This document shows, in pieces, positions 1 to 64,000 of a stretch of 64,000 nucleotides of DNA. The DNA comes from Macrostomum lignano (Eukaryota). Each line of letters begins with the position of its first letter. Within the stretch, counting starts at the first letter, position 1. The stretch lies in assembly GCA_002269645.1 (NCBI GenBank), contig NIVC01000505.1, forward strand, positions 133,988 to 197,987, in the 5' to 3' direction. Position numbers and translations under genes: made by a program. A model generated the notes under the pieces. That model was not told where the DNA came from and did no database searches. It was given only the letters and a program-made list of their open reading frames with translations.

Positions 1-60
1 TTGCCTGTGTTCCTCGGGTCGCTCTCCTGATCTCTCTCTCTCTCACTCTCTCCTCAGTCT

Positions 61-205
61 GACTCACCAGGCTGTCGAGTGGCCGACCGCCCACAGCCCT
101 CTCTCTTTTCCTTGATTCACCAGGCTGTCGAGTGGCCGACCGCCCGCAGCCCTCTCTCTCTTCCTTGACTCACCAGGCTGTCGAGTGGCCGCCCGCCCAC
201 AGCCG
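61..205. repeat. 53-nt tandem repeat, ~3 copies
   Basis: GA(C/T)TCACCAGGCTGTCGAGTGGCCG starts at 61, 114 and 167. Confidence 0.8.
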
Positions 206-983
206 CCCCTCCCCTCTCTCTCGACTTCTCAACCTTGACCTCCCCCCGAAGTGTCCGTACGCCTCGGGGTCGCCGATCGAGCTCGTAAGCCCTGGGCAGT
301 CTAGTACCCGAACCCCGACACCGCTACCCGTCGCCCAACCCGGCCGTGCCAGCGAGGAAGGGGGATACAACATAGACACGTAAAAGATGTGTGTGACATT
401 AATACATTAATTGGGAATGCGTGTGACAAGTAAGGAATGATTTTGAATTTCACAAAAAAGTCAATTAGCTAATATATCTGTGATATTACCATCTGTACAT
501 AACTGTAACATGGGTTTGTGTGATTATAAAACTAATTACGGAATACACGCAGGTATACGTACTGTATTTAATATATAGCGTTTAAACAAATCAATTTGTA
601 CCTAACAAAACTTTGCCACACTTGGCTGACGTCAACTGGCGCGTCTGAGCTGCTGGAAAAATATTTATAAGATTGATTTCTTAGAAAACCGCACGCTCTA
701 ATATCGTTAAAATCTCACTTGAGTGCAATATTGCTGATACAGAAAGTTTTCCATTCTTTATTACTATACCTCAGCTTCTTAGCTGAAGCTTACCTAGCTG
801 AGTTGCTAATGGAACAGCTTGTCAACAAAGAAAGCTTTACGAAAATAAACTGCACAAAAACAGGCATGTTGTATTCAAACACGAGCATCTGATCTGCTTG
901 CAACAGAAATCGATCGCTGTTTTTGCGCGTCAAAAAATTGATTTTTTTCGCGTAAAACCATAAAATAGTTGCTGAAATTCTGT

Positions 984-1570
984 GGCTCATGGGGGGAATT
1001 GCTGAGATGTCAAGGCTCATGGGGGGAATTGCTGAGATGTCAAGGCTCATGGGGGAATTGCTGAGATGCCAAGGCTCATGGGGGAATTGCTGAGATGCCA
1101 AGGCTCATGGGGGGAATTGCTGAGATGTCAAGTCTCATATCCGGGGGAATTGCTGAGATGTCAAGGCTCATGGGGGGAATTGCTGAGATGTCAAGGCTCA
1201 TGGGGGAATTGCTGAGATGTCAAGGCTCATGGGGGAATTGCTGAGATGCCAAGGCTCATGGGGGAATTGCTGAGATGCCAAGGCTCATGGGGGGAATTGC
1301 TGAGATGTCAAGTCTCATATCCGGGGGAATTGCTGAGATGTCAAGGCTCATGGGGGGAATTGCTGAGATGTCAAGGCTCATGGGGGGAATTGCTGAGATG
1401 TCAAGGCTCATGGGGGGAATTGCTGAGATGTCAAGGCTCATGGGGGGGATTGCTGAGATGCCAAGGCTCATGGGGAGAATATTACTGAGATGTCAAGGCT
1501 CATAGGGAGAATATTACTGAGATGTCAAGGCTCAAGGGGAGAATATTACTGAGATGTCAAGGCTCATGGG
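984..1570. repeat. 30-nt minisatellite, ~19 copies
   Basis: Unit GGCTCATGGGGGGAATTGCTGAGATGTCAA. Confidence 0.95.
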
Positions 1571-1828
1571 CAGAATTGTTAAATGCTTGGCTCATACATT
1601 TATGGGTTGCTCAAATGCCAAAGCACATAAGAGATCTGATATCCTTAGACTAAATAGCTGGATTTCAGATCGAATTCTGTTCTGCTTAAAAAATCGTTTT
1701 ATCAGAAATAGAAATCAACAATGGGTGACCGTACAAGGTCACAACCTATCTTTGTTCAAACATTTTTATCTGTAACTTTTTTCCACACATATCGTCACAA
1801 AAACACGTACGCGAGGATATATCCTTAC

Positions 1829-2549
1829 CAAGCTTTGAAACGCCAATTTCTTCCAGATCTTCCCAGGCCATGTTGGCTAAGTCTTGCACTAGCGCGAAGC
1901 CCTGCTGTCGAAGACAATCAGCGACACAGTCTGACAGGCCGAGGCGTTGACAGAACTGGCCGACATCGTCCATAGGATGAGCCGATGCTGCGGCCTCTTC
2001 AATTGAGTCAGGTAGCGCTGCCAGTCGCAAGTAGTTCGCCAGACGAACCAGCTCCTGGCGAAGGCGCTTTCGATGCTTGGGATCAGTCAGACCGACTGCG
2101 TTGAGATCTTCCGGAGTGCAGCGGATCAGCGTGGCCAGATCGTAGCCAGCCTCCTGGAAGTTGTCCAGATACAGACCGAACTGACAGGCATTGAGAAACT
2201 TTTCGAGCTGTTGCTCACTGCTCAGGCCGGCCCTGTGCCAATCTGCTGGGTTGTACGGAGGCTCGATGGTCAATTGATCGCCAGTCGAGCTGCTCACGGA
2301 CGAATTGGCATCGTCTGGCAGGCTGCCAAGACTACCCGAGGAGCACGTGCTTACTAGGCTCTGCCGTGGTCCCAGGCCGGAGTCTTGCGAGCCTCCAACG
2401 CGACTGGTGGAAGTGCAGGCGGCGGATCCTGCAACGCCTCCGCCACTGACACCAGCGGCTGCTGACGTTGCGACAGGAGCTCCAGTTGATGTCGATGCCA
2501 ATCGACTGTTGCTAGCGGTGCTGCTTTGCGGTGGCAGAGCGAAGGCGAC
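1829..2549 (-). CDS. CASKIN: Caskin exon 10, tandem SAM domains (gene continues past left edge)
   Basis: ttttag|GTC...G|gtaagg. SAM1 LEKFLNACQFGLYLDNFQEAGYDL...HRKRLRQEL. SAM2 VGQFCQRLGL...WEDLEEIGVSKLG, last helix not found in the window. Confidence 0.93.
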
Positions 2550-3075
2550 CTAAAATGTCAATGTTTCATGCTTTTCTGACTTCGTTCATGTAAAAATACT
2601 GTAAGCTTGCGCGTAATCTACTGCTAGTAGAGCGCTGAAGATTTACTTATTATAGTTTAATTAGATTTAGCGGGTTTTAGCCTGTGTTTTTGGAGGTTAA
2701 TCAAAAACCTCATGGAAAACAGGTAAAATCGATTGGTAGAAGAAATTGTGACAATCATTAGGTTTTCCGCTCTAAATTAAAAGATAGCGTTTCTTGCCTT
2801 TTTACGGTACATGTTCTACCAATAAATATTAAAATATTATGGATCATACCAGCGTAGATTATGCACATGACAAGCGTCGGAACGTTTGAAAAAGTGGGGG
2901 GCAGGTGGTACCCATTGATGCCCCGGCCCCCGACTTCAAAAGTGGCGCTCCATGGACTTCCATGGACCATGGCCTATGATACATATGGAAAATTCAGTGT
3001 TATTGGAATATTCTTTGCAATGAGACAAAAGTAATCCTAAACTTTATAGTAGCTCTTTTACACACCACTTTGCAA

Positions 3076-3149
3076 GGCCGAGTAGCTCAGTTGGTTAGAG
3101 CGTCGTGCTGATAACGCGAAGGTCGAGGGTTCGAGCCCCTCCCCGGCCA
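3076..3149 (+). tRNA. tRNA-Ile, anticodon GAT
   Basis: GGCCGAG/CCCGGCC acceptor stem (one mismatch). A box TAGCTCAGTTGG. Anticodon arm TCGTG-CT GAT AA-CGCGA (GAT at 3110-3112). T arm GAGGG-TTCGAGC-CCCTC, discriminator A, T6 Pol III terminator just downstream. Confidence 0.9.
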
Positions 3150-3207
3150 GATATTTTTTCAGATTTTTATTTCAAGTTTGGCTTTCATTCGGGTAATTTT
3201 TTCTTAC

Positions 3208-3770
3208 CCTAGAATCGCAGCTGGTTGCCGTGTGAGAACTGCTCCGACCGCTATCAAGGCTGGCCGCGCTGTTCCTGTTGCCGCTGCCACCGCCACTGAT
3301 TCCCGGAGGCGACGGCGCCCCGATGCCAACAACGGCAGAATCCGACGAATTCGTTGACGCAGCCGAAGTTTGTGTTGAAATTGGCAGCTGCGGAATTGCG
3401 CAAGGCACGAGGCCCTCCGAATGCCGGCCGGCTTGGTGGTTAAAATAACCTGTGCCGGCCTGTTGGAGGTGACTTGGCAGAGGCGGATGCGAAGTTGAAC
3501 CAACCGACAGACTCCTGCCGCCAGTCGATGCGTCATTTGATCCTGATGGCGGTCTTTGCTCCGGCTGATGTCGACTAGCTTGGATTTGCACGGCGCTGCT
3601 TGGGAAGTAGCCAGCCCTGGACAGGCCCTGGCTAGTGACGTAGCCCTTCCAGATGTCACCGGCGCGCTCCAGCACGGTGAGTCTCTCACCGCACCGAAAT
3701 GCGATGCTTTTAGGGTCGGCTAGATCGCAGAAATCGCGAACAGCGACGGCCTCGACCGCTGATAGGCGTT
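3208..3770 (-). CDS. CASKIN: Caskin exon 9, SH3 domain plus Ser-rich linker
   Basis: ctgcag|AA...AGG|gtaaga. Contains AVAVRDFCDLADPKSIAFRCGERLTVLERAGDIWKG...RAGYFPSS (SH3). Confidence 0.93.
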
Positions 3771-4409
3771 CTGCAGAAGTTGCATGTTGGTAAACGACAG
3801 ATTTCCGCTTCAAATTAAAATAATGTAAATTTCTGCTTTATTAAACAGTATACAAAACATATCGGCAAAAAAGCACTTTTTCCATGTTTCATTACCTATG
3901 AAGAGATTTTTGAGAAAATAAAAGGTTTAATGAATTCCAGATTAAAAATAAACGACATTTCGTCTGTTGATTTTGTTTTTAACCAATTTTATTAAATCGA
4001 AAGTATGTATGATCGTCTAATGCCTTGTGCAATAATTACCTTTATAAAGTTGTTTTTCGATACATATCGGATGAAAAGTTTCATTGCACTTTTTCGTGAA
4101 TTCTTTTAAAACGTTTATTGATTGGAGCAAAAAATTTAAAGACAGCAGATGTCGGGTCAATTTAAATCGGATCAATTTATTTTCAGTTTCAAAAGCATTT
4201 TTTCGCGAAACGACTGCAACAAACAATTGATTCACTAAATAAATTGCTAACACCCAGTACTGATAGCCACAATATTCATTATTTCCGAATCACGATGCGG
4301 CTGTCTGCCGTCTGCTCTTTGATTTATGATAGCTATTGCGGGAATTGAAAGTATTTTATGCTTATAGAATCCGTATTTTATTCGGTTGCTGGTTGTAGTT
4401 TTTCCCAGT

Positions 4410-4800
4410 TGCTCTTTTAGCTAGTATTGGGGGAGCTAGTTTAGTTGCTATGGCGCTAGTCCTGTTTCTAGGGGAGCTAATATAGTTTCTAGGGGAGCTA
4501 GTCATGTTGCTAGGGAGCTAGTCTTGTTGCTAGGACGCTAGTACTGTTGCTAGGGCAACTATTTTTGTTGCTAGGGCGCTAGTCCTGTTGCTAGGGCGAC
4601 TATTTTTGTTGCTAGGGCGCTAGTCCTGTTGCTAGGGCAGCTAATATAGTTTCTAGGGGAGCTAGTCTTGTAGCTAGGGAAGCCAGTTATGTTGCTCTGG
4701 TAGCTAGTCTTGTTGCTAGGGCAGCTTAGTCATGTTGCTAGGGGAGCCAGTTATGTTGCTAGGGGAGCCAATCATGTTGCTAGGGCAGCTAATATTGTAG
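4410..4800. repeat. Degenerate ~21-nt minisatellite
   Basis: Recurrent CTAGTC(C/T)TGTTGCTAGGG. Confidence 0.85.
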
Positions 4801-5641
4801 TCAGGGTAGCCAATATTGTTGTCTAAGTACAAAAATATTGTATCTTAAGTCATTACCAAACTAAATATTTGCCAGTCAGTATCTTAGTTATGTTTGGTGG
4901 CATTTTACCATTTGTGACATTCCAAAGTACTTTTCAGCGGCTTCAATGTAAAAAAGTCTATTTTCAGGAGAAAGGAATTGAATACAAAAAGTGCACGAAT
5001 TAGCTTGTATCCAGGAATAGCTAGCGACTCCCATTTGGCATGTAATGCAAAGAAGCCTCCATGACACACGCGGATCGAAGCTGTAAAAAATATCATAACC
5101 ACAGCGACCTCGGCGCCCTAAAAGTCTGAACGACGATATAAGTCTTAACGACCAAAACTTTTTTGGGCTACAGTTTGGTCGTTTTATGATCTTGCGTTTT
5201 GCGAGTTATGGCATGAAGCACAAGTACAAATACTGAGCGTATTGAGTAATAAATACAATTTCGAAAGGCAGAAAGTTAAACCACGAGTAATTAATTTTGT
5301 TAGATATCAATCTATCTACGAGTATCTCGTTATGCATTGCATTGCATGTGTCCATTCAGAGCTTGTTTATTAAAACAAAAAAACTATGTAGCCATTCACG
5401 AAAGGCAAATTAGAGTGTTTATTATTCTATATACGAACCAACATCATATAAACTACGCAAAATATTTTTTTGTATTTTTTAAAGATTTGTTTAACTGCAG
5501 TTTGATTTCTCAGAAAAATTTATCAACCAATAAAAATACATTTCCCCTAATTAAATCTGACTATTGATTTAGGTATTTTGTTAAATTTTGTAAAACTTCC
5601 ACCAGCCATTAAAACTTTCGAATTCGATTGAAGTTACTCAC

Positions 5642-5744
5642 CCGACAGCATCTGATTGAGCTCCCTCGCGTGCGGCGTGTCTCTCGTTATCAAATCTTTT
5701 GCAGTCTGCCCGTTGCTGTTCTGCAGTGTCGGATCAATGCCTCG
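5642..5744 (-). CDS. CASKIN: Caskin exon 8, end of last ankyrin repeat
   Basis: ttgcag|CGA...G|gtgagt. Encodes RGIDPTLQNSNGQTAKDLITRDTPHARELNQMLS and continues LLE| of exon 7 directly. Confidence 0.92.
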
Positions 5745-6504
5745 CTGCAATTCGAAAACAGGAAAGGATTATAACAAAATCGATCGAGCTGAGAAGAGGA
5801 GAACGAGAGGATGTGTGTGTAAGGCGTCCTTCGGATCAATACTAGTTGGCTACCAACATCTCAGGCATATTGGCTGAATTAACTTTTTTGGACATTTGCC
5901 AAGAATTAAATATTCAATCATGGTAAAGTTGCAATGGACAGGCTGAATTCTACAAGATTACAATATTGGACCACCCAAATACTACATGGAATCCAAATCA
6001 GGATAGAAATTGTTTAATTATGATGCTGCTACCAAACCCATCGGTTTTTGCACTAACTCATTGCCCACAGGCCTGAAGTCGCCTCATAAATTAGTTCTTA
6101 GTTGCAAGCCGGAATCGAGGCCATATTGCCTGCACAACACAAAATATGCAGCCGGCGCGTCCTGCCTTTCTCTCTTGATCTTGTTCCCGTATTTTAGCCG
6201 CGCGCTATCGAAAAGAAGATAAACAAATTCTCTGATAGTTGAGAGTCTTCGCCTGTAGGGGATCGTAAAAGGCTTTAAAGAACCAGAATTCCCTATATGG
6301 CTATCTATAGATATACAAAACTGGAATGCAACGTTGTTCTGGTTGTATAGCATATGCCCAATAGTTTTGCGAAAACTGATCAAGGATGCGCTGAAGCAAT
6401 TCATTAGGTTAGGTACATGTACACTTGATGAGAGATAAAGAGCCTGCTTAATTAACCTCTCTCCAGTTCACCCTGATTTGACTGCTCCACAAATCGAAAC
6501 TCAC

Positions 6505-6810
6505 TGGCAACGAGTCACTGCCGTAGCAGCTCAAACTCAAACTATTCGATCGCGGCGGTCTATAAGGCAAAACAATGGCCGGGCCCCCGGCCGCAGGCAT
6601 GAATACACTGCCATTGCTGCCACCGACTGAGTTTCCCAAACTGCCGATGCTACTGCCGCTACTGTGTGACTGTCGACCAGCTACAAATGCTGGGACGCCT
6701 TGAGCAGCTCGTTCGGCTGCTGTGCGAAGTCTGAGCTTGACAGTGTCCAAGCGTAACGGGCCCAACGGAGGGGGAATCTCAAAAGGCAACGGAGCTAATT
6801 GTTGTTGCTG

Positions 6811-6842
<32 letters not shown>

Positions 6843-7044
6843 GCTGCTGCTGCTGCGATCGAAACAATGTCGGAGACGCTGGAGGCTGAGTTGTCAACGG
6901 TCGTCGATGCGGCGGAGGCGGTGGCGGTGACGGCTGCGTCTGTCGACTACCAGTCGTCGATTTGGACACCGATTTGTCCAGAAACTCGGCCGGTGGAGGC
7001 GGAAGCGCTTCCGGATTCACTGAGTAAACTTTGCTGCCCAGCAT
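6505..7044 (-). CDS. CASKIN: Putative alternative Caskin exon (Pro/Gln/Ser-rich, 180 codons)
   Basis: GC-rich stop-free ORF from ATG 7044 with LPPPP motifs and poly-Q. Strong phase-0 donor CCA|gtgagt at 6504 is in frame with exon 8. Its internal acceptor (7019) is phase 1, so it cannot follow exon 7 in frame. Confidence 0.6.
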
Positions 7045-7427
7045 TTCAGTGTTAAAGTGGCTTTTCTATGACTCGCTATTCAATTAGGCTTGGCTTCGTA
7101 GCATGATAGCGCAAGTCTTTCCAGCGTTTAAGGACAAGGTGAAGTATCTTTAAACGGAACGTCAAAGTCTGTGACAACCAACAGTAGCCTGTCTGTGTGC
7201 AGTTTTTAGGAATTAATTCTAAACAAGCTGCTTGTATCGCTTGAGCTTTACGGTTTTTAAATCTCAGAGTTGCGTCGAAAAATAAGCATAATATTTTTGG
7301 GCAAGAGTGGAGGACAGGGCAGGTTTTCGAAATTTTGCATTGTTCAGCTCTCTTCTCTCATCTAACGATGAGACAACTACCATGAGTTGGGCTTGTGCAA
7401 GTTCGCCAGCAATGTACACGCTAGGGC

Positions 7428-7464
<37 letters not shown>

Positions 7465-9179
7465 TTAAGGCGAGAGAGGCGAGAGAGCGAAGCCGAGATG
7501 AAAAGCAAATTGCGCTCAACCACGCAGTTGCTCATGGGTATATGAGATATAAACCTGTCCCTTGGTGCTCTGTAGATGTCTGCTAGCTAGCCAGGTCGCA
7601 TCTGAACAGGTATCTTTCTTCGAATTATATTCGAGCTCAGCTAGGTGCGTTTACATCAACTGTCTCTCTAAACTCTTCGAAAAAATAGTGCTCACAATTA
7701 AATGATAGCTTTCTCCAGTCTGTGCAAGCAGCCTCTATACTCGTGCAATCCACTTTAACCGCACACCGTGCCCAAGTCCCCAGCATCTTCTTTGAGATTT
7801 TTATCTCAGACCCAAAAGCTGAAAAAGTACCCATATACGGGCACAATGGAGATGCAGGGTAAAAATAAGGGCCCACCCTATTATTGCAATAATTGTTGCA
7901 TGCAATTAACCACTTAGATTTTTTTAGTAGGGCGTGCTATTTTAATAATTTCAAATTGTTGGCAAGTGTAAATTTTTTTTTTAACTGAATCAAGTTTTGG
8001 CCTGTCAGTCACGCCTTCTGCACGCTGTTCCTGATCAAACACAGCTGGCTTAGAAAACTATAAAATTGGAGTCTACTCAAGTATGGTACCTATACAACTT
8101 TCCCTTCTACAACTCGTATATAAGCTTTAGCCGCGAATAGAGATACTCGTTGATCAGAATGAGTCCGAAATCCACGATGACTCATCGACGTTATGTTTCC
8201 CCTGCAGCAGCTACGAGCCCTTGCGCCTGACCATTGACTATAGCAAGCGTTTCTCTTCCCATTCCTTATCTTCTCTCTTCCCTCTTTCATTCCATATTAC
8301 TGGTCGACTTGTTCGCCAACAGAAATTCAATTTGCTCCCTTGTGCATCATGGATACATGCAGGGAGGGGAGAGTTCGACCCCGTCTACTCATGGTCAGAG
8401 AGTCGAAATGGTCGAATCTGTTTTATTATTTGAGTTGTCGATGAACGGACTCTGGATGACTCATGCGTGCTGCGCCCTATAGAGATGAAGTTTTACAGCT
8501 CAGCGGTCGGCAAAGTCCGAACGAAGCCTCTCTATCCGGCCCTCGGGTCCTTTGAAAATTCACAGTAGCAATCCGAAAATGTCTCGTCTCAACTCTATTC
8601 TCTATATCCTCTTCCTCTATCTTCTATTTCCTCTCCTTCCTCTATCATCTTGTCTGCAGCCGTGAGAACTAGAATAGATTAAATCCAGCCCCTGGTTTTC
8701 GAGGAGTATACACATGTCGATCACTTTCGAATCTTCGCCAAGATTTCGGTAATTCGAAAATAATATTGTGTAGCAAGATTACTGAGATTTCTGAGGTCGT
8801 GCTTCTCCTTGGAGGCATTTCTCCTTGAAGAATACTTTCTTTTGAAGTTTAGCGACTTTAGCCTTGAACAGAATGAATCATCTTTGTTTTACTGCGCTGT
8901 TTCGGCTCTGTCTTGCTACACGGGTGACTTTAATTTCTAAATTAAACGAAATTAACGTCTGTTGAAGCGAATTTTAAAAATAATTAGCCCGCATCAAAAT
9001 AACAAATTTAGATTAGCTAGTGAGAACTGCGCAAAACATAAGATAGACACTTAATCAGATTATGAACATGTTCTATCCAGTACATTTTTTATTAGAAGCA
9101 GGGGGTTGTGTGCATTCTGGCGCACGTTAAGCGACATTGTAACACAACCGGCGAGAGGCATTTCTGCCCATTCGGCCGA

Positions 9180-9400
9180 CTCCCCTGAGCAGGCACACAA
9201 GCGCGCAGGCACACTCACACAGGAGTGTACAGCGGCCCTAACTTTATTTATCTTTAGGCATGTACACTTCACTGTGGCCCTCAAGGCGGCCGTTAATTAG
9301 AGATCCCAAATTAGCCCCAAATTAATGTGAGTGCACTTGGAATCGAGCCTGGGCCGCTGGAACATCAGAGAGCCGCGCCAGACCGCTGGGCTACGGCCCC
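9180..9400 (-). mobile_element. tRNA-derived SINE family 2
   Basis: Minus strand starts GGGGCCGTAGCCCAGCGGT (A box)...GGCTCGATTCC (B box). Second copy at 25550-26036. Confidence 0.65.
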
Positions 9401-9507
9401 CTATCCCATGCATGCATCTTATCTCATTTTCAGAGAGTGCACATTGTGGCCCCAAAACAAGAGAGCATCAAGTCTTTAAGCTCCGAATCGTTGCAGCTCA
9501 AGCTCAC

Positions 9508-9619
9508 CTCAAGCAGCAGTCGAGCAGCATCTAGATGACCATGTGCCACAGCCAGGTGCAGACAGGTGCCCTGAGCAGTCAGACGGTTCACATTAACACC
9601 GGATTGATTCAGTAGCAGT
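9508..9619 (-). CDS. CASKIN: Caskin exon 7, ankyrin repeat
   Basis: tttcag|A...GAG|gtgagc. Encodes LLLNQSGVNVNRLTAQGTCLHLAVAHGHLDAARLLLE, ends phase 0. Confidence 0.93.
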
Positions 9620-10499
9620 CTGAAAATTTGGTAAAACAACAAACTTTAGACGAATCGATTCTCAATCAGTGCTCAGAGAAAGTCAATTTGAAAATTTTGG
9701 AATTCGGAAAGTCTAGTTTTAACAGAGAAAGATACGATATAATAAAACTTTTGCATCCTATGTTAATTATCCACTATACTACTTCGTATATATATTTTAC
9801 CAAGCTAGCCAGTAACTCCGCAAACGAAAATCCTAAATATTTGAGTTGACCATAAAACACTGACCCAGAATGCATATAGATAAGACTGTGAGAGGTGGGG
9901 GTTCAGGAAACTACTCCAAGCGAGAGGTCAAGGATGCCCTCTGTTTCCTATATATATATATATACGATATCTAAAGACCATACTGGAGGAACCTCTGCAA
10001 CTGAGGGGTCACGTCCTTAAAATGTAACGACGATAAGAGGTGCTGCGTGTGCGCATGGGCAATTATATCACTCGGCCATGCGGTAGTTAACATGTATAGA
10101 AGCAGTGCCAATACTGTTCAGAGGATAATGGATAGCGCTAGAATTTCTCTCACAACAAAACGTTGATAAACCAGAGGTTTGACCCTTTTTACAGCTTTGT
10201 TTCTATGAATTGATGATAACCAGCTAGTTGAAGATAAAAGCAAGGCTTTTTTGGGAGATTAAAAAAAAATTGAAAGCACTTTGTTCTTCCTAAAGTGGCA
10301 CTTGGGAATTGGGATTAGTAGGAGTCATCGAGTTACAAAAAAAACAGTTAAAATATATATTTTAACTAGTTGAAAATCTATATTTCAAAATGGCCTGCTT
10401 TAGCAAGATTAATCCAGTGATAAAAAGAAATGAGAGGAAAGACGGGGATACAGATCTATATTACAGAAATTGGATAGAGTGCGATATAGATAGGCAGCT

Positions 10500-10700
10500 A
10501 GAGGATTAGGTGAAGTAGGCAGAAAGGGAGGTGGAGAGGTAGAGAGTGAGGTGGTAGAGAGGTACAGAGAGGTAGAGAGGGAGGCAGACAGGGAAGTAGA
10601 GGGAGAGAGGTAGAGAGGGAGGCAGACAAGGAAGTAGAGGGAGAGAGGTAGAGAGGGAGGCAGACAGGGAATTAGAGGGAGAGAGGTAGAGAGGGAGGCG
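10500..10700. repeat. GA-rich ~36-nt tandem repeat
   Basis: AGAGGTAGAGAGGGAGGCAGACAGGGAAGTAGAGGG repeats. Confidence 0.8.
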
Positions 10701-10758
10701 GTAGAGGCACAGGAGCACAGGGGAGCAGTGCTGTCAGTCTCCCAGATCAGTGCCTCAC

Positions 10759-10925
10759 CGCAGCACATCCGTGTGGCCATTCCTAGCCGTCAAATGCAGA
10801 CAAGACGGCAGATTCTGCTGCTGCCGCTTTGTGCCCTCTTTTGCGTCGTCGGCGGCAGTAAAGAAGTGGCAATCTTCGTACAGCAGACCGGTAACCGACT
10901 TCATGGACACGAGCAGCTGGGCGAT
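10759..10925 (-). CDS. CASKIN: Caskin exon 6, ankyrin repeat with insertion
   Basis: acacag|ATC...CG|gtgagg. Encodes IAQLLVSMK...LPSCLHLTARNGHTDVLR. Confidence 0.9.
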
Positions 10926-11289
10926 CTGTGTTGGTTCGAGAAAAAAACAAGGGCACTTTGCTACTAAAGTTACGAATTTCCGTATAGAAACCACACATGG
11001 GGTTGTAAAAGCCAGAGGACCCACTGCGGCAAAGACAGGAAGTTCTCATCTGAATCTACTCAGTGCATGCAGCGGAGCAGGTTATAATTCGAATTTTATA
11101 GCTCCTTCGCTTTCTTTATGCGGAAGGTGAGGCCTGGATAGTAAAGCTTTATGCTGCGTAGAAAAAAACGTAAACGTAATTTCTCGTGGCTTGAAAATCT
11201 GAAAATAATTTTACTATTAAATATGAAAGATCTATAAAGCTAAAATACGAAATTAAGTCATTTAAAACGTATAAGATCTAGACGCGTTC

Positions 11290-11520
11290 ACAGGACACTG
11301 AGGCACTTACAGAGGACTTACAGGACACTGAGACACATACAGAGGACTTACAGGACAATGAGACACCCACAAAGGACTTACGGGACACCAAGACACCTAC
11401 AGAGGACTTACAGGACACTGAGACACACAGGAGTTACAGTATACTGAGACACCTACAGAAAACTTACAAGACACTGAGACACATACAGAGGACTTACAGA
11501 AGAACTTACTGAGACATACA
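11290..11520. repeat. Degenerate tandem repeat
   Basis: ACAGAGGACTTACAGGACACTGAGACAC units. Confidence 0.8.
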
Positions 11521-11654
11521 GAAGGAATACACACAGACATCTCAGATGAGTAGACAGAAGACCTACACGACAATGTGACACCAAACAGAAGACTCACAAG
11601 ACAGAGTACCTTATAAAAAAGTAAAAAAGGCAAGGAAAGTTAGACAAGACTCAC

Positions 11655-11750
11655 CGAAAAATGCCCAAACTCGCAAGCCGCATCAAATGCTGTTCGGCCA
11701 TCTTCTGTTCGCAGCATCGGATCGGCATTGTTGCACAATAGTAGCTTCAC
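11655..11750 (-). CDS. CASKIN: Caskin exon 5, ankyrin repeat
   Basis: caacag|GTG...TCG|gtgagt. Encodes VKLLLCNNADPMLRTEDGRTAFDAACEFGHFS, phase 0-0. Confidence 0.93.
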
Positions 11751-11928
11751 CTGTTGGTTGTTTGTTGGTTATTAGCTATTGTTACAATCCATGTTGCATA
11801 CTATAATAGTGATAGTCTTTCTGTATTTGGCAATTTATAGAGCTTTAACTCCCGTCTTAGGTATTTAAAGCAAAGATCATATCGACAACATCAAAGGGGG
11901 TCTGCGGTGTGATCAATAATTCTCTTAC

Positions 11929-12074
11929 CACATCGTAGTGTCCACCTTGGCAAGCGAGATGCAGCGGAGTCTGGCCGCCAGCGGCCACCGCGTTGATGGA
12001 GCTGTTCCATTTCAGCAGTAGGTGTACGGAGTCAAAATGACCCTGATAACTGGCCACGTGAAGTGGGGTCAGGC
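11929..12074 (-). CDS. CASKIN: Caskin exon 4, ankyrin repeats
   Basis: cggcag|GC...GTG|gtaaga. Encodes LTPLHVASYQGHFDSVHLLLKWNSSINAVAAGGQTPLHLACQGGHYDV. Confidence 0.95.
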
Positions 12075-12136
12075 CTGCCGATTTACAATGCAGTTATTAA
12101 TTATTGAATTGATTAGTAAGCAATAATTTACATTCC

Positions 12137-12361
12137 GCTGACAGCTCAGCCGCAGCTATTGCGCGGCGCATCTGAAGGCTGCGTACGGCTGTTCAGTCCA
12201 AGGACTGGGAGTCACCACACACACCCTCAATTACCCCAGCTAATGCTGGCACCCATTTTACAGCTGGGTGAACTGAAGCAATGCAGAGTTAAGTGTCTTG
12301 CTCAAGGACACAAATTGTTCCGAATGGGTACGGTGCTCCAAGTTCTAACCACTAGGCCACA
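12137..12361 (-). mobile_element. SINE family 1 copy with partly deleted head
   Basis: Same body sequence in reverse orientation, within Caskin intron 3. Confidence 0.78.
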
Positions 12362-12445
12362 AAGCCTTCCTTTGATGAACAGTTTATTTATAGGTTCAAT
12401 CAGCGAGTCTTAAAATCTGCATGTTTTTTCGTCTCAATATATATA

Positions 12446-12912
12446 CACTCAGCAACATTGAAAAGTTTCCACCCTCGCGCCAGCCGTGTATATTTAGAGT
12501 TTCAAAACTGGTTTTTGTCGCCAGACTTGTGCCATAGACGATTGATGATTTCGTCAACACGCACTTGCGTCATTGATGCTTCATGTGGTGGCGTGGGGAG
12601 CAGCGTCCTCCAAGACGACAACGCCCCACCGCATCGCGCAGCCGCTGTGGCGCATCTGAAGGAGCTGCTGCACCTGAACCTTGCGCTGGCCGTCCCGATC
12701 ACCGGACATGAATCCCATAGAGCACGTTTGAGATAACCCGAAGCGCTCGATTCGGTGCGACAACCCGCCGCAAAACGTTGCCCAACTGCGCGAATCACTG
12801 TAGAACTGCATGGCAACAACTACCGCAAGATTTTCTGCGACGCCTGGTTCTGGGGATGCCCCGGAGAGTGAGCGCTCTGCTGCACGCACGTGGCTGCTAT
12901 ACGCGTTACTGA
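12446..12912 (+). mobile_element. Tc1-like transposase remnant (pseudogene) in Caskin intron 3
   Basis: Frameshifted QDDNAPPHRA, PSRSPDMNPIEHV, PPQNVAQLRESL, LVLGMPRRVSALLHARGCYTRY. Possible left end TA|CACTC; right TIR not found. Confidence 0.8.
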
Positions 12913-13732
12913 CCCTGTTCTGGGCAAGTTGTCACCCATGCTCGCGTACTTTGTTTCTTTGCTGCATGTTCCTTTGCTTCGTTCGAATCCGGATTATATA
13001 TTTGTCTATCGCTCAAACCAAACATGTTTCGTCTATGGTAATTTCAGACTGTTCCGCTTAAATTTTCGTTCCAGACGTTTAGTCTATGGCCATCATTTGG
13101 CTTGCGCCAAGTGGAAAATGCCTATGACACAAATCCCTAGAATCACTCAGTGAACAATTCCCGTCTGGGAAGTTGTGTCCTAGCCGTTTTGAATTGGTTT
13201 TTGGACGAAACTAGACACAATTTCACTATCGAGAGTTCACGCCTCACACACAACTATCATAGCGTCGAGGCCGGTAACCTCTTGATAATCATACATTGCA
13301 ACGAACCTAGCCAAAAGTTCTGCTTATTCTGGATAAGACATTCCGCACTAATTTCATTGAATAACAGCAAACGGTTGGGAAGGTCTTTCGCTTTACGTAG
13401 TTAAATTGTTTCTTTGTCCTAAGATTCTCAATCTTCATTGGGCAAAACCTATAAAAGACAGCATTTTACATGTTACATGTGAAGTTTTCTTTGTCTCTCT
13501 CAAATCTCTTGACTGACTGACAATGTCTTTTGTTGCCGTTGCCTGTTGTGAAACCTCTCCAATTGATGTATTCAGCCTAGAAAACACAGCACTGTACTTT
13601 CGCGTATCAATGCGTTTTCGAGAAAATTTATATTAAAAATTCCTTCGATGATGTGGCCCTTCCTGTCTGGCTCTTGTCTTATGTTTTACACAAATATTAA
13701 AGGTGCTAAAACGTACAGAAACAGGCTCATAC

Positions 13733-13830
13733 CTCTGGAATCCTGCAGTTCCACTCTGCCTCCGTGCTCAAGCAGAACTTGCAACATCTGAGGACTACCA
13801 GTGAAAGCGGCCTGATGCAGAGCTGACATG
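13733..13830 (-). CDS. CASKIN: Caskin exon 3, ankyrin repeat
   Basis: ttgcag|C ATG...G|gtatga. Encodes MSALHQAAFTGSPQMLQVLLEHGGRVELQDSRG (ANK consensus). Confidence 0.92.
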
Positions 13831-15149
13831 CTGCAATGGGACCAGATCGATAAACATAAATTAGCTTGTTAGAACTTATAAATCTGTCAGAGAAAGTTGC
13901 AGATTTTTATCTGCATAGCAGCACAAGATTTCTGCCCAAACTGTAAAAAAATACAACGGTTTGAAGGGCCAACCAGAAACCATGGGGCTGGTAACCAATC
14001 CGTTTGCTTGCAAGTCTTTCATTCCTTGGTCTTTTTTCACCATATCATGCGCTTAGGTCTTCAATCTGGATTCTGAGGATTTGAAAGCTTCATCAACATT
14101 AAAACTAAAATTGCATACTGCAAAACTTTTCATTTCTGTCATTTTGAAAATAGAAGCCTGTGTACTTTTAAACTTTTTTTCCTAACTGAAATCGGATTGT
14201 GACTCGAGAGTGCTAATGGATTTTAGTGAATGCGACTTAGGCATTAAGCTTTGTTCGCTGATGGAGCTGATCGAACCGCTAATCCAGCTCAATATAGTAA
14301 TTACTCAGAATTCAAGCCACCGATTTGAAACTGTCTTAAAATAGGTGACAAATTATCACTAAGAATTTATGCCAGCCTTGTATAGGACTCCGTAAAGCGT
14401 GTCAAAAAAGTCCCATCATCAATCAGCAGACATCTCATCATCAATCAGCTGATATCCCATCATCAATCAGCAGATATACCATTATCAATCATTAAATATC
14501 CCATCATCAATCAGCAGATATCCCATCATCAATCAGCAGATATCCATGGATTTAAGTAATAATATATTTACAAAAATTTTACTAAATATTGCAGGCTTCA
14601 CCACATCACAGCTCTATTAATGCAATGGTTACTGGTTACTTAACTTTTGGCTGACACTGAAACGAGAAAATGAAACTAGTCAAGAAGCAATATACAGCAG
14701 CAGACTGAAGCTGAATGTATATCTAAATATATATATGCAGCTCCCAGCCTCTCTAGGGAGAAATAATTTAGGGAGAATTTCTGTCCATCAGCACTTCCCC
14801 ATCGGAAAGTCATCATGGAATTCGAGCTATTTTCGATACAAATTCCTCATGGTTGAAACCATGCAACATCATTGCTGGATGGGAAAAATGAACACAACAA
14901 TATGCTTATCCTCTGCGCCACCGAAAATGAAAGTTAAAAGTGGTGTGTGAGTCACCGGGCCATCCGGGTTGAACTGCTGCTAGCAATACAGGGTCACTAC
15001 AGAATCGTTTCAACCTTTATTTCGTTTCAATTATTTATATGTATCGGAAAAGCGCTTCAATTTGTATTGATGCTGGGATTGTGTCTCATCTTTTCTAATC
15101 TAGTTCTTGACTTTGTCTCCGATATCTATCTCTCACCTGGGATGTCCAT

Positions 15150-15960
15150 CTCCCATCTCTATCCCTGATCAATCTTCCATCTCTATCTCATATCAATCTC
15201 CCATCTCTATCTCATATCAATCTCCCATCTCTATCTCATATCAATCTCCCATCTCTATCTCATATCAATCTCCCATCTCTATCTCATATCAATCTCCCAT
15301 CTCTATCCCATATCAGTCTCTCATCTCTATCCCATATCAATCTCTCATCTCTACATCATCAATCTCTCATCTCTACATCATCAATCTCTCATCTCTATCC
15401 CATATCAATCTCTCATCTCTATCCCATATCAATCTCTCATCTCTACATCATCAATCTCTCATCTCTATCCCATATCAATCTCTCATCTCTATCCCATATC
15501 AATCTCTCATCTCTATCCCATATCAATCTCTCATCTCTATCCCATATCAGTCTCTCATCTCTATCCCATATCAATCTCCCATCTCTATCCCATATCAGTC
15601 TCTCATCTCTATCCCATATCAATCTCTCATCTCCATCTCATATCAATCTCCCATCTCTATCCCATATCAGTCTCTCATCTCTATCCCATATCAATCTTTC
15701 ATCTCTACATCATCAATCTCTCATCTCCATCTCATATCAATCTCTCATCTCCATCTCATATCAATCTCTTATCTCCATCTCATATCAATCTCTCATCTCT
15801 ATCTCATATCAATCTCTCATCTCTATCCCATATCAATCTTTCATCTCTACATCATCAATCTCTCATCTCCATCTCATATCAATCTCTCATCTCTATCTCA
15901 TATAAATCTCTCATCTCTATCTCATTTCGATCTCTTAAACCCCATCTCATTATAATCTCA
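15150..15960. repeat. 24-nt CT-rich minisatellite
   Basis: CTCTAT(C/T)(C/T)CATATCAATCTC(C/T)CAT units. Explains ORF 15107-15955. Confidence 0.92.
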
Positions 15961-16427
15961 AATCTTTCTACTGCAATAAGCTGAATGTTCGCCAACCAAC
16001 TGCTCCATCTACTGTACTCAATTAACCTTCATTACACAAGAGCTACAAGTTGCCACACGAGAAAAAAAGCAGTCTTACAGAGCTTCTGCAAGGCAGAAAG
16101 AGTTCTGCCAAGTCCGTCTTCCAGTAGCCAACTGGAAATGTATTGATCTCTAGAAGCGAGTAAGTTTGCTCTGGTTGAAGTGTTTCACTGGTTGCTATTC
16201 CTCATCTGCCAAGTTAACCCTGTCTTCCTTGCCTTCCTTGCAAAAAATTCTCATTCTGCAGAAATTCTAGAGCAAAAAGCAAGCATAAATGTGAGCTGTC
16301 AATCAGAAGTATTTGCTACAATCCGATTGGCTATGAATGAGCAAGTGGGCACTGGATGAGGTATGTATGCTAACCTTAGTTGGGAATAGTGAAAGTTCTA
16401 GTTCTAATCCCTCTGAAGATAGTCTTG

Positions 16428-19400
16428 TCCTCAGTTTAGGCGCCATAGAATCCTCAGTTTAGGAGCCATAGAATCCTCAGTTTTAGAGCCATAGAATTCT
16501 CAGTTTAAGCGCCATAGAGTCCTCAGTTTAAGCGCCATAGAATTCTCAGTTTAAGCGCCATAGAGTCCTCAGTTTAAGCGCCATAGAATCCTCAGTTTAA
16601 GCGCCATAGAATCATCAGTTTAAGCGCCATAGAATCCTCAGTTTAAGCACCATAGAATCCTCAGTTTAAGCGCCATAGAATCCTCAGTTTAAGCGCCATA
16701 GAGTCCTCAGTTTTAGAGCCATAGAATCCTCAGTTTTAGAGCCATATAATCCTCAGTTTTAGAGCCATAGAATCCTCAGTTTAAGCACCATAGAATCCTC
16801 AGTTTAAGCACCATAGAATCCTCAGTTTAAGCGCCATAGAATCCTCAGTTTAAGCACCATAGAATCCTCAGTTTAAGCACCATAGAATCCTCAGTTTAAG
16901 CGCTATAGAATCCTCAGTTTAAGCACCATAGAATCCTCAGTTTTAGAGCCATAGAATCCTCAGTTTTAGAGCCATATAATCCTCAGTTTTAGAGCCATAG
17001 AATCCTCAGTTTTAAAGCCATATAATCCTCAGTTTTAGAGCCATAGAATCCTCAGTTTAAGCGCCATAGAATCCTCAGTTTAAGCACCATAGAATCCTCA
17101 GTTTAAGCACCATAGAATCCTCAGTTTAAGCACCATAGAATCCTCAGTTAAGGCGCCATAGAATCCTCAGTTTAAGCGCCATAGAGTCCTCAGTTTAAGC
17201 GCCATAGAATCCTCAGTTTAAGCGCCATAGAATCCTCAGTTTAAGCGCCATAGAATCCTCAGTTTAAGCACCATAGAATCCTCAGTTTAAGCGCCATAGA
17301 ATCCTCAGTTTAAGCGCCATAGAGTCCTCAGTTTAAGCACCATAGAATCCTCAGTTTAAGCACCATAGAATCCTCAGTTTAAGCACCATAGAATCCTCAG
17401 TTTAAGCACCATAGAATCCTCAGTTTAAGCGCCATAGAATCCTCAGTTTAAGCACCATAGAGTCCTCAGTTTAAGCACCATAGAATCCTCAGTTTAAGCA
17501 CCATAGAATCCTCAGTTTAAGCACCATAGAATCCTCAGTTTAAGCACCATAGAATCCTCAGTTTAGGCGCCATAGAATCCTCAGTTTAAGCACCATAGAA
17601 TCCTCAGTTTAAGCACCATAGAATCCTCAGTTTAAGCACCATAGAATCCTCAGTTAAGGCGCCATAGAATCCTCAGTTTAAGCACCATAGAATCCTCAGT
17701 TTAAGCGCCATAGAATCCTCAGTTTAAGCGTCATAGAATCCTCAGTTTAAGCACCATAGAATCCTCAGTTTAAGCGCCATAGAGTCCTCAGTTTTAGAGC
17801 CATAGAATCCTCAGTTTTAGAGCCATATAATCCTCAGTTTTAGAGCCATAGAATCCTCAGTTTAAGCGCCATAGAGTCCTCAGTTTAAGCGCCATAGAAT
17901 CCTCAGTTTAAGCGCCATAGAATCCTCAGTTTAAGCACCATAGAGTCCTCAGTTTAAGCACCATAGAATCCTCAGTTTAAGCACCATAGAATCCTCAGTT
18001 TAAGCACCATAGAATCCTCAGTTTAAGCACCATAGAATCCTCAGTTTAAGCACCATAGAATCCTCAGTTAAGGCGCCATAGAATCCTCAGTTTAAGCACC
18101 ATAGAATCCTCAGTTTAAGCGCCATAGAATCCTCAGTTTAAGCGTCATAGAATCCTCAGTTTAAGCACCATAGAATCCTCAGTTTAAGCACCATAGAATC
18201 CTCAGTTTAAGCGCCATAGAATCCTCAGTTTAAGCACCATAGAATCCTCAGTTTAAGCACCATAGAATCCTCAGTTTAAGCGCCATAGAATCCTCAGTTT
18301 AAGCACCATAGAATCCTCAGTTTAAGCACCATAGAATCCTCAGTTAAGGCGCCATAGAATCCTCAGTTTAAGCACCATAGAATCCTCAGTTTAAGCGCCA
18401 TAGAATCCTCAGTTTAAGCGTCATAGAATCCTCAGTTTAAGCACCATAGAATCCTCAGTTTAAGCACCATAGAATCCTCAGTTTAAGCGCCATAGAATCC
18501 TCAGTTTAAGCACCATAGAATCCTCAGTTTAAGCACCATAGAATCCTCAGTTTAGGCGCCATAGAATCCTCAGTTTAAGCACCATAGAATCCTCAGTTTA
18601 AGCACCATAGAATCCTCAGTTTAAGCACCATAGAATCCTCAGTTAAGGCGCCATAGAATCCTCAGTTTAAGCACCATAGAATCCTCAGTTTAAGCGCCAT
18701 AGAATCCTCAGTTTAAGCGTCATAGAATCCTCAGTTTAAGCACCATAGAATCCTCAGTTTAAGCGCCATAGAGTCCTCAGTTTTAGAGCCATAGAATCCT
18801 CAGTTTTAGAGCCATATAATCCTCAGTTTTAGAGCCATAGAATCCTCAGTTTAAGCGCCATAGAGTCCTCAGTTTAAGCGCCATAGAATCCTCAGTTTAA
18901 GCGCCATAGAATCCTCAGTTTAAGCACCATAGAGTCCTCAGTTTAAGCACCATAGAATCCTCAGTTTAAGCACCATAGAATCCTCAGTTTAAGCACCATA
19001 GAATCCTCAGTTTAAGCACCATAGAATCCTCAGTTTAAGCACCATAGAATCCTCAGTTAAGGCGCCATAGAATCCTCAGTTTAAGCACCATAGAATCCTC
19101 AGTTTAAGCGCCATAGAATCCTCAGTTTAAGCGTCATAGAATCCTCAGTTTAAGCACCATAGAATCCTCAGTTTAAGCACCATAGAATCCTCAGTTTAAG
19201 CGCCATAGAATCCTCAGTTTAAGCGTCATAGAATCCTCAGTTTAAGCACCATAGAATCCTCAGTTTAAGCGCCATAGAGTCCTCAGTTTTAGAGCCATAG
19301 AATCCTCAGTTTTAGAGCCATATAATCCTCAGTTTTAGAGCCATAGAATCCTCAGTTTAAGCGCCATAGAGTCCTCAGTTTAAGCGCCATAGAATCCTCA

Positions 19401-21211
19401 GTTTAAGCGCCATAGAATCCTCAGTTTAAGCACCATAGAGTCCTCAGTTTAAGCACCATAGAATCCTCAGTTTAAGCACCATAGAATCCTCAGTTTAAGC
19501 ACCATAGAATCCTCAGTTTAAGCACCATAGAATCCTCAGTTTAAGCACCATAGAATCCTCAGTTAAGGCGCCATAGAATCCTCAGTTTAAGCACCATAGA
19601 ATCCTCAGTTTAAGCGCCATAGAATCCTCAGTTTAAGCGTCATAGAATCCTCAGTTTAAGCACCATAGAATCCTCAGTTTAAGCACCATAGAATCCTCAG
19701 TTTAAGCGCCATAGAATCCTCAGTTTAAGCACCATAGAATCCTCAGTTTAAGCACCATAGAATCCTCAGTTTAAGCGCCATAGAATCCTCAGTTTAAGCG
19801 CCATAGAATCCTCAGTTTAAGCACCATAGAATCCTCAGTTTAAGCGCCATAGAATCCTCAGTTTAGGCGCCATAGAATCCTCAGTTTAAGCGCCATAGAG
19901 TCCTCAGTTTAAGCACCATAGAATCCTCAGTTTAAGCACCATAGAATCCTCAGTTTAAGCGCCATAGAATCCTCAGTTTAAGCGCCATAGAATCCTCAGT
20001 TTAGGCGCCATAGAATCCTCAGTTTAGGCGCCATAGAATCCTCAGTTTAAGCGCCATAGAATCCTCAGTTTAAGCGCCATAGAATCCTCAGTTTAGGCGC
20101 CATAGAATCCTCAGTTTAAGCACCATAGAATCCTCAGTTTAAGCACCATAGAATCCTCAGTTTAAGCACCATAGAATCCTCAGTTTAAGCGCCATAGAAT
20201 CCTCAGTTTAAGCACCATAGAATCCTCAGTTTAAGCGCCATAGAATCCTCAGTTTAAGCACCATAGAGTCCTCAGTTTAAGCACCATAGAATCCTCAGTT
20301 TAAGCACCATAGAATCCTCAGTTTAAGCACCATAGAATCCTCAGTTTAAGCGCCATAGAATCCTCAGTTTAAGCGCCATAGAATCCTCAGTTTAGGCGCC
20401 ATAGAATCCTCAGTTTAAGCACCATAGAATCCTCAGTTTAAGCGCCATAGAATCCTCAGTTTAAGCGCCATAGAGTCCTCAGTTTAAGCACCATAGAATC
20501 CTCAGTTTAAGCACCATAGAATCCTCAGTTTAAGCGCCATAGAATCCTCAGTTTAAGCGCCATAGAATCCTCAGTTTAGGCGCCATAGAATCCTCAGTTT
20601 AGGCGCCATAGAATCCTCAGTTTAAGCGCCATAGAATCCTCAGTTTAAGCACCATAGAGTCCTCAGTTTAAGCACCATAGAATCCTCAGTTTAAGCACCA
20701 TAGAATCCTCAGTTTAAGCACCATAGAATCCTCAGTTTAAGCGCCATAGAATCCTCAGTTTAAGCGCCATAGAATCCTCAGTTTAGGCGCCATAGAATCC
20801 TCAGTTTAAGCACCATAGAATCCTCAGTTTAAGCGCCATAGAATCCTCAGTTTAAGCGCCATAGAATCCTCAGTTTAGGCGCCATAGAATCCTCAGTTTA
20901 AGCACCATAGAATCCTCAGTTTAAGCGCCATAGAATCCTCAGTTTAAGCGCCATAGAGTCCTCAGTTTAAGCACCATAGAATCCTCAGTTTAAGCACCAT
21001 AGAATCCTCAGTTTAAGCGCCATAGAATCCTCAGTTTAAGCGCCATAGAATCCTCAGTTTAGGCGCCATAGAATCCTCAGTTTAGGCGCCATAGAATCCT
21101 CAGTTTAAGCGCCATAGAATCCTCAGTTTAAGCGCCATAGAATCCTCAGTTTAAGCGCCATAGAATCCTCAGTTTAGGCGCCATAGAATCCTCAGTTTAA
21201 GCACCATAGAA
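16428..21211. repeat. 23-nt satellite, ~4.8 kb, ~200 copies
   Basis: Unit CCATAGAATCCTCAGTTTAAGC(G/A). Confidence 0.98.
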
Positions 21212-22630
21212 TTTTACTGACTACAACCTACAACCAAAGACTTTTCAGTAACTTTATCACTGGATTAAGAAGTCCTTAACTACATCCTTCAACAAGAGCT
21301 GAGTTACAACCTGAGTAGCAATGATGCTCACCGAGTCCTGCTGTCTATGGCGCCACCCAGCAAGCGAGCCTGGTGACATTTTCTACTATTGCAAACGCAA
21401 TTACACGGCTTCCTTTTGTTTGCAACCGTGTTGCTGCTGCTGCTGCCGACAGTCCTGGACATGTCAGCTTTGGGAACTGATGGGACGAGTACAGATGAAA
21501 AAAATGTGTTGGGAGAGAGAATAGCAGATGATGAAGAATTGTACGAACTGTAGTTCAGTGGAGGAAATGATGTGGATAGCTGTGCAAATAGTTGGAGAAT
21601 GAATTTTTAGCCAGCAACGGAGAATGAGCTGCGGGAGAGTGCTCAAATATCCTACTCAAAACCTCGGTTTCGTCCCCATAAATGGGAGTTGAAGCCTCAT
21701 TGCGTGTCCCCGAGGGTTCTCAACCAATGAGGATCTAGCAGGCCTAGAGGATATTGCCAGTAAGATCTTCTCCGGGTCTTTCACACCATCTGCAGACTGC
21801 AGGCAAACCGCTAAACAGATCCGTTGTGTGTCATATTTGCTAGGAAAATAAGCTTTAACCCGATATAGTCTTAACTGGATCACGGAAATATGTTTATCCA
21901 TCTGAGCTTATTTCAATCTATAATTTGGAGTATCTGAGCCACATAGAACAAATTAATTGCTTGTACAAATGCATGAGTTGTGTTTTCTAATTTCTGACAC
22001 AGTTTCTGCTTTCTAGCACTGGCCGCAGGCCAAGCCAAGCCGCAAGTCAATGTTGGCCGACGAATGCTGAATGCTTGGCCCAGTATCTCACCATCATCCC
22101 GCCTGTCTGTCTCGCATTTCATCCCATCCATGCATTTCCTGTGCTTATCTCTGACAATACTCCGCCCAGCGCTATGCCGGCAGCTCTGGCAAGGGCCAGA
22201 AACGTCTCCTCCTAGAGGAGAGCCCCGCAGAGGAACAGGCGATGACAAGGCAATCATTGAAGACTGATGGCGAGGCCTGTAGCCGTAGGGTGTGTCAGAG
22301 TCTTAACAGCCCAAACAAGATGGATGCAAAGAACGAAAATGGAGAACAAGCATGCAAGAGAGAGAAATGAAGCAGAGCCAGCAGGCTGGGTTCAAGGCCA
22401 ACAGATTAGATCAACAGGGTTCGATTTATTGGAATCCGGTTTGAGCAGCTGTTGAGATGCATGCAGTGCTCATGCAGTTTGAGTCTATAGCTTAAGCCTT
22501 GAGTTCACGGCCCCATCCTCTACTGAATCGTGAGGTCAAGAAAATCTACTGCGCATAAATTAACATTCTGTTGGAAATGTTTTGATGCTTTTACATTTTT
22601 ATAGAAATTTATCCTAGATAATGTCTTATG

Positions 22631-23840
22631 TTAGACACTGGAGTCTCATCTTAGACACTGGAGTCTCATCTTAGACACTGGAGTCTCATCTTAGACACTG
22701 GAGTCTCATCTTAGACACTGGAGTCTCATCTTAGACACTGGAGTCTCATCTTAGACACTGGAGTCTCATCCTAGACACTGGAGTCTCATCCTAGACACTG
22801 GAGTCTCATCTTAGACACTGGAGTCTCATCTTAGACACTGGAGTCTCATCTTAGACACTGGAGTCTCATCTTAGAGTTTTGTGTTGGCTAGAAGAGTCTC
22901 GTGTTGGATAGAAGAGTCTCCTGTTGGATAGAAGAGTCTCCTGTCAGATAGAAGAGTCTCGTGTTGGATAGAAGAGTCTCGTGTTGGATAGAAGAGTCTC
23001 GTGTTGGATAGAAGAGTCTCCTGTCAGATAGAAGAGTCTCGTGTTGGATAGAAGAGTCTCGTGTTAGATAGAAGAGTCTCCTGTCAGATAGAAGAGTCTC
23101 GTGTTGGATAGAAGAGTCTCCTGTCAGATAGAAGAGTCTCGTGTTGGATAGAAGAGTCTAGTGTTGGATAGAAGAGTCTCGTGTTGGATAGAAGAGTCTC
23201 GTGTTGGATAGAAGAGTCGCCTGTTGGATAGAAGAGTCTCGTGTTGGATAGAAGAGTCTCGTGTTGGATAGAAGAGTCTCGTGTTGGATAGAAGAGTCTC
23301 GTGTTGGATAGAAGAGTCTCGTGTTGGATAGAAGAGTCTCCTGTCAGATAGAAGAGTCTCGTGTTGGATAGAAGAGTCTCGTGTTAGATAGAAGAGTCTC
23401 CTGTCAGATAGAAGAGTCTCGTGTTGGATAGAAGAGTCTCGTGTTGGATAGAAGAGTCTCGTGTTGGATAGAAGAGTCTCCTGTTGGATAGAAGAGTCTC
23501 CTGTTGGATAGAAGAGTCTCTTGTTGGATAGAAGAGTCTCGTGTTGGATAGAAGAGTCTCGTGTTGGATAGAAGAGTCTCGTGTTGGATAGAAGAGTCTC
23601 GTGTTGGATAGAAGAATCTCCTGTTGGTTAGAAGAGTCTCGTGTTGGATAGAAGAGTCTCGTGTTGGATAGAAGAGTCTCCTGTTGGATAGAAGAGTCTC
23701 GTGTTGGATAGAAGAATCTCCTGTTGGTTAGAAGAGTCTCGTGTTGGATAGAAGAGTCTCGTGTTGGATAGAAGAGTCTCCTGTTGGATAGAAGAGTCTC
23801 GTGTTGGATAGAAGAGTATCGTGTTGGATAGACGAGTCTC
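22631..23840. repeat. Two adjoining 20-nt minisatellites
   Basis: TTAGACACTGGAGTCTCATC (22631-22875), then GTGTTGGATAGAAGAGTCTC (22889-23840). Confidence 0.95.
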
Positions 23841-24131
23841 ATATCTGACTAAGTCACCCTGTCAGCACAAATATAAAATAATGCTTATTAAACCTCAATA
23901 GCAGCAGTGGAACGTATAGAATAGAAAGTATAGAATTTCTACAAAAAACAAGTTCGCAAAAAATTGGAAAACTGCGTGCACTTCGAGCAAAATGAATGCA
24001 GACCCACGCTTGCATATTTTACACTGCAATTGAACAGTCTTACGCCTCTCATTAGAGTTTTACAGTCTCCCACTTTTCGCGTCCTGTCCCAGTTTTCAGC
24101 CCGAGTATGTTTGCAGTCTAGCAGCACTTAC

Positions 24132-24195
24132 CCGTTCCTCAGCTGCTGGTTCACGCCCAGTCTGTTACGCGACTTCGATGATCCAATTAGATATT
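24132..24195 (-). CDS. CASKIN: Caskin exon 2 (64 nt)
   Basis: ttctag|AA...GG|gtaagt. Phase 1 to 2, exactly bridging exons 1 and 3. Encodes KYLIGSSKSRNRLGVNQQLRNG, leading into the ankyrin repeat. Confidence 0.8.
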
Positions 24196-24299
24196 CTAGA
24201 ATTTGAAATAGAAAACCATCATTACGCTGGGAAAAATTTGCTAAGAGTTTTACTATATATGCTACTGGTGCTAAGTAGAATGTAGCGCTAGTAGTTATA

Positions 24300-24392
24300 C
24301 GAGAGGTCGAAAAACACTGGCCCGCGGGCCAGCGAAGCCCCCCTATCCGGCCATTGAGTCCTTCGAAACTTCACAATAGCAATCCGGCCCGC
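24300..24392. mobile_element. Degenerate hAT-like MITE end; related copy at ~8495-8575
   Basis: GGTCGAAAAACACTGGCCCGCGGGCC resembles hAT/Charlie termini. CTATCCGGCC...TCACA(A/G)TAGCAATCCG is shared by both sites. Confidence 0.4.
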
Positions 24393-25190
24393 TCTCTCCT
24401 CTCCCTTCTCTCTCTCTCCTCCCTCCTCTTTACGAGTACTTTTCTCTCTAATCTCCTCTTCTCTCTCCTCTACGAGTACTTTTCTCTCTAATCTCCTCTT
24501 CTCTCTCCTCTACGAGTACTTTTCTCTCTAATCTCCTCTTCTCTCTCCTCTACGAGTACTTTTCTCTCTAATCTCCTCTTCTCTCTCCTCTACGCGTACT
24601 TTTCTCTCTAATCTCCTCTCTCCTCTCTCCTCTCTATGAGTACTCTTCTCTCTAATCTCCTCTTCTCTCTCCTCTATGAGTACTTTTCTCTCTAATCTCC
24701 TCTCTCCTCTCTCCTCTCTACGAGTACTCTTCTCTCTAATCTCCTCTCCTCTCTCCTCTCTACGAGTACTCTTCTCTCTAATCTCCTCTTCTCTCTCCTC
24801 TATGAGTACTTTTCTCTCTAATCTCCTCTCTCCTCTCTCCTCTCTACGAGTACTCTTCTCTCTAATCTCCTCTCCTCTCTCCTCTCTACGAGTACTCTTC
24901 TCTCTAATCTCCTCTTCTCTCTCCTCTACGAGTACTCTTCTCTCTAATCTCCTCTCCTCTCTCCTCTCTACGAATACTCTTCTCTCTAATCTCCTCTCTC
25001 CTCTCTACGAGTACTCTTCTCTCTACTCTTCGATTCCTTCTTCCTCTCCTCCTCTTTTCTCCTTCCTCCACTCTCCTCTATTCTCTCCTCGTTCTTATCT
25101 TTTATCTCTCTTCTCTCATCTCATATCTCATCTCATCTCCTGTCTCACATCTCCTCTCTTCTCTCTTCTCTCTCATTTGCTCTCTTATCT
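24392..25190. repeat. CT-rich 38-44-nt tandem repeat and low-complexity tract
   Basis: TACGAGTACT(T/C)TTCTCTCTAATCTCCTC units. Confidence 0.9.
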
Positions 25191-25549
25191 CGGTCGCAGC
25201 CATCAGCTAGATTCTTCATCTGGCTCTTGACGTTAAAATTTTTTGCAACCCCCGACTGCATTAAAAGAGTCGTTAATGCAAGATAAAAAATATTTGGTCG
25301 TCTACAGTATTTAGTCTCAATTTCTACTTCAATGTTTACGAAACACTGAGTGAATTGGAAGGCCAGCAAAATTAAGCTTAACATGTACTTTTTACCATTT
25401 ATTAATTGGTCAAGAAATTGACCTTTGGGGTCTCATGCTCCTTCATTCATTCAGCTTCATTACTTAGACAAATAGAAGTATATAAAGTAGAATTGAGAAA
25501 ACCGGAACTCAAGCAAATGGAACTATTAAGAAAGGCAACTAAGAGCGTA

Positions 25550-26036
25550 GAGCTTCCCGCGGCGCTCTGATGCGCCAGCGGCCCAGGCTCGATTCCAAGT
25601 GCAGTCGCATTAATTTGGGGCTAATTTGGAATCTCGGCTTGGCTCTGCTCGTGCAATTAACGGCCTTGAAGGCCAACCCCCAAGGCACAGTGAAGTGTAC
25701 ATGCCGAACGATAAATAAAGTTAGGGCCGCTGTACACTCCTGTGTGAGTGTGTGCCTGTGCGTATGACTGCGTACGTATCCGCGCGCTTGTGTGCCTGCT
25801 CAAGGGGGGGGGTTTCACAAGATCGAAATTTCACAACTTAGAAAACTACTGCATAGTTCTTGTTATATTAAGTTTTCGACGTTGCGAAATTTCGACCTTA
25901 TGAAGTCTCTTGCTAAAGTTTTCGGTGTTGTGAAATTTCCACCTTGTGAAGTTTCGACCTTGTGAAAGTGTCTGCCATTTAAGTTTTCGACGTTGTGAAT
26001 TTTCGACCTTGTGAAAGCACCCCGCTCAGGGGAGTC
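25550..26036 (+). mobile_element. SINE family 2 copy interrupted by a MITE
   Basis: Matches 9180-9400 in inverse orientation; the sequence resumes (GCTCAGGGGAGT) after the MITE. Confidence 0.65.
25807..26023. mobile_element. MITE with G-rich TIRs and ~9-bp TSD (MULE-like)
   Basis: GGGGGGTTTCACAAGATCGAAATTTCACAAC ... GTTGTGAATTTTCGACCTTGTGAAAGCACCCC, flanked by GCTCAAGGG / GCTCAGGGG. Confidence 0.7.
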
Positions 26037-26662
26037 TAATCTAAAAAAGTCATCACAGACAAGCGTGTTACGGTACAAGGCCTTCTTGATCTTCACCACA
26101 GGACTTACAGTCTTGACTAAAAAGAGACACTACAAGTACGAGCTATTAACGATATCAAAGCTATTAATAGCTCATTTCTGGTCGAAATTTCAGTTTGGAT
26201 AAGTTTACCACTTCGAAAGGGGTATAAGCTTCATTCCTTCGTTATTACTGTCCTAAAAGAAAAACATGGAAACTACGTCAACGCATCGTAAAAACTGTAA
26301 CACAAAACCACCGCCAGACCAATCAGCCCATGTGGTGGTGGCGGTACTGCATCTGCAAGCGTTGGAATGAGAATCGCTCGCGGACCATGATGGTTAAAAC
26401 CCTCGCTAAAAATCCCCTTCACCAGTTGCTAAATTCCTATCTCCACTCCCACTAAATGAGAAAAGCAGTTTTTTTATCCCGTGGCCATGGTCGTACACTG
26501 CCCGGAAAAACCTTTCTGCCGGGCGTCCGCACGTCACAGAGGCCCACCCTGACCGGCTCTCTGACCCAATGGATTGATGGGATTTCACATGCAGATGGAA
26601 ATTTCTGCATTTAAGCCACAGCAATTCAGTCGCGATTGTTTCTGAAACTGTTTATAATGAGT

Positions 26663-27150
26663 TCCACTGGAGTCTCAAGTTAAACACTGGAGTCTCCTGA
26701 TAGACACTGGAGTCTACTGTTAGACACTAGTCTCATGTTAGACAGTCTCATGTTAGACAGAAGAGTCTCATGTTAGACAGAAGAGTCTCATGCTAGACAG
26801 AAGAGTCTCATGTTAGACAGAAGAGTCTCATGCTAGACAGAAGAGTCTCATGTTAGAAAGAAGAGTCTCATGTTAGACAGAAGAGTCTCATGTTAGACAG
26901 AAGAGTCTCATGTTAGACAGAAGAGTCTCATGTTAGACACTGTAGTCTCATGTTAGACAGAAGAGTCTCATGTTAGACAGAAGAGTTTCATGTTAGACAG
27001 AAGAGTCTCATGTTAGACACTGGAGTCTCATGTTAGACAGGAGAGTCTCATGTTAGACACTGGAGTCTCATGTTAGACACTGGAGTCTCATGTTAGACAG
27101 AAGAGTCTCATGTTAGACACTGTAGTCTCATGTTAGACAGAAGAGTCTCA
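26663..27150. repeat. 20-nt minisatellite related to the 22631-23840 arrays
   Basis: ATGTTAGACAGAAGAGTCTC and ATGTTAGACACTGGAGTCTC units. Confidence 0.92.
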
Positions 27151-27904
27151 TGCAATGTTAGAGATAATGTAAAGTCTGCACTTTTTGAAAACCCCAGTGA
27201 CCAAATATCGTTTACCAGATCTATCGGAATCTGGAGGTTGATTCGGTGCGGCCTCCCAGCAACCAAGCTGAACAAAATGTTAAGCATGGAGTCATATTTT
27301 CTGTTTCCAAGCACGATCTGCTAGGAGATTAAATCACCTATTTTATTATTGCACTAAAATTTGCCATTTAATCTCGATTTACAATTTTTTAGCCATTTCA
27401 AGCATTGCAGCGACTAAAAATGCACTTTTCACATTCCAATGCACCATTTAAAGTCTGATTTTCGGTAACAGCTTCAGGGCAGGACCGCCTTTCTGAAAAG
27501 CCCTCTGCAGCTGCATAACAAATATTTGCGGGTAGTTTATATTACCAGCATGATAATATATCTGACCGAAATTTTCAAAGCACACAAGGACAGAGACAGT
27601 CTGAAAACATGGCTAAATCCAGTATTCACCACAGAGCCTCGTAACTCAGTTGATGTCTTCCGTTTGTATGTTTAGTTTCTCTGTTACATTTTTTCACATT
27701 CTATCTTCATGATCTATGCTTATACATGCTAGGCTCGCAGTCAGTTTTTGCTTTCCTGGTTACTTTTTGGTTATTAATAATTAATAACTGCATACTTCGA
27801 TGCGTCCTTTGGTTGGACTTGTATCGTTTATCGCAACTTTTTATACTACTTTTTCTACTCAAACATAACTGATTCTCTACCATTATTCACTATAATTCTT
27901 CACT

Positions 27905-28520
27905 TCCCACTCTACCTCTCCCGTTCTCCACTCTACTTCTTCCTTTCGCCACTCTACTTCTTCCTTTCGCCACTCTACTTCTTCCTTTCGCCACTCTACT
28001 TCTTCCTTTCGCCACTCTACTTCTTCCTTTCGCCACTCTACTTCTTCCTTTCGCCACTCTACTTCTTCCTTTCGCCACTCTACTTCTTCCTTTCGCCACT
28101 CTACTTCTTCCTTTCGCCACTCTACTTCTTCCTTTCGCCACTCTACTTCTTCCTTTCGCCACTCTACTTCTCCCTTTCGCCACTCTACTTCTTCCTTTCG
28201 CCACTCTACTTCTTCCTTTCGCCACTCTACTTCTTCCTTTCGCCACTCTACTTCTTCCTTTCGCCACTCTACTTCTTCCTTTCGCCACTCTACTTCTTCC
28301 TTTCGCCACTCTACTTCTCCTTTTCGCCACTCTACTTCTCTCTCTCCTTCGTCACTCTACTTCTCCTTTTCTACTTCTACTACTTCTACTTCTCTCTCCT
28401 CACCACTCTACTTTTCCTTTTCGCCACTCTACTTTTATCTCTTTCTACACTCCACCTCTCCTTCTCCAACCTACATCTAGCCTTCACCACTCTACTTCTC
28501 TCCCCTTCTCCACTCTACCT
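27905..28520. repeat. 21-nt minisatellite
   Basis: CCACTCTACTTCTTCCTTTCG. Explains the VAKGRSR ORF. Confidence 0.95.
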
Positions 28521-29295
28521 CTCTCTCGCATTATCCACTTCTCTGTATTTCTCAACTCTAATTCAATATTTTTTCCTACACAGTTATAAAAAGTACAATT
28601 TCAAAATGCTAATGATACGCTAAACGCTATACTTTACTATATTCTATCTTAAGACAACATTAGAGAATAAATCAAATTTACTGGAATAGTTAAGTAGATG
28701 AGACTGACCAACTTTATATTTCATCGGTAGAAACACAAAAATCTCTACCGTTAAAAGATGGCAATCGCACCAAGGCCGTAAACAGTCGAACCCCATGAGA
28801 AATTTATTTAACAACCAAATGTTGCTTAAAAGTGCATTATAGCGAGCTCGAAATGGATCTCTTGCCTTCTGCTATTATGGCGATTATATGAAGTTTTTCA
28901 ATTTTTTTCTCAGCGTACAAACTCTATACCAATACGCGACTGTTACGTCTTTAAACCATGGTAAATATTCATAGCGGTCCTTGGTCAAAAAAATTTGATT
29001 GGACTTGCTTTTGTTGTTGGACTTGCAAGACTTGGTTCTCTGCTTGTGTGTGTGGGGTTTATTACACAATATTTTAAGTCATCCGCCGCAGCTGACCCCC
29101 CGCTGGTGTACAATAAAATATTTTAATGATCAGCAGCTGCCACCCTGTTATAATTGGTGTTTGCTGATAGCAATTAAAATATCTAATAGCTAACATGCGT
29201 GCCCATGGCCCATGCACTGGGTCGCGCTGCTAAACTGGCTGTATGGTAAATTGGCACAGCTGCGGCAGATGAGATGACAGAGAGACACAGAGAAT

Positions 29296-29414
<119 letters not shown>

Positions 29415-29504
29415 GGGAGAGTGAGAACCAGCAAGATTGGGATATACGAGAATAATTATAGTGAACAGTAAGCAGCAGAAATGTAAAATACAGTACGCGT
29501 TAAC

Positions 29505-31436
29505 AGCCAGTGGGATAACAGACAGTGGGATAACAGGGAGTTAACAGACAGGGAGACAACAGACAGTGAGACAACAGACACTGAGTTAACAGACAGGGAG
29601 ACAACAGACAGTGAGACAACAGACACTGAGTTAACAGACAGGGAGACAACAGACAGGGAAATAACAGACAGGGAGATAACAGATAGGGAAATAACAGACA
29701 GGGAGATAACAGACACTGAGTTAACAGACAGGGAGACAACAGACACTGAGATAACAGACAGGGAGACAACAGACAGTGAGACAACAGACAGAGAGACAAC
29801 AGACAGGGAAATAACAGACAGGGAGATAACAGACAGGGAAATAACAGACAGAGAGATAACAGATAGGGAAATAACAGACACTGAGTTAACAGACAGGGAG
29901 ACAACAGACACTGAGATAACAGACAGGGAGACAACAGACAGTGAGACAACAGACAGTGAGACAACAGACAGGGAAATAACAGACAGGGAGATAACAGATA
30001 GGGAAATAACAGACAGGGAGATAACAGATAGGGAAATAACAGACACTGAGTTAAAAGACACGGAGATAACAGACACTGAGTTAACAGACAGGGAGACAAC
30101 AGACACGGAGATAACAGACACTGAGTTAACAGACAGGGAGATAACAGACAGGGAGATAACAGACAGGGAAATAACAGACAGGGAGACAACAGACACTGAG
30201 ATAACAGACAGGGAGACAACAGACAGTGAGACAACAGACAGAGAGACAACAGACAGGGAAATAACAGACAGGGAGACAACAGACACTGAGATAACAGACA
30301 GGGAGACAACAGACAGTGAGACAACAGACAGAGAGACAACAGACAGGGAAATAACAGACAGGGAGATAACAGACAGGGAAATAACAGACAGAGAGATAAC
30401 AGATAGGGAAATAACAGACACTGAGTTAACAGACAGGGAGACAACAGACACTGAGATAACAGACAGGGAGACAACAGACAGTGAGACAACAGACAGTGAG
30501 ACAACAGACAGGGAAATAACAGACAGGGAGATAACAGATAGGGAAATAACAGACAGGGAGATAACAGATAGGGAAATAACAGACACTGAGTTAAAAGACA
30601 CGGAGATAACAGACACTGAGTTAACAGACAGGGAGACAACAGACACGGAGATAACAGACACTGAGTTAACAGACAGGGAGATAACAGACAGGGAGATAAC
30701 AGACAGGGAAATAACAGACAGGGAGACAACAGACACTGAGATAACAGACAGGGAGACAACAGACAGTGAGACAACAGACAGAGAGACAACAGACAGGGAA
30801 ATAACAGACAGGGAGACAACAGACACTGAGATAACAGACAGGGAGACAACAGACAGTGAGACAACAGACAGTGAGACAACAGACAGGGAAATAACAGACA
30901 GGGAGATAACAGACAGGGAAATAACAGACACTGAGTTAAAAGACACGGAGATAACAGACACTGAGTTAAAAGACACGGAGATAACAGACACTGAGTTAAC
31001 AGACAGGGAGACAACAGACACGGAGATAACAGACACTGAGTTAACAGACAGGGAGACAACAGACACGGAGATAACAGACACTGAGTTAACAGACAGGGAG
31101 ACAACAGACACGGAGATAACAGACACTGAGTTAACAGACAGGGAGATAACAGACAGGGAAATAACAGACAGTGAGACAACAGACAGGGAAATAACAGACA
31201 GGGAGACAACAGACACGGAGATAACAGACACTGAGTTAACAGACAGGGAGACAACAGACACGGAGATAACAGACACTGAGTTAACAGACAGGGAGATAAC
31301 AGACAGGGAAATAACAGACAGTGAGACAACAGACAGGGAAATAACAGACAGGGAGATAACAGATAGGGAAATAACAGACACTGAGTTAACAGACAGGGAG
31401 ATAACAGACACTGAGCTAACAGACAGGGAGATGACA
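29505..31436. repeat. 15-nt minisatellite, ~1.9 kb
   Basis: AACAGACA(GGGAGAT/CTGAGTT/GTGAGAC) units. Explains the 609- and 661-aa ORFs. Confidence 0.97.
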
Positions 31437-31568
31437 GGCATTGAAATAACAGAGGGTGATCGAGTTCTGCTTGGACAACAAGTTAAAAGCCGAAAAATCT
31501 TGTCGACAACAAACCTCCGAAACTGAGAATGAAAAGAACCCCCGAAAATAAATGGAATAATAACTCAC

Positions 31569-32073
31569 TTCTCTGCTGAGTACCGGATAAACTACTCAGC
31601 AATCGGTGCACTACAGCGAGATCGTTTCTCTGCACAGCGGAGATCAGATCTCGGATAGGATCGGCACTGGCTGCCAGCTGAGGACACGGCGGTTTCTGTT
31701 GCTGTTGCTGATGCTGATGTCGCAAAGTTGCTGCCGAACCGGCAACATTCGAGGCGGCCATTGCGCTGATACCCGACGAAAGCGACACGCCGCGTCTGAG
31801 ACCCGCAGAGGATGAAGCGTCGCTAGTGGAAACTGGCTGATTGGTTGCTGGATGCTGCTTGGGAGCGTGGGCGAATGTTCTAACTTGACTCGACGGGTCA
31901 GTCGGGTTCCAGTAAGGCGGCGCTGTCGGCGGCGGCGGTTGCGTCGACGGCTGTTTCTGAGGCTGAGCGGCAGCGTCTGACTGCTGCCGTTGCTGCTGGT
32001 GAGGCAGAGTCGGACATCTCAGCTGAGCTCTGTCCGACGATGCAGAGCGTCTCAGACGGTAAAGCAGTGGCAT
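31569..32073 (-). CDS. CASKIN: Caskin-family scaffold, coding exon 1 (low-complexity N-terminal extension plus pre-ankyrin helix)
   Basis: ATG at 32073 with an in-frame upstream TAG. Ends DPIRDLISAVQRNDLAVVHRLLSSLSGTQQR, resembling the Caskin N-terminal helix. Donor A|gtgagt at 31568, phase 1. Confidence 0.8.
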
Positions 32074-33274
32074 ACGCGCAATAATTGTCTATTTCGGTAG
32101 CCTTGTAGTTTTGCGTCCAACTGTGGACAAGAGCAGCGGAGGCCGGCAGATATATTATACACAGCTGGGCGTATCGTTCTTAGCCAATCGCGTCAGTATT
32201 GGAGGCCGGCATGCATTGGAACCAGCGACCGCCTAGGGAGACTTGTACGTGTAGACAGAGAAAGTTGAGACTTGGGGAGGGTGGTCAGGAGGGAGGGAGC
32301 GGTCGGGGGGAACAGAAATGCAATTTTGGGAAACGCCGGTTCCTCAGAGGCATTCGCGGGGGGTATCGCTTCTTCTATCCTTGCCCTGCCCTCAATTATC
32401 TTTCACCTTTTCAAGACAGAAAAAAGGTGTGCCGTGCTGAGGGGGGCATTGAACGGGCGCACACGTATAGAGAGAATGAAGACAAAAACTTTGCCGGCTT
32501 GTAGCACCTGGCTTACCTGCCTTAATCTCGACAATGATTAATAATTGCCAGGCTAAAAGCAAGAAGCTGGCTTCACTGCTGCGAACCGTAATACCGCGTG
32601 AATCACGCCACCACCGCGATTCAAGTTCGGGGTTAGGGTCTGGGCCGATCGAATACACAGGGGTGCAGGTCGGTGCAAGTCATCGGTTAGTATTTGAAGC
32701 TGAATAAGATATGATACAATTAGATGGTGAATCATCAGATCTCGATTCCCAGGGTTTAATCACGCCATCATCGAGGCTTTATCATAACTAGGATAAAGAT
32801 TCTGGTGGATAACGCGCTGCCATCTACTAAACCTGGTGGAAACACAGAAAAAGAAAAAGTACTCTGTATTCTTAGATTCTTGGTAACTAGTAGAATGCAG
32901 TGCATCAAATCGAGTTTTGAGAGATATTGACAACCTTGGAGTCGAGAAATACTCTTCTGAAAGCATGCATACACCCCGATTCCAGTGGGTCAACAAATGG
33001 AAGCGTTACGACTCTCTAGCCATAACTCTCCACTCTCTCCTCCCCAGCCTAAGCCAGGGTCTTGTGGCGCAAATTGCGTGACCCAAAGTTGAGACAAGAA
33101 CCGAAAGCCATGTGTAAATTGCTTAACTTAAGGCTGGGTTCTGACTCTGAGAATTAAAGTTGACCACTGGTTTCGAGTTTGTACAATTTCACTCCGCTAA
33201 CAAAGTCGACAAACCTGAATCGAAGTCGATGAGCTGTACCGGTAGACAGCTTCGTGTGATTACCATAATAACAT

Positions 33275-33478
33275 CGGGCTTCGATTCCCGATCCCACTGG
33301 AACAATTTGTGTCCTTGAGCAAGACAATTAACTCTGCGTTGCTTTAGTTCATTCAGCTGTAAAATGGGTGCCAGCATTAGCTGGGGTAATTGAGGATGTG
33401 TGTGACGACCCCCCCCCCCCCCAGTCCTTGGACTGAATAGCTGCGGCTGAGCTGTCGGTTGCACATCTGCCTATTAGG
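33275..33478 (+). mobile_element. SINE family 1 copy, 5'-truncated with internal deletion
   Basis: Shares the B box, CORE-like body and 3' GCTGAGCTGTCGGTTGCACATCTGCCTATTAGG tail. Confidence 0.78.
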
Positions 33479-35417
33479 TCAGGTGTAATCAAATTTTGTA
33501 ATAAAAGAAACTGAAAATGATAAAATAAAGGTTTGGATCTTCGTATGGTTATATCACCAACTGACCAACTTTGTCGGCCAAAGTGAAACAGCCAGCAGTG
33601 CAGTTCCAAAACTACGAATATAGAGCGCATGTGTACATGTCAGCTGAGAAGCTTTAGATCAGACACGAGGGACAAGCTTAAACCGAAATTAATTATAGAT
33701 GTTTAGAATAGAAAAAATGCATTTCTATAGCACTGTCTGATTGGCAAAAAGCAATCAATCACTTTCCATAGCGGTGACAGCTGCTGCAGGATTTGGATTA
33801 GGCTAATTCTTCATATTTGTACGCGTACATGCCAACTGTATAACACAGTTAGTCGGAATCCACTCTCTCGCCTAAAAGTGTTGGGAAGTTGAATTGCTTT
33901 GAGACAAACACGCGCTTGCCAGCAGTATAGTGTCGCTCAGCTCAAATCGACCCGTGCAATGGAAAGTGAGCTGAACATTCTACAAAAGCCCGCACATTAC
34001 AGTAGCTAGAGACACATACGAGCTAAGCGCATACATAGAGTCTTTTGGATAGAAAGGGCGACAAGGTCGCTTGAAACTGGCTTGTGACTGACTGCAATGT
34101 CCAGCCAGTCAGAGTTCAATATACAGTAAGCATGCGTCATGGTTGAAGCTTTTTTTTAACAAAAAACACACTTTTTTCCTAGCCCAATTTACTCAAGCTC
34201 ATATGATTCATAATTCTCTCCTCAAGTCTCAATCGCCCTCTCGCCCTACCCACCTTCATTCTATGCTTACTCCGTCTCTACATGTAAGCCAGCCACCCCC
34301 TCCAATTTCCCTGTCTCTTCCCACTTTTCCCCCAGCCCCCACCCGGACAACATACAGTTTTCCGCACTGCTACACTGCATTGGCCAACCCCATTAGGCTT
34401 ACCCCATCGCCCCCTTCACACGTGCATTTACTAATTCTTTACCTGCTCTGAGCAGCACAACAAAAGAGAGACTTGTGCTTCTCTGTTAGATTTGCTAGCT
34501 AAAGAGGAAGGAGAAAGAAAGAAGTGTATAGTCATAGTCAGCATTGACTCCGCCCATGCTTATTATAAGCCACACGTAATGAGCATGTACGGCATACGGC
34601 ATAGTTGCCCCTATGCAGTTAGGAAGCATGTTTCAGCCAGCTATGAGAAAACTAAAGTGCCAGGATAATTTTAGCTAGTTCCATCACATCACGTTTGACT
34701 CCGACGACTGATGCTGACAAAAAAATCGTCCAGACTGACACTTCAACTCAACTCCATTCTCACTCTGCTCATGTTTAACCAGCCTCTTCAGCAGCATCAG
34801 CCACTTCTGCACTTTATTAACCCTAGCAAGCCAGTGCAAGTAACGATTCAGCAAAAGTGCTCTATAGTGCTTTAACTCAAGGCCAGACTACTAGGGTGGA
34901 CAATGGAACTGTGTGGTACATGAATAACTACCAATTAGCTACCAATTGTTGCATGACTATTTTTGACAAGCAGAAGACTCTAACAAAAGGAGAAGGCAGT
35001 TCTTTTCTTTTTAAAACAAGAAAACTCTCTTAACAAGCGCTTTCTTAGAAATATGCTTCACTAGTTAGTGAGTAGCTATTCTTGGCAAAGCAGTTTCAGT
35101 AGAAGCACTTTGTTGAGTCTTGAATGAGCAAACTAGTGGCTATGCATTTAGTCTTACCCTTCATTAACTTACGCGTCTCAATCCTCTCTATTGTATTTTA
35201 TTTTTTTAGGCAATTAAAATTAATTTTCATCTATCAACTGCAGATGATGTAACTGTTGCTTGTTTAAATAATTTTCTGTCATTTACCTGTGAACATTGTC
35301 GCCTTGATACAGTTTACATGCATTATATAGAATATCAAGGTCACAACAAACCTACTTTTCTGTAGAAACTACTGGTTTGTGAACTGAATTACTTAATTAA
35401 TTAATTGGCTTATGCAT

Positions 35418-35690
35418 GCCCTAATGGCCAGATGTGCAACCGACAGCTCAGCCGCAGCTATTGCGCGGCGCATCTGAAGGCTGCGTACGGCTGTTCAGTC
35501 CAAGGACTGCGGGGTCGCCACACACATCCTCAATTACCCCAGCTAATGCTGGCACCCATTTTACAGCTGAATGAACAGAAGCAATGCAGAGTTATGTGTC
35601 TTGCTGAAGGACACAAATTGTTCCAGCGGGATCGGGAATCGAACCCCTGAACTTCAGTCATAAGTGCGACGCTCTAACCACTAGGCTACA
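35418..35690 (-). mobile_element. SINE family 1 copy
   Basis: Reverse complement of the 52091 copy, including the tRNA-like head. Confidence 0.8.
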
Positions 35691-36376
35691 TCTCTGCTGA
35701 ATGAGCTTCTTGAGTTAATCGGTGGATTGGTCGAATACACTTCCCGACTAATCCAGCTAATTAAACCATCTGATAACATTTTGACCTTTGTACCTAATTA
35801 TCGATTTTCTCTTGCTCCTAAACTCATTTGACCTGTCATATAATTCCCTGTAATTTTTCACAACCAACTGTTTTGACTCCCTAATAACCAAACTCTTTCT
35901 AACATCGCTAATAAATTATGCCAAATATATATACGGCTCAATTCTCTCTCTCCTCAGTTAACCCCAGTAAGAAAGACTAGCTAACCACGCTCATATACAA
36001 AACAGAACGATACAGTTGAATGCAGCATTGCAATCACCCAGTGATGAGTTAACTAATTATCATTTCTTCCCCCATTCTCAATGTAGCTATAATGATGGCT
36101 GAGAGGCCTGGCTCTATAATTATATGTGTACTTTCAACAGTGCGTATCACTGCGACTTGGCTTGAATAAATTAATAACAGTCTATTTTAGCACACCTAAT
36201 CTTGGTTGGAAAACCGAAAGATGCTCGTTGATTGAGTTGACTGAATATGGAATATTGTCAACGAAGTCAAGGTGATTTTATATCGCTCTTCTTATCAACC
36301 AATACGTAGCATTTATCTAGTTGAAAAGAATGTAATTAAATGGCTAGATAAAGACTGAGAGATAGATTGACAGGCG

Positions 36377-36377
<1 letters not shown>

Positions 36378-36450
<73 letters not shown>

Positions 36451-36459
36451 AAGACAGGC

Positions 36460-36550
<91 letters not shown>

Positions 36551-36551
36551 G
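36378..36551. repeat. (GACA)n microsatellite
   Basis: Direct reading. Confidence 0.97.
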
Positions 36552-38384
36552 ACGATATGTATAGAAAATGGAGATCAGAATCAGATTCAATAGACGCGCT
36601 GTCCTCAAAGCAAGAAGAAGTGGTGCAAACTGAATCACAAAAGGCCCGGCTTTGCACTCTGCTTGCTGGGGATTTTAGGGATTTTAGGGATGGCGGCAAG
36701 TTTCATTTGATGATCGGACTGGCTTGGCAGGAAATCAACACACAGCGACGATATCGCTACCCAAATGCGACACTCTCCACTGCTGAAGTGGATTCTCAGG
36801 CCTGACCCAGAGAGCCCAGCGCTCAAGTGGCAACTGGACGCGAAGAATTTGAGCAGGGAAGAGAGAGGCAGGCGGAGAATGAGAAAAGACAGCCGAGGAT
36901 CCCAAATTCAGGGCATGAGGGGGCGGATTCGTTATGTTCAAGGAGTTAAGGAAGTAAGGTCGCGAGACGGGACCCCTGATTGAAGCCTCCCATAAGTTTT
37001 TTCTCTCTCTCTCTCTTCATTTCTCGTTGACCCTCTCCTCGCTTGGGCGTGGTTGGCAGAGCAGCTTATGTGACCGACGAGTCACCGTTCAACGATCCAA
37101 TATTGCGCTCACTCCACTTCTAATGATGAGGTCGCATGCAGTGGCTTACTATTATTACTATTACTATTATTATTATTAAGACCTGCCCACTCTAAAAAAA
37201 TTCCTGACGCAGTCTGTCCAGCCCGCTTCCCCGGATGTGGGCGAGGCTCTCGCTCTGTAACGGTCAGCCTATAACTAACTGTGATTCGCCATGCTATAAG
37301 AGGAAGACTTCCCTTCTCTCCCGGGACGCGGCTGCACGTTGCGGATCTCGTGATGGGCATTCATTAGCAACCGGGGACTGAGTGACAGACAGAGAGACAG
37401 CTTACTGATTTGAGCGGGGACGAACAAAATGACAGGACCCATGTGGATGTTGAGAAAGCATCTGTATCGCCACCTCTGACAAACTGCTAGAGCAACTGAA
37501 CAGATTCGGTGGGTTGCTACGATAAGTTGAGATGCTCAGGTGTCAGCGGACCGGAATGCCATTTCCCCCGAATCTCTCATTTTTAAACTTTAAAACATTT
37601 TTCACCTATCAAATTAAACTTATGAATATAATCAAGCCGCATCTTGCAGTGTACCGATAAATATGGAAAACAAAATAACACCATCTATTGATTATATATT
37701 CGTCATCGAATCAATGAGATCTGTATAGGATAGAAAAAGCACTACCTGCAGATTAGTCATCCAGCCGTCATCAGATGGGGCATTGCAGACACGCTGTGTG
37801 TGGCTTTAGTGGAAAAATATTGATAGCCAAGCTAAGATAAAGGAGAAGCGAGGGAGGCGACGGAAGGGTAGACAGACAGACGGACAGACAGTAGTATCCT
37901 TGGAATCCCAAATCTGATCAAGATGGAGATTCAGTTTCCTCTACCTGCCCATCTCGAGAGGGGGGTGACCCATCATCTATCCCTCCGCCTCAAAGCGAAT
38001 GCCTTCAAAGTTATTTCTAGATAGATGGATATTTACCTAATACTGTATTACATAAGGCTTCCGGATGCGACTTTAACTGCATCGATATTATAAAAATAAC
38101 ACAGCATTTTACACACTAGCTCGTATATACAATTTTTTTTATTTTTCTATACTAAAATTGTAAGCAGGATATACAACGCTAACTATATTTTTTAAAATGC
38201 TGATAAATGGACAAGATTTAATCACTGCTACTACTACTGATGACTTTTTAGTGTGAAGGGAAAGTCAATACAGAAAAAATATCTTCTTTAATCAATAATG
38301 TTTTTCAGAATAGTGAAAAAGTTAAGAATGAAGGGCTAGTGTGTGGGAAGTAAGGGGGCTGGGAGGTAGATAAATGATGGATAG

Positions 38385-39000
38385 TTAAAGAGAGGGAGGA
38401 AGAGAGGGAGACAAAGAAGGTGAAGGAGAGAGAGAGAGAAAAAGGACGGGAGAGAAAGTAAGAGAGACGGGAAGATAGAGAGCGGAGAAGAGGGAGGGGA
38501 GAAGTGGAAAGGGGAGAGGGAGAAAGAGAGGGGTGAGGGAGAAGTAGAGAGGGAGAGGGAGAAGTGGAGAGGGAGAAGTGGAGAGGGAGAAGTGGAGAGG
38601 GAGAAGTGGAGAGGGAGAAGTGGAGAGGGAGAAGTGGAGAGGGAGAAGTGGAGAGGGAGAAGTGGAGGGGAGTGGGAGAAGGGGAGAGGGGAGAGGGAGA
38701 AGTGGAGAGGGGAGAGGGAGAAGTGGAGAGGGAGAAGTGGAGGGGAATGGGAGAAGGGGAGAGGGGAGAGGGAGAAGTGGAGAGGGGAGAGGGAGTAAGA
38801 GAGGGGAGAGAAAGAGAGGGGAGAGGCAGAAGTGGAGAGGGAGAGAGAGAAGGGGGAGGGAAAGAGAGAGAAGGGGAGAGTGAAATGGGAGAAGTGGAGA
38901 GGGGAGAGGGAGAAGTGGAGAGGGATGAGGGAGAAGTGGAGAGGGATGAGGGAGAAGTGGAGAGGGGAGGAGTGAAGAGGGAGAGGGGGAGAGAGAAGGG
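38385..39000. repeat. GA-rich low-complexity repeat
   Basis: GGGAGAAGTGGAGA units. Confidence 0.93.
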
Positions 39001-39744
39001 TACAGGGGAGACACGCAGAGCCAGATGAGGAATAAGAAATGCCGCACAAGACATGCATTATATATTTCAACAATTGGCATGCTGCCAGAAAAACGCGCAA
39101 GCCGAATCGACTCCTAAGAGCGGAGAGTCGCAATGAGACTTCTCTCAGCCGAAATAGAAGCCAGCTCACTAATTAGAAATCAAAGATCCCGAGGGTGACA
39201 GGGTGGAGGGGGTTGGAGAGTTAGAATCTGAGCAGCCAGGACTCAACACTGCGGAACTGCAGAACAGACTGCTCTGCTAAAAATTTGCATACTAAGAGGC
39301 TCAGCCAGTCAAGACAGATCAGGAGAAAAAAGAAATGGAAACTGTGGGGACGAACAAGCAAGTGGCAGAGAGATAGAAAATTCAACTATAAAAGCTGGAT
39401 TGTGTCGGCTTGTGCAGCAAATGATAATGTCTTGCCAAGATATTAGGGAGATAAGTTTACTTGGCACTATGGCGGTCTCAAAGTCAAGTTGAAATATTTG
39501 GCTAATACACTGACTGTACTATTAAGAGATAGCTAGTGACACTAAAAAAATCCTATGGGGATTAAAGTGTCCTCAGAATTTCTTCCTGCAGAATAATAAA
39601 AGTCAGTTTGGATTTAAACAAAATTAGCCGTTTAGCTAGTGCAATAAAATCGATGTTAAAAATCGTTTTAGAAGATTAAATTTTCAATCTCTCTTCGGAA
39701 AGTATTAAGATCGAAACTTACGTTTATTAGATAGATCGAGAATC

Positions 39745-42700
39745 TTACTCTAGCGTGATCTAAAGATTCTTAGTATCAGCCGAGTCTTAGCCTAGCGTGA
39801 TCTAAAGATTCTTAGTATCAGCCGAGTCTTAGCCTAGCAAGATCTATAGATTCATAGAATCAGCCGAGAATCTTAGTCTAGCGAGATCTATAGATTCTTA
39901 GAATCAGCCGAGAATCTTACTCTAGCGAGATCTATGATTCATAGAATCAGCCAAGATTCTTAGTCTAGCGAGATCTATAGATTCGAAGAATCAGCCGAGT
40001 CTTAGTCTACCGAGATCTATAGATTCTTAGAATCAGCCGAGAATCTTACTCTAGCGTGATCTATAGATTCAGAAAAATCTGCCGAGAATCCTAGCCTAGC
40101 GAGATCTATAGATTCTTAGAATCAGCCGAGAATCCTAGCCTAGCGAGATCTATAGATTCTTAGAATCAACCGAGAATCTTAGTCTAGCTAGATCTATAGA
40201 TTCTTAGAATCAGCCGAGAATCTTAGTCTAGCGAGATCTATAGATTCATAGAATCAGCCGAGAATCTTAGTCTAGCGAGATCTATAGATTCTTAGAATCA
40301 GCCGAGAATCTTACTCTAGCGAGATCTATGATTCATAGAATCAGCCAAGATTCTTAGTCTAGCGAGATCTATAGATTCGAAGAATCAGCCGAGTCTTAGT
40401 CTACCGAGATCTATAGATTCTTAGAATCAGCCGAGAATCTTACTCTAGCGTGATCTATAGATTCAGAAAAATCTGCCGAGAATCCTAGCCTAGCGAGATC
40501 TATAGATTCTTAGAATCAGCCGAGAATCCTAGCCTAGCGAGATCTATAGATTCTTAGAATCAACCGAGAATCTTAGTCTAGCTAGATCTATAGATTCTTA
40601 GAATCAGCCGAGAATCTTAGTCTAGCGAGATCTATAGATTCATAGAATCAGCCGAGAATCTTAGTCTAGCGAGATCTATAGATTCTTAGAATCAGCCGAG
40701 AATCTTACTCTAGCGAGATCTATAGATTCTTAGAATCAGCCGAGAATCTTACTCTAGCGAGATCTATAGATTCTTAGAATCAGCCGAGAATCTTACTCTA
40801 GCGAGATCTATAGATTCTTAGAATCAGCCGAGAATCCTAGCCTTGAGAGATCTATAGATTCTTAGAATCAGCCGAGAATCTTCTTAGTCTAGCGAGATCT
40901 ATAGATTCTTAGAATCAGCCGAGAATCTTACTCTAGCGAGATCTATGGATTCTTAGAATCAGCCGACAATCTTAGTCTAGCGTGATCTATAGATTCTTAG
41001 AATCAGCCGAGAATCTTACTCTAGCGAGATCTATATAGATTCTTAGAATCAGCCGAGAATCTTACTCTAGCGAGATCTATATAGATTCTTAGAATCAGCC
41101 GAGAATCTTACTCTAGCGAGATCTATAGATTCTTAGAATCAGCCGAGAATCCTAGCCTAGCGAGATCTATAGATTCTTAGAATCAACCGAGAATCCTAGC
41201 CTAGCGAGATCTATAGATTCATAGAATCAGCCGAGAATCCTAGCCTAGCGAGATCTATAGATTCTTAGAATCAACCAAGATTCTTAGCCTAGCGAGATCT
41301 ATAGATTCATAGAATCAGCCAAGATTCTTAGTCTAGCGAGATCTATAGATTCTTAGAATCAGCCGAGAATCTTACTCTAGCGTGATCTAAAGATTCTTAG
41401 TATCAGCCGAGTCTTAGTCTAGCAAGATCTATAGATTCATAGAATCAGCCGAGAATCTTAGTCTAGCGAGATCTATAGATTCTTAGAATCAGCCGAGAAT
41501 CTTACTCTAGCGAGATCTATGATTCATAGAATCAGCCAAGATTCTTAGTCTAGCGAGATCTATAGATTCGAAGAATCAGCCGAGTCTTAGTCTACCGAGA
41601 TCTATAGATTCTTAGAATCAGCCGAGAATCTTACTCTAGCGTGATCTATAGATTCAGAAAAATCTGCCGAGAATCCTAGCCTAGCGAGATCTATAGATTC
41701 TTAGAATCAGCCGAGAATCCTAGCCTAGCGAGATCTATAGATTTTTAGAATCAACCGAGAATCTTAGTCTAGCTAGATCTATAGATTCTTAGAATCAGCC
41801 GAGAATCTTAGTCTAGCGAGATCTATAGATTCTTAGAATCAGCCGAGAATCTTACTCTAGCGAGATCTATAGATTCTTAGAATCAGCCGAGAATCTTACT
41901 CTAGCGAGATCTATAGATTCTTAGAATCAGCCGAGAATCTTACTCTAGCGAGATCTATAGATTCTTAGAATCAGCCGAGAATCTTACTCTAGCGAGATCT
42001 ATAGATTCTTAGAATCAGCCGAGAATCCTAGCCTTGAGAGATCTGTAGATTCTTAGAATCAACCGAGAATCTTAGTCTAGCGAGATCTATAGATTCTTAG
42101 AATCAGCCGAGAATCTTAGTCTAGCTAGATCTATAGATTCTTAGAATCAGCCGAGAATCTTCTTAGTCTAGCGAGATCTATAGATTCTTAGAATCAGCCG
42201 AGAATCTTACTCTAGCGAGATCTATGGATTCTTAGAATCAGCCGACAATCTTAGTCTAGCGTGATCTATAGATTCTTAGAATCAGCCGAGAATCTTACTC
42301 TAGCGAGATATATATAGATTCTTAGAATCAGCCGAGAATCTTACTCTAGCGAGATCTATATAGATTCTTAGAATCAGCCGAGAATCTTACTCTAGCGAGA
42401 TCTATATAGATTCTTAGAATCAGCCGAGAATCTTACTCTAGCGAGATCTATAGATTCTTAGAATCAGCCGAGAATCCTAGCCTAGCGAGATCTATAGATT
42501 CTTAGAATCAACCGAGAATCCTAGCCTAGCGAGATCTATAGATTCATAGAATCAGCCGAGAATCCTAGCCTAGCGAGATCTATAGATTCTTAGAATCAAC
42601 CAAGATTCTTAGCCTAGCGAGATCTATAGATTCATAGAATCAGCCAAGATTCTTAGTCTAGCGAGATCTATAGATTCATAGAATCAGCCGAGAATCTTAC

Positions 42701-44150
42701 TCTAGCGAGATCTATAGATTCATAGAATCAGCCAAGATTCTTAGTCTAGCGAGATCTATAGATTCTTAGAATCAGCCGAGAATCTTACTCTAGCGTGATC
42801 TATAGATTCAGAAAAATCTGCCGAGAATCCTAGCCTAGCGAGATCTATAGATTCTTAGAATCAGCCGAGAATCCTAGCCTAGCGAGATCTATAGATTTTT
42901 AGAATCAACCGAGAATCTTAGTCTAGCTAGATCTATAGATTCTTAGAATCAGCCGAGAATCTTAGTCTAGCGAGATCTATAGATTCTTAGAATCAGCCGA
43001 GAATCTTACTCTAGCGAGATCTATAGATTCTTAGAATCAGCCGAGAATCTTACTCTAGCGAGATCTATAGATTCTTAGAATCAGCCGAGAATCTTACTCT
43101 AGCGAGATCTATAGATTCTTAGAATCAGCCGAGAATCTTACTCTAGCGAGATCTATAGATTCTTAGAATCAGCCGAGAATCCTAGCCTTGAGAGATCTGT
43201 AGATTCTTAGAATCAACCGAGAATCTTAGTCTAGCGAGATCTATAGATTCTTAGAATCAGCCGAGAATCTTAGTCTAGCTAGATCTATAGATTCTTAGAA
43301 TCAGCCGAGAATCTTCTTAGTCTAGCGAGATCTATAGATTCTTAGAATCAGCCGAGAATCTTACTCTAGCGAGATCTATGGATTCTTAGAATCAGCCGAC
43401 AATCTTAGTCTAGCGTGATCTATAGATTCTTAGAATCAGCCGAGAATCTTACTCTAGCGAGATATATATAGATTCTTAGAATCAGCCGAGAATCTTACTC
43501 TAGCGAGATCTATATAGATTCTTAGAATCAGCCGAGAATCTTACTCTAGCGAGATCTATAGATTCTTAGAATCAGCCGAGAATCTTACTCTAGCGAGATC
43601 TATAGATTCTTAGAATCAGCCGAGAATCCTAGCCTAGCGAGATCTATAGATTCTTAGAATCAACCGAGAATCCTAGCCTAGCGAGATCTATAGATTCATA
43701 GAATCAGCCGAGAATCCTAGCCTAGCGAGATCTATAGATTCTTAGAATCAACCAAGATTCTTAGCCTAGCGAGATCTATAGATTCATAGAATCAGCCAAG
43801 ATTCTTAGTCTAGCGAGATCTATAGATTCATAGAATCAGCCGAGAATCTTACTCTAGCGAGATCTATAGATTCATAGAATCAGCCAAGATTCTTAGTCTA
43901 GCGAGATCTATAGATTCGAAGAATCAGCCAAGATTCTTACTCTAGCGAGATCTATAGATTCATAGAATCAGCCAAGATTCTTAGTCTAGCGAGATCTATA
44001 GATTCGAAGAATCAGCCAAGATTCTTAGTCTAGCGAGATCTATAGATTCTTAGAATCAGCCAAGATTCTTAGTCTAGCGAGATCTATAGATTCGAAGAAT
44101 CAGCCAAGATTCTTAGTCTAGCGAGATCTGTAGTCTCTTAGAATCAGCCG
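39745..44150. repeat. 44-nt palindrome-rich satellite, ~100 copies
   Basis: Unit TAGCGAGATCTATAGATTCTTAGAATCAGCCGAGAATCTTACTC. Confidence 0.97.
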
Positions 44151-44887
44151 AAAATAGCTGAAATATAGACCCTCAGCTATAGAAACATTATTAGAACATC
44201 TCCAGAAAAGGAATGCGGCACATCTAAAAGTCCAGGACAGGCTGGAACCAAGGTACAAAATTAGCTAATGCACGGAGGACAAACATCACACAGCTCGCCT
44301 CCAATCCACAGAGATCGATACAGCACTCTCCTTTCCTGCAGTTAGCTAGGCAGGACTGTCTGCTACAGTGAAACTATCGAAATAGCTTCGGCACTTGTGC
44401 AGCTCTCCATTCAAGACTTTTGAATACCCGCCCTGGTGGCAGTTCATTTGTCCATCTTTACTTTGCTACTGAAATATGCAATTATTGCCAAAAAACACAA
44501 TCGACCAATAGAAAAGAATCGATAAACTTCCTCTCCATATAGTTTAGTTTATAGCTAGTGTCTGTACGTACGCTATATAAGCTTTCAATTAATTTAGTTG
44601 GGCCTGAGCTGAAACGTAAGTAGCTATAACTCATCTAGGCGAGGAGGTGAACAGAATTGCAAGGAAACCGTTTTAACTAACCATCCTATAGTGTGTGCAG
44701 CCGTGTAGTTTGGAGGAAATTATCTGCATAAATTATTCAGCGTCAATACATACCTTTGCTTGCTTGGTAAGAAACACAAGTAGCTATGTAGAGCAGCTAT
44801 ATAACACAGAGCAGCAATTACCTAAAGACTAAGCGAGCATTTTATTAACAAAAACTATGCTGAAATACATCAGGTGCAACCTCGGAA

Positions 44888-45535
44888 TTGCTGAAGTTGT
44901 TGTCAGGAGCAATCCTGGGATGTCAGAAGTTGTTGTCAGGAGCAATCCTGGGATGTCAGAAGTTGTTGTCAGGAGCAATCCTGGGATGTCAGAAGTTGTT
45001 GTCAGGAGCAATCTAATGTCAAAAGTTGTTGTCAGGAGCAATCTTGGAATGTCAGAAGTTGTTGTCAGGAGCAATCTTGGAATGTCAGAAGTTGTTGTCA
45101 GGAGCAATCTTGAAATATCAGAAGTTGTTGTCAGGAGCAATCCTGGGATGTCAGAAGTTGTTGTCAGGAGCAATCCTGGGATGTCAGAAGTTGTTGTCAG
45201 GAGCAATCTTGGAATGTCAGAAGTTGTTGTCAGGAGCAATCCTGGGATGTCAGAAGTTGTTGTCAGGAGCAATCATGGAATGTCAGAAGTTGTTGTCAGG
45301 AGCAATCCTAGGATGTCAGAAGTTGTTGTCAGGAGCAATCTTGGAATGTCAGAAGTTGCTGTTAGGAGCAATCCTGAGATGTCAGAAGTTGTTATCCGGA
45401 GCAATCATGGAATGTCAGAAGTTGTTGTCAGGAGCAATCCTGGGATGTCAGAAGTTGTTGCAGGAGCAATCTTGGAATGTCAGAAGTTGTGGTCAGGAGC
45501 AATCTCCGAATGTCAGAACATTCTGTCAGGAGACG
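44888..45535. repeat. 33-nt minisatellite
   Basis: GTCAGGAGCAATCCTGGGATGTCAGAAGTTGTT units. Confidence 0.95.
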
Positions 45536-46059
45536 GCCTTTGACCACCCCAAAAGACAGCATACAAAAGAAGTCCCTACTTTCAGTAATAAAAAACGAAA
45601 AATAAAAATGCAAGAAAACTGTCAGTGCAAATAGGACAGCTAATTTTTTTCAACACACAGCAGACAGAAGGTTGCACCATATAAATGCTTCAAGATAACT
45701 GCACGATAAAGGTTTTATTTCATCATTTAATTAGCAGAAGACAATTTGACTACACGCAAAAATAGTGCGAAAATCCTTGAAATTCTACTGAAAACCTCAA
45801 GTCAGTAGTAAAATTCAAAATTGGTTTGCCAATTTTGCATGCGATTTTATAAGAAGACTTTCAGAGTCAGACTACCCCAGGATGATAAACGAAGACCGAA
45901 TCGAAATTGTATTTTTTATAGAATCTTTTCCCGATTGTAGCTAATGATTTTGATGTATTGGCTGGCTTAGATGTACGAATTGACGAAAGATATCGAATTA
46001 AATTGGTCACGTAGAGGACTGTCGCTTTGAAAGTTAGCAGACAGCAGTAAAATAGATAG

Positions 46060-46978
<919 letters not shown>

Positions 46979-47146
46979 TAATTACCCGATGGAAAATCTG
47001 GAGGGGTGTTGGAGGCTCACTTTTTGGTGCTAGCCTCTAATGATTTTTTTTATTTGGTTACACTAAACCAATGGGAGGCTAGAGGCTGGGTTAGAGGCTC
47101 GACTCTTGGGTGTCGCAGCCTCTAAAAATGACCCAGATTTGATGCT

Positions 47147-48540
47147 TGCAATTTGAGGCTCGTATTGGAGGCTCAATTAGAGGCTGGCAATTTGAGGCTC
47201 GTATTGGAGGCTCAATTAGAGGCTGGCAATTTGAGGCTCGTATTGGAGGCTCAATTAGAGGCTGGCAATTTGAGGCTCGTATTGGAGGCTCAATTAGAGG
47301 CTGGCAATTTGAGGCTCATATTGGAGGCTCAATTAGAGGCTGGCAATTTGAGGCTCGTATTGGAGGCTCAATTAGAGGCTGGCAATTTGAGGCTCGTATT
47401 GGAGGCTCAATTAGAGGCTGGCAATTTGAGGCTCGTATTGGAGGCTCAATTAGAGGCTGGCAATTTGAGGCTCGTTTTGGAGGCTCAATTAGAGACTGGC
47501 AATTTGAGGCTCGTTTTGGAGGCTCAATTAGAGGCTGGCGATTTGATGCTCAGTTAGAGGCTGAATTAGAGGCTCAATTAGAGGCTGGCGATTTGATGCT
47601 CAGTTAGAGGCTGAATTAGAGGCTCAATTAGAGGCTGGCGATTTGATGCTCAGTTAGAGGCTCAATTAGAGGCTCAATTAGAGGCTGGCGATTTGATGCT
47701 CAGTTAGAGGCTGAATTAGAGGCTCAATTAGAGGCTGGCGATTTGATGCTCAGTTAGAGGCTGAATTAGAGGCTGAATTAGAGGCTGGCGATTTGATGCT
47801 CAGTTAGAGGCTGAATTAGAGGCTCAATTAGAGGCTCAATTAGAGGCTGGCGATTTGATGCTCAGTTAGAGGCTGAATTAGAGGCTCAATTAGAGGCTGG
47901 CGATTTGATGCTTAGTTAGAGGCTGAATTAGAGGCTCAATTAGAGGCTGGCGATTTGATGCTCAGTTAGAGGCTGAATTAGAGGCTCAATTAGAGGCTCA
48001 ATTAGAGGCTGGCGATTTGATGCTCAGTTAGAGGCTCAATTAGAGGCTCAATTAGAGGCTCAATTAGAGGCTGGCGATTTGATGCTCAGTTAGAGGCTCA
48101 ATTAGAGGCTCAATTAGAGGCTCAATTAGAGGCTGGCGATTTGATGCTCAGTTAGAGGCTCAATTAGAGGCTCAATTAGAGGCTCAATTAGAGGCTGGCG
48201 ATTTGATGCTCAGTTAGAGGCTCAATTAGAGGCTCAATTAGAGGCTCAATTAGAGGCTGGCGATTTGATGCTCAGTTAGAGGCTCAATTAGAGGCTCAAT
48301 TAGAGGCTCAATTAGAGGCTCAATTAGAGGCTGGCGATTTGATGCTCAGTTAGAGGCTCAATTAGAGGCTCAATTAGAGGCTGGCGATTTGATGCTCAGT
48401 TAGAGGCTCAATTAGAGGCTCAATTAGAGGCTGGCGATTTGATGCTCAGTTAGAGGCTGAATTAGAGGCTCGATTAGAGGCTGGCGATTTGATGCTCAGT
48501 TAGAGGCTCAATTAGAGGCTCAATTAGAGGCTGGCGATTT
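47147..48540. repeat. Left subterminal array of the transposon
   Basis: 39-nt units, then variable units built from TTAGAGGCTCAA modules. Confidence 0.92.
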
Positions 48541-48603
48541 ATTAATAAGCTACGATTAATAAAACGAAAGAAAGAAAGAAAGAAAGAGGCTGGTTTCTTT
48601 TTA

Positions 48604-49072
48604 CGAGGGATGTGTCATAAATCTGCTGACAAACATCTCTAGTTTCTTTTGTATTTTTTTACTTGAGTTTATACTTTAGCCTAGGACTCTAGGGCTCATG
48701 ACAGTTATGTCTATGGAAAATATTACTTCTAGCCTTCATATAAGACAGAAAATCCTGTATCTTTCTACCTCCACCTCTACCTCTAGCATCTACCTCTGAT
48801 GAGAACATCCAGCGGGTGCTCTTAGAGAAAATTAAAGAGCCACTTCGTGGTCACTGCTATGGAAGCCTTTCTGCTTTTGGCTCTGCGATCAACCAGTGGT
48901 TGCGAAGTGTCCCCAGAAAATTCTTCGCCCAGGGCCTCGACAAGCTGCCTGAAAGATGGCACAAATGTGTTCAGCTCCGGGGTGACTATGTTGAGAAGTG
49001 TGACATTGATTATTAAGAGTTTCTTTTTTTACTTGTTTAATAGTCACATTTGTCAGCGAATCACAATCCTCG
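48604..49072 (+). mobile_element. Internally deleted mariner element nested in the larger transposon
   Basis: TA|CGAGGGATGTG...CACAATCCTCG|TA imperfect TIRs. Residual mariner transposase C-terminus LRGHCYGS...WLRSVPRKFFAQGLDKLPERWHKCVQLRGDYVEK at 48816-49016. Confidence 0.88.
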
Positions 49073-49101
49073 TACCGTTATCAGTTCTTACGTTTCGCCT
49101 A

Positions 49102-50181
49102 CTACAACACGGCCTCGGTCTCGCCACCGGCCTCGGTCTCGCCACCGGCCTCCGTCCCGCCACCGGCCTCTGTCCCGCCACCGGCCTCCGTCCCGCCACC
49201 GGCCTCCGTCTCGCCACCGGCCTCCGTCCCGCCACCGGCCTCCGTCTCGCCATCGGCCTCCGTCCCGCCACCGGTCTCGGTCTCGCCACCGGCCTCCGTC
49301 CCGCCACCGGCCTCCGTCCCGCCACCGGCCTCCGTCTCGCCACCGGCCTCCGTCCCGCCACCGGCCTCCGTCTCGCCACCGGCCTCCGTCTCGCCATCGG
49401 CCTCCGTCCCGCCACCGGCCTCCGTCTCGCCACCGGCGCCCGATAGTTTACTGCGGCCGTAAGCGGCGAGGCGATTGAAGTAAAGTGACAGGCGGCTTGG
49501 GTCTAGGCCGTTCGATTTAACGAATTGAATGACGGCCTCTTTCTGCATCGGGTCGACGGCCGACCGGTTGGTGCCATTCTTTACCTTTCGTCCTTCCCAG
49601 ACACACGTCTGAAGCTGCTCCTCAGAGAAGACAGCCCGCAGTATTGTGGAGTAAGCGACGCCAAGTAGGCGCTTTCGTTGAGCAACTTCCTTGGCATCGT
49701 GGTATCTCTTGATGGCTGTTTCAATACCGCGCATGCTGTCGTCCGTCACTTTTACGGTGGGGAACGCGTCAATGAGGGCGACCTTCTGTATCAAAGACAC
49801 CGGTTTTTTGATAGTGGTGCTACCGGACGTACTGTCACTCGCACGAGTGTTAACAGCCAAGGTGATCCCTAAGGACTCCACTTCAGTGGCCATGGAGGAG
49901 TCAACTATTGTGGCTGGCGAGTCGGAGCAGAATTCCGCCATCTTGGCGAGCTCGGTGCGTGCACGCGCGTGGATTTTGTTCGCGTCCTCTAGCATTTTAT
50001 CAACCGATGAGATGATCCGCACCGAGTTTCGGAAGGAAGTACAAGTCTGCCGATACTCGAGGGCAAGCTGGTGCAAATCAGCCTTCATGCTGGATACTTT
50101 TCCTTCGACAGACTGCGCCTCCGTGTCATGGTCACGTGAAAGCTCATCCAATGCCGCCTGGAGCCTCTCCTTGTCTTCCAT
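49102..50181 (-). CDS. Transposon-borne coiled-coil + BEN-domain-like protein (359 aa) with 6-aa repeat tail
   Basis: Intact ORF. aa ~172-246 (ILRAVFSEEQLQTCVWEG...AVDPMQKEAVIQFV...FNRLAAYGRSK) fits the BEN pattern. N-terminal helical or coiled-coil region; EAGG(G/E)T tail from an 18-nt repeat. Confidence 0.7.
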   Translation of the reverse strand: MEDKERLQAALDELSRDHDTEAQSVEGKVSSMKADLHQLALEYRQTCTSFRNSVRIISSVDKMLEDANKIHARARTELAKMAEFCSDSPATIVDSSMATEVESLGITLAVNTRASDSTSGSTTIKKPVSLIQKVALIDAFPTVKVTDDSMRGIETAIKRYHDAKEVAQRKRLLGVAYSTILRAVFSEEQLQTCVWEGRKVKNGTNRSAVDPMQKEAVIQFVKSNGLDPSRLSLYFNRLAAYGRSKLSGAGGETEAGGGTEADGETEAGGETEAGGGTEAGGETEAGGGTEAGGGTEAGGETETGGGTEADGETEAGGGTEAGGETEAGGGTEAGGGTEAGGGTEAGGETEAGGETEAVL

Positions 50182-50184
50182 GAG

Positions 50185-51350
50185 TGCTGTGCCTCTAATC
50201 CAGCCTCTAATTGAGCCTCGAATCCAGTCTCTAATTGAGCCTCGAATCCAGTCTCTAATCCAGCCTCTAATTCAGTCTCTAATACAGCCTCTAATCCAGC
50301 CTCTAATTGAGCCTCGAATCCAGTCTCTAATCCAGCCTCGAATCCAGTCTCTAATCCAGCCTCTAATTCAGTCTCTAATACAGCCTCTAATCCAGCCTCT
50401 AATTGAGCCTCGAATCCAGTCTCTAATTGAGCCTCGAATCCAGTCTCTAATCCAGCCTCTAATTCAGTCTCTAATACAGCCTCTAATCCAGCCTCTAATT
50501 GAGCCTCGAATCCAGTCTCTAATCCAGCCTCGAATCCAGTCTCTAATCCAGCCTCTAATTCAGTCTCTAATACAGCCTCTAATCCAGCCTCTAATTGAGC
50601 CTCAAATCCAGTCTCTAATTGAGCCTCGAATCCAGTCTCTAATCCAGCCTCTAATTCAGTCTCTAATACAGCCTCTAATCCAGCCTCTAATTGAGCCTCG
50701 AATCCAGTCTCTAATTGAGCCTCGAATCCAGTCTCTAATCCAGCCTCTAATTCAGTCTCTAATCCAGCCTCTAATCCAGCCTCGAATTTAGCCTCTAAAT
50801 TAAACATCAAATCCAGGCTCAAATAAAGCCTCTAATCCAGCCTCGAATTTAGCCTCTAAATTAAACATCAAATCCAGGCTCAAATAAAGCCTCTAATCCA
50901 GCCTCGAATTTAGCCTCTAAATTAAACGTCAAATCCAGGCTCAAATAAAGCCTCTAATCCAGCCTCGAATTTAGCCTCTAAATTAAACGTCAAATCCAGG
51001 CTCAAATAAAGCCTCTAATCCAGCCTCGAATTTAGCCTCTAAATTAAACGTCAAATCCAGGCTCAAATAAAGCCTCTAATCCAGCCTCGAATTTAGCCTC
51101 TAAATTAAACGTCAAATCCAGGCTCAAAAAAGCCTCTAATCCAGCCTCGAATTTAGCCTCTAAATTAAACGTCAAATCCAGGCTCAAAAAAAGCCTCTAA
51201 TCCAGCCTCGAATTTAGCCTCTAAATTAAACGTCAAATCCAGGCTCAAATAAAGCCTCTAATCCAGCCTCGAATTTAGCCTCTAAATTAAACGTCAAATC
51301 CAGGCTCAAAAAAAGCCTCTAATCCAGCCTCGAATCTAGCCTCTATCTCA
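50185..51350. repeat. Right subterminal array of the transposon
   Basis: 12-nt modules (CAGCCTCTAATC, GAGCCTCGAATC), then ~59-nt units. Motif is inverted relative to the left array. Confidence 0.92.
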
Positions 51351-51592
51351 GACTCTAAGTTGAACCTCTACTCTAGCCTCAAATCCAGCATCAAATACAA
51401 TCTCTTTTGAGGTTAAAGATTATTTTTGAGGCTAGCATCTAACCAGCCTCAAAAAATCCACTTTGAGGTTCATTCGAGGCTGCGTTTGAGGCTAGGGTAA
51501 AAATTAGAGGCTGCCCTTTTCCCATCGGGTTAGACACCAGTAGCCAGTTAGACACGCGAGGTTACAAAGACTCCGATGAGACTGCAGACAAA

Positions 51593-52001
51593 TCACTCTA
51601 CGCAAGCTTCCTCTAACCGGAGCCGCTTCTCGTCTTGAACGGCATCGCCGTCACCAGTCGAAGCCAGCTGCTTCAATTGCCGCTTGCTGTCCGCTCGTTC
51701 GCGCATCTCCTCGAAGCTGGCCTGCAGCTGACGCTTGAGCAGCGGTCGGTGCTGCCTACAGCGCAGCTCGGGCAGCAGCCCGGTACTCAGATGAGACCAA
51801 TTCAACGTTGGCGGAGTCAACGGCAGATGATCGACAGCTAGACGAGCAAGGCAGGATCGGACAGTCAGCTCAGTCCAGTGACGCTGCAAGGTGACCCTGA
51901 GATGCTCGCGGGCGTCCGCTGAGCAACGCCAATCGAGATGATCGAATTCGGCTTTAGATAAGATTAATGGGAGACCATCGGCCAACACATATTCTGGCTT
52001 C
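51593..52001 (-). CDS. PUS3: tRNA pseudouridine(38/39) synthase, exon 3
   Basis: tcacag|G AAG CCA GAA TAT gives RKPEYVLADGLPLIL and later HRPLLKRQ; TGA at 51593-51595. Joined CDS is 1437 nt (478 aa). Confidence 0.92.
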
Positions 52002-52090
52002 CTGTGAAGGTTGGTGTAAAAAAAATTGAGTCACAAGTGCATCACGTGAGTTGTAGAATCGTAAGAAGTGGTCCAAGAGTCGTTGTTTAA

Positions 52091-52375
52091 GTTAGCCTAG
52101 TAGTTAGAGTGTCGGACTCACGACTTCAAGGTCGGGGGTTCGATTCCTGATCCTGCACTCGGAACAATTTGTGTCCTTGAGCAAGACACTTACTCGTAAC
52201 TCTGCATTGCTTTAGCTCGCCCAGCTGTAAAATGGGTGCCAGCATTAGCTGGGGTAATTGAGGGTGCGTGTGGTGACCCCCCCCCCCAGTCCTTGGACTG
52301 AACAGCCGTACGCAGCCTTCAGATGCGCCGCGCAATTGCGGCTGAGCTGTCGGTTGCACATCTGCCTATTAGGCA
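52091..52375 (+). mobile_element. tRNA-derived SINE family 1 (CORE-like body), near full length, in PUS3 intron 2
   Basis: A box TAGCCTAGTAGTTAGAG, B box GGTTCGATTCC, then TGTGTCCTTGAGCAAGACACTT...CTGTAAAATGGG. Four copies in the window. Confidence 0.8.
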
Positions 52376-52555
52376 TTCGTTGATTTTTATTCATAAAGTG
52401 ACGGATTCTACAGCGACTCTTTCACGTCTCATATACCGTCTACCTGTAAGAGTCACGTCTTTCCTATTCTATCTGTGTGATCTGCAACGACTTTTGAACG
52501 CCTCTTGGCGTTCGTAACGTTTTCATTAAAAGACGTCGACCAGTATAAAACTCAC

Positions 52556-53253
52556 CTAGGAGTAGCATTCACATCCAGCAGTTTATCAACAATACTTGGC
52601 TCTTCAAGCCCTTGACCAACCAGAGCCAGCACAGAGAACATATTCCTAATCTGATGATAAAGAAAGGCCGTAGCTCGAACTCGGAACGCGAACATCTGAT
52701 TATGATCTGATGCTTGACTGCAGTAATCAACAGGTTCAATATCGCACTCCATTACAGTTCGACAATAATTAGCCTGATCTGGGGAGAATTTTGAAAAATT
52801 CCTGAAATCGTGCTCCCCAACAAAGCGTTTACAGGCGTCTCGCATAGCTTCTATATTGAACGTTGACCGAGGAAAATGGTACAGGTATTCCCGGCCTTTA
52901 CAGGCGAATCTGGCACTGAAATCTGGCGTCACAGGTGCCCAAGCCAGCACTCGCAGCTCGCGCGGCAGCACTCTATTAAGCGGACCAACAGGATCCAGTT
53001 CGTTAGCCTCCGTGTCCTCACTAGACGGAGGCGTTCGCCTCTTGCCAATGTCCGGTCCAGTGTCCGGTATGCAACCGGTGTTGCAGTCGGACAGTAGGCT
53101 GCGAATATTTAACGATACAACATTAGCCAGGGCTGAGACGCCTTTGTCAGTTCGAGCGCAAGACACTAGATTGCAAGTGTCTATCGATTCGATTAATTGT
53201 ACGCGTTTTAAACCGTCGCACAAGCGGCCGAGTACCGTGTTGTCTGTGTTGTC
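52556..53253 (-). CDS. PUS3: tRNA pseudouridine(38/39) synthase, exon 2 (catalytic)
   Basis: gaccag|GAC...AG|gtgagt. Motifs RTDKGVSA, LNRVLP, FSARF, GEHDFRNF, AFLYHQIR of the TruA/Pus3 family. Confidence 0.95.
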
Positions 53254-53374
53254 CTGGTCAGGGGGGTAGTGATTAGTCATTTATTTGTGTGTCTACGACT
53301 CTACGTAAACATTTTCAACCTTGATCGTCTAAATATACTCTTAACTGTGTTTATAAATTGTTTGTGCCCTCCTT

Positions 53375-55745
53375 GGACACCCGGTGTCTGATTGTGCCCT
53401 CCAGCGACACCTACTGTTGTGCCCTCCAGCGACACTTAGTGTCTGATTGTGCCCTCCTTGGACACCAAGTGTCTGATTGTGCCCTCCTTGGACACCCAGT
53501 GTCTGATTGTGCCCTCCAGCGACACCTAGTGTTGTGCCCTCCAGCGACACTTAGTGTCTGATTGTGCCCTCCTTGGACACCCAGTGTCTGATTGTGCCCT
53601 CCTTGGACACCCAGTGTCTGATTGTGCCCTCCAGCGACACCTAGTGTTGTGCCCTCCAGCGACACTTAGTGTCTGATTGTGCCCTCCTTGGACACCTAGT
53701 GTCTGATTGTGCCCTCCTTGGACACCCAGTGTCTGATTGTGCCCTCCTTAGACACCTAGTGTCTGATTGTGCCCTCCTTAGACACCTAGTGTCTGATTGT
53801 GCCCTCCTTGAACACCCAGTGTCTGATTGTGCCCTCCTTGGACACCTAGTGTCTGATTGTGCCCTCCTTAGACACCTAGTGTCTGATTGTGCCCTCCTTA
53901 GACACCTAGTGTCTGATTGTGCCCTCCTTGAACACCCAGTGTCTGATTGTGCCCTCCTTGGACACCTAGTGTCTGATTGTGCCCTCCTTAGACACCTAGT
54001 GTCTGATTGTTCCCTCCAGCGACACCCAGTGTCTGATTGTGCCCTCCTTGGACACCTAGTGTCTAATTGTGCCCAGTGTCTGATTGTTCCCTCCAGCGAC
54101 ACCCAGTGTCTGATTGTTCCCTCCAGCGACACCCAGTGTCTGATTGTTCCCTCCAGCGACACCCAGTGTCTGATTGTTCCCTCCAGCGACACCCAGTGTC
54201 TGATTGTGCCCTCCTTGGACACCTAGTGTCTAATTGTGCCCAGTGTCTGATTGTTCCCTCCAGCGACACCCAGTGTCTGATTGTTCCCTCCAGCGACACC
54301 CAGTGTCTGATTGTTCCCTCCAGCGACACCCAGTGTCTGATTGTTCCCTCCAGCGACACCCAGTGTCTGATTGTTCCCTCCAGCGACACTCAGTGTCTGA
54401 TTGTTCCCTCCAGCGACACCCAGTGTCTGATTTTTCCCTCCAGCGACACCCAGTGTCTGATTGTGCCCTCCTTGGACACCTAGTGTCTGATTGTTCCCTC
54501 CAGCGACACCCAGTGTCTGATTGTGCCCTCCTTGGACACCCAGTGTCTGATTGTTCCCTCCAGCGACACCCAGTGTCTGATTGTGCCCTCCTTGGACACC
54601 CAGTGTCTGATTGTTCCCTCCAGCGACACCCAGTGTCTGATTGTGCCCTCCTTGGACACCTAGTGTCTAATTGTGCCCAGTGTCTGATTGTACCCTCCAG
54701 CGACACCCAGTGTCTGATTGTTCCCTCCAGCGACACCCAGTGTCTGATTGTTCCCTCCAGCGACACCCAGTGTCTGATTGTTCCCTCCAGCGACACCCAG
54801 TGTCTGATTGTTCCCTCCAGCGACACTCAGTGTCTGATTGTTCCCTCCAGCGACACCCAGTGTCTGATTTTCCCTCCAGCGACACCCAGTGTCTGATTGT
54901 GCCCTCCTTGGACACCTAGTGTCTGATTGTTCCCTCCAGCGACACCCAGTGTCTGATTGTGCCCTCCTTGGACACCCAGTGTCTGATTGTTCCCTCCAGC
55001 GACACCCAGTGTCTGATTGTGCCCTCCTTGGACACCCAGTGTCTGATTGTTCCCTCCAGCGACACCCAGTGTCTGATTGTGCCCTCCTTGGACACCTAGT
55101 GTCTAATTGTGCCCAGTGTCTGATTGTACCCTCCAGCGACACCCAGTGTCTGATTGTTCCCTCCAGCGACACCCAGTGTCTGATTGTTCCCTCCAGCGAC
55201 ACCCAGTGTCTGATTGTTCCCTCCAGCGACACTCAGTGTCTGATTGTTCCCTCCAGCGACACCCAGTGTCTGATTGTTCCCTCCAGCGACACCCAGTGTC
55301 TGATTGTTCCCTCCAGCGACACCCAGTGTCTGATTGTTCCCTCCAGCGACACCCAGTGTCTGATTGTGCCCTCCTTGGACACCTAGTGTCTAATTGTGCC
55401 CTCCTTGGACACCTAGTGTCTGATTGTTCCCTCCAGGGACACCCAGTGTCTGATTGTGCCCTCCATGGACACCCGGTGTCTGATTGTGCCCTCCTTGGAC
55501 ACCCGGTGTCTGATTGTGCCCTCCATGGACACCCGGTGTCTGATTGTGCCCTCCTTGGACACCCGGTGTCTGATTGTGCCCTCCTTGGACACCTAGTGTC
55601 TGATTGTGCCCTCCTTGGACACCTAGTGTCTGATTGTGCCCTCCTTGGACACCCAGTGTTGTGCCCTCCAGCGACACCCAGTGTCTGATTGTACCCTCCA
55701 GGGACACCCAGCGTCTGATTGTAAGCTTCATGGACACCTAGTCTA
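53375..55745. repeat. 30-nt minisatellite filling PUS3 intron 1
   Basis: GTGTCTGATTGT(G/T)CCCTCC(TTG/AGC)GACACC(C/T)A units. Confidence 0.97.
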
Positions 55746-55860
55746 ATTGTACCTTCCATGGACACCCAGTATGATACCTTCCATGGAGACCCAGCGTGGG
55801 TGTGCCCTTCTGAGAAACCCTGTGTCTATATTACACCCGGACAGTGTTAAAAACCCCTAC

Positions 55861-56190
55861 CTGCAAAGCGGAGCCATCAAAGGCCCAGCCCATATAGGCA
55901 ATCCGAAGTGCCACTCGGCGCTGTTTAAACTGATTAAAATCTACTCGACCTTCACGCTGTCTGCGCCTTCCTTTGCCTGGCTGTGGCAGCATCAGCTGCA
56001 GTTTCTCTTCCCCAGCTTCGCTAACATCAACAACACCAGCAGGTGACACCAATGGCCGAAGCTGAACCACCTGAGCTTCGAGTTGCTGAACCCGATTAAT
56101 TAGCTCTTCCCTAGTTAGGGTTGCTAAATATGTGGCACTAGGGCCGCCTTTCAAAGACATTGCCCGACAGGCTTGAAGCAGTGGACGCAT
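55861..56190 (-). CDS. PUS3: tRNA pseudouridine(38/39) synthase, exon 1
   Basis: Encodes LTREELINRVQQLE and RRVALRIAYMGWAFDG (TruA N-terminus). Donor CAG|gtaggg, phase 0. In-frame ATGs at 56190 and 56160. Confidence 0.9.
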
Positions 56191-57317
56191 GCAAAAATTA
56201 GTAATAGGCTTAAGTTTGAGGTCAATACTAGTGAAACATCCAAACTTCCTAGGGTTTTTTTCACAAACAGTTAATAAATATGGCTTTTTTATACATGCAA
56301 TCTAGTGCCCCCTTCGGGGCGCCCAATAAGCAAGGAGCAAAATTTATTCATGCAAATCCATTAAAAAGAACATTTTCTTAAGAACCAATTCCTTCTTTAG
56401 TTTTATAATCGCCCTATTATTACGGAAAAAGATGCTTGCTATGATATCTTGCTTCAAAAAGTAACAAAAGGATGCAACAAAATAAAGCCCTCACAAAGAT
56501 ATTAATGACAGCCATTCCAACTAAATTGAAAGCATCCCCCAGATTGCAAGCATCTCCCCCAGATGGATGGCAAGCATCCCTAACTTATAAGTATCCCCCA
56601 GATAGTAAGCATCCCCCCAGAAAGCAAGCATCCACCCAGAAAGCAAGCTTGCATCTTCCAGATAGCAAGCATTCCCACATAGCAAGCAAGCATCCCTCGA
56701 TAGCAAGCAACTCCAGACAATAATAACAAGAAATCAGTAATAATAATAAAAACAGTAATGACAATGCAAATAGTATGAAATCAAATTCAGGGTCATCAAA
56801 GTAAATTCAGACAATTATTTCAACTTTTTATCTTATTAATACATTTATCAATTTGAATACAACTTGGTATATTTAGCTAATGAATTAATTGTTAAACAGT
56901 CAAATTGCTTTCAGCTAATTCATTCACAATATGCACAAGGAGCTTGTCAAACACCATGAAGTTATTGACTTGTAGATACATACTAGATACCTCCCAATGA
57001 GTTTTAGGTCTGCAGTGCCTTTTTTCCAAAGTGCATCATAGGTCTAGTCCCTGGGGTCAGGTCAGGGAATTAAACAACATATTTTCAATATCATATGCAC
57101 CTTGTATAAATATGGTAGTAAAGGTTAAAGTTAAGTTAAATATAGTCTTGGCAATTTTTCTTGCATATATTAAATTTTATATAATGTATATACAAATGAG
57201 ACCTATTTAGGCTATTTAGAAGTGATAAGTTAAACTAGGTTAGGCCTATTATCACTCTGATCATGCATGTGCAACACCTTGATTTACACTGGATATGCAT
57301 GCTTGGGGCCTTGGGCA

Positions 57318-57473
57318 CAACCTTGGGATTTACTCAACCATTTCTATTGGCAACAGATACATGTAAGTCACTATTGGATGGAATAATAGGCCTAATCACG
57401 TGACTGCTCTCAGCCAATAGCAACTTATATGTATTTGTTGCCAATAGAAATGGCTGGGTGATTCCCAAGGTTG
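57318..57473. repeat. Long inverted repeat (foldback/MITE or hairpin)
   Basis: CAACCTTGGGA...CCATTTCTATTGGCAACAGATACATGTAAGT mirrored by ACTTATATGTATTTGTTGCCAATAGAAATGG...TCCCAAGGTTG. Confidence 0.75.
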
Positions 57474-59218
57474 CACATACATGTAGATATGTGACTTACC
57501 TTTTGACAAAAAACATTACTTATTTGAAACCCAAAAGTTAAAATTAACAATTTTGGATAAACAACAGAAATAATTATGGTAATATTATATTATTAATCCT
57601 AAATGCCTTATCATCTAATTAGTAGTCTACCTCTATATTTTTGGGTAGGCATTCTTGCAATTTACCTTGGCTAGCTGGTTTGTCTTAGTATAATTGGTCC
57701 TTAGACTTGGATATACTATTAGATAAGATCTAGATAATTTTTATCCATTTTGCTCTTCAAAACAAAGGCAAGTTGGCTTGCTGCTTAAGATACTATTTGG
57801 GTATTTTGGCTAAACTTGGATAGTTGTTCATAGAGGAGTTGGGTATTTTCCTCTGCTAGAGGTTAGCAAGATAGGTGGCAATGCCTATTTTCTATTTTCC
57901 AAACACTTGGAGTCCCCTATAGCTAAGTCAGGTGGGTACTTTCCTCAGGGTAGGCCTAACAGAGTTGCACCCACCACAAGAATGCCAAGATTTAATGATA
58001 GGCCTAGCTAATTAGGCTAGTATCTAAGATGATTGGCAATAATAATATTGGTAAACCCTCTGGTTAGACTAGGCCTAGTTAAGAGCTACTAATAGCCCTA
58101 GTAGACTAACTAGCCTTTTTGAAAATATTGTATAATATAATTTTAAAGTTAAGCTCTGAAGTTTAGTTGGCTATCTTTCAATATTCAATGGCAGATCTAG
58201 GACTTTTAAAGTAAATAGATAGATTGACCTAAAATAAGTCCCAAATAAGCCCAAAATTAAAATACTCTAGCTGTTTTGTAATTCTAGCTATAATAAAAAC
58301 CCATAACCCCAACCTATAATAAAAGTTTTTGAAATAATAAATGCCATGGTAGGCCTATCCTAACTTTAATTTGGCTAGATTAGGATCCCAATACCAAATT
58401 GATACTATTTTTATATAGGCCTATTGATGCCAACTTATCAAAACCTAGGGGCCTAAAACAAAATAAATTATTTGATAGTTGATCAAAAACAGAATAGGCC
58501 TTAAACTCCAATATATTAGCAATATAATAGGCCTACATAAAAAAATTTGGGACTTGGGTCAAATCAAAGGCCTATAGGACCCTAAAGTCAAACTGTCAAA
58601 GCAATATATATAGAGAATAAGATGAAAGATAAGAGTCTAGGCACCTAGGCTATAAGAATTTTTTATATTTAACTCCTGGACCTAGTTTTAATTTGGTATT
58701 ATAAATAGTTTTTTACCTAAGATAGCAAACGGCACCAAGGATAAAACCATCTATAATTTGCTATTTGTCAGGCCCTAGGCCTTAATATAAAGTTCCAAAA
58801 TCACAAAGTGTAAATATGTGATTTTAGGTCTACACAACATAGAATCCTAATCTTTTGAACGAAAAGCTTTATAAATATCGATAGAGCAATAAAAAAGGCA
58901 CAAAATATCAAAATATGAACACTGGATCTGCCTCCTACCCTCACAAGCAATAACAATTTTTGTGCTGAAAAAAATGAAGACTGAATGAAAATGAATGAGT
59001 ATATTTTTCGGAAAAGCCTGCCTTAAAATTTTTCCAAGAAACGAGGTTTCCTGTAGCTCTTCTATACTTAAGTCGTCCCCTTGATCCAATCAGTGTAATG
59101 CGAACTACATGCACATTGAAGATGCGCAATAACTGAGGGAAATTGTGTCTGTGTGTGTGTAGCTTAAAAGCCGAACGCTCATCCGATGGCACCAATCTAA
59201 ATCACTAAATAGTTCAAG

Positions 59219-60345
59219 AATGGAGCCAGTCGAGGGAAACAGAAGACGCTCGTGGCCTCGTGCCTTTATTGGTATAAAGGCCTCCTGTATCGCAAGGACA
59301 TGCAGTGACCGCAACGGAGTGCGAGGCTACCGATGCACGCAGAAAACCTGCCCGGGCCGCACTACTGTCCAACAGGATGAACAATTTCGTACCTCCGCGC
59401 ACAACCACTAAGTGCAGTGGAGCCTCGACAGAAGGAGATGCTGCAACTCAAATCGCGACTAAAGAGGTAGGCTGAGGTGAGCAGCGCCAGTCTGGAGGTA
59501 TTGGACGCAAAGTGCACAGCTGCTTCCTGACTGGGATCGGCTTTGCGGAAATCGAAGCACAATGTATCGACAGTGTCGCAGAATCATTCCGCCGCTACCT
59601 GAGGACGCCAACGTCACTTGAGGCCCTTCTCGATGCTCCGGACCCTGACATGCTCCGCCGGCTTGCATGTGTGGCGACATAGTGCATGGATGGTACCTTC
59701 AAGACGGTGCCACGGCTAGCTGTCCTATCAGCTTCTCACAAAAGGGTTCGTCGAGCTTGACACTTTCTGGCCGGCAGTGTATGTACTCATAAACCGCAAA
59801 ACGAAGGACCTTGTATTCAGTGGCACTAGGGCACGTTGCATCTGCGCTTTGTCCTTCCGCCGCCGTGTGTACTATTTGTCACGGACTACGAACTGGCTCT
59901 AATCGCTGCCGCCGAAGCCACATTTCCGGATACTGAAGTCCGAGGCTGCTGATTTCACTTCTGCCAGGCTGTCGTCGGCAAGTTTAAGACATGCGATCTT
60001 CAGCAGTTCATCAGCCGCAGTGCTTCGGATCAGAGTAAGACAGTGGCTGCTGAAGCTTCTGGCCGGGGATGAGATCGCCAGTGCTGTCGACATTAATTAT
60101 GGGATCGTTAATTGCCGGTCGGCCTGTCAGGAGAAGTGCACACCGCTCTGTCCCGCGTTCATAACTACATCGGCACTTTCTGATTGCAGCGCGTGGGAAG
60201 CAGTCGCCTCTCAGTACACGGACTCACCAAGCGCACAAACTGCGATTTTGAGTACTACCACAGGGGCCTGTCACGACTGATTAAGACCGGACATCCTAAT
60301 TTATGGCTCTACCTGGACAGTCTCATGAAAGCGATTAAAACATTA
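59219..60345 (+). pseudogene. MULE/Mutator transposase pseudogene with N-terminal FLYWCH-like zinc finger
   Basis: YRCTQKTCPGR...HNH; MDGTFKTVP; TDYELALIAAAEATFPDTEVRGC*FHFCQAV; RTNCDFEYYHRGL...HPNLWLYLDSL. Multiple stops and frameshifts; TIRs not located. Confidence 0.85.
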
Positions 60346-60389
60346 ACGTGTCCCACGTTACCGAGAAGGTGGTGGACACCGTTCGCCCG

Positions 60390-60600
60390 GCCTCAGAGCA
60401 ACCAGTGCCGGACCATCAGCTGCAGCCAGTGCCGGACCATCAGCTGCAGCCAGTGCCGGACCATCAGCTGCAGCCAGTGCCGGACCATCAGCTGCAGCCA
60501 GTGCCGGACCATCAGCTGCAGCCAGTGCCGGACCATCAGCTGCAGCCAGTGCCGGACCATCAGCTGCAGCCGGAATTGTTTGTACTACCAGCTGCAGCCA
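60390..60600. repeat. 24-nt tandem repeat at the 3' end of the MULE relic
   Basis: CAGCTGCAGCCAGTGCCGGACCAT, ~8 copies. Confidence 0.92.
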
Positions 60601-61567
60601 GCGACAGACCATCAAAACCCGGCCTCAGACTTGCATAAAATTTGGTTCTATTCTTAGCTACTGAACATTTTACCATTTTACGCTCGTAAATCGGAACATT
60701 TTACCATTTTTAATCGCAAAAATTTAGAATTTTGTATCTGAAAATTTAAAAAATTTTAAGTTTGAACATTTTAACTTCGTGAAAAATAAATATTAGAGAA
60801 AATAAAGCTTCCTGACTTTGCGCCGGATAAGTCGTAAAAAGTTGCCTCCGTGCATATGTCTCAGCCGTAAAAATTGCCTGCGCGGTAAAGTCACTGTGAT
60901 TTTTGTGCGCTTGTGCCTGTGCGCACAGCACCTAGTCAAGCTCCAGCACGAGCTTAGGACGGCGCGTGCATATCTCCCTAGAATGCACACCCAAAGTACG
61001 TGTCTCGAAAAAATTCGATACGTGTAGTCCGTCCGGTGTTGAAACAGCAAATTTTGTATCCCAGTGCATTGCCATGATGACGGAGACAAGCGGCTGCTCT
61101 CTGGCACGCTTGTACGCACCGAGCACCTTTTTTGAGCACAAACCTGATGATGACGAGTCAAAAGTGTCGGATCAGGATCGACAAGTGTATCCGTTCCTCC
61201 TCGATGACTCCACGGATCAAAAGTACATTTATGTATCTTAAAAACCCAAAAATGAATCAAAACAAATCAAATCAGACGTAGAAAATTACCGGCAAAAACA
61301 GGTAGAAATGTTCAATCCGAGCTACAAGCTAGTAGTAACCAATATTTTTTGTTTGAGTAAAATCTTGATTGCAGAACAGTCCTCCAATCACTGATCCACC
61401 AATGGGGGAGCAAGCATAATAGAATTTAACAGAAGCCTTCTGTATGCAGCCGAGTTATATTAGGGAAACATGAAATTCGAATTACAACGAGAGAAATAAT
61501 ATCACTCCGATCTTTTTAAATCAGTTCGTACAAAATATTTTAGTGCATCAAGACTACTACAGAGAAA

Positions 61568-61637
61568 ATGCACTTAATCACTAATGTGATCCTCGTAGCT
61601 ATTCTCTTGTGCAGTTGTCAAAGGAAAGGAGTGCAAG
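61568..61637 (+). CDS. Secreted PAN/apple + glycine-rich-domain protein, exon 1 (signal peptide)
   Basis: MHLITNVILVAILLCSCQRKGVQG has a hydrophobic core. Donor G|gtaaag, phase 1. Confidence 0.7.
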
Positions 61638-61749
61638 GTAAAGTTTTTCTTTCAGGAATCAGGAATTTTCCTAATCATACAGTATTCCTATCAAAACATT
61701 GCCGGGGTTTTGAATGTATGAATTTAGAATCGCTTTTCTGTCGATTTAG

Positions 61750-62079
61750 GCACCTGCAGTAGTGTCGACTACCGCGAGATTGAAGGCCCGTTCTACCTCA
61801 GCCCGCTTATCAGCACCGAAGTGATCAACATCTCAGGTGTGAAAAATGTGAACAACTGCATGATGCTGTGCCGAATCAAAGGCTGTTCAGTGATCGTTGC
61901 CATGACGACGACCTCGACTGTTTGTCGACTCTTAATATTGAAGGGAATTTCTCTGTCAAACACGATACTGGATTCTCCATCAGCTGTGGGATCAGAGGCT
62001 GGATCGCAGGTGTTGGTCAACGCCGACATTAATGCGACTTTGGCTGCTATGATCAATAATGAGACGTTCACATGGCTCA
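61750..62079 (+). CDS. Same gene, exon 2 (PAN/apple-like Cys pattern)
   Basis: tttag|GC...A|gtgagt. Encodes [12 protein letters not shown]...[32 protein letters not shown], with a CxxxCxxxC...C spacing and N-glycosylation sequons. Confidence 0.7.
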
Positions 62080-62156
62080 GTGAGTTGTGCTGCACTAGTA
62101 TTACCATACACACTAACCGATTACTCAATCCTAGAGATCCTCACGCTTGGGCCGCA

Positions 62157-62525
<369 letters not shown>

Positions 62526-62673
62526 TCTTAATTGCTCTTGTTTGTTCGGAGCAAAATCATTGTTTTATTCACTGTACTAATGCACCCTTCCTTATGACTA
62601 CTAGCTATTGTTTTATGACTGTAATGTCGATTGATGACTATATTCTTGTCTTATGACTGTTATATCTAGAAAG

Positions 62674-63033
62674 TCACTACGCGATTTACTACGCGAGTTC
62701 CAGACAGCAGCACTGGCCGAATCGGGAGCATCCAGTTGGTGAACATCACCCTCACTGGCTGCTACCGCATCGAGGTCGCCGGAGCCAGAGGCGGCGATAA
62801 CATATACCGGTTCACAGTCGGTGGCAACGGGTCCTGGATTGCTGGCAGCTTCAACCTGACAGCTGGCACTCAGCTGGCCATCGTGGTCGGACAGGCTGGC
62901 GGCTCGGTGCATAGTTACGACACGAGGGACTGCGGCAGCGGTGGCGGAGGAGGCAGCTTTGTGTATGAGATTGCGGACGAGCACCTTCTAATTGCAGCTG
63001 GTGGTGGCGGCGGCTCAAGCCGAGGTAAAAATG
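62674..63033 (+). CDS. Same gene, exon 3 (ALK/LTK-like glycine-rich domain)
   Basis: Encodes GSIQLVNITLTGCYRIEVAGARGG...GSFNLTAGTQLAIVVGQAGG...GSGGGGGSFVY...LLIAAGGGGGS. Donor G|gtaagt. Acceptor uncertain: aag|62674 fits phase 1, while tag|62670 is phase 0. Confidence 0.8.
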
Positions 63034-63625
63034 GTAAGTAAAATAAAACTAGAAAAAAATCTTTTAAGCTTTGAGGAGAGAGATGTGGAGTTATTAAAAT
63101 GCACCGCAAAAGGCACCACCAACAACAAATACGTGGACAAGTCGTAGTCTCGCGGCTTAGGCTACTGGTTTTATCTACTTTAGTGTTTAAAATTCTAGTG
63201 GATTATCTGGTAGGTTGCTGCCACCAGGCTTCCTGATTTCCCTAATCCTAGTAGTTTTAGCGATCAAAGGAACAACGCAGGAAACCGAAAATAACAAATT
63301 TTATTACTCCAAAGTTGTAAAACGAAAAAAATGATTAGCATGCAATAGTTCTTACAGTTAATTTGGTGCAAATATTAGTGGGCAATGACTACCCATTTTG
63401 TGCCCTGTTAGCGGCAATGACTACCTTTCTAACAGTGTTTACTTATTCCCTAAAACTTCCCCGCCTCTTACCTACTTTCTTCTTGGTCTTGTTTCAGTTA
63501 AGACTAACTTCCAAGGCGCTTTTTCCCCGAGTCTCAACTGCTTGATAGTTATAAAGAACCCAAAATTCGCGATCTACCCCGCCCTAATTATTTTCCTAGT
63601 TAAAACTACAGTAGTGTAAAAGCCA

Positions 63626-63818
63626 AGGGCCGTAGCAGAAGCTCTGTCTAGGGTAGTCCGGTCTTGAAAAGCTATCTGGACTTGGATTTTGTATGCAGAA
63701 ACACAAAGTTAGACCGGTCTACTATAGACAGAACTATGCTAGCTGGACCATAGACTATAGACTGAACTACCCAAGTCCGGACTAGCTAGTCTGGACTAGG
63801 CTTTCTGCATACGGCCCT
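63626..63818. mobile_element. MITE-like element in an intron of the glycine-rich gene
   Basis: AGGGCCGTAGCAGAAGC ... GCTTTCTGCATACGGCCCT terminal inverted repeats. No clear TSD. Confidence 0.55.
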
Positions 63819-63979
63819 ATGCCCTGCTACATACGCTACCAGTCCGGGTCCTTAGAAAGCAGCGTCAAAAAAGTCTAAAAGAGTTACTGAACTTTTTGAA
63901 TAAAAAATAAAATTTTCATGGCCTCTGTGGCGTATCTATTCGGAAAGTAGTTTAATTAATTATTGATCATAATTTACAG

Positions 63980-64000
63980 CTCTGCCGGGAGAAGACACAG
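63980..64000 (+). CDS. Same gene, probable start of exon 4 (runs off window)
   Basis: tttacag|CT is phase-1 compatible and reads ALPGEDT. Confidence 0.4.

What the first reader, a model, noticed from the sequence alone, without database searches (positions are those of the whole stretch)
46985..51529. Transposase-less DNA transposon carrying an intact BEN-domain-like gene
Seen: matching ends CCCGATGG(G)AAAA, a TTA duplication on both flanks (46982-46984, 51530-51532) and one uninterrupted 359-aa ORF whose aa ~172-246 read like a BEN DNA-binding domain. No transposase of the element itself is recognisable. Established: a TWA 3-bp TSD is typical of PIF/Harbinger, while 3-bp TSDs plus subterminal repeats typify CACTA/EnSpm. 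Both families encode a second DNA-binding protein. Inference: this is a deletion derivative of a lineage whose accessory protein is a coiled-coil+BEN protein, or an element that captured and mobilises a host BEN gene. The intact frame suggests recent activity or selection.
Basis: partly seen in the sequence, partly recalled or inferred. Interest (0 to 1): 0.8.

Follow-up and report, generated by a model that had tools for sequence, protein, structure and literature searches.

The report
Gene-carrying transposon shell in a flatworm
A 4.5-kb stretch of Macrostomum lignano (flatworm) DNA has the build of a cut-and-paste transposon with no transposase: short inverted ends, a duplicated TTA and two long inverted arrays of one 12-base motif around a single conserved gene. 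Neither the proposed BEN DNA-binding domain nor any second copy of the element could be shown.

Summary
The window is Macrostomum lignano DNA. CCCGATGG(G)AAAA occurs only at 46985 and, inverted, at 51529. TTA flanks both ends. An intact 359-aa ORF lies at 49102-50181 (-).

- About 2.6 kb of the element is two inverted arrays of a 12-bp unit (ATTNGAGGCTNN; 96 + 61 exact GAGGCT), a foldback-like build.
- An internally deleted mariner is nested at 48604-49072.
- The element sits 63 bp beyond the stop codon of a PUS3 gene.

The ORF is a real, constrained gene. A homologue at about 40-64% identity exists in one public read assembly, and dN/dS is 0.13 over the C-terminal domain.

The BEN call is not supported. 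Pfam BEN, PDB sequence and profile searches, hhalign and Foldseek gave nothing significant. The only hint is a sub-threshold hit to DUF4806 (E 0.086), a family described as a BEN subtype.

No second copy, empty site or autonomous partner could be searched for with these tools. The one other occurrence is the same locus in the Mlig_3_7 assembly.

Best reading: a non-autonomous terminal-inverted-repeat transposon of an undescribed family. Its TTA duplication fits PIF/Harbinger; its termini are not CACTA. It carries an accessory or captured coiled-coil gene. Interest is moderate.

The parts
46982..46984 (.). Left copy of the putative target-site duplication, TTA
   Evidence: Read directly. Identical junction in L001.
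46985..46996 (+). Left terminal inverted repeat, CCCGATGGAAAA
   Evidence: The only + strand CCCGATGG in the window. Chance test.
46997..47148 (+). Left subterminal region with scattered GAGGCT/AGCCTC motif copies in both orientations
47149..48540 (+). Left-arm tandem arrays of the 12-bp unit ATTNGAGGCTNN, with higher-order periods of 50, 62 and 100 bp. The whole left arm holds 96 exact GAGGCT.
   Evidence: Tandem Repeats Finder; motif counts and position matrix.
48541..48601 (.). Short A-rich spacer between the left arm and the nested mariner
48604..49072 (+). Nested, internally deleted mariner. It has imperfect terminal repeats (CGAGGGATGTG...CTGACAAA) and TA duplications at 48602-48603 and 49073-49074. 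At 48816-49016 it keeps the C-terminal codons of the transposase.
   Evidence: Matches Mos1 transposase residues 302-345, E 5e-5. Ends aligned. Translation.
49102..50181 (-). Intact 359-aa ORF, the same locus as PAA60039.1 / BOX15_Mlig026769g4
   Evidence: The only homologue among 1.84 billion representatives is on contig L002. dN/dS 0.13.
49924..50181 (-). ORF aa 1-86: long N-terminal helix, probably a coiled coil
   Evidence: AlphaFold helix over residues 2-86, block-mean pLDDT 79-88 over the first 40 residues and falling towards residue 86.
49435..49743 (-). ORF aa 147-249: conserved five-helix C-terminal domain. It holds the ILRAVFSEEQL motif and the proposed BEN-like region.
   Evidence: 64-74% identity to L002 here, against 39% in the N-terminal part. 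Helices. DUF4806 at E 0.086. No BEN hit.
49105..49434 (-). ORF aa 250-359: low-complexity (GGETEA)n tail encoded by an in-frame 18-bp tandem repeat of about 18 copies
   Evidence: The tail of L002 is a different low-complexity sequence.
50191..51389 (-). Right-arm tandem arrays of the same 12-bp unit in inverted orientation, with higher-order periods of 61 and 96 bp. They start 9 bp upstream of the ORF's ATG. The whole right arm holds 61 exact copies of the hexamer.
   Evidence: Inverted matches to the left arm of 73 nt at 81-85%.
51390..51516 (-). Right subterminal region with scattered motif copies
51517..51529 (-). Right terminal inverted repeat, CCCGATGGGAAAA on the minus strand
51530..51532 (.). 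Right copy of the putative target-site duplication, TTA
51593..53280 (-). Neighbouring host gene PUS3 (tRNA pseudouridine 38/39 synthase). It is on the same strand as the ORF and lies upstream of it. Its apparent stop codon is 63 bp from the right end of the element.
   Evidence: Pfam PseudoU_synth_1, E 5e-22. Best database hits are PUS3 at ~42% identity.

Best explanation
The region is one insertion of a non-autonomous (transposase-less) class II DNA transposon of an undescribed Macrostomum family, lying in the 3' flank of the PUS3 gene.

Shown:
- 12/13-bp terminal inverted repeats (5'-CCC...GGG-3') and a TTA on each flank.
- Two arms in which one 12-bp unit (ATTNGAGGCTNN) has been amplified into 1.2-1.4-kb tandem arrays in mutually inverted orientation, giving a foldback-like architecture.
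- An interior that, apart from a later nested deleted mariner, holds only one intronless gene. Its product has an N-terminal coiled coil, a disordered linker, a conserved ~100-aa five-helix domain and a repeat tail.
- That gene is conserved under purifying selection and is annotated from transcript evidence.

Inferred:
- The element was, or still is, mobilised in trans by a DDE transposase encoded elsewhere. That enzyme would recognise the tips and cut at TTA. This fits PIF/Harbinger best, but the superfamily is not established.
- The arrays are amplified copies of the binding site of the element's DNA-binding factor.
- The ORF is that factor. It would be a dimeric, sequence-specific binder playing the part that the Myb-like protein plays in Harbinger or TnpA in En/Spm, possibly with a BEN/DUF4806-type fold.
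- It is transcribed from the right arm or by read-through from PUS3, followed by trans-splicing.
For: - Terminal repeats and TTA flanks are unique in the window and sit exactly at the limit of the motif-bearing DNA. The chance expectation is 0.043 for the 8-mer plus flank alone.
- Strict polarity: GAGGCT 96 times in the left arm, AGCCTC 61 times in the right arm, background elsewhere in the 64 kb. The shared core ATTNGAGGCT has TT at 98-100% in both arms.
- The unique interior is about 1.18 kb, of which 1.08 kb is the ORF.
- The ORF is real. It is an annotated transcript-based gene (PAA60039.1; method in PMC5730564). It has a homologue on L002, and dN/dS is 0.13 with dS 1.36 over 77 codons.
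- The architecture of coiled coil plus C-terminal helical domain comes from AlphaFold secondary structure.
- PIF elements have short (~15 bp) terminal repeats and a second protein of ~300-400 aa. In Harbinger3_DR that protein binds a subterminal motif (PMC9710019).
- DUF4806 is the single Pfam family listed for the domain (E 0.086). It is described as a BEN subtype (PMC10723407 and PMC10789644).
Against: - Only one insertion is known. The second occurrence (L001) is the same locus.
- No empty site, no other copy and no autonomous partner could be looked for. A single 3-bp flank match has a 1/64 prior.
- No other M. lignano protein resembles the ORF. That fits a single-copy gene better than an amplified family, although database coverage of this species is incomplete: its PUS3 is also missing.
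- The termini do not match the G-rich starts I recall for PIF/mPing (own knowledge).
- No Myb/SANT, BEN or other DNA-binding family is significantly detected.
- The structure models have low confidence (pLDDT 54 and 59.5).
- Binding of the protein to the arrays is pure inference.
Confidence: 0.5

Rival explanations
1. A fixed, single-copy cellular (or long-domesticated) gene lies inside the immobile relic of an old transposon. The ends and arrays are leftovers, the element no longer moves, and the protein has a host function unrelated to transposition.
For: - Only one locus is found in the annotated M. lignano proteome and in 5.8 billion clustered proteins.
- There is purifying selection against a homologue of another lineage.
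- That homologue's contig shows no GAGGCT arrays in its 106-bp and 69-bp flanks, and its frame stays open further upstream.
- A nested mariner shows the element has been resident for some time.
Against: - The terminal repeats still match at 12 of 13 positions and the TTA flanks are intact.
- The arrays reach to within 9 bp of the ATG, which is an odd promoter context for a host gene.
- L002 is only 1128 bp, so its wider context is unknown.
Confidence: 0.25
2. Gene capture: a non-autonomous element picked up an intronless copy of a host coiled-coil gene and carries it as passive cargo, in the manner of Pack-type elements.
For: - The window ORF starts where the L002 homologue is still in open frame upstream. 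This could mean a 5'-truncated capture.
- The ORF has no intron and is tightly framed by the arms.
Against: - No parental host paralogue is detectable in M. lignano.
- Captured fragments are usually partial and decay, whereas this ORF is intact with a conserved domain.
Confidence: 0.1
3. Not a transposon. A gene is flanked by two satellite arrays that happen to be inverted, in a genome where simple and tandem repeats make up about 15%. The 8-bp inverted match and the TTA flanks are coincidence.
For: - The window is full of unrelated tandem arrays, and tandem repeats are abundant in this genome (PMC5730564).
- An inverted 8-mer alone is expected about 3 times in the edge windows.
- There is only one instance.
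Against: - The same 10-bp core occurs in both arrays in opposite orientation and nowhere else in the 64 kb.
- The only 8-mer pair with a matching flank lies exactly at the outer limit of the motif-bearing DNA (expected 0.043), and it extends by AAAA.
- The left flank changes abruptly to an (AGAC)n microsatellite.
Confidence: 0.1
4. A piggyBac-related element whose TTAA duplication has decayed to TTA on both sides.
For: The termini are 5'-CCC...GGG-3'. piggyBac and IS1380 share CC..GG termini and 4-bp duplications (PMC10045372). TTA is three quarters of TTAA.
Against: It needs two independent one-base changes at the two junctions. The left junction is identical in two assemblies. piggyBac is not known for long subterminal arrays (own knowledge).
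Confidence: 0.05

Closest known systems
PIF/Harbinger non-autonomous elements and their Myb-like accessory protein (for example Harbinger3_DR)
   Same: A 3-bp TTA flank (TWA target); short terminal repeats of ~13-15 bp; a repeated short motif in both subterminal regions; a second, non-catalytic protein of 300-400 aa that in Harbinger3_DR binds that motif (PMC9710019).
   Different: No PIF-type DDE transposase and no Myb/SANT/MADF domain are detected. The termini start CCC and not with the G-rich starts I recall for PIF/mPing. The motif is amplified to about 157 copies. Only one insertion is known.
Foldback-type elements (Drosophila FB, Galileo; from my own knowledge, not tested)
   Same: Long inverted arms built from tandem sub-repeats whose higher-order period changes inward; unique tips; an optional central coding segment.
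   Different: The reported duplications are longer (9 bp for FB, 7 bp for Galileo). The arms here share only the 10-bp core and are 81-85% complementary over 73-nt stretches.
En/Spm (CACTA) elements with the TnpA protein
   Same: A 3-bp duplication and many subterminal motif copies bound by an accessory protein.
   Different: The termini are not CACTA/CAC. No Transposase_21/24 or TnpA-like match.
BEN-solo factors (Insensitive, Elba1/2, BEND5/6) and DUF4806 proteins
   Same: The order coiled coil then a C-terminal helical domain of ~100 aa. A local LxxxF(S/T)xEEL...G motif lines up with BANP's LLDYLFHREVQ. The best Pfam family is DUF4806, a reported BEN subtype.
   Different: No statistically significant sequence, profile or fold match to any BEN domain. 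The L002 homologue gives no DUF4806 hit.
piggyBac superfamily
   Same: CC..GG termini and a TTA(A)-like flank (for the family features).
   Different: The duplication is 3 bp, not 4 bp. No piggyBac transposase is present.

Membership tests
PIF/Harbinger | 3-bp target-site duplication of TWA (TTA/TAA) | tested here: met
   TTA on both flanks. One insertion only, so the length and preference are not established statistically.
PIF/Harbinger | Short terminal inverted repeats (~15 bp) | tested here: met
   12/13-bp repeats with one indel. Family feature from PMC9710019.
PIF/Harbinger | PIF-type DDE transposase, in the element or in an autonomous partner sharing the ends | not testable with these tools
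   None in the element. No searchable M. lignano genome was available to look for partners.
PIF/Harbinger | Second ORF with a Myb/SANT/MADF domain | tested here: not met
   Pfam scans of the whole ORF and of the C-terminal domain list no Myb, SANT or MADF family at E<=10.
CACTA / EnSpm (CMC) | Termini 5'-CACTA (CAC...) | tested here: not met
   The termini are CCCGATGG...CCATCGGG.
CACTA / EnSpm (CMC) | 3-bp duplication and subterminal repeats | tested here: met
piggyBac | TTAA 4-bp duplication | tested here: not met
   The left junction reads AATTA|CCC and the right reads GGG|TTAGAC.
piggyBac | 5'-CC..GG-3' termini | tested here: met
   CCC...GGG. Family feature from PMC10045372.
Foldback-like elements | Long inverted arms made of tandem sub-repeats | tested here: met
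   Arrays at 47149-48540 and 50191-51389, inverted relative to each other.
Foldback-like elements | Longer duplication (7-9 bp; from own knowledge) | tested here: not met
   Only TTA matches directly at the junctions.
BEN domain (PF10523) | Match to the Pfam BEN model at or above the gathering score | tested here: not met
   BEN is not listed even at E<=10 for the whole ORF, the domain alone, or the L002 domain.
BEN domain (PF10523) | Profile or sequence similarity to solved BEN domains | tested here: not met
   A control query retrieved BANP, Insv, BEND6, BEND3, NAC1 and Bsg25A. The ORF domain and the two-sequence profile retrieved none of them. hhalign probability was 0.13%.
BEN domain (PF10523) | BEN fold | tested here: inconclusive
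   The models are too poor (pLDDT 54 and 59.5). The NACC1 BEN domain 8yzs_A appears at E=1.0, rmsd 4.6 Å over 88 columns, within the noise. No BEN chain is among the 50 listed hits for the domain model.
DUF4806 (PF16064; reported BEN subtype) | Match at or above the gathering score (25 bits) | tested here: inconclusive
   13.6 bits, E 0.086, ORF aa ~174-211 against profile positions 45-73 of 90. It is the only family listed for the domain. The L002 homologue gives no hit.
Any mobile transposon family | Several copies at different loci with the same ends, or an empty site | not testable with these tools
   The only other occurrence is the same locus. The metagenome scan gave only chance hits. 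The route through a PUS3 homeologue failed.
mariner (nested remnant at 48604-49072) | Transposase homology, TA duplication and terminal inverted repeats | tested here: met
   Mos1 transposase residues 302-345 at E 5e-5. TA at 48602-3 and 49073-4, with imperfect ~30-bp terminal repeats.

The most novel reading that the evidence does not exclude
The element stands for an undescribed family of PIF/Harbinger-like (or unclassified) DNA transposons. In this family the accessory DNA-binding protein would be a dimeric coiled-coil protein with a divergent BEN/DUF4806-type domain, not a Myb-like protein. It would recognise the ATTAGAGGCT unit that the element has amplified about 157-fold in its arms. 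That would be a BEN-type transposon accessory factor caught still inside its transposon, and so a plausible source of BEN-solo transcription factors by domestication.
Probability: 0.12. Interest if true: 0.7.

Novelty: new member of a known kind. Interest (0 to 1): 0.4.

Why it matters
If mobility and DNA binding were shown, this would be a compact natural example of a transposon that keeps only its DNA-binding accessory gene together with a hugely amplified set of that protein's likely binding sites. It would help in studying how such proteins are domesticated into transcription factors. It would also offer a candidate pairing of terminal repeats with an accessory protein in M. lignano, a transgenesis model species. 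As it stands it is one insertion of an unclassified non-autonomous element carrying a lineage-restricted orphan gene. That is worth a curated repeat-library entry and a corrected gene model (PAA60039.1 is out of frame after about residue 150), but it is not a surprise to a transposon specialist.

Tried and rejected
1. Independent copy. The only database match, PAA60039.1 on NIVC01002201.1, proved to be the same locus: colinear into the left flank and 99.25% identical. Its frameshift is one missing G among many 1-nt indels, most likely assembly error.
2. Empty site through a homeologous PUS3 locus. The last protein search found no M. lignano PUS3 at all.
3. Copies through a 21-nt array motif in metagenome contigs. 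Nine single hits, none with arrays or the terminal repeats, so chance.
4. BEN domain. Pfam on the whole ORF, the domain and the homologue; PDB phmmer and a two-sequence profile; hhalign against BANP, Insv and BEND6; AlphaFold of aa 1-255 and aa 138-255 followed by Foldseek against PDB and BFVD. All non-significant. A control query did recover the BEN chains.
5. TPR reading of KEAVIQFVKSNGLDPSRLSLYFNRLAAYGR. Hop/STI1 at E 0.014 for the whole chain, with per-domain E above 9. Rejected as chance.
6. Another element of the same family at 33276-35647, where a 2-mismatch match to the terminal repeat lies. It is a pair of tRNA-derived SINE-like repeats, unrelated.
7. Base composition as a sign of foreign origin. 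GC3 of ORF aa 1-250 is 0.64, within the range of neighbouring host ORFs (0.47-0.64).
8. Reading 'g4' in the gene name as four genomic copies. The naming scheme reflects clusters of transcriptional units and genes cut out of polycistronic units, so it is ambiguous.
9. Literature. No paper links BEN to Harbinger-type elements or describes this M. lignano element.

Full report
**Source and identity.** The ORF at 49102-50181 (-) matches one named protein, PAA60039.1 'hypothetical protein BOX15_Mlig026769g4' of Macrostomum lignano. The end of its contig (NIVC01002201.1, locus L001) is colinear with window 39737-50696. Over 44001-50696 the two are 99.25% identical, and the alignment runs through the left end of the element into the flanking (AGAC)n microsatellite and a 44-bp satellite. 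L001 is therefore the same locus in the Mlig_3_7 assembly and not a second copy. The left junction (..GGACAGTAATTA|CCCGATGGAAAATC..) reads identically in both. The deposited protein leaves the frame after about residue 150 because L001 lacks one G (GCGCGG read as GCGCG). L001 also has many 1-nt indels in the arrays, so this is most likely assembly error.

**Checking the observation.**
- CCCGATGGAAAA starts at 46985, and TTTTCCCATCGGG ends at 51529. The 8-mer or its complement occurs nowhere else in the 64 kb. Allowing two mismatches gives only chance-level extra hits.
- TTA lies immediately outside both ends.
- In 2000 shuffles of 450-bp edge windows, an inverted 8-mer pair that also has a 3-bp direct flank is expected 0.043 times. 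Exactly one is observed, and it is this pair.
- The boundaries are further supported by the motif content. GAGGCT occurs 96 times in the left arm and AGCCTC 61 times in the right arm, against 0-2 per kb per strand elsewhere. Motif copies reach to within 15-28 bp of each tip and stop there.
- The 359-aa ORF is uninterrupted.

**Anatomy.** Reading inward from either tip:
- a 12-13-bp terminal inverted repeat;
- about 130-150 bp of unique sequence with scattered motif copies in both orientations;
- then 1.4 kb (left, 47149-48540) or 1.2 kb (right, 50191-51389) of tandem arrays.

The arrays have different higher-order periods (50, 62 and 100 bp on the left; 61 and 96 bp on the right). They share a 12-bp unit with the core ATTNGAGGCT, in which TT is 98-100% conserved and GAGGCT was the anchor used for the count. 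The arms are mutually inverted, with 73-nt stretches 81-85% complementary. This is a foldback-like build.

The interior has three parts:
- a 61-bp A-rich spacer;
- a nested, internally deleted mariner at 48604-49072. It has TA duplications at 48602-3 and 49073-4, imperfect ~30-bp terminal repeats, and the last codons of its transposase, which match Mos1 residues 302-345 at E 5e-5;
- the ORF, whose stop lies 27 bp from the mariner duplication and whose ATG lies 9 bp from the right-arm array.

Without the mariner, the unique interior is about 1.18 kb, of which 1.08 kb is ORF. The element lies 63 bp beyond the apparent stop codon of a PUS3 gene on the same strand.

**The protein.**
- AlphaFold predicts one long helix over residues 2-86 (block-mean pLDDT about 79-88 over the first 40 residues), then a disordered stretch, then five helices between about residues 147 and 249. 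Overall confidence is low: pLDDT 54 for aa 1-255 and 59.5 for aa 138-255.
- Residues 250-359 are a (GGETEA)n tail encoded by an in-frame 18-bp tandem repeat.
- An exhaustive HMMER search of 1.84 billion representative proteins found only the protein itself and two fragments, P0005 and P0006. Both lie on one 1128-bp Logan contig (L002, run SRR31628403, organism not known to me).
- That contig encodes a homologue. Identity is 39% over the N-terminal 180 residues and 64-74% over the C-terminal domain. It is split by two frameshifts at homopolymers, and its frame stays open further upstream.
- Over 77 aligned codons of the C-terminal domain, dN/dS is 0.13 with dS about 1.4. The gene has therefore been under purifying selection.
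- M. lignano gene models are built from transcripts (PMC5730564), so the locus is transcribed. Nearly 7% of assembled transcripts in this species are multi-gene precursors resolved by trans-splicing. Read-through from PUS3 is therefore a plausible route of expression. This is an inference.

**Is the domain BEN?** Every formal test failed.
- Pfam lists no BEN for the whole ORF, for the 109-aa domain, or for the frame-corrected L002 domain at E<=10.
- A rough BEN consensus used as a control retrieved BANP, Insensitive, BEND6, BEND3, NAC1 and Bsg25A from the PDB. The ORF domain and a two-sequence profile retrieved none of these.
- hhalign of that profile against three real BEN domains gave probability 0.13%.
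- Foldseek gave no hit better than E 0.25. The NACC1 BEN domain appeared at E 1.0 in one search, among four-helix-bundle noise.
- The one positive hint: the only Pfam family listed for the isolated domain is DUF4806 (E 0.086, 13.6 bits, cut-off 25), over ORF aa ~174-211. Two papers describe DUF4806 as a structural subtype of BEN, citing Pan et al. 2023. It would be a notable coincidence for the best of 24,736 models to fall in the family proposed beforehand. But the score is sub-threshold, it rests on the same ~35 residues, and it is not reproduced with the homologue.
- I put the chance of a BEN-type fold at roughly 45%.

**Which superfamily?**
- A TTA flank and short terminal repeats fit PIF/Harbinger. 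So does a non-catalytic protein of 300-400 aa that binds a subterminal motif (PMC9710019).
- The CACTA termini are absent, which speaks against En/Spm.
- Zator and AcademX also make 3-bp duplications, and piggyBac shares CC..GG termini but makes TTAA (PMC10045372). A decayed TTAA would need two independent changes.
- With one insertion and no transposase, the superfamily cannot be assigned.

**What could not be done.**
- No searchable M. lignano genome was available. Copy number, empty sites and autonomous partners therefore remain open.
- The attempt to reach homeologous loci through PUS3 failed because no M. lignano PUS3 is in the protein collection. This also weakens the argument from the absence of further ORF copies in that collection.
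- A metagenome scan with a 21-nt array motif gave only chance hits.

**Verdict.**
- The sequence features are real and non-random. The best reading is a non-autonomous terminal-inverted-repeat transposon with foldback-like, motif-amplified arms that carries one conserved coiled-coil gene.
- That the protein binds the arrays, and that it has a BEN fold, are hypotheses and not findings.
- A fixed single-copy gene inside a dead transposon shell is the main rival, and the two readings overlap in part.
- Interest is moderate at 0.4. The family and the protein are undescribed, but transposase-less elements that carry an accessory or captured ORF are a familiar category.

Noticed in passing
window 48604-49072 (TA at 48602-48603 and 49073-49074): An internally deleted mariner is nested in the element, 27 bp beyond the ORF's stop codon. 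It keeps imperfect ~30-bp terminal repeats and an open C-terminal transposase fragment (Mos1 residues 302-345, E 5e-5).
   Followed up: yes
L001 ~955-970 against window ~49725-49740: The deposited protein PAA60039.1 (199 aa) is out of frame after about residue 150, because the Mlig_3_7 contig lacks one G. The window reads through to 359 aa. The public gene model is probably truncated by an assembly indel.
   Followed up: partly
window 33276-33505 and 35393-35700: Two inverted copies of a repeat (137-nt arms, 93% complementary). The head of the repeat looks tRNA-derived (..GGTTCGATTCCCGATCCC..), so it is probably a SINE family. It is unrelated to the element despite a 2-mismatch match to the terminal repeat.
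   Followed up: partly
window 16428-21212; 39737-44155; 29501-31453; 53362-55770; 46054-46978: Very large tandem arrays: 23 bp x 208, 44 bp x 100, 15/30 bp x 65, and 30 bp x ~80. An (AGAC)n microsatellite of ~230 units ends 6 bp from the left terminal repeat. Much of the window is satellite DNA.
   Followed up: no
window 51593-53280 (-): A PUS3 (tRNA pseudouridine 38/39 synthase) gene lies immediately upstream on the same strand. No M. lignano PUS3 is present in the 5.8-billion-protein collection, so it may be unannotated in the public assembly.
   Followed up: partly
window 49450-49540 (ORF aa 214-243): KEAVIQFVKSNGLDPSRLSLYFNRLAAYGR resembles a single TPR motif of Hop/STI1 (E 0.014 for the whole chain, per-domain E above 9). 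It is the most conserved stretch between the ORF and its homologue. Judged to be chance.
   Followed up: partly
L002 (Logan SRR31628403 contig, 1128 bp): This is the only homologue of the ORF anywhere. It has two frameshifts at homopolymer runs inside the best-conserved domain, and an open frame continuing upstream with no ATG. It is either a pseudogene copy or carries read errors. The source organism is unknown.
   Followed up: partly
window 3076-3149 (+) and 1746-2501 (-): A tRNA-Ile(GAT) gene and an ORF with two SAM domains (E 1.7e-14).
   Followed up: no
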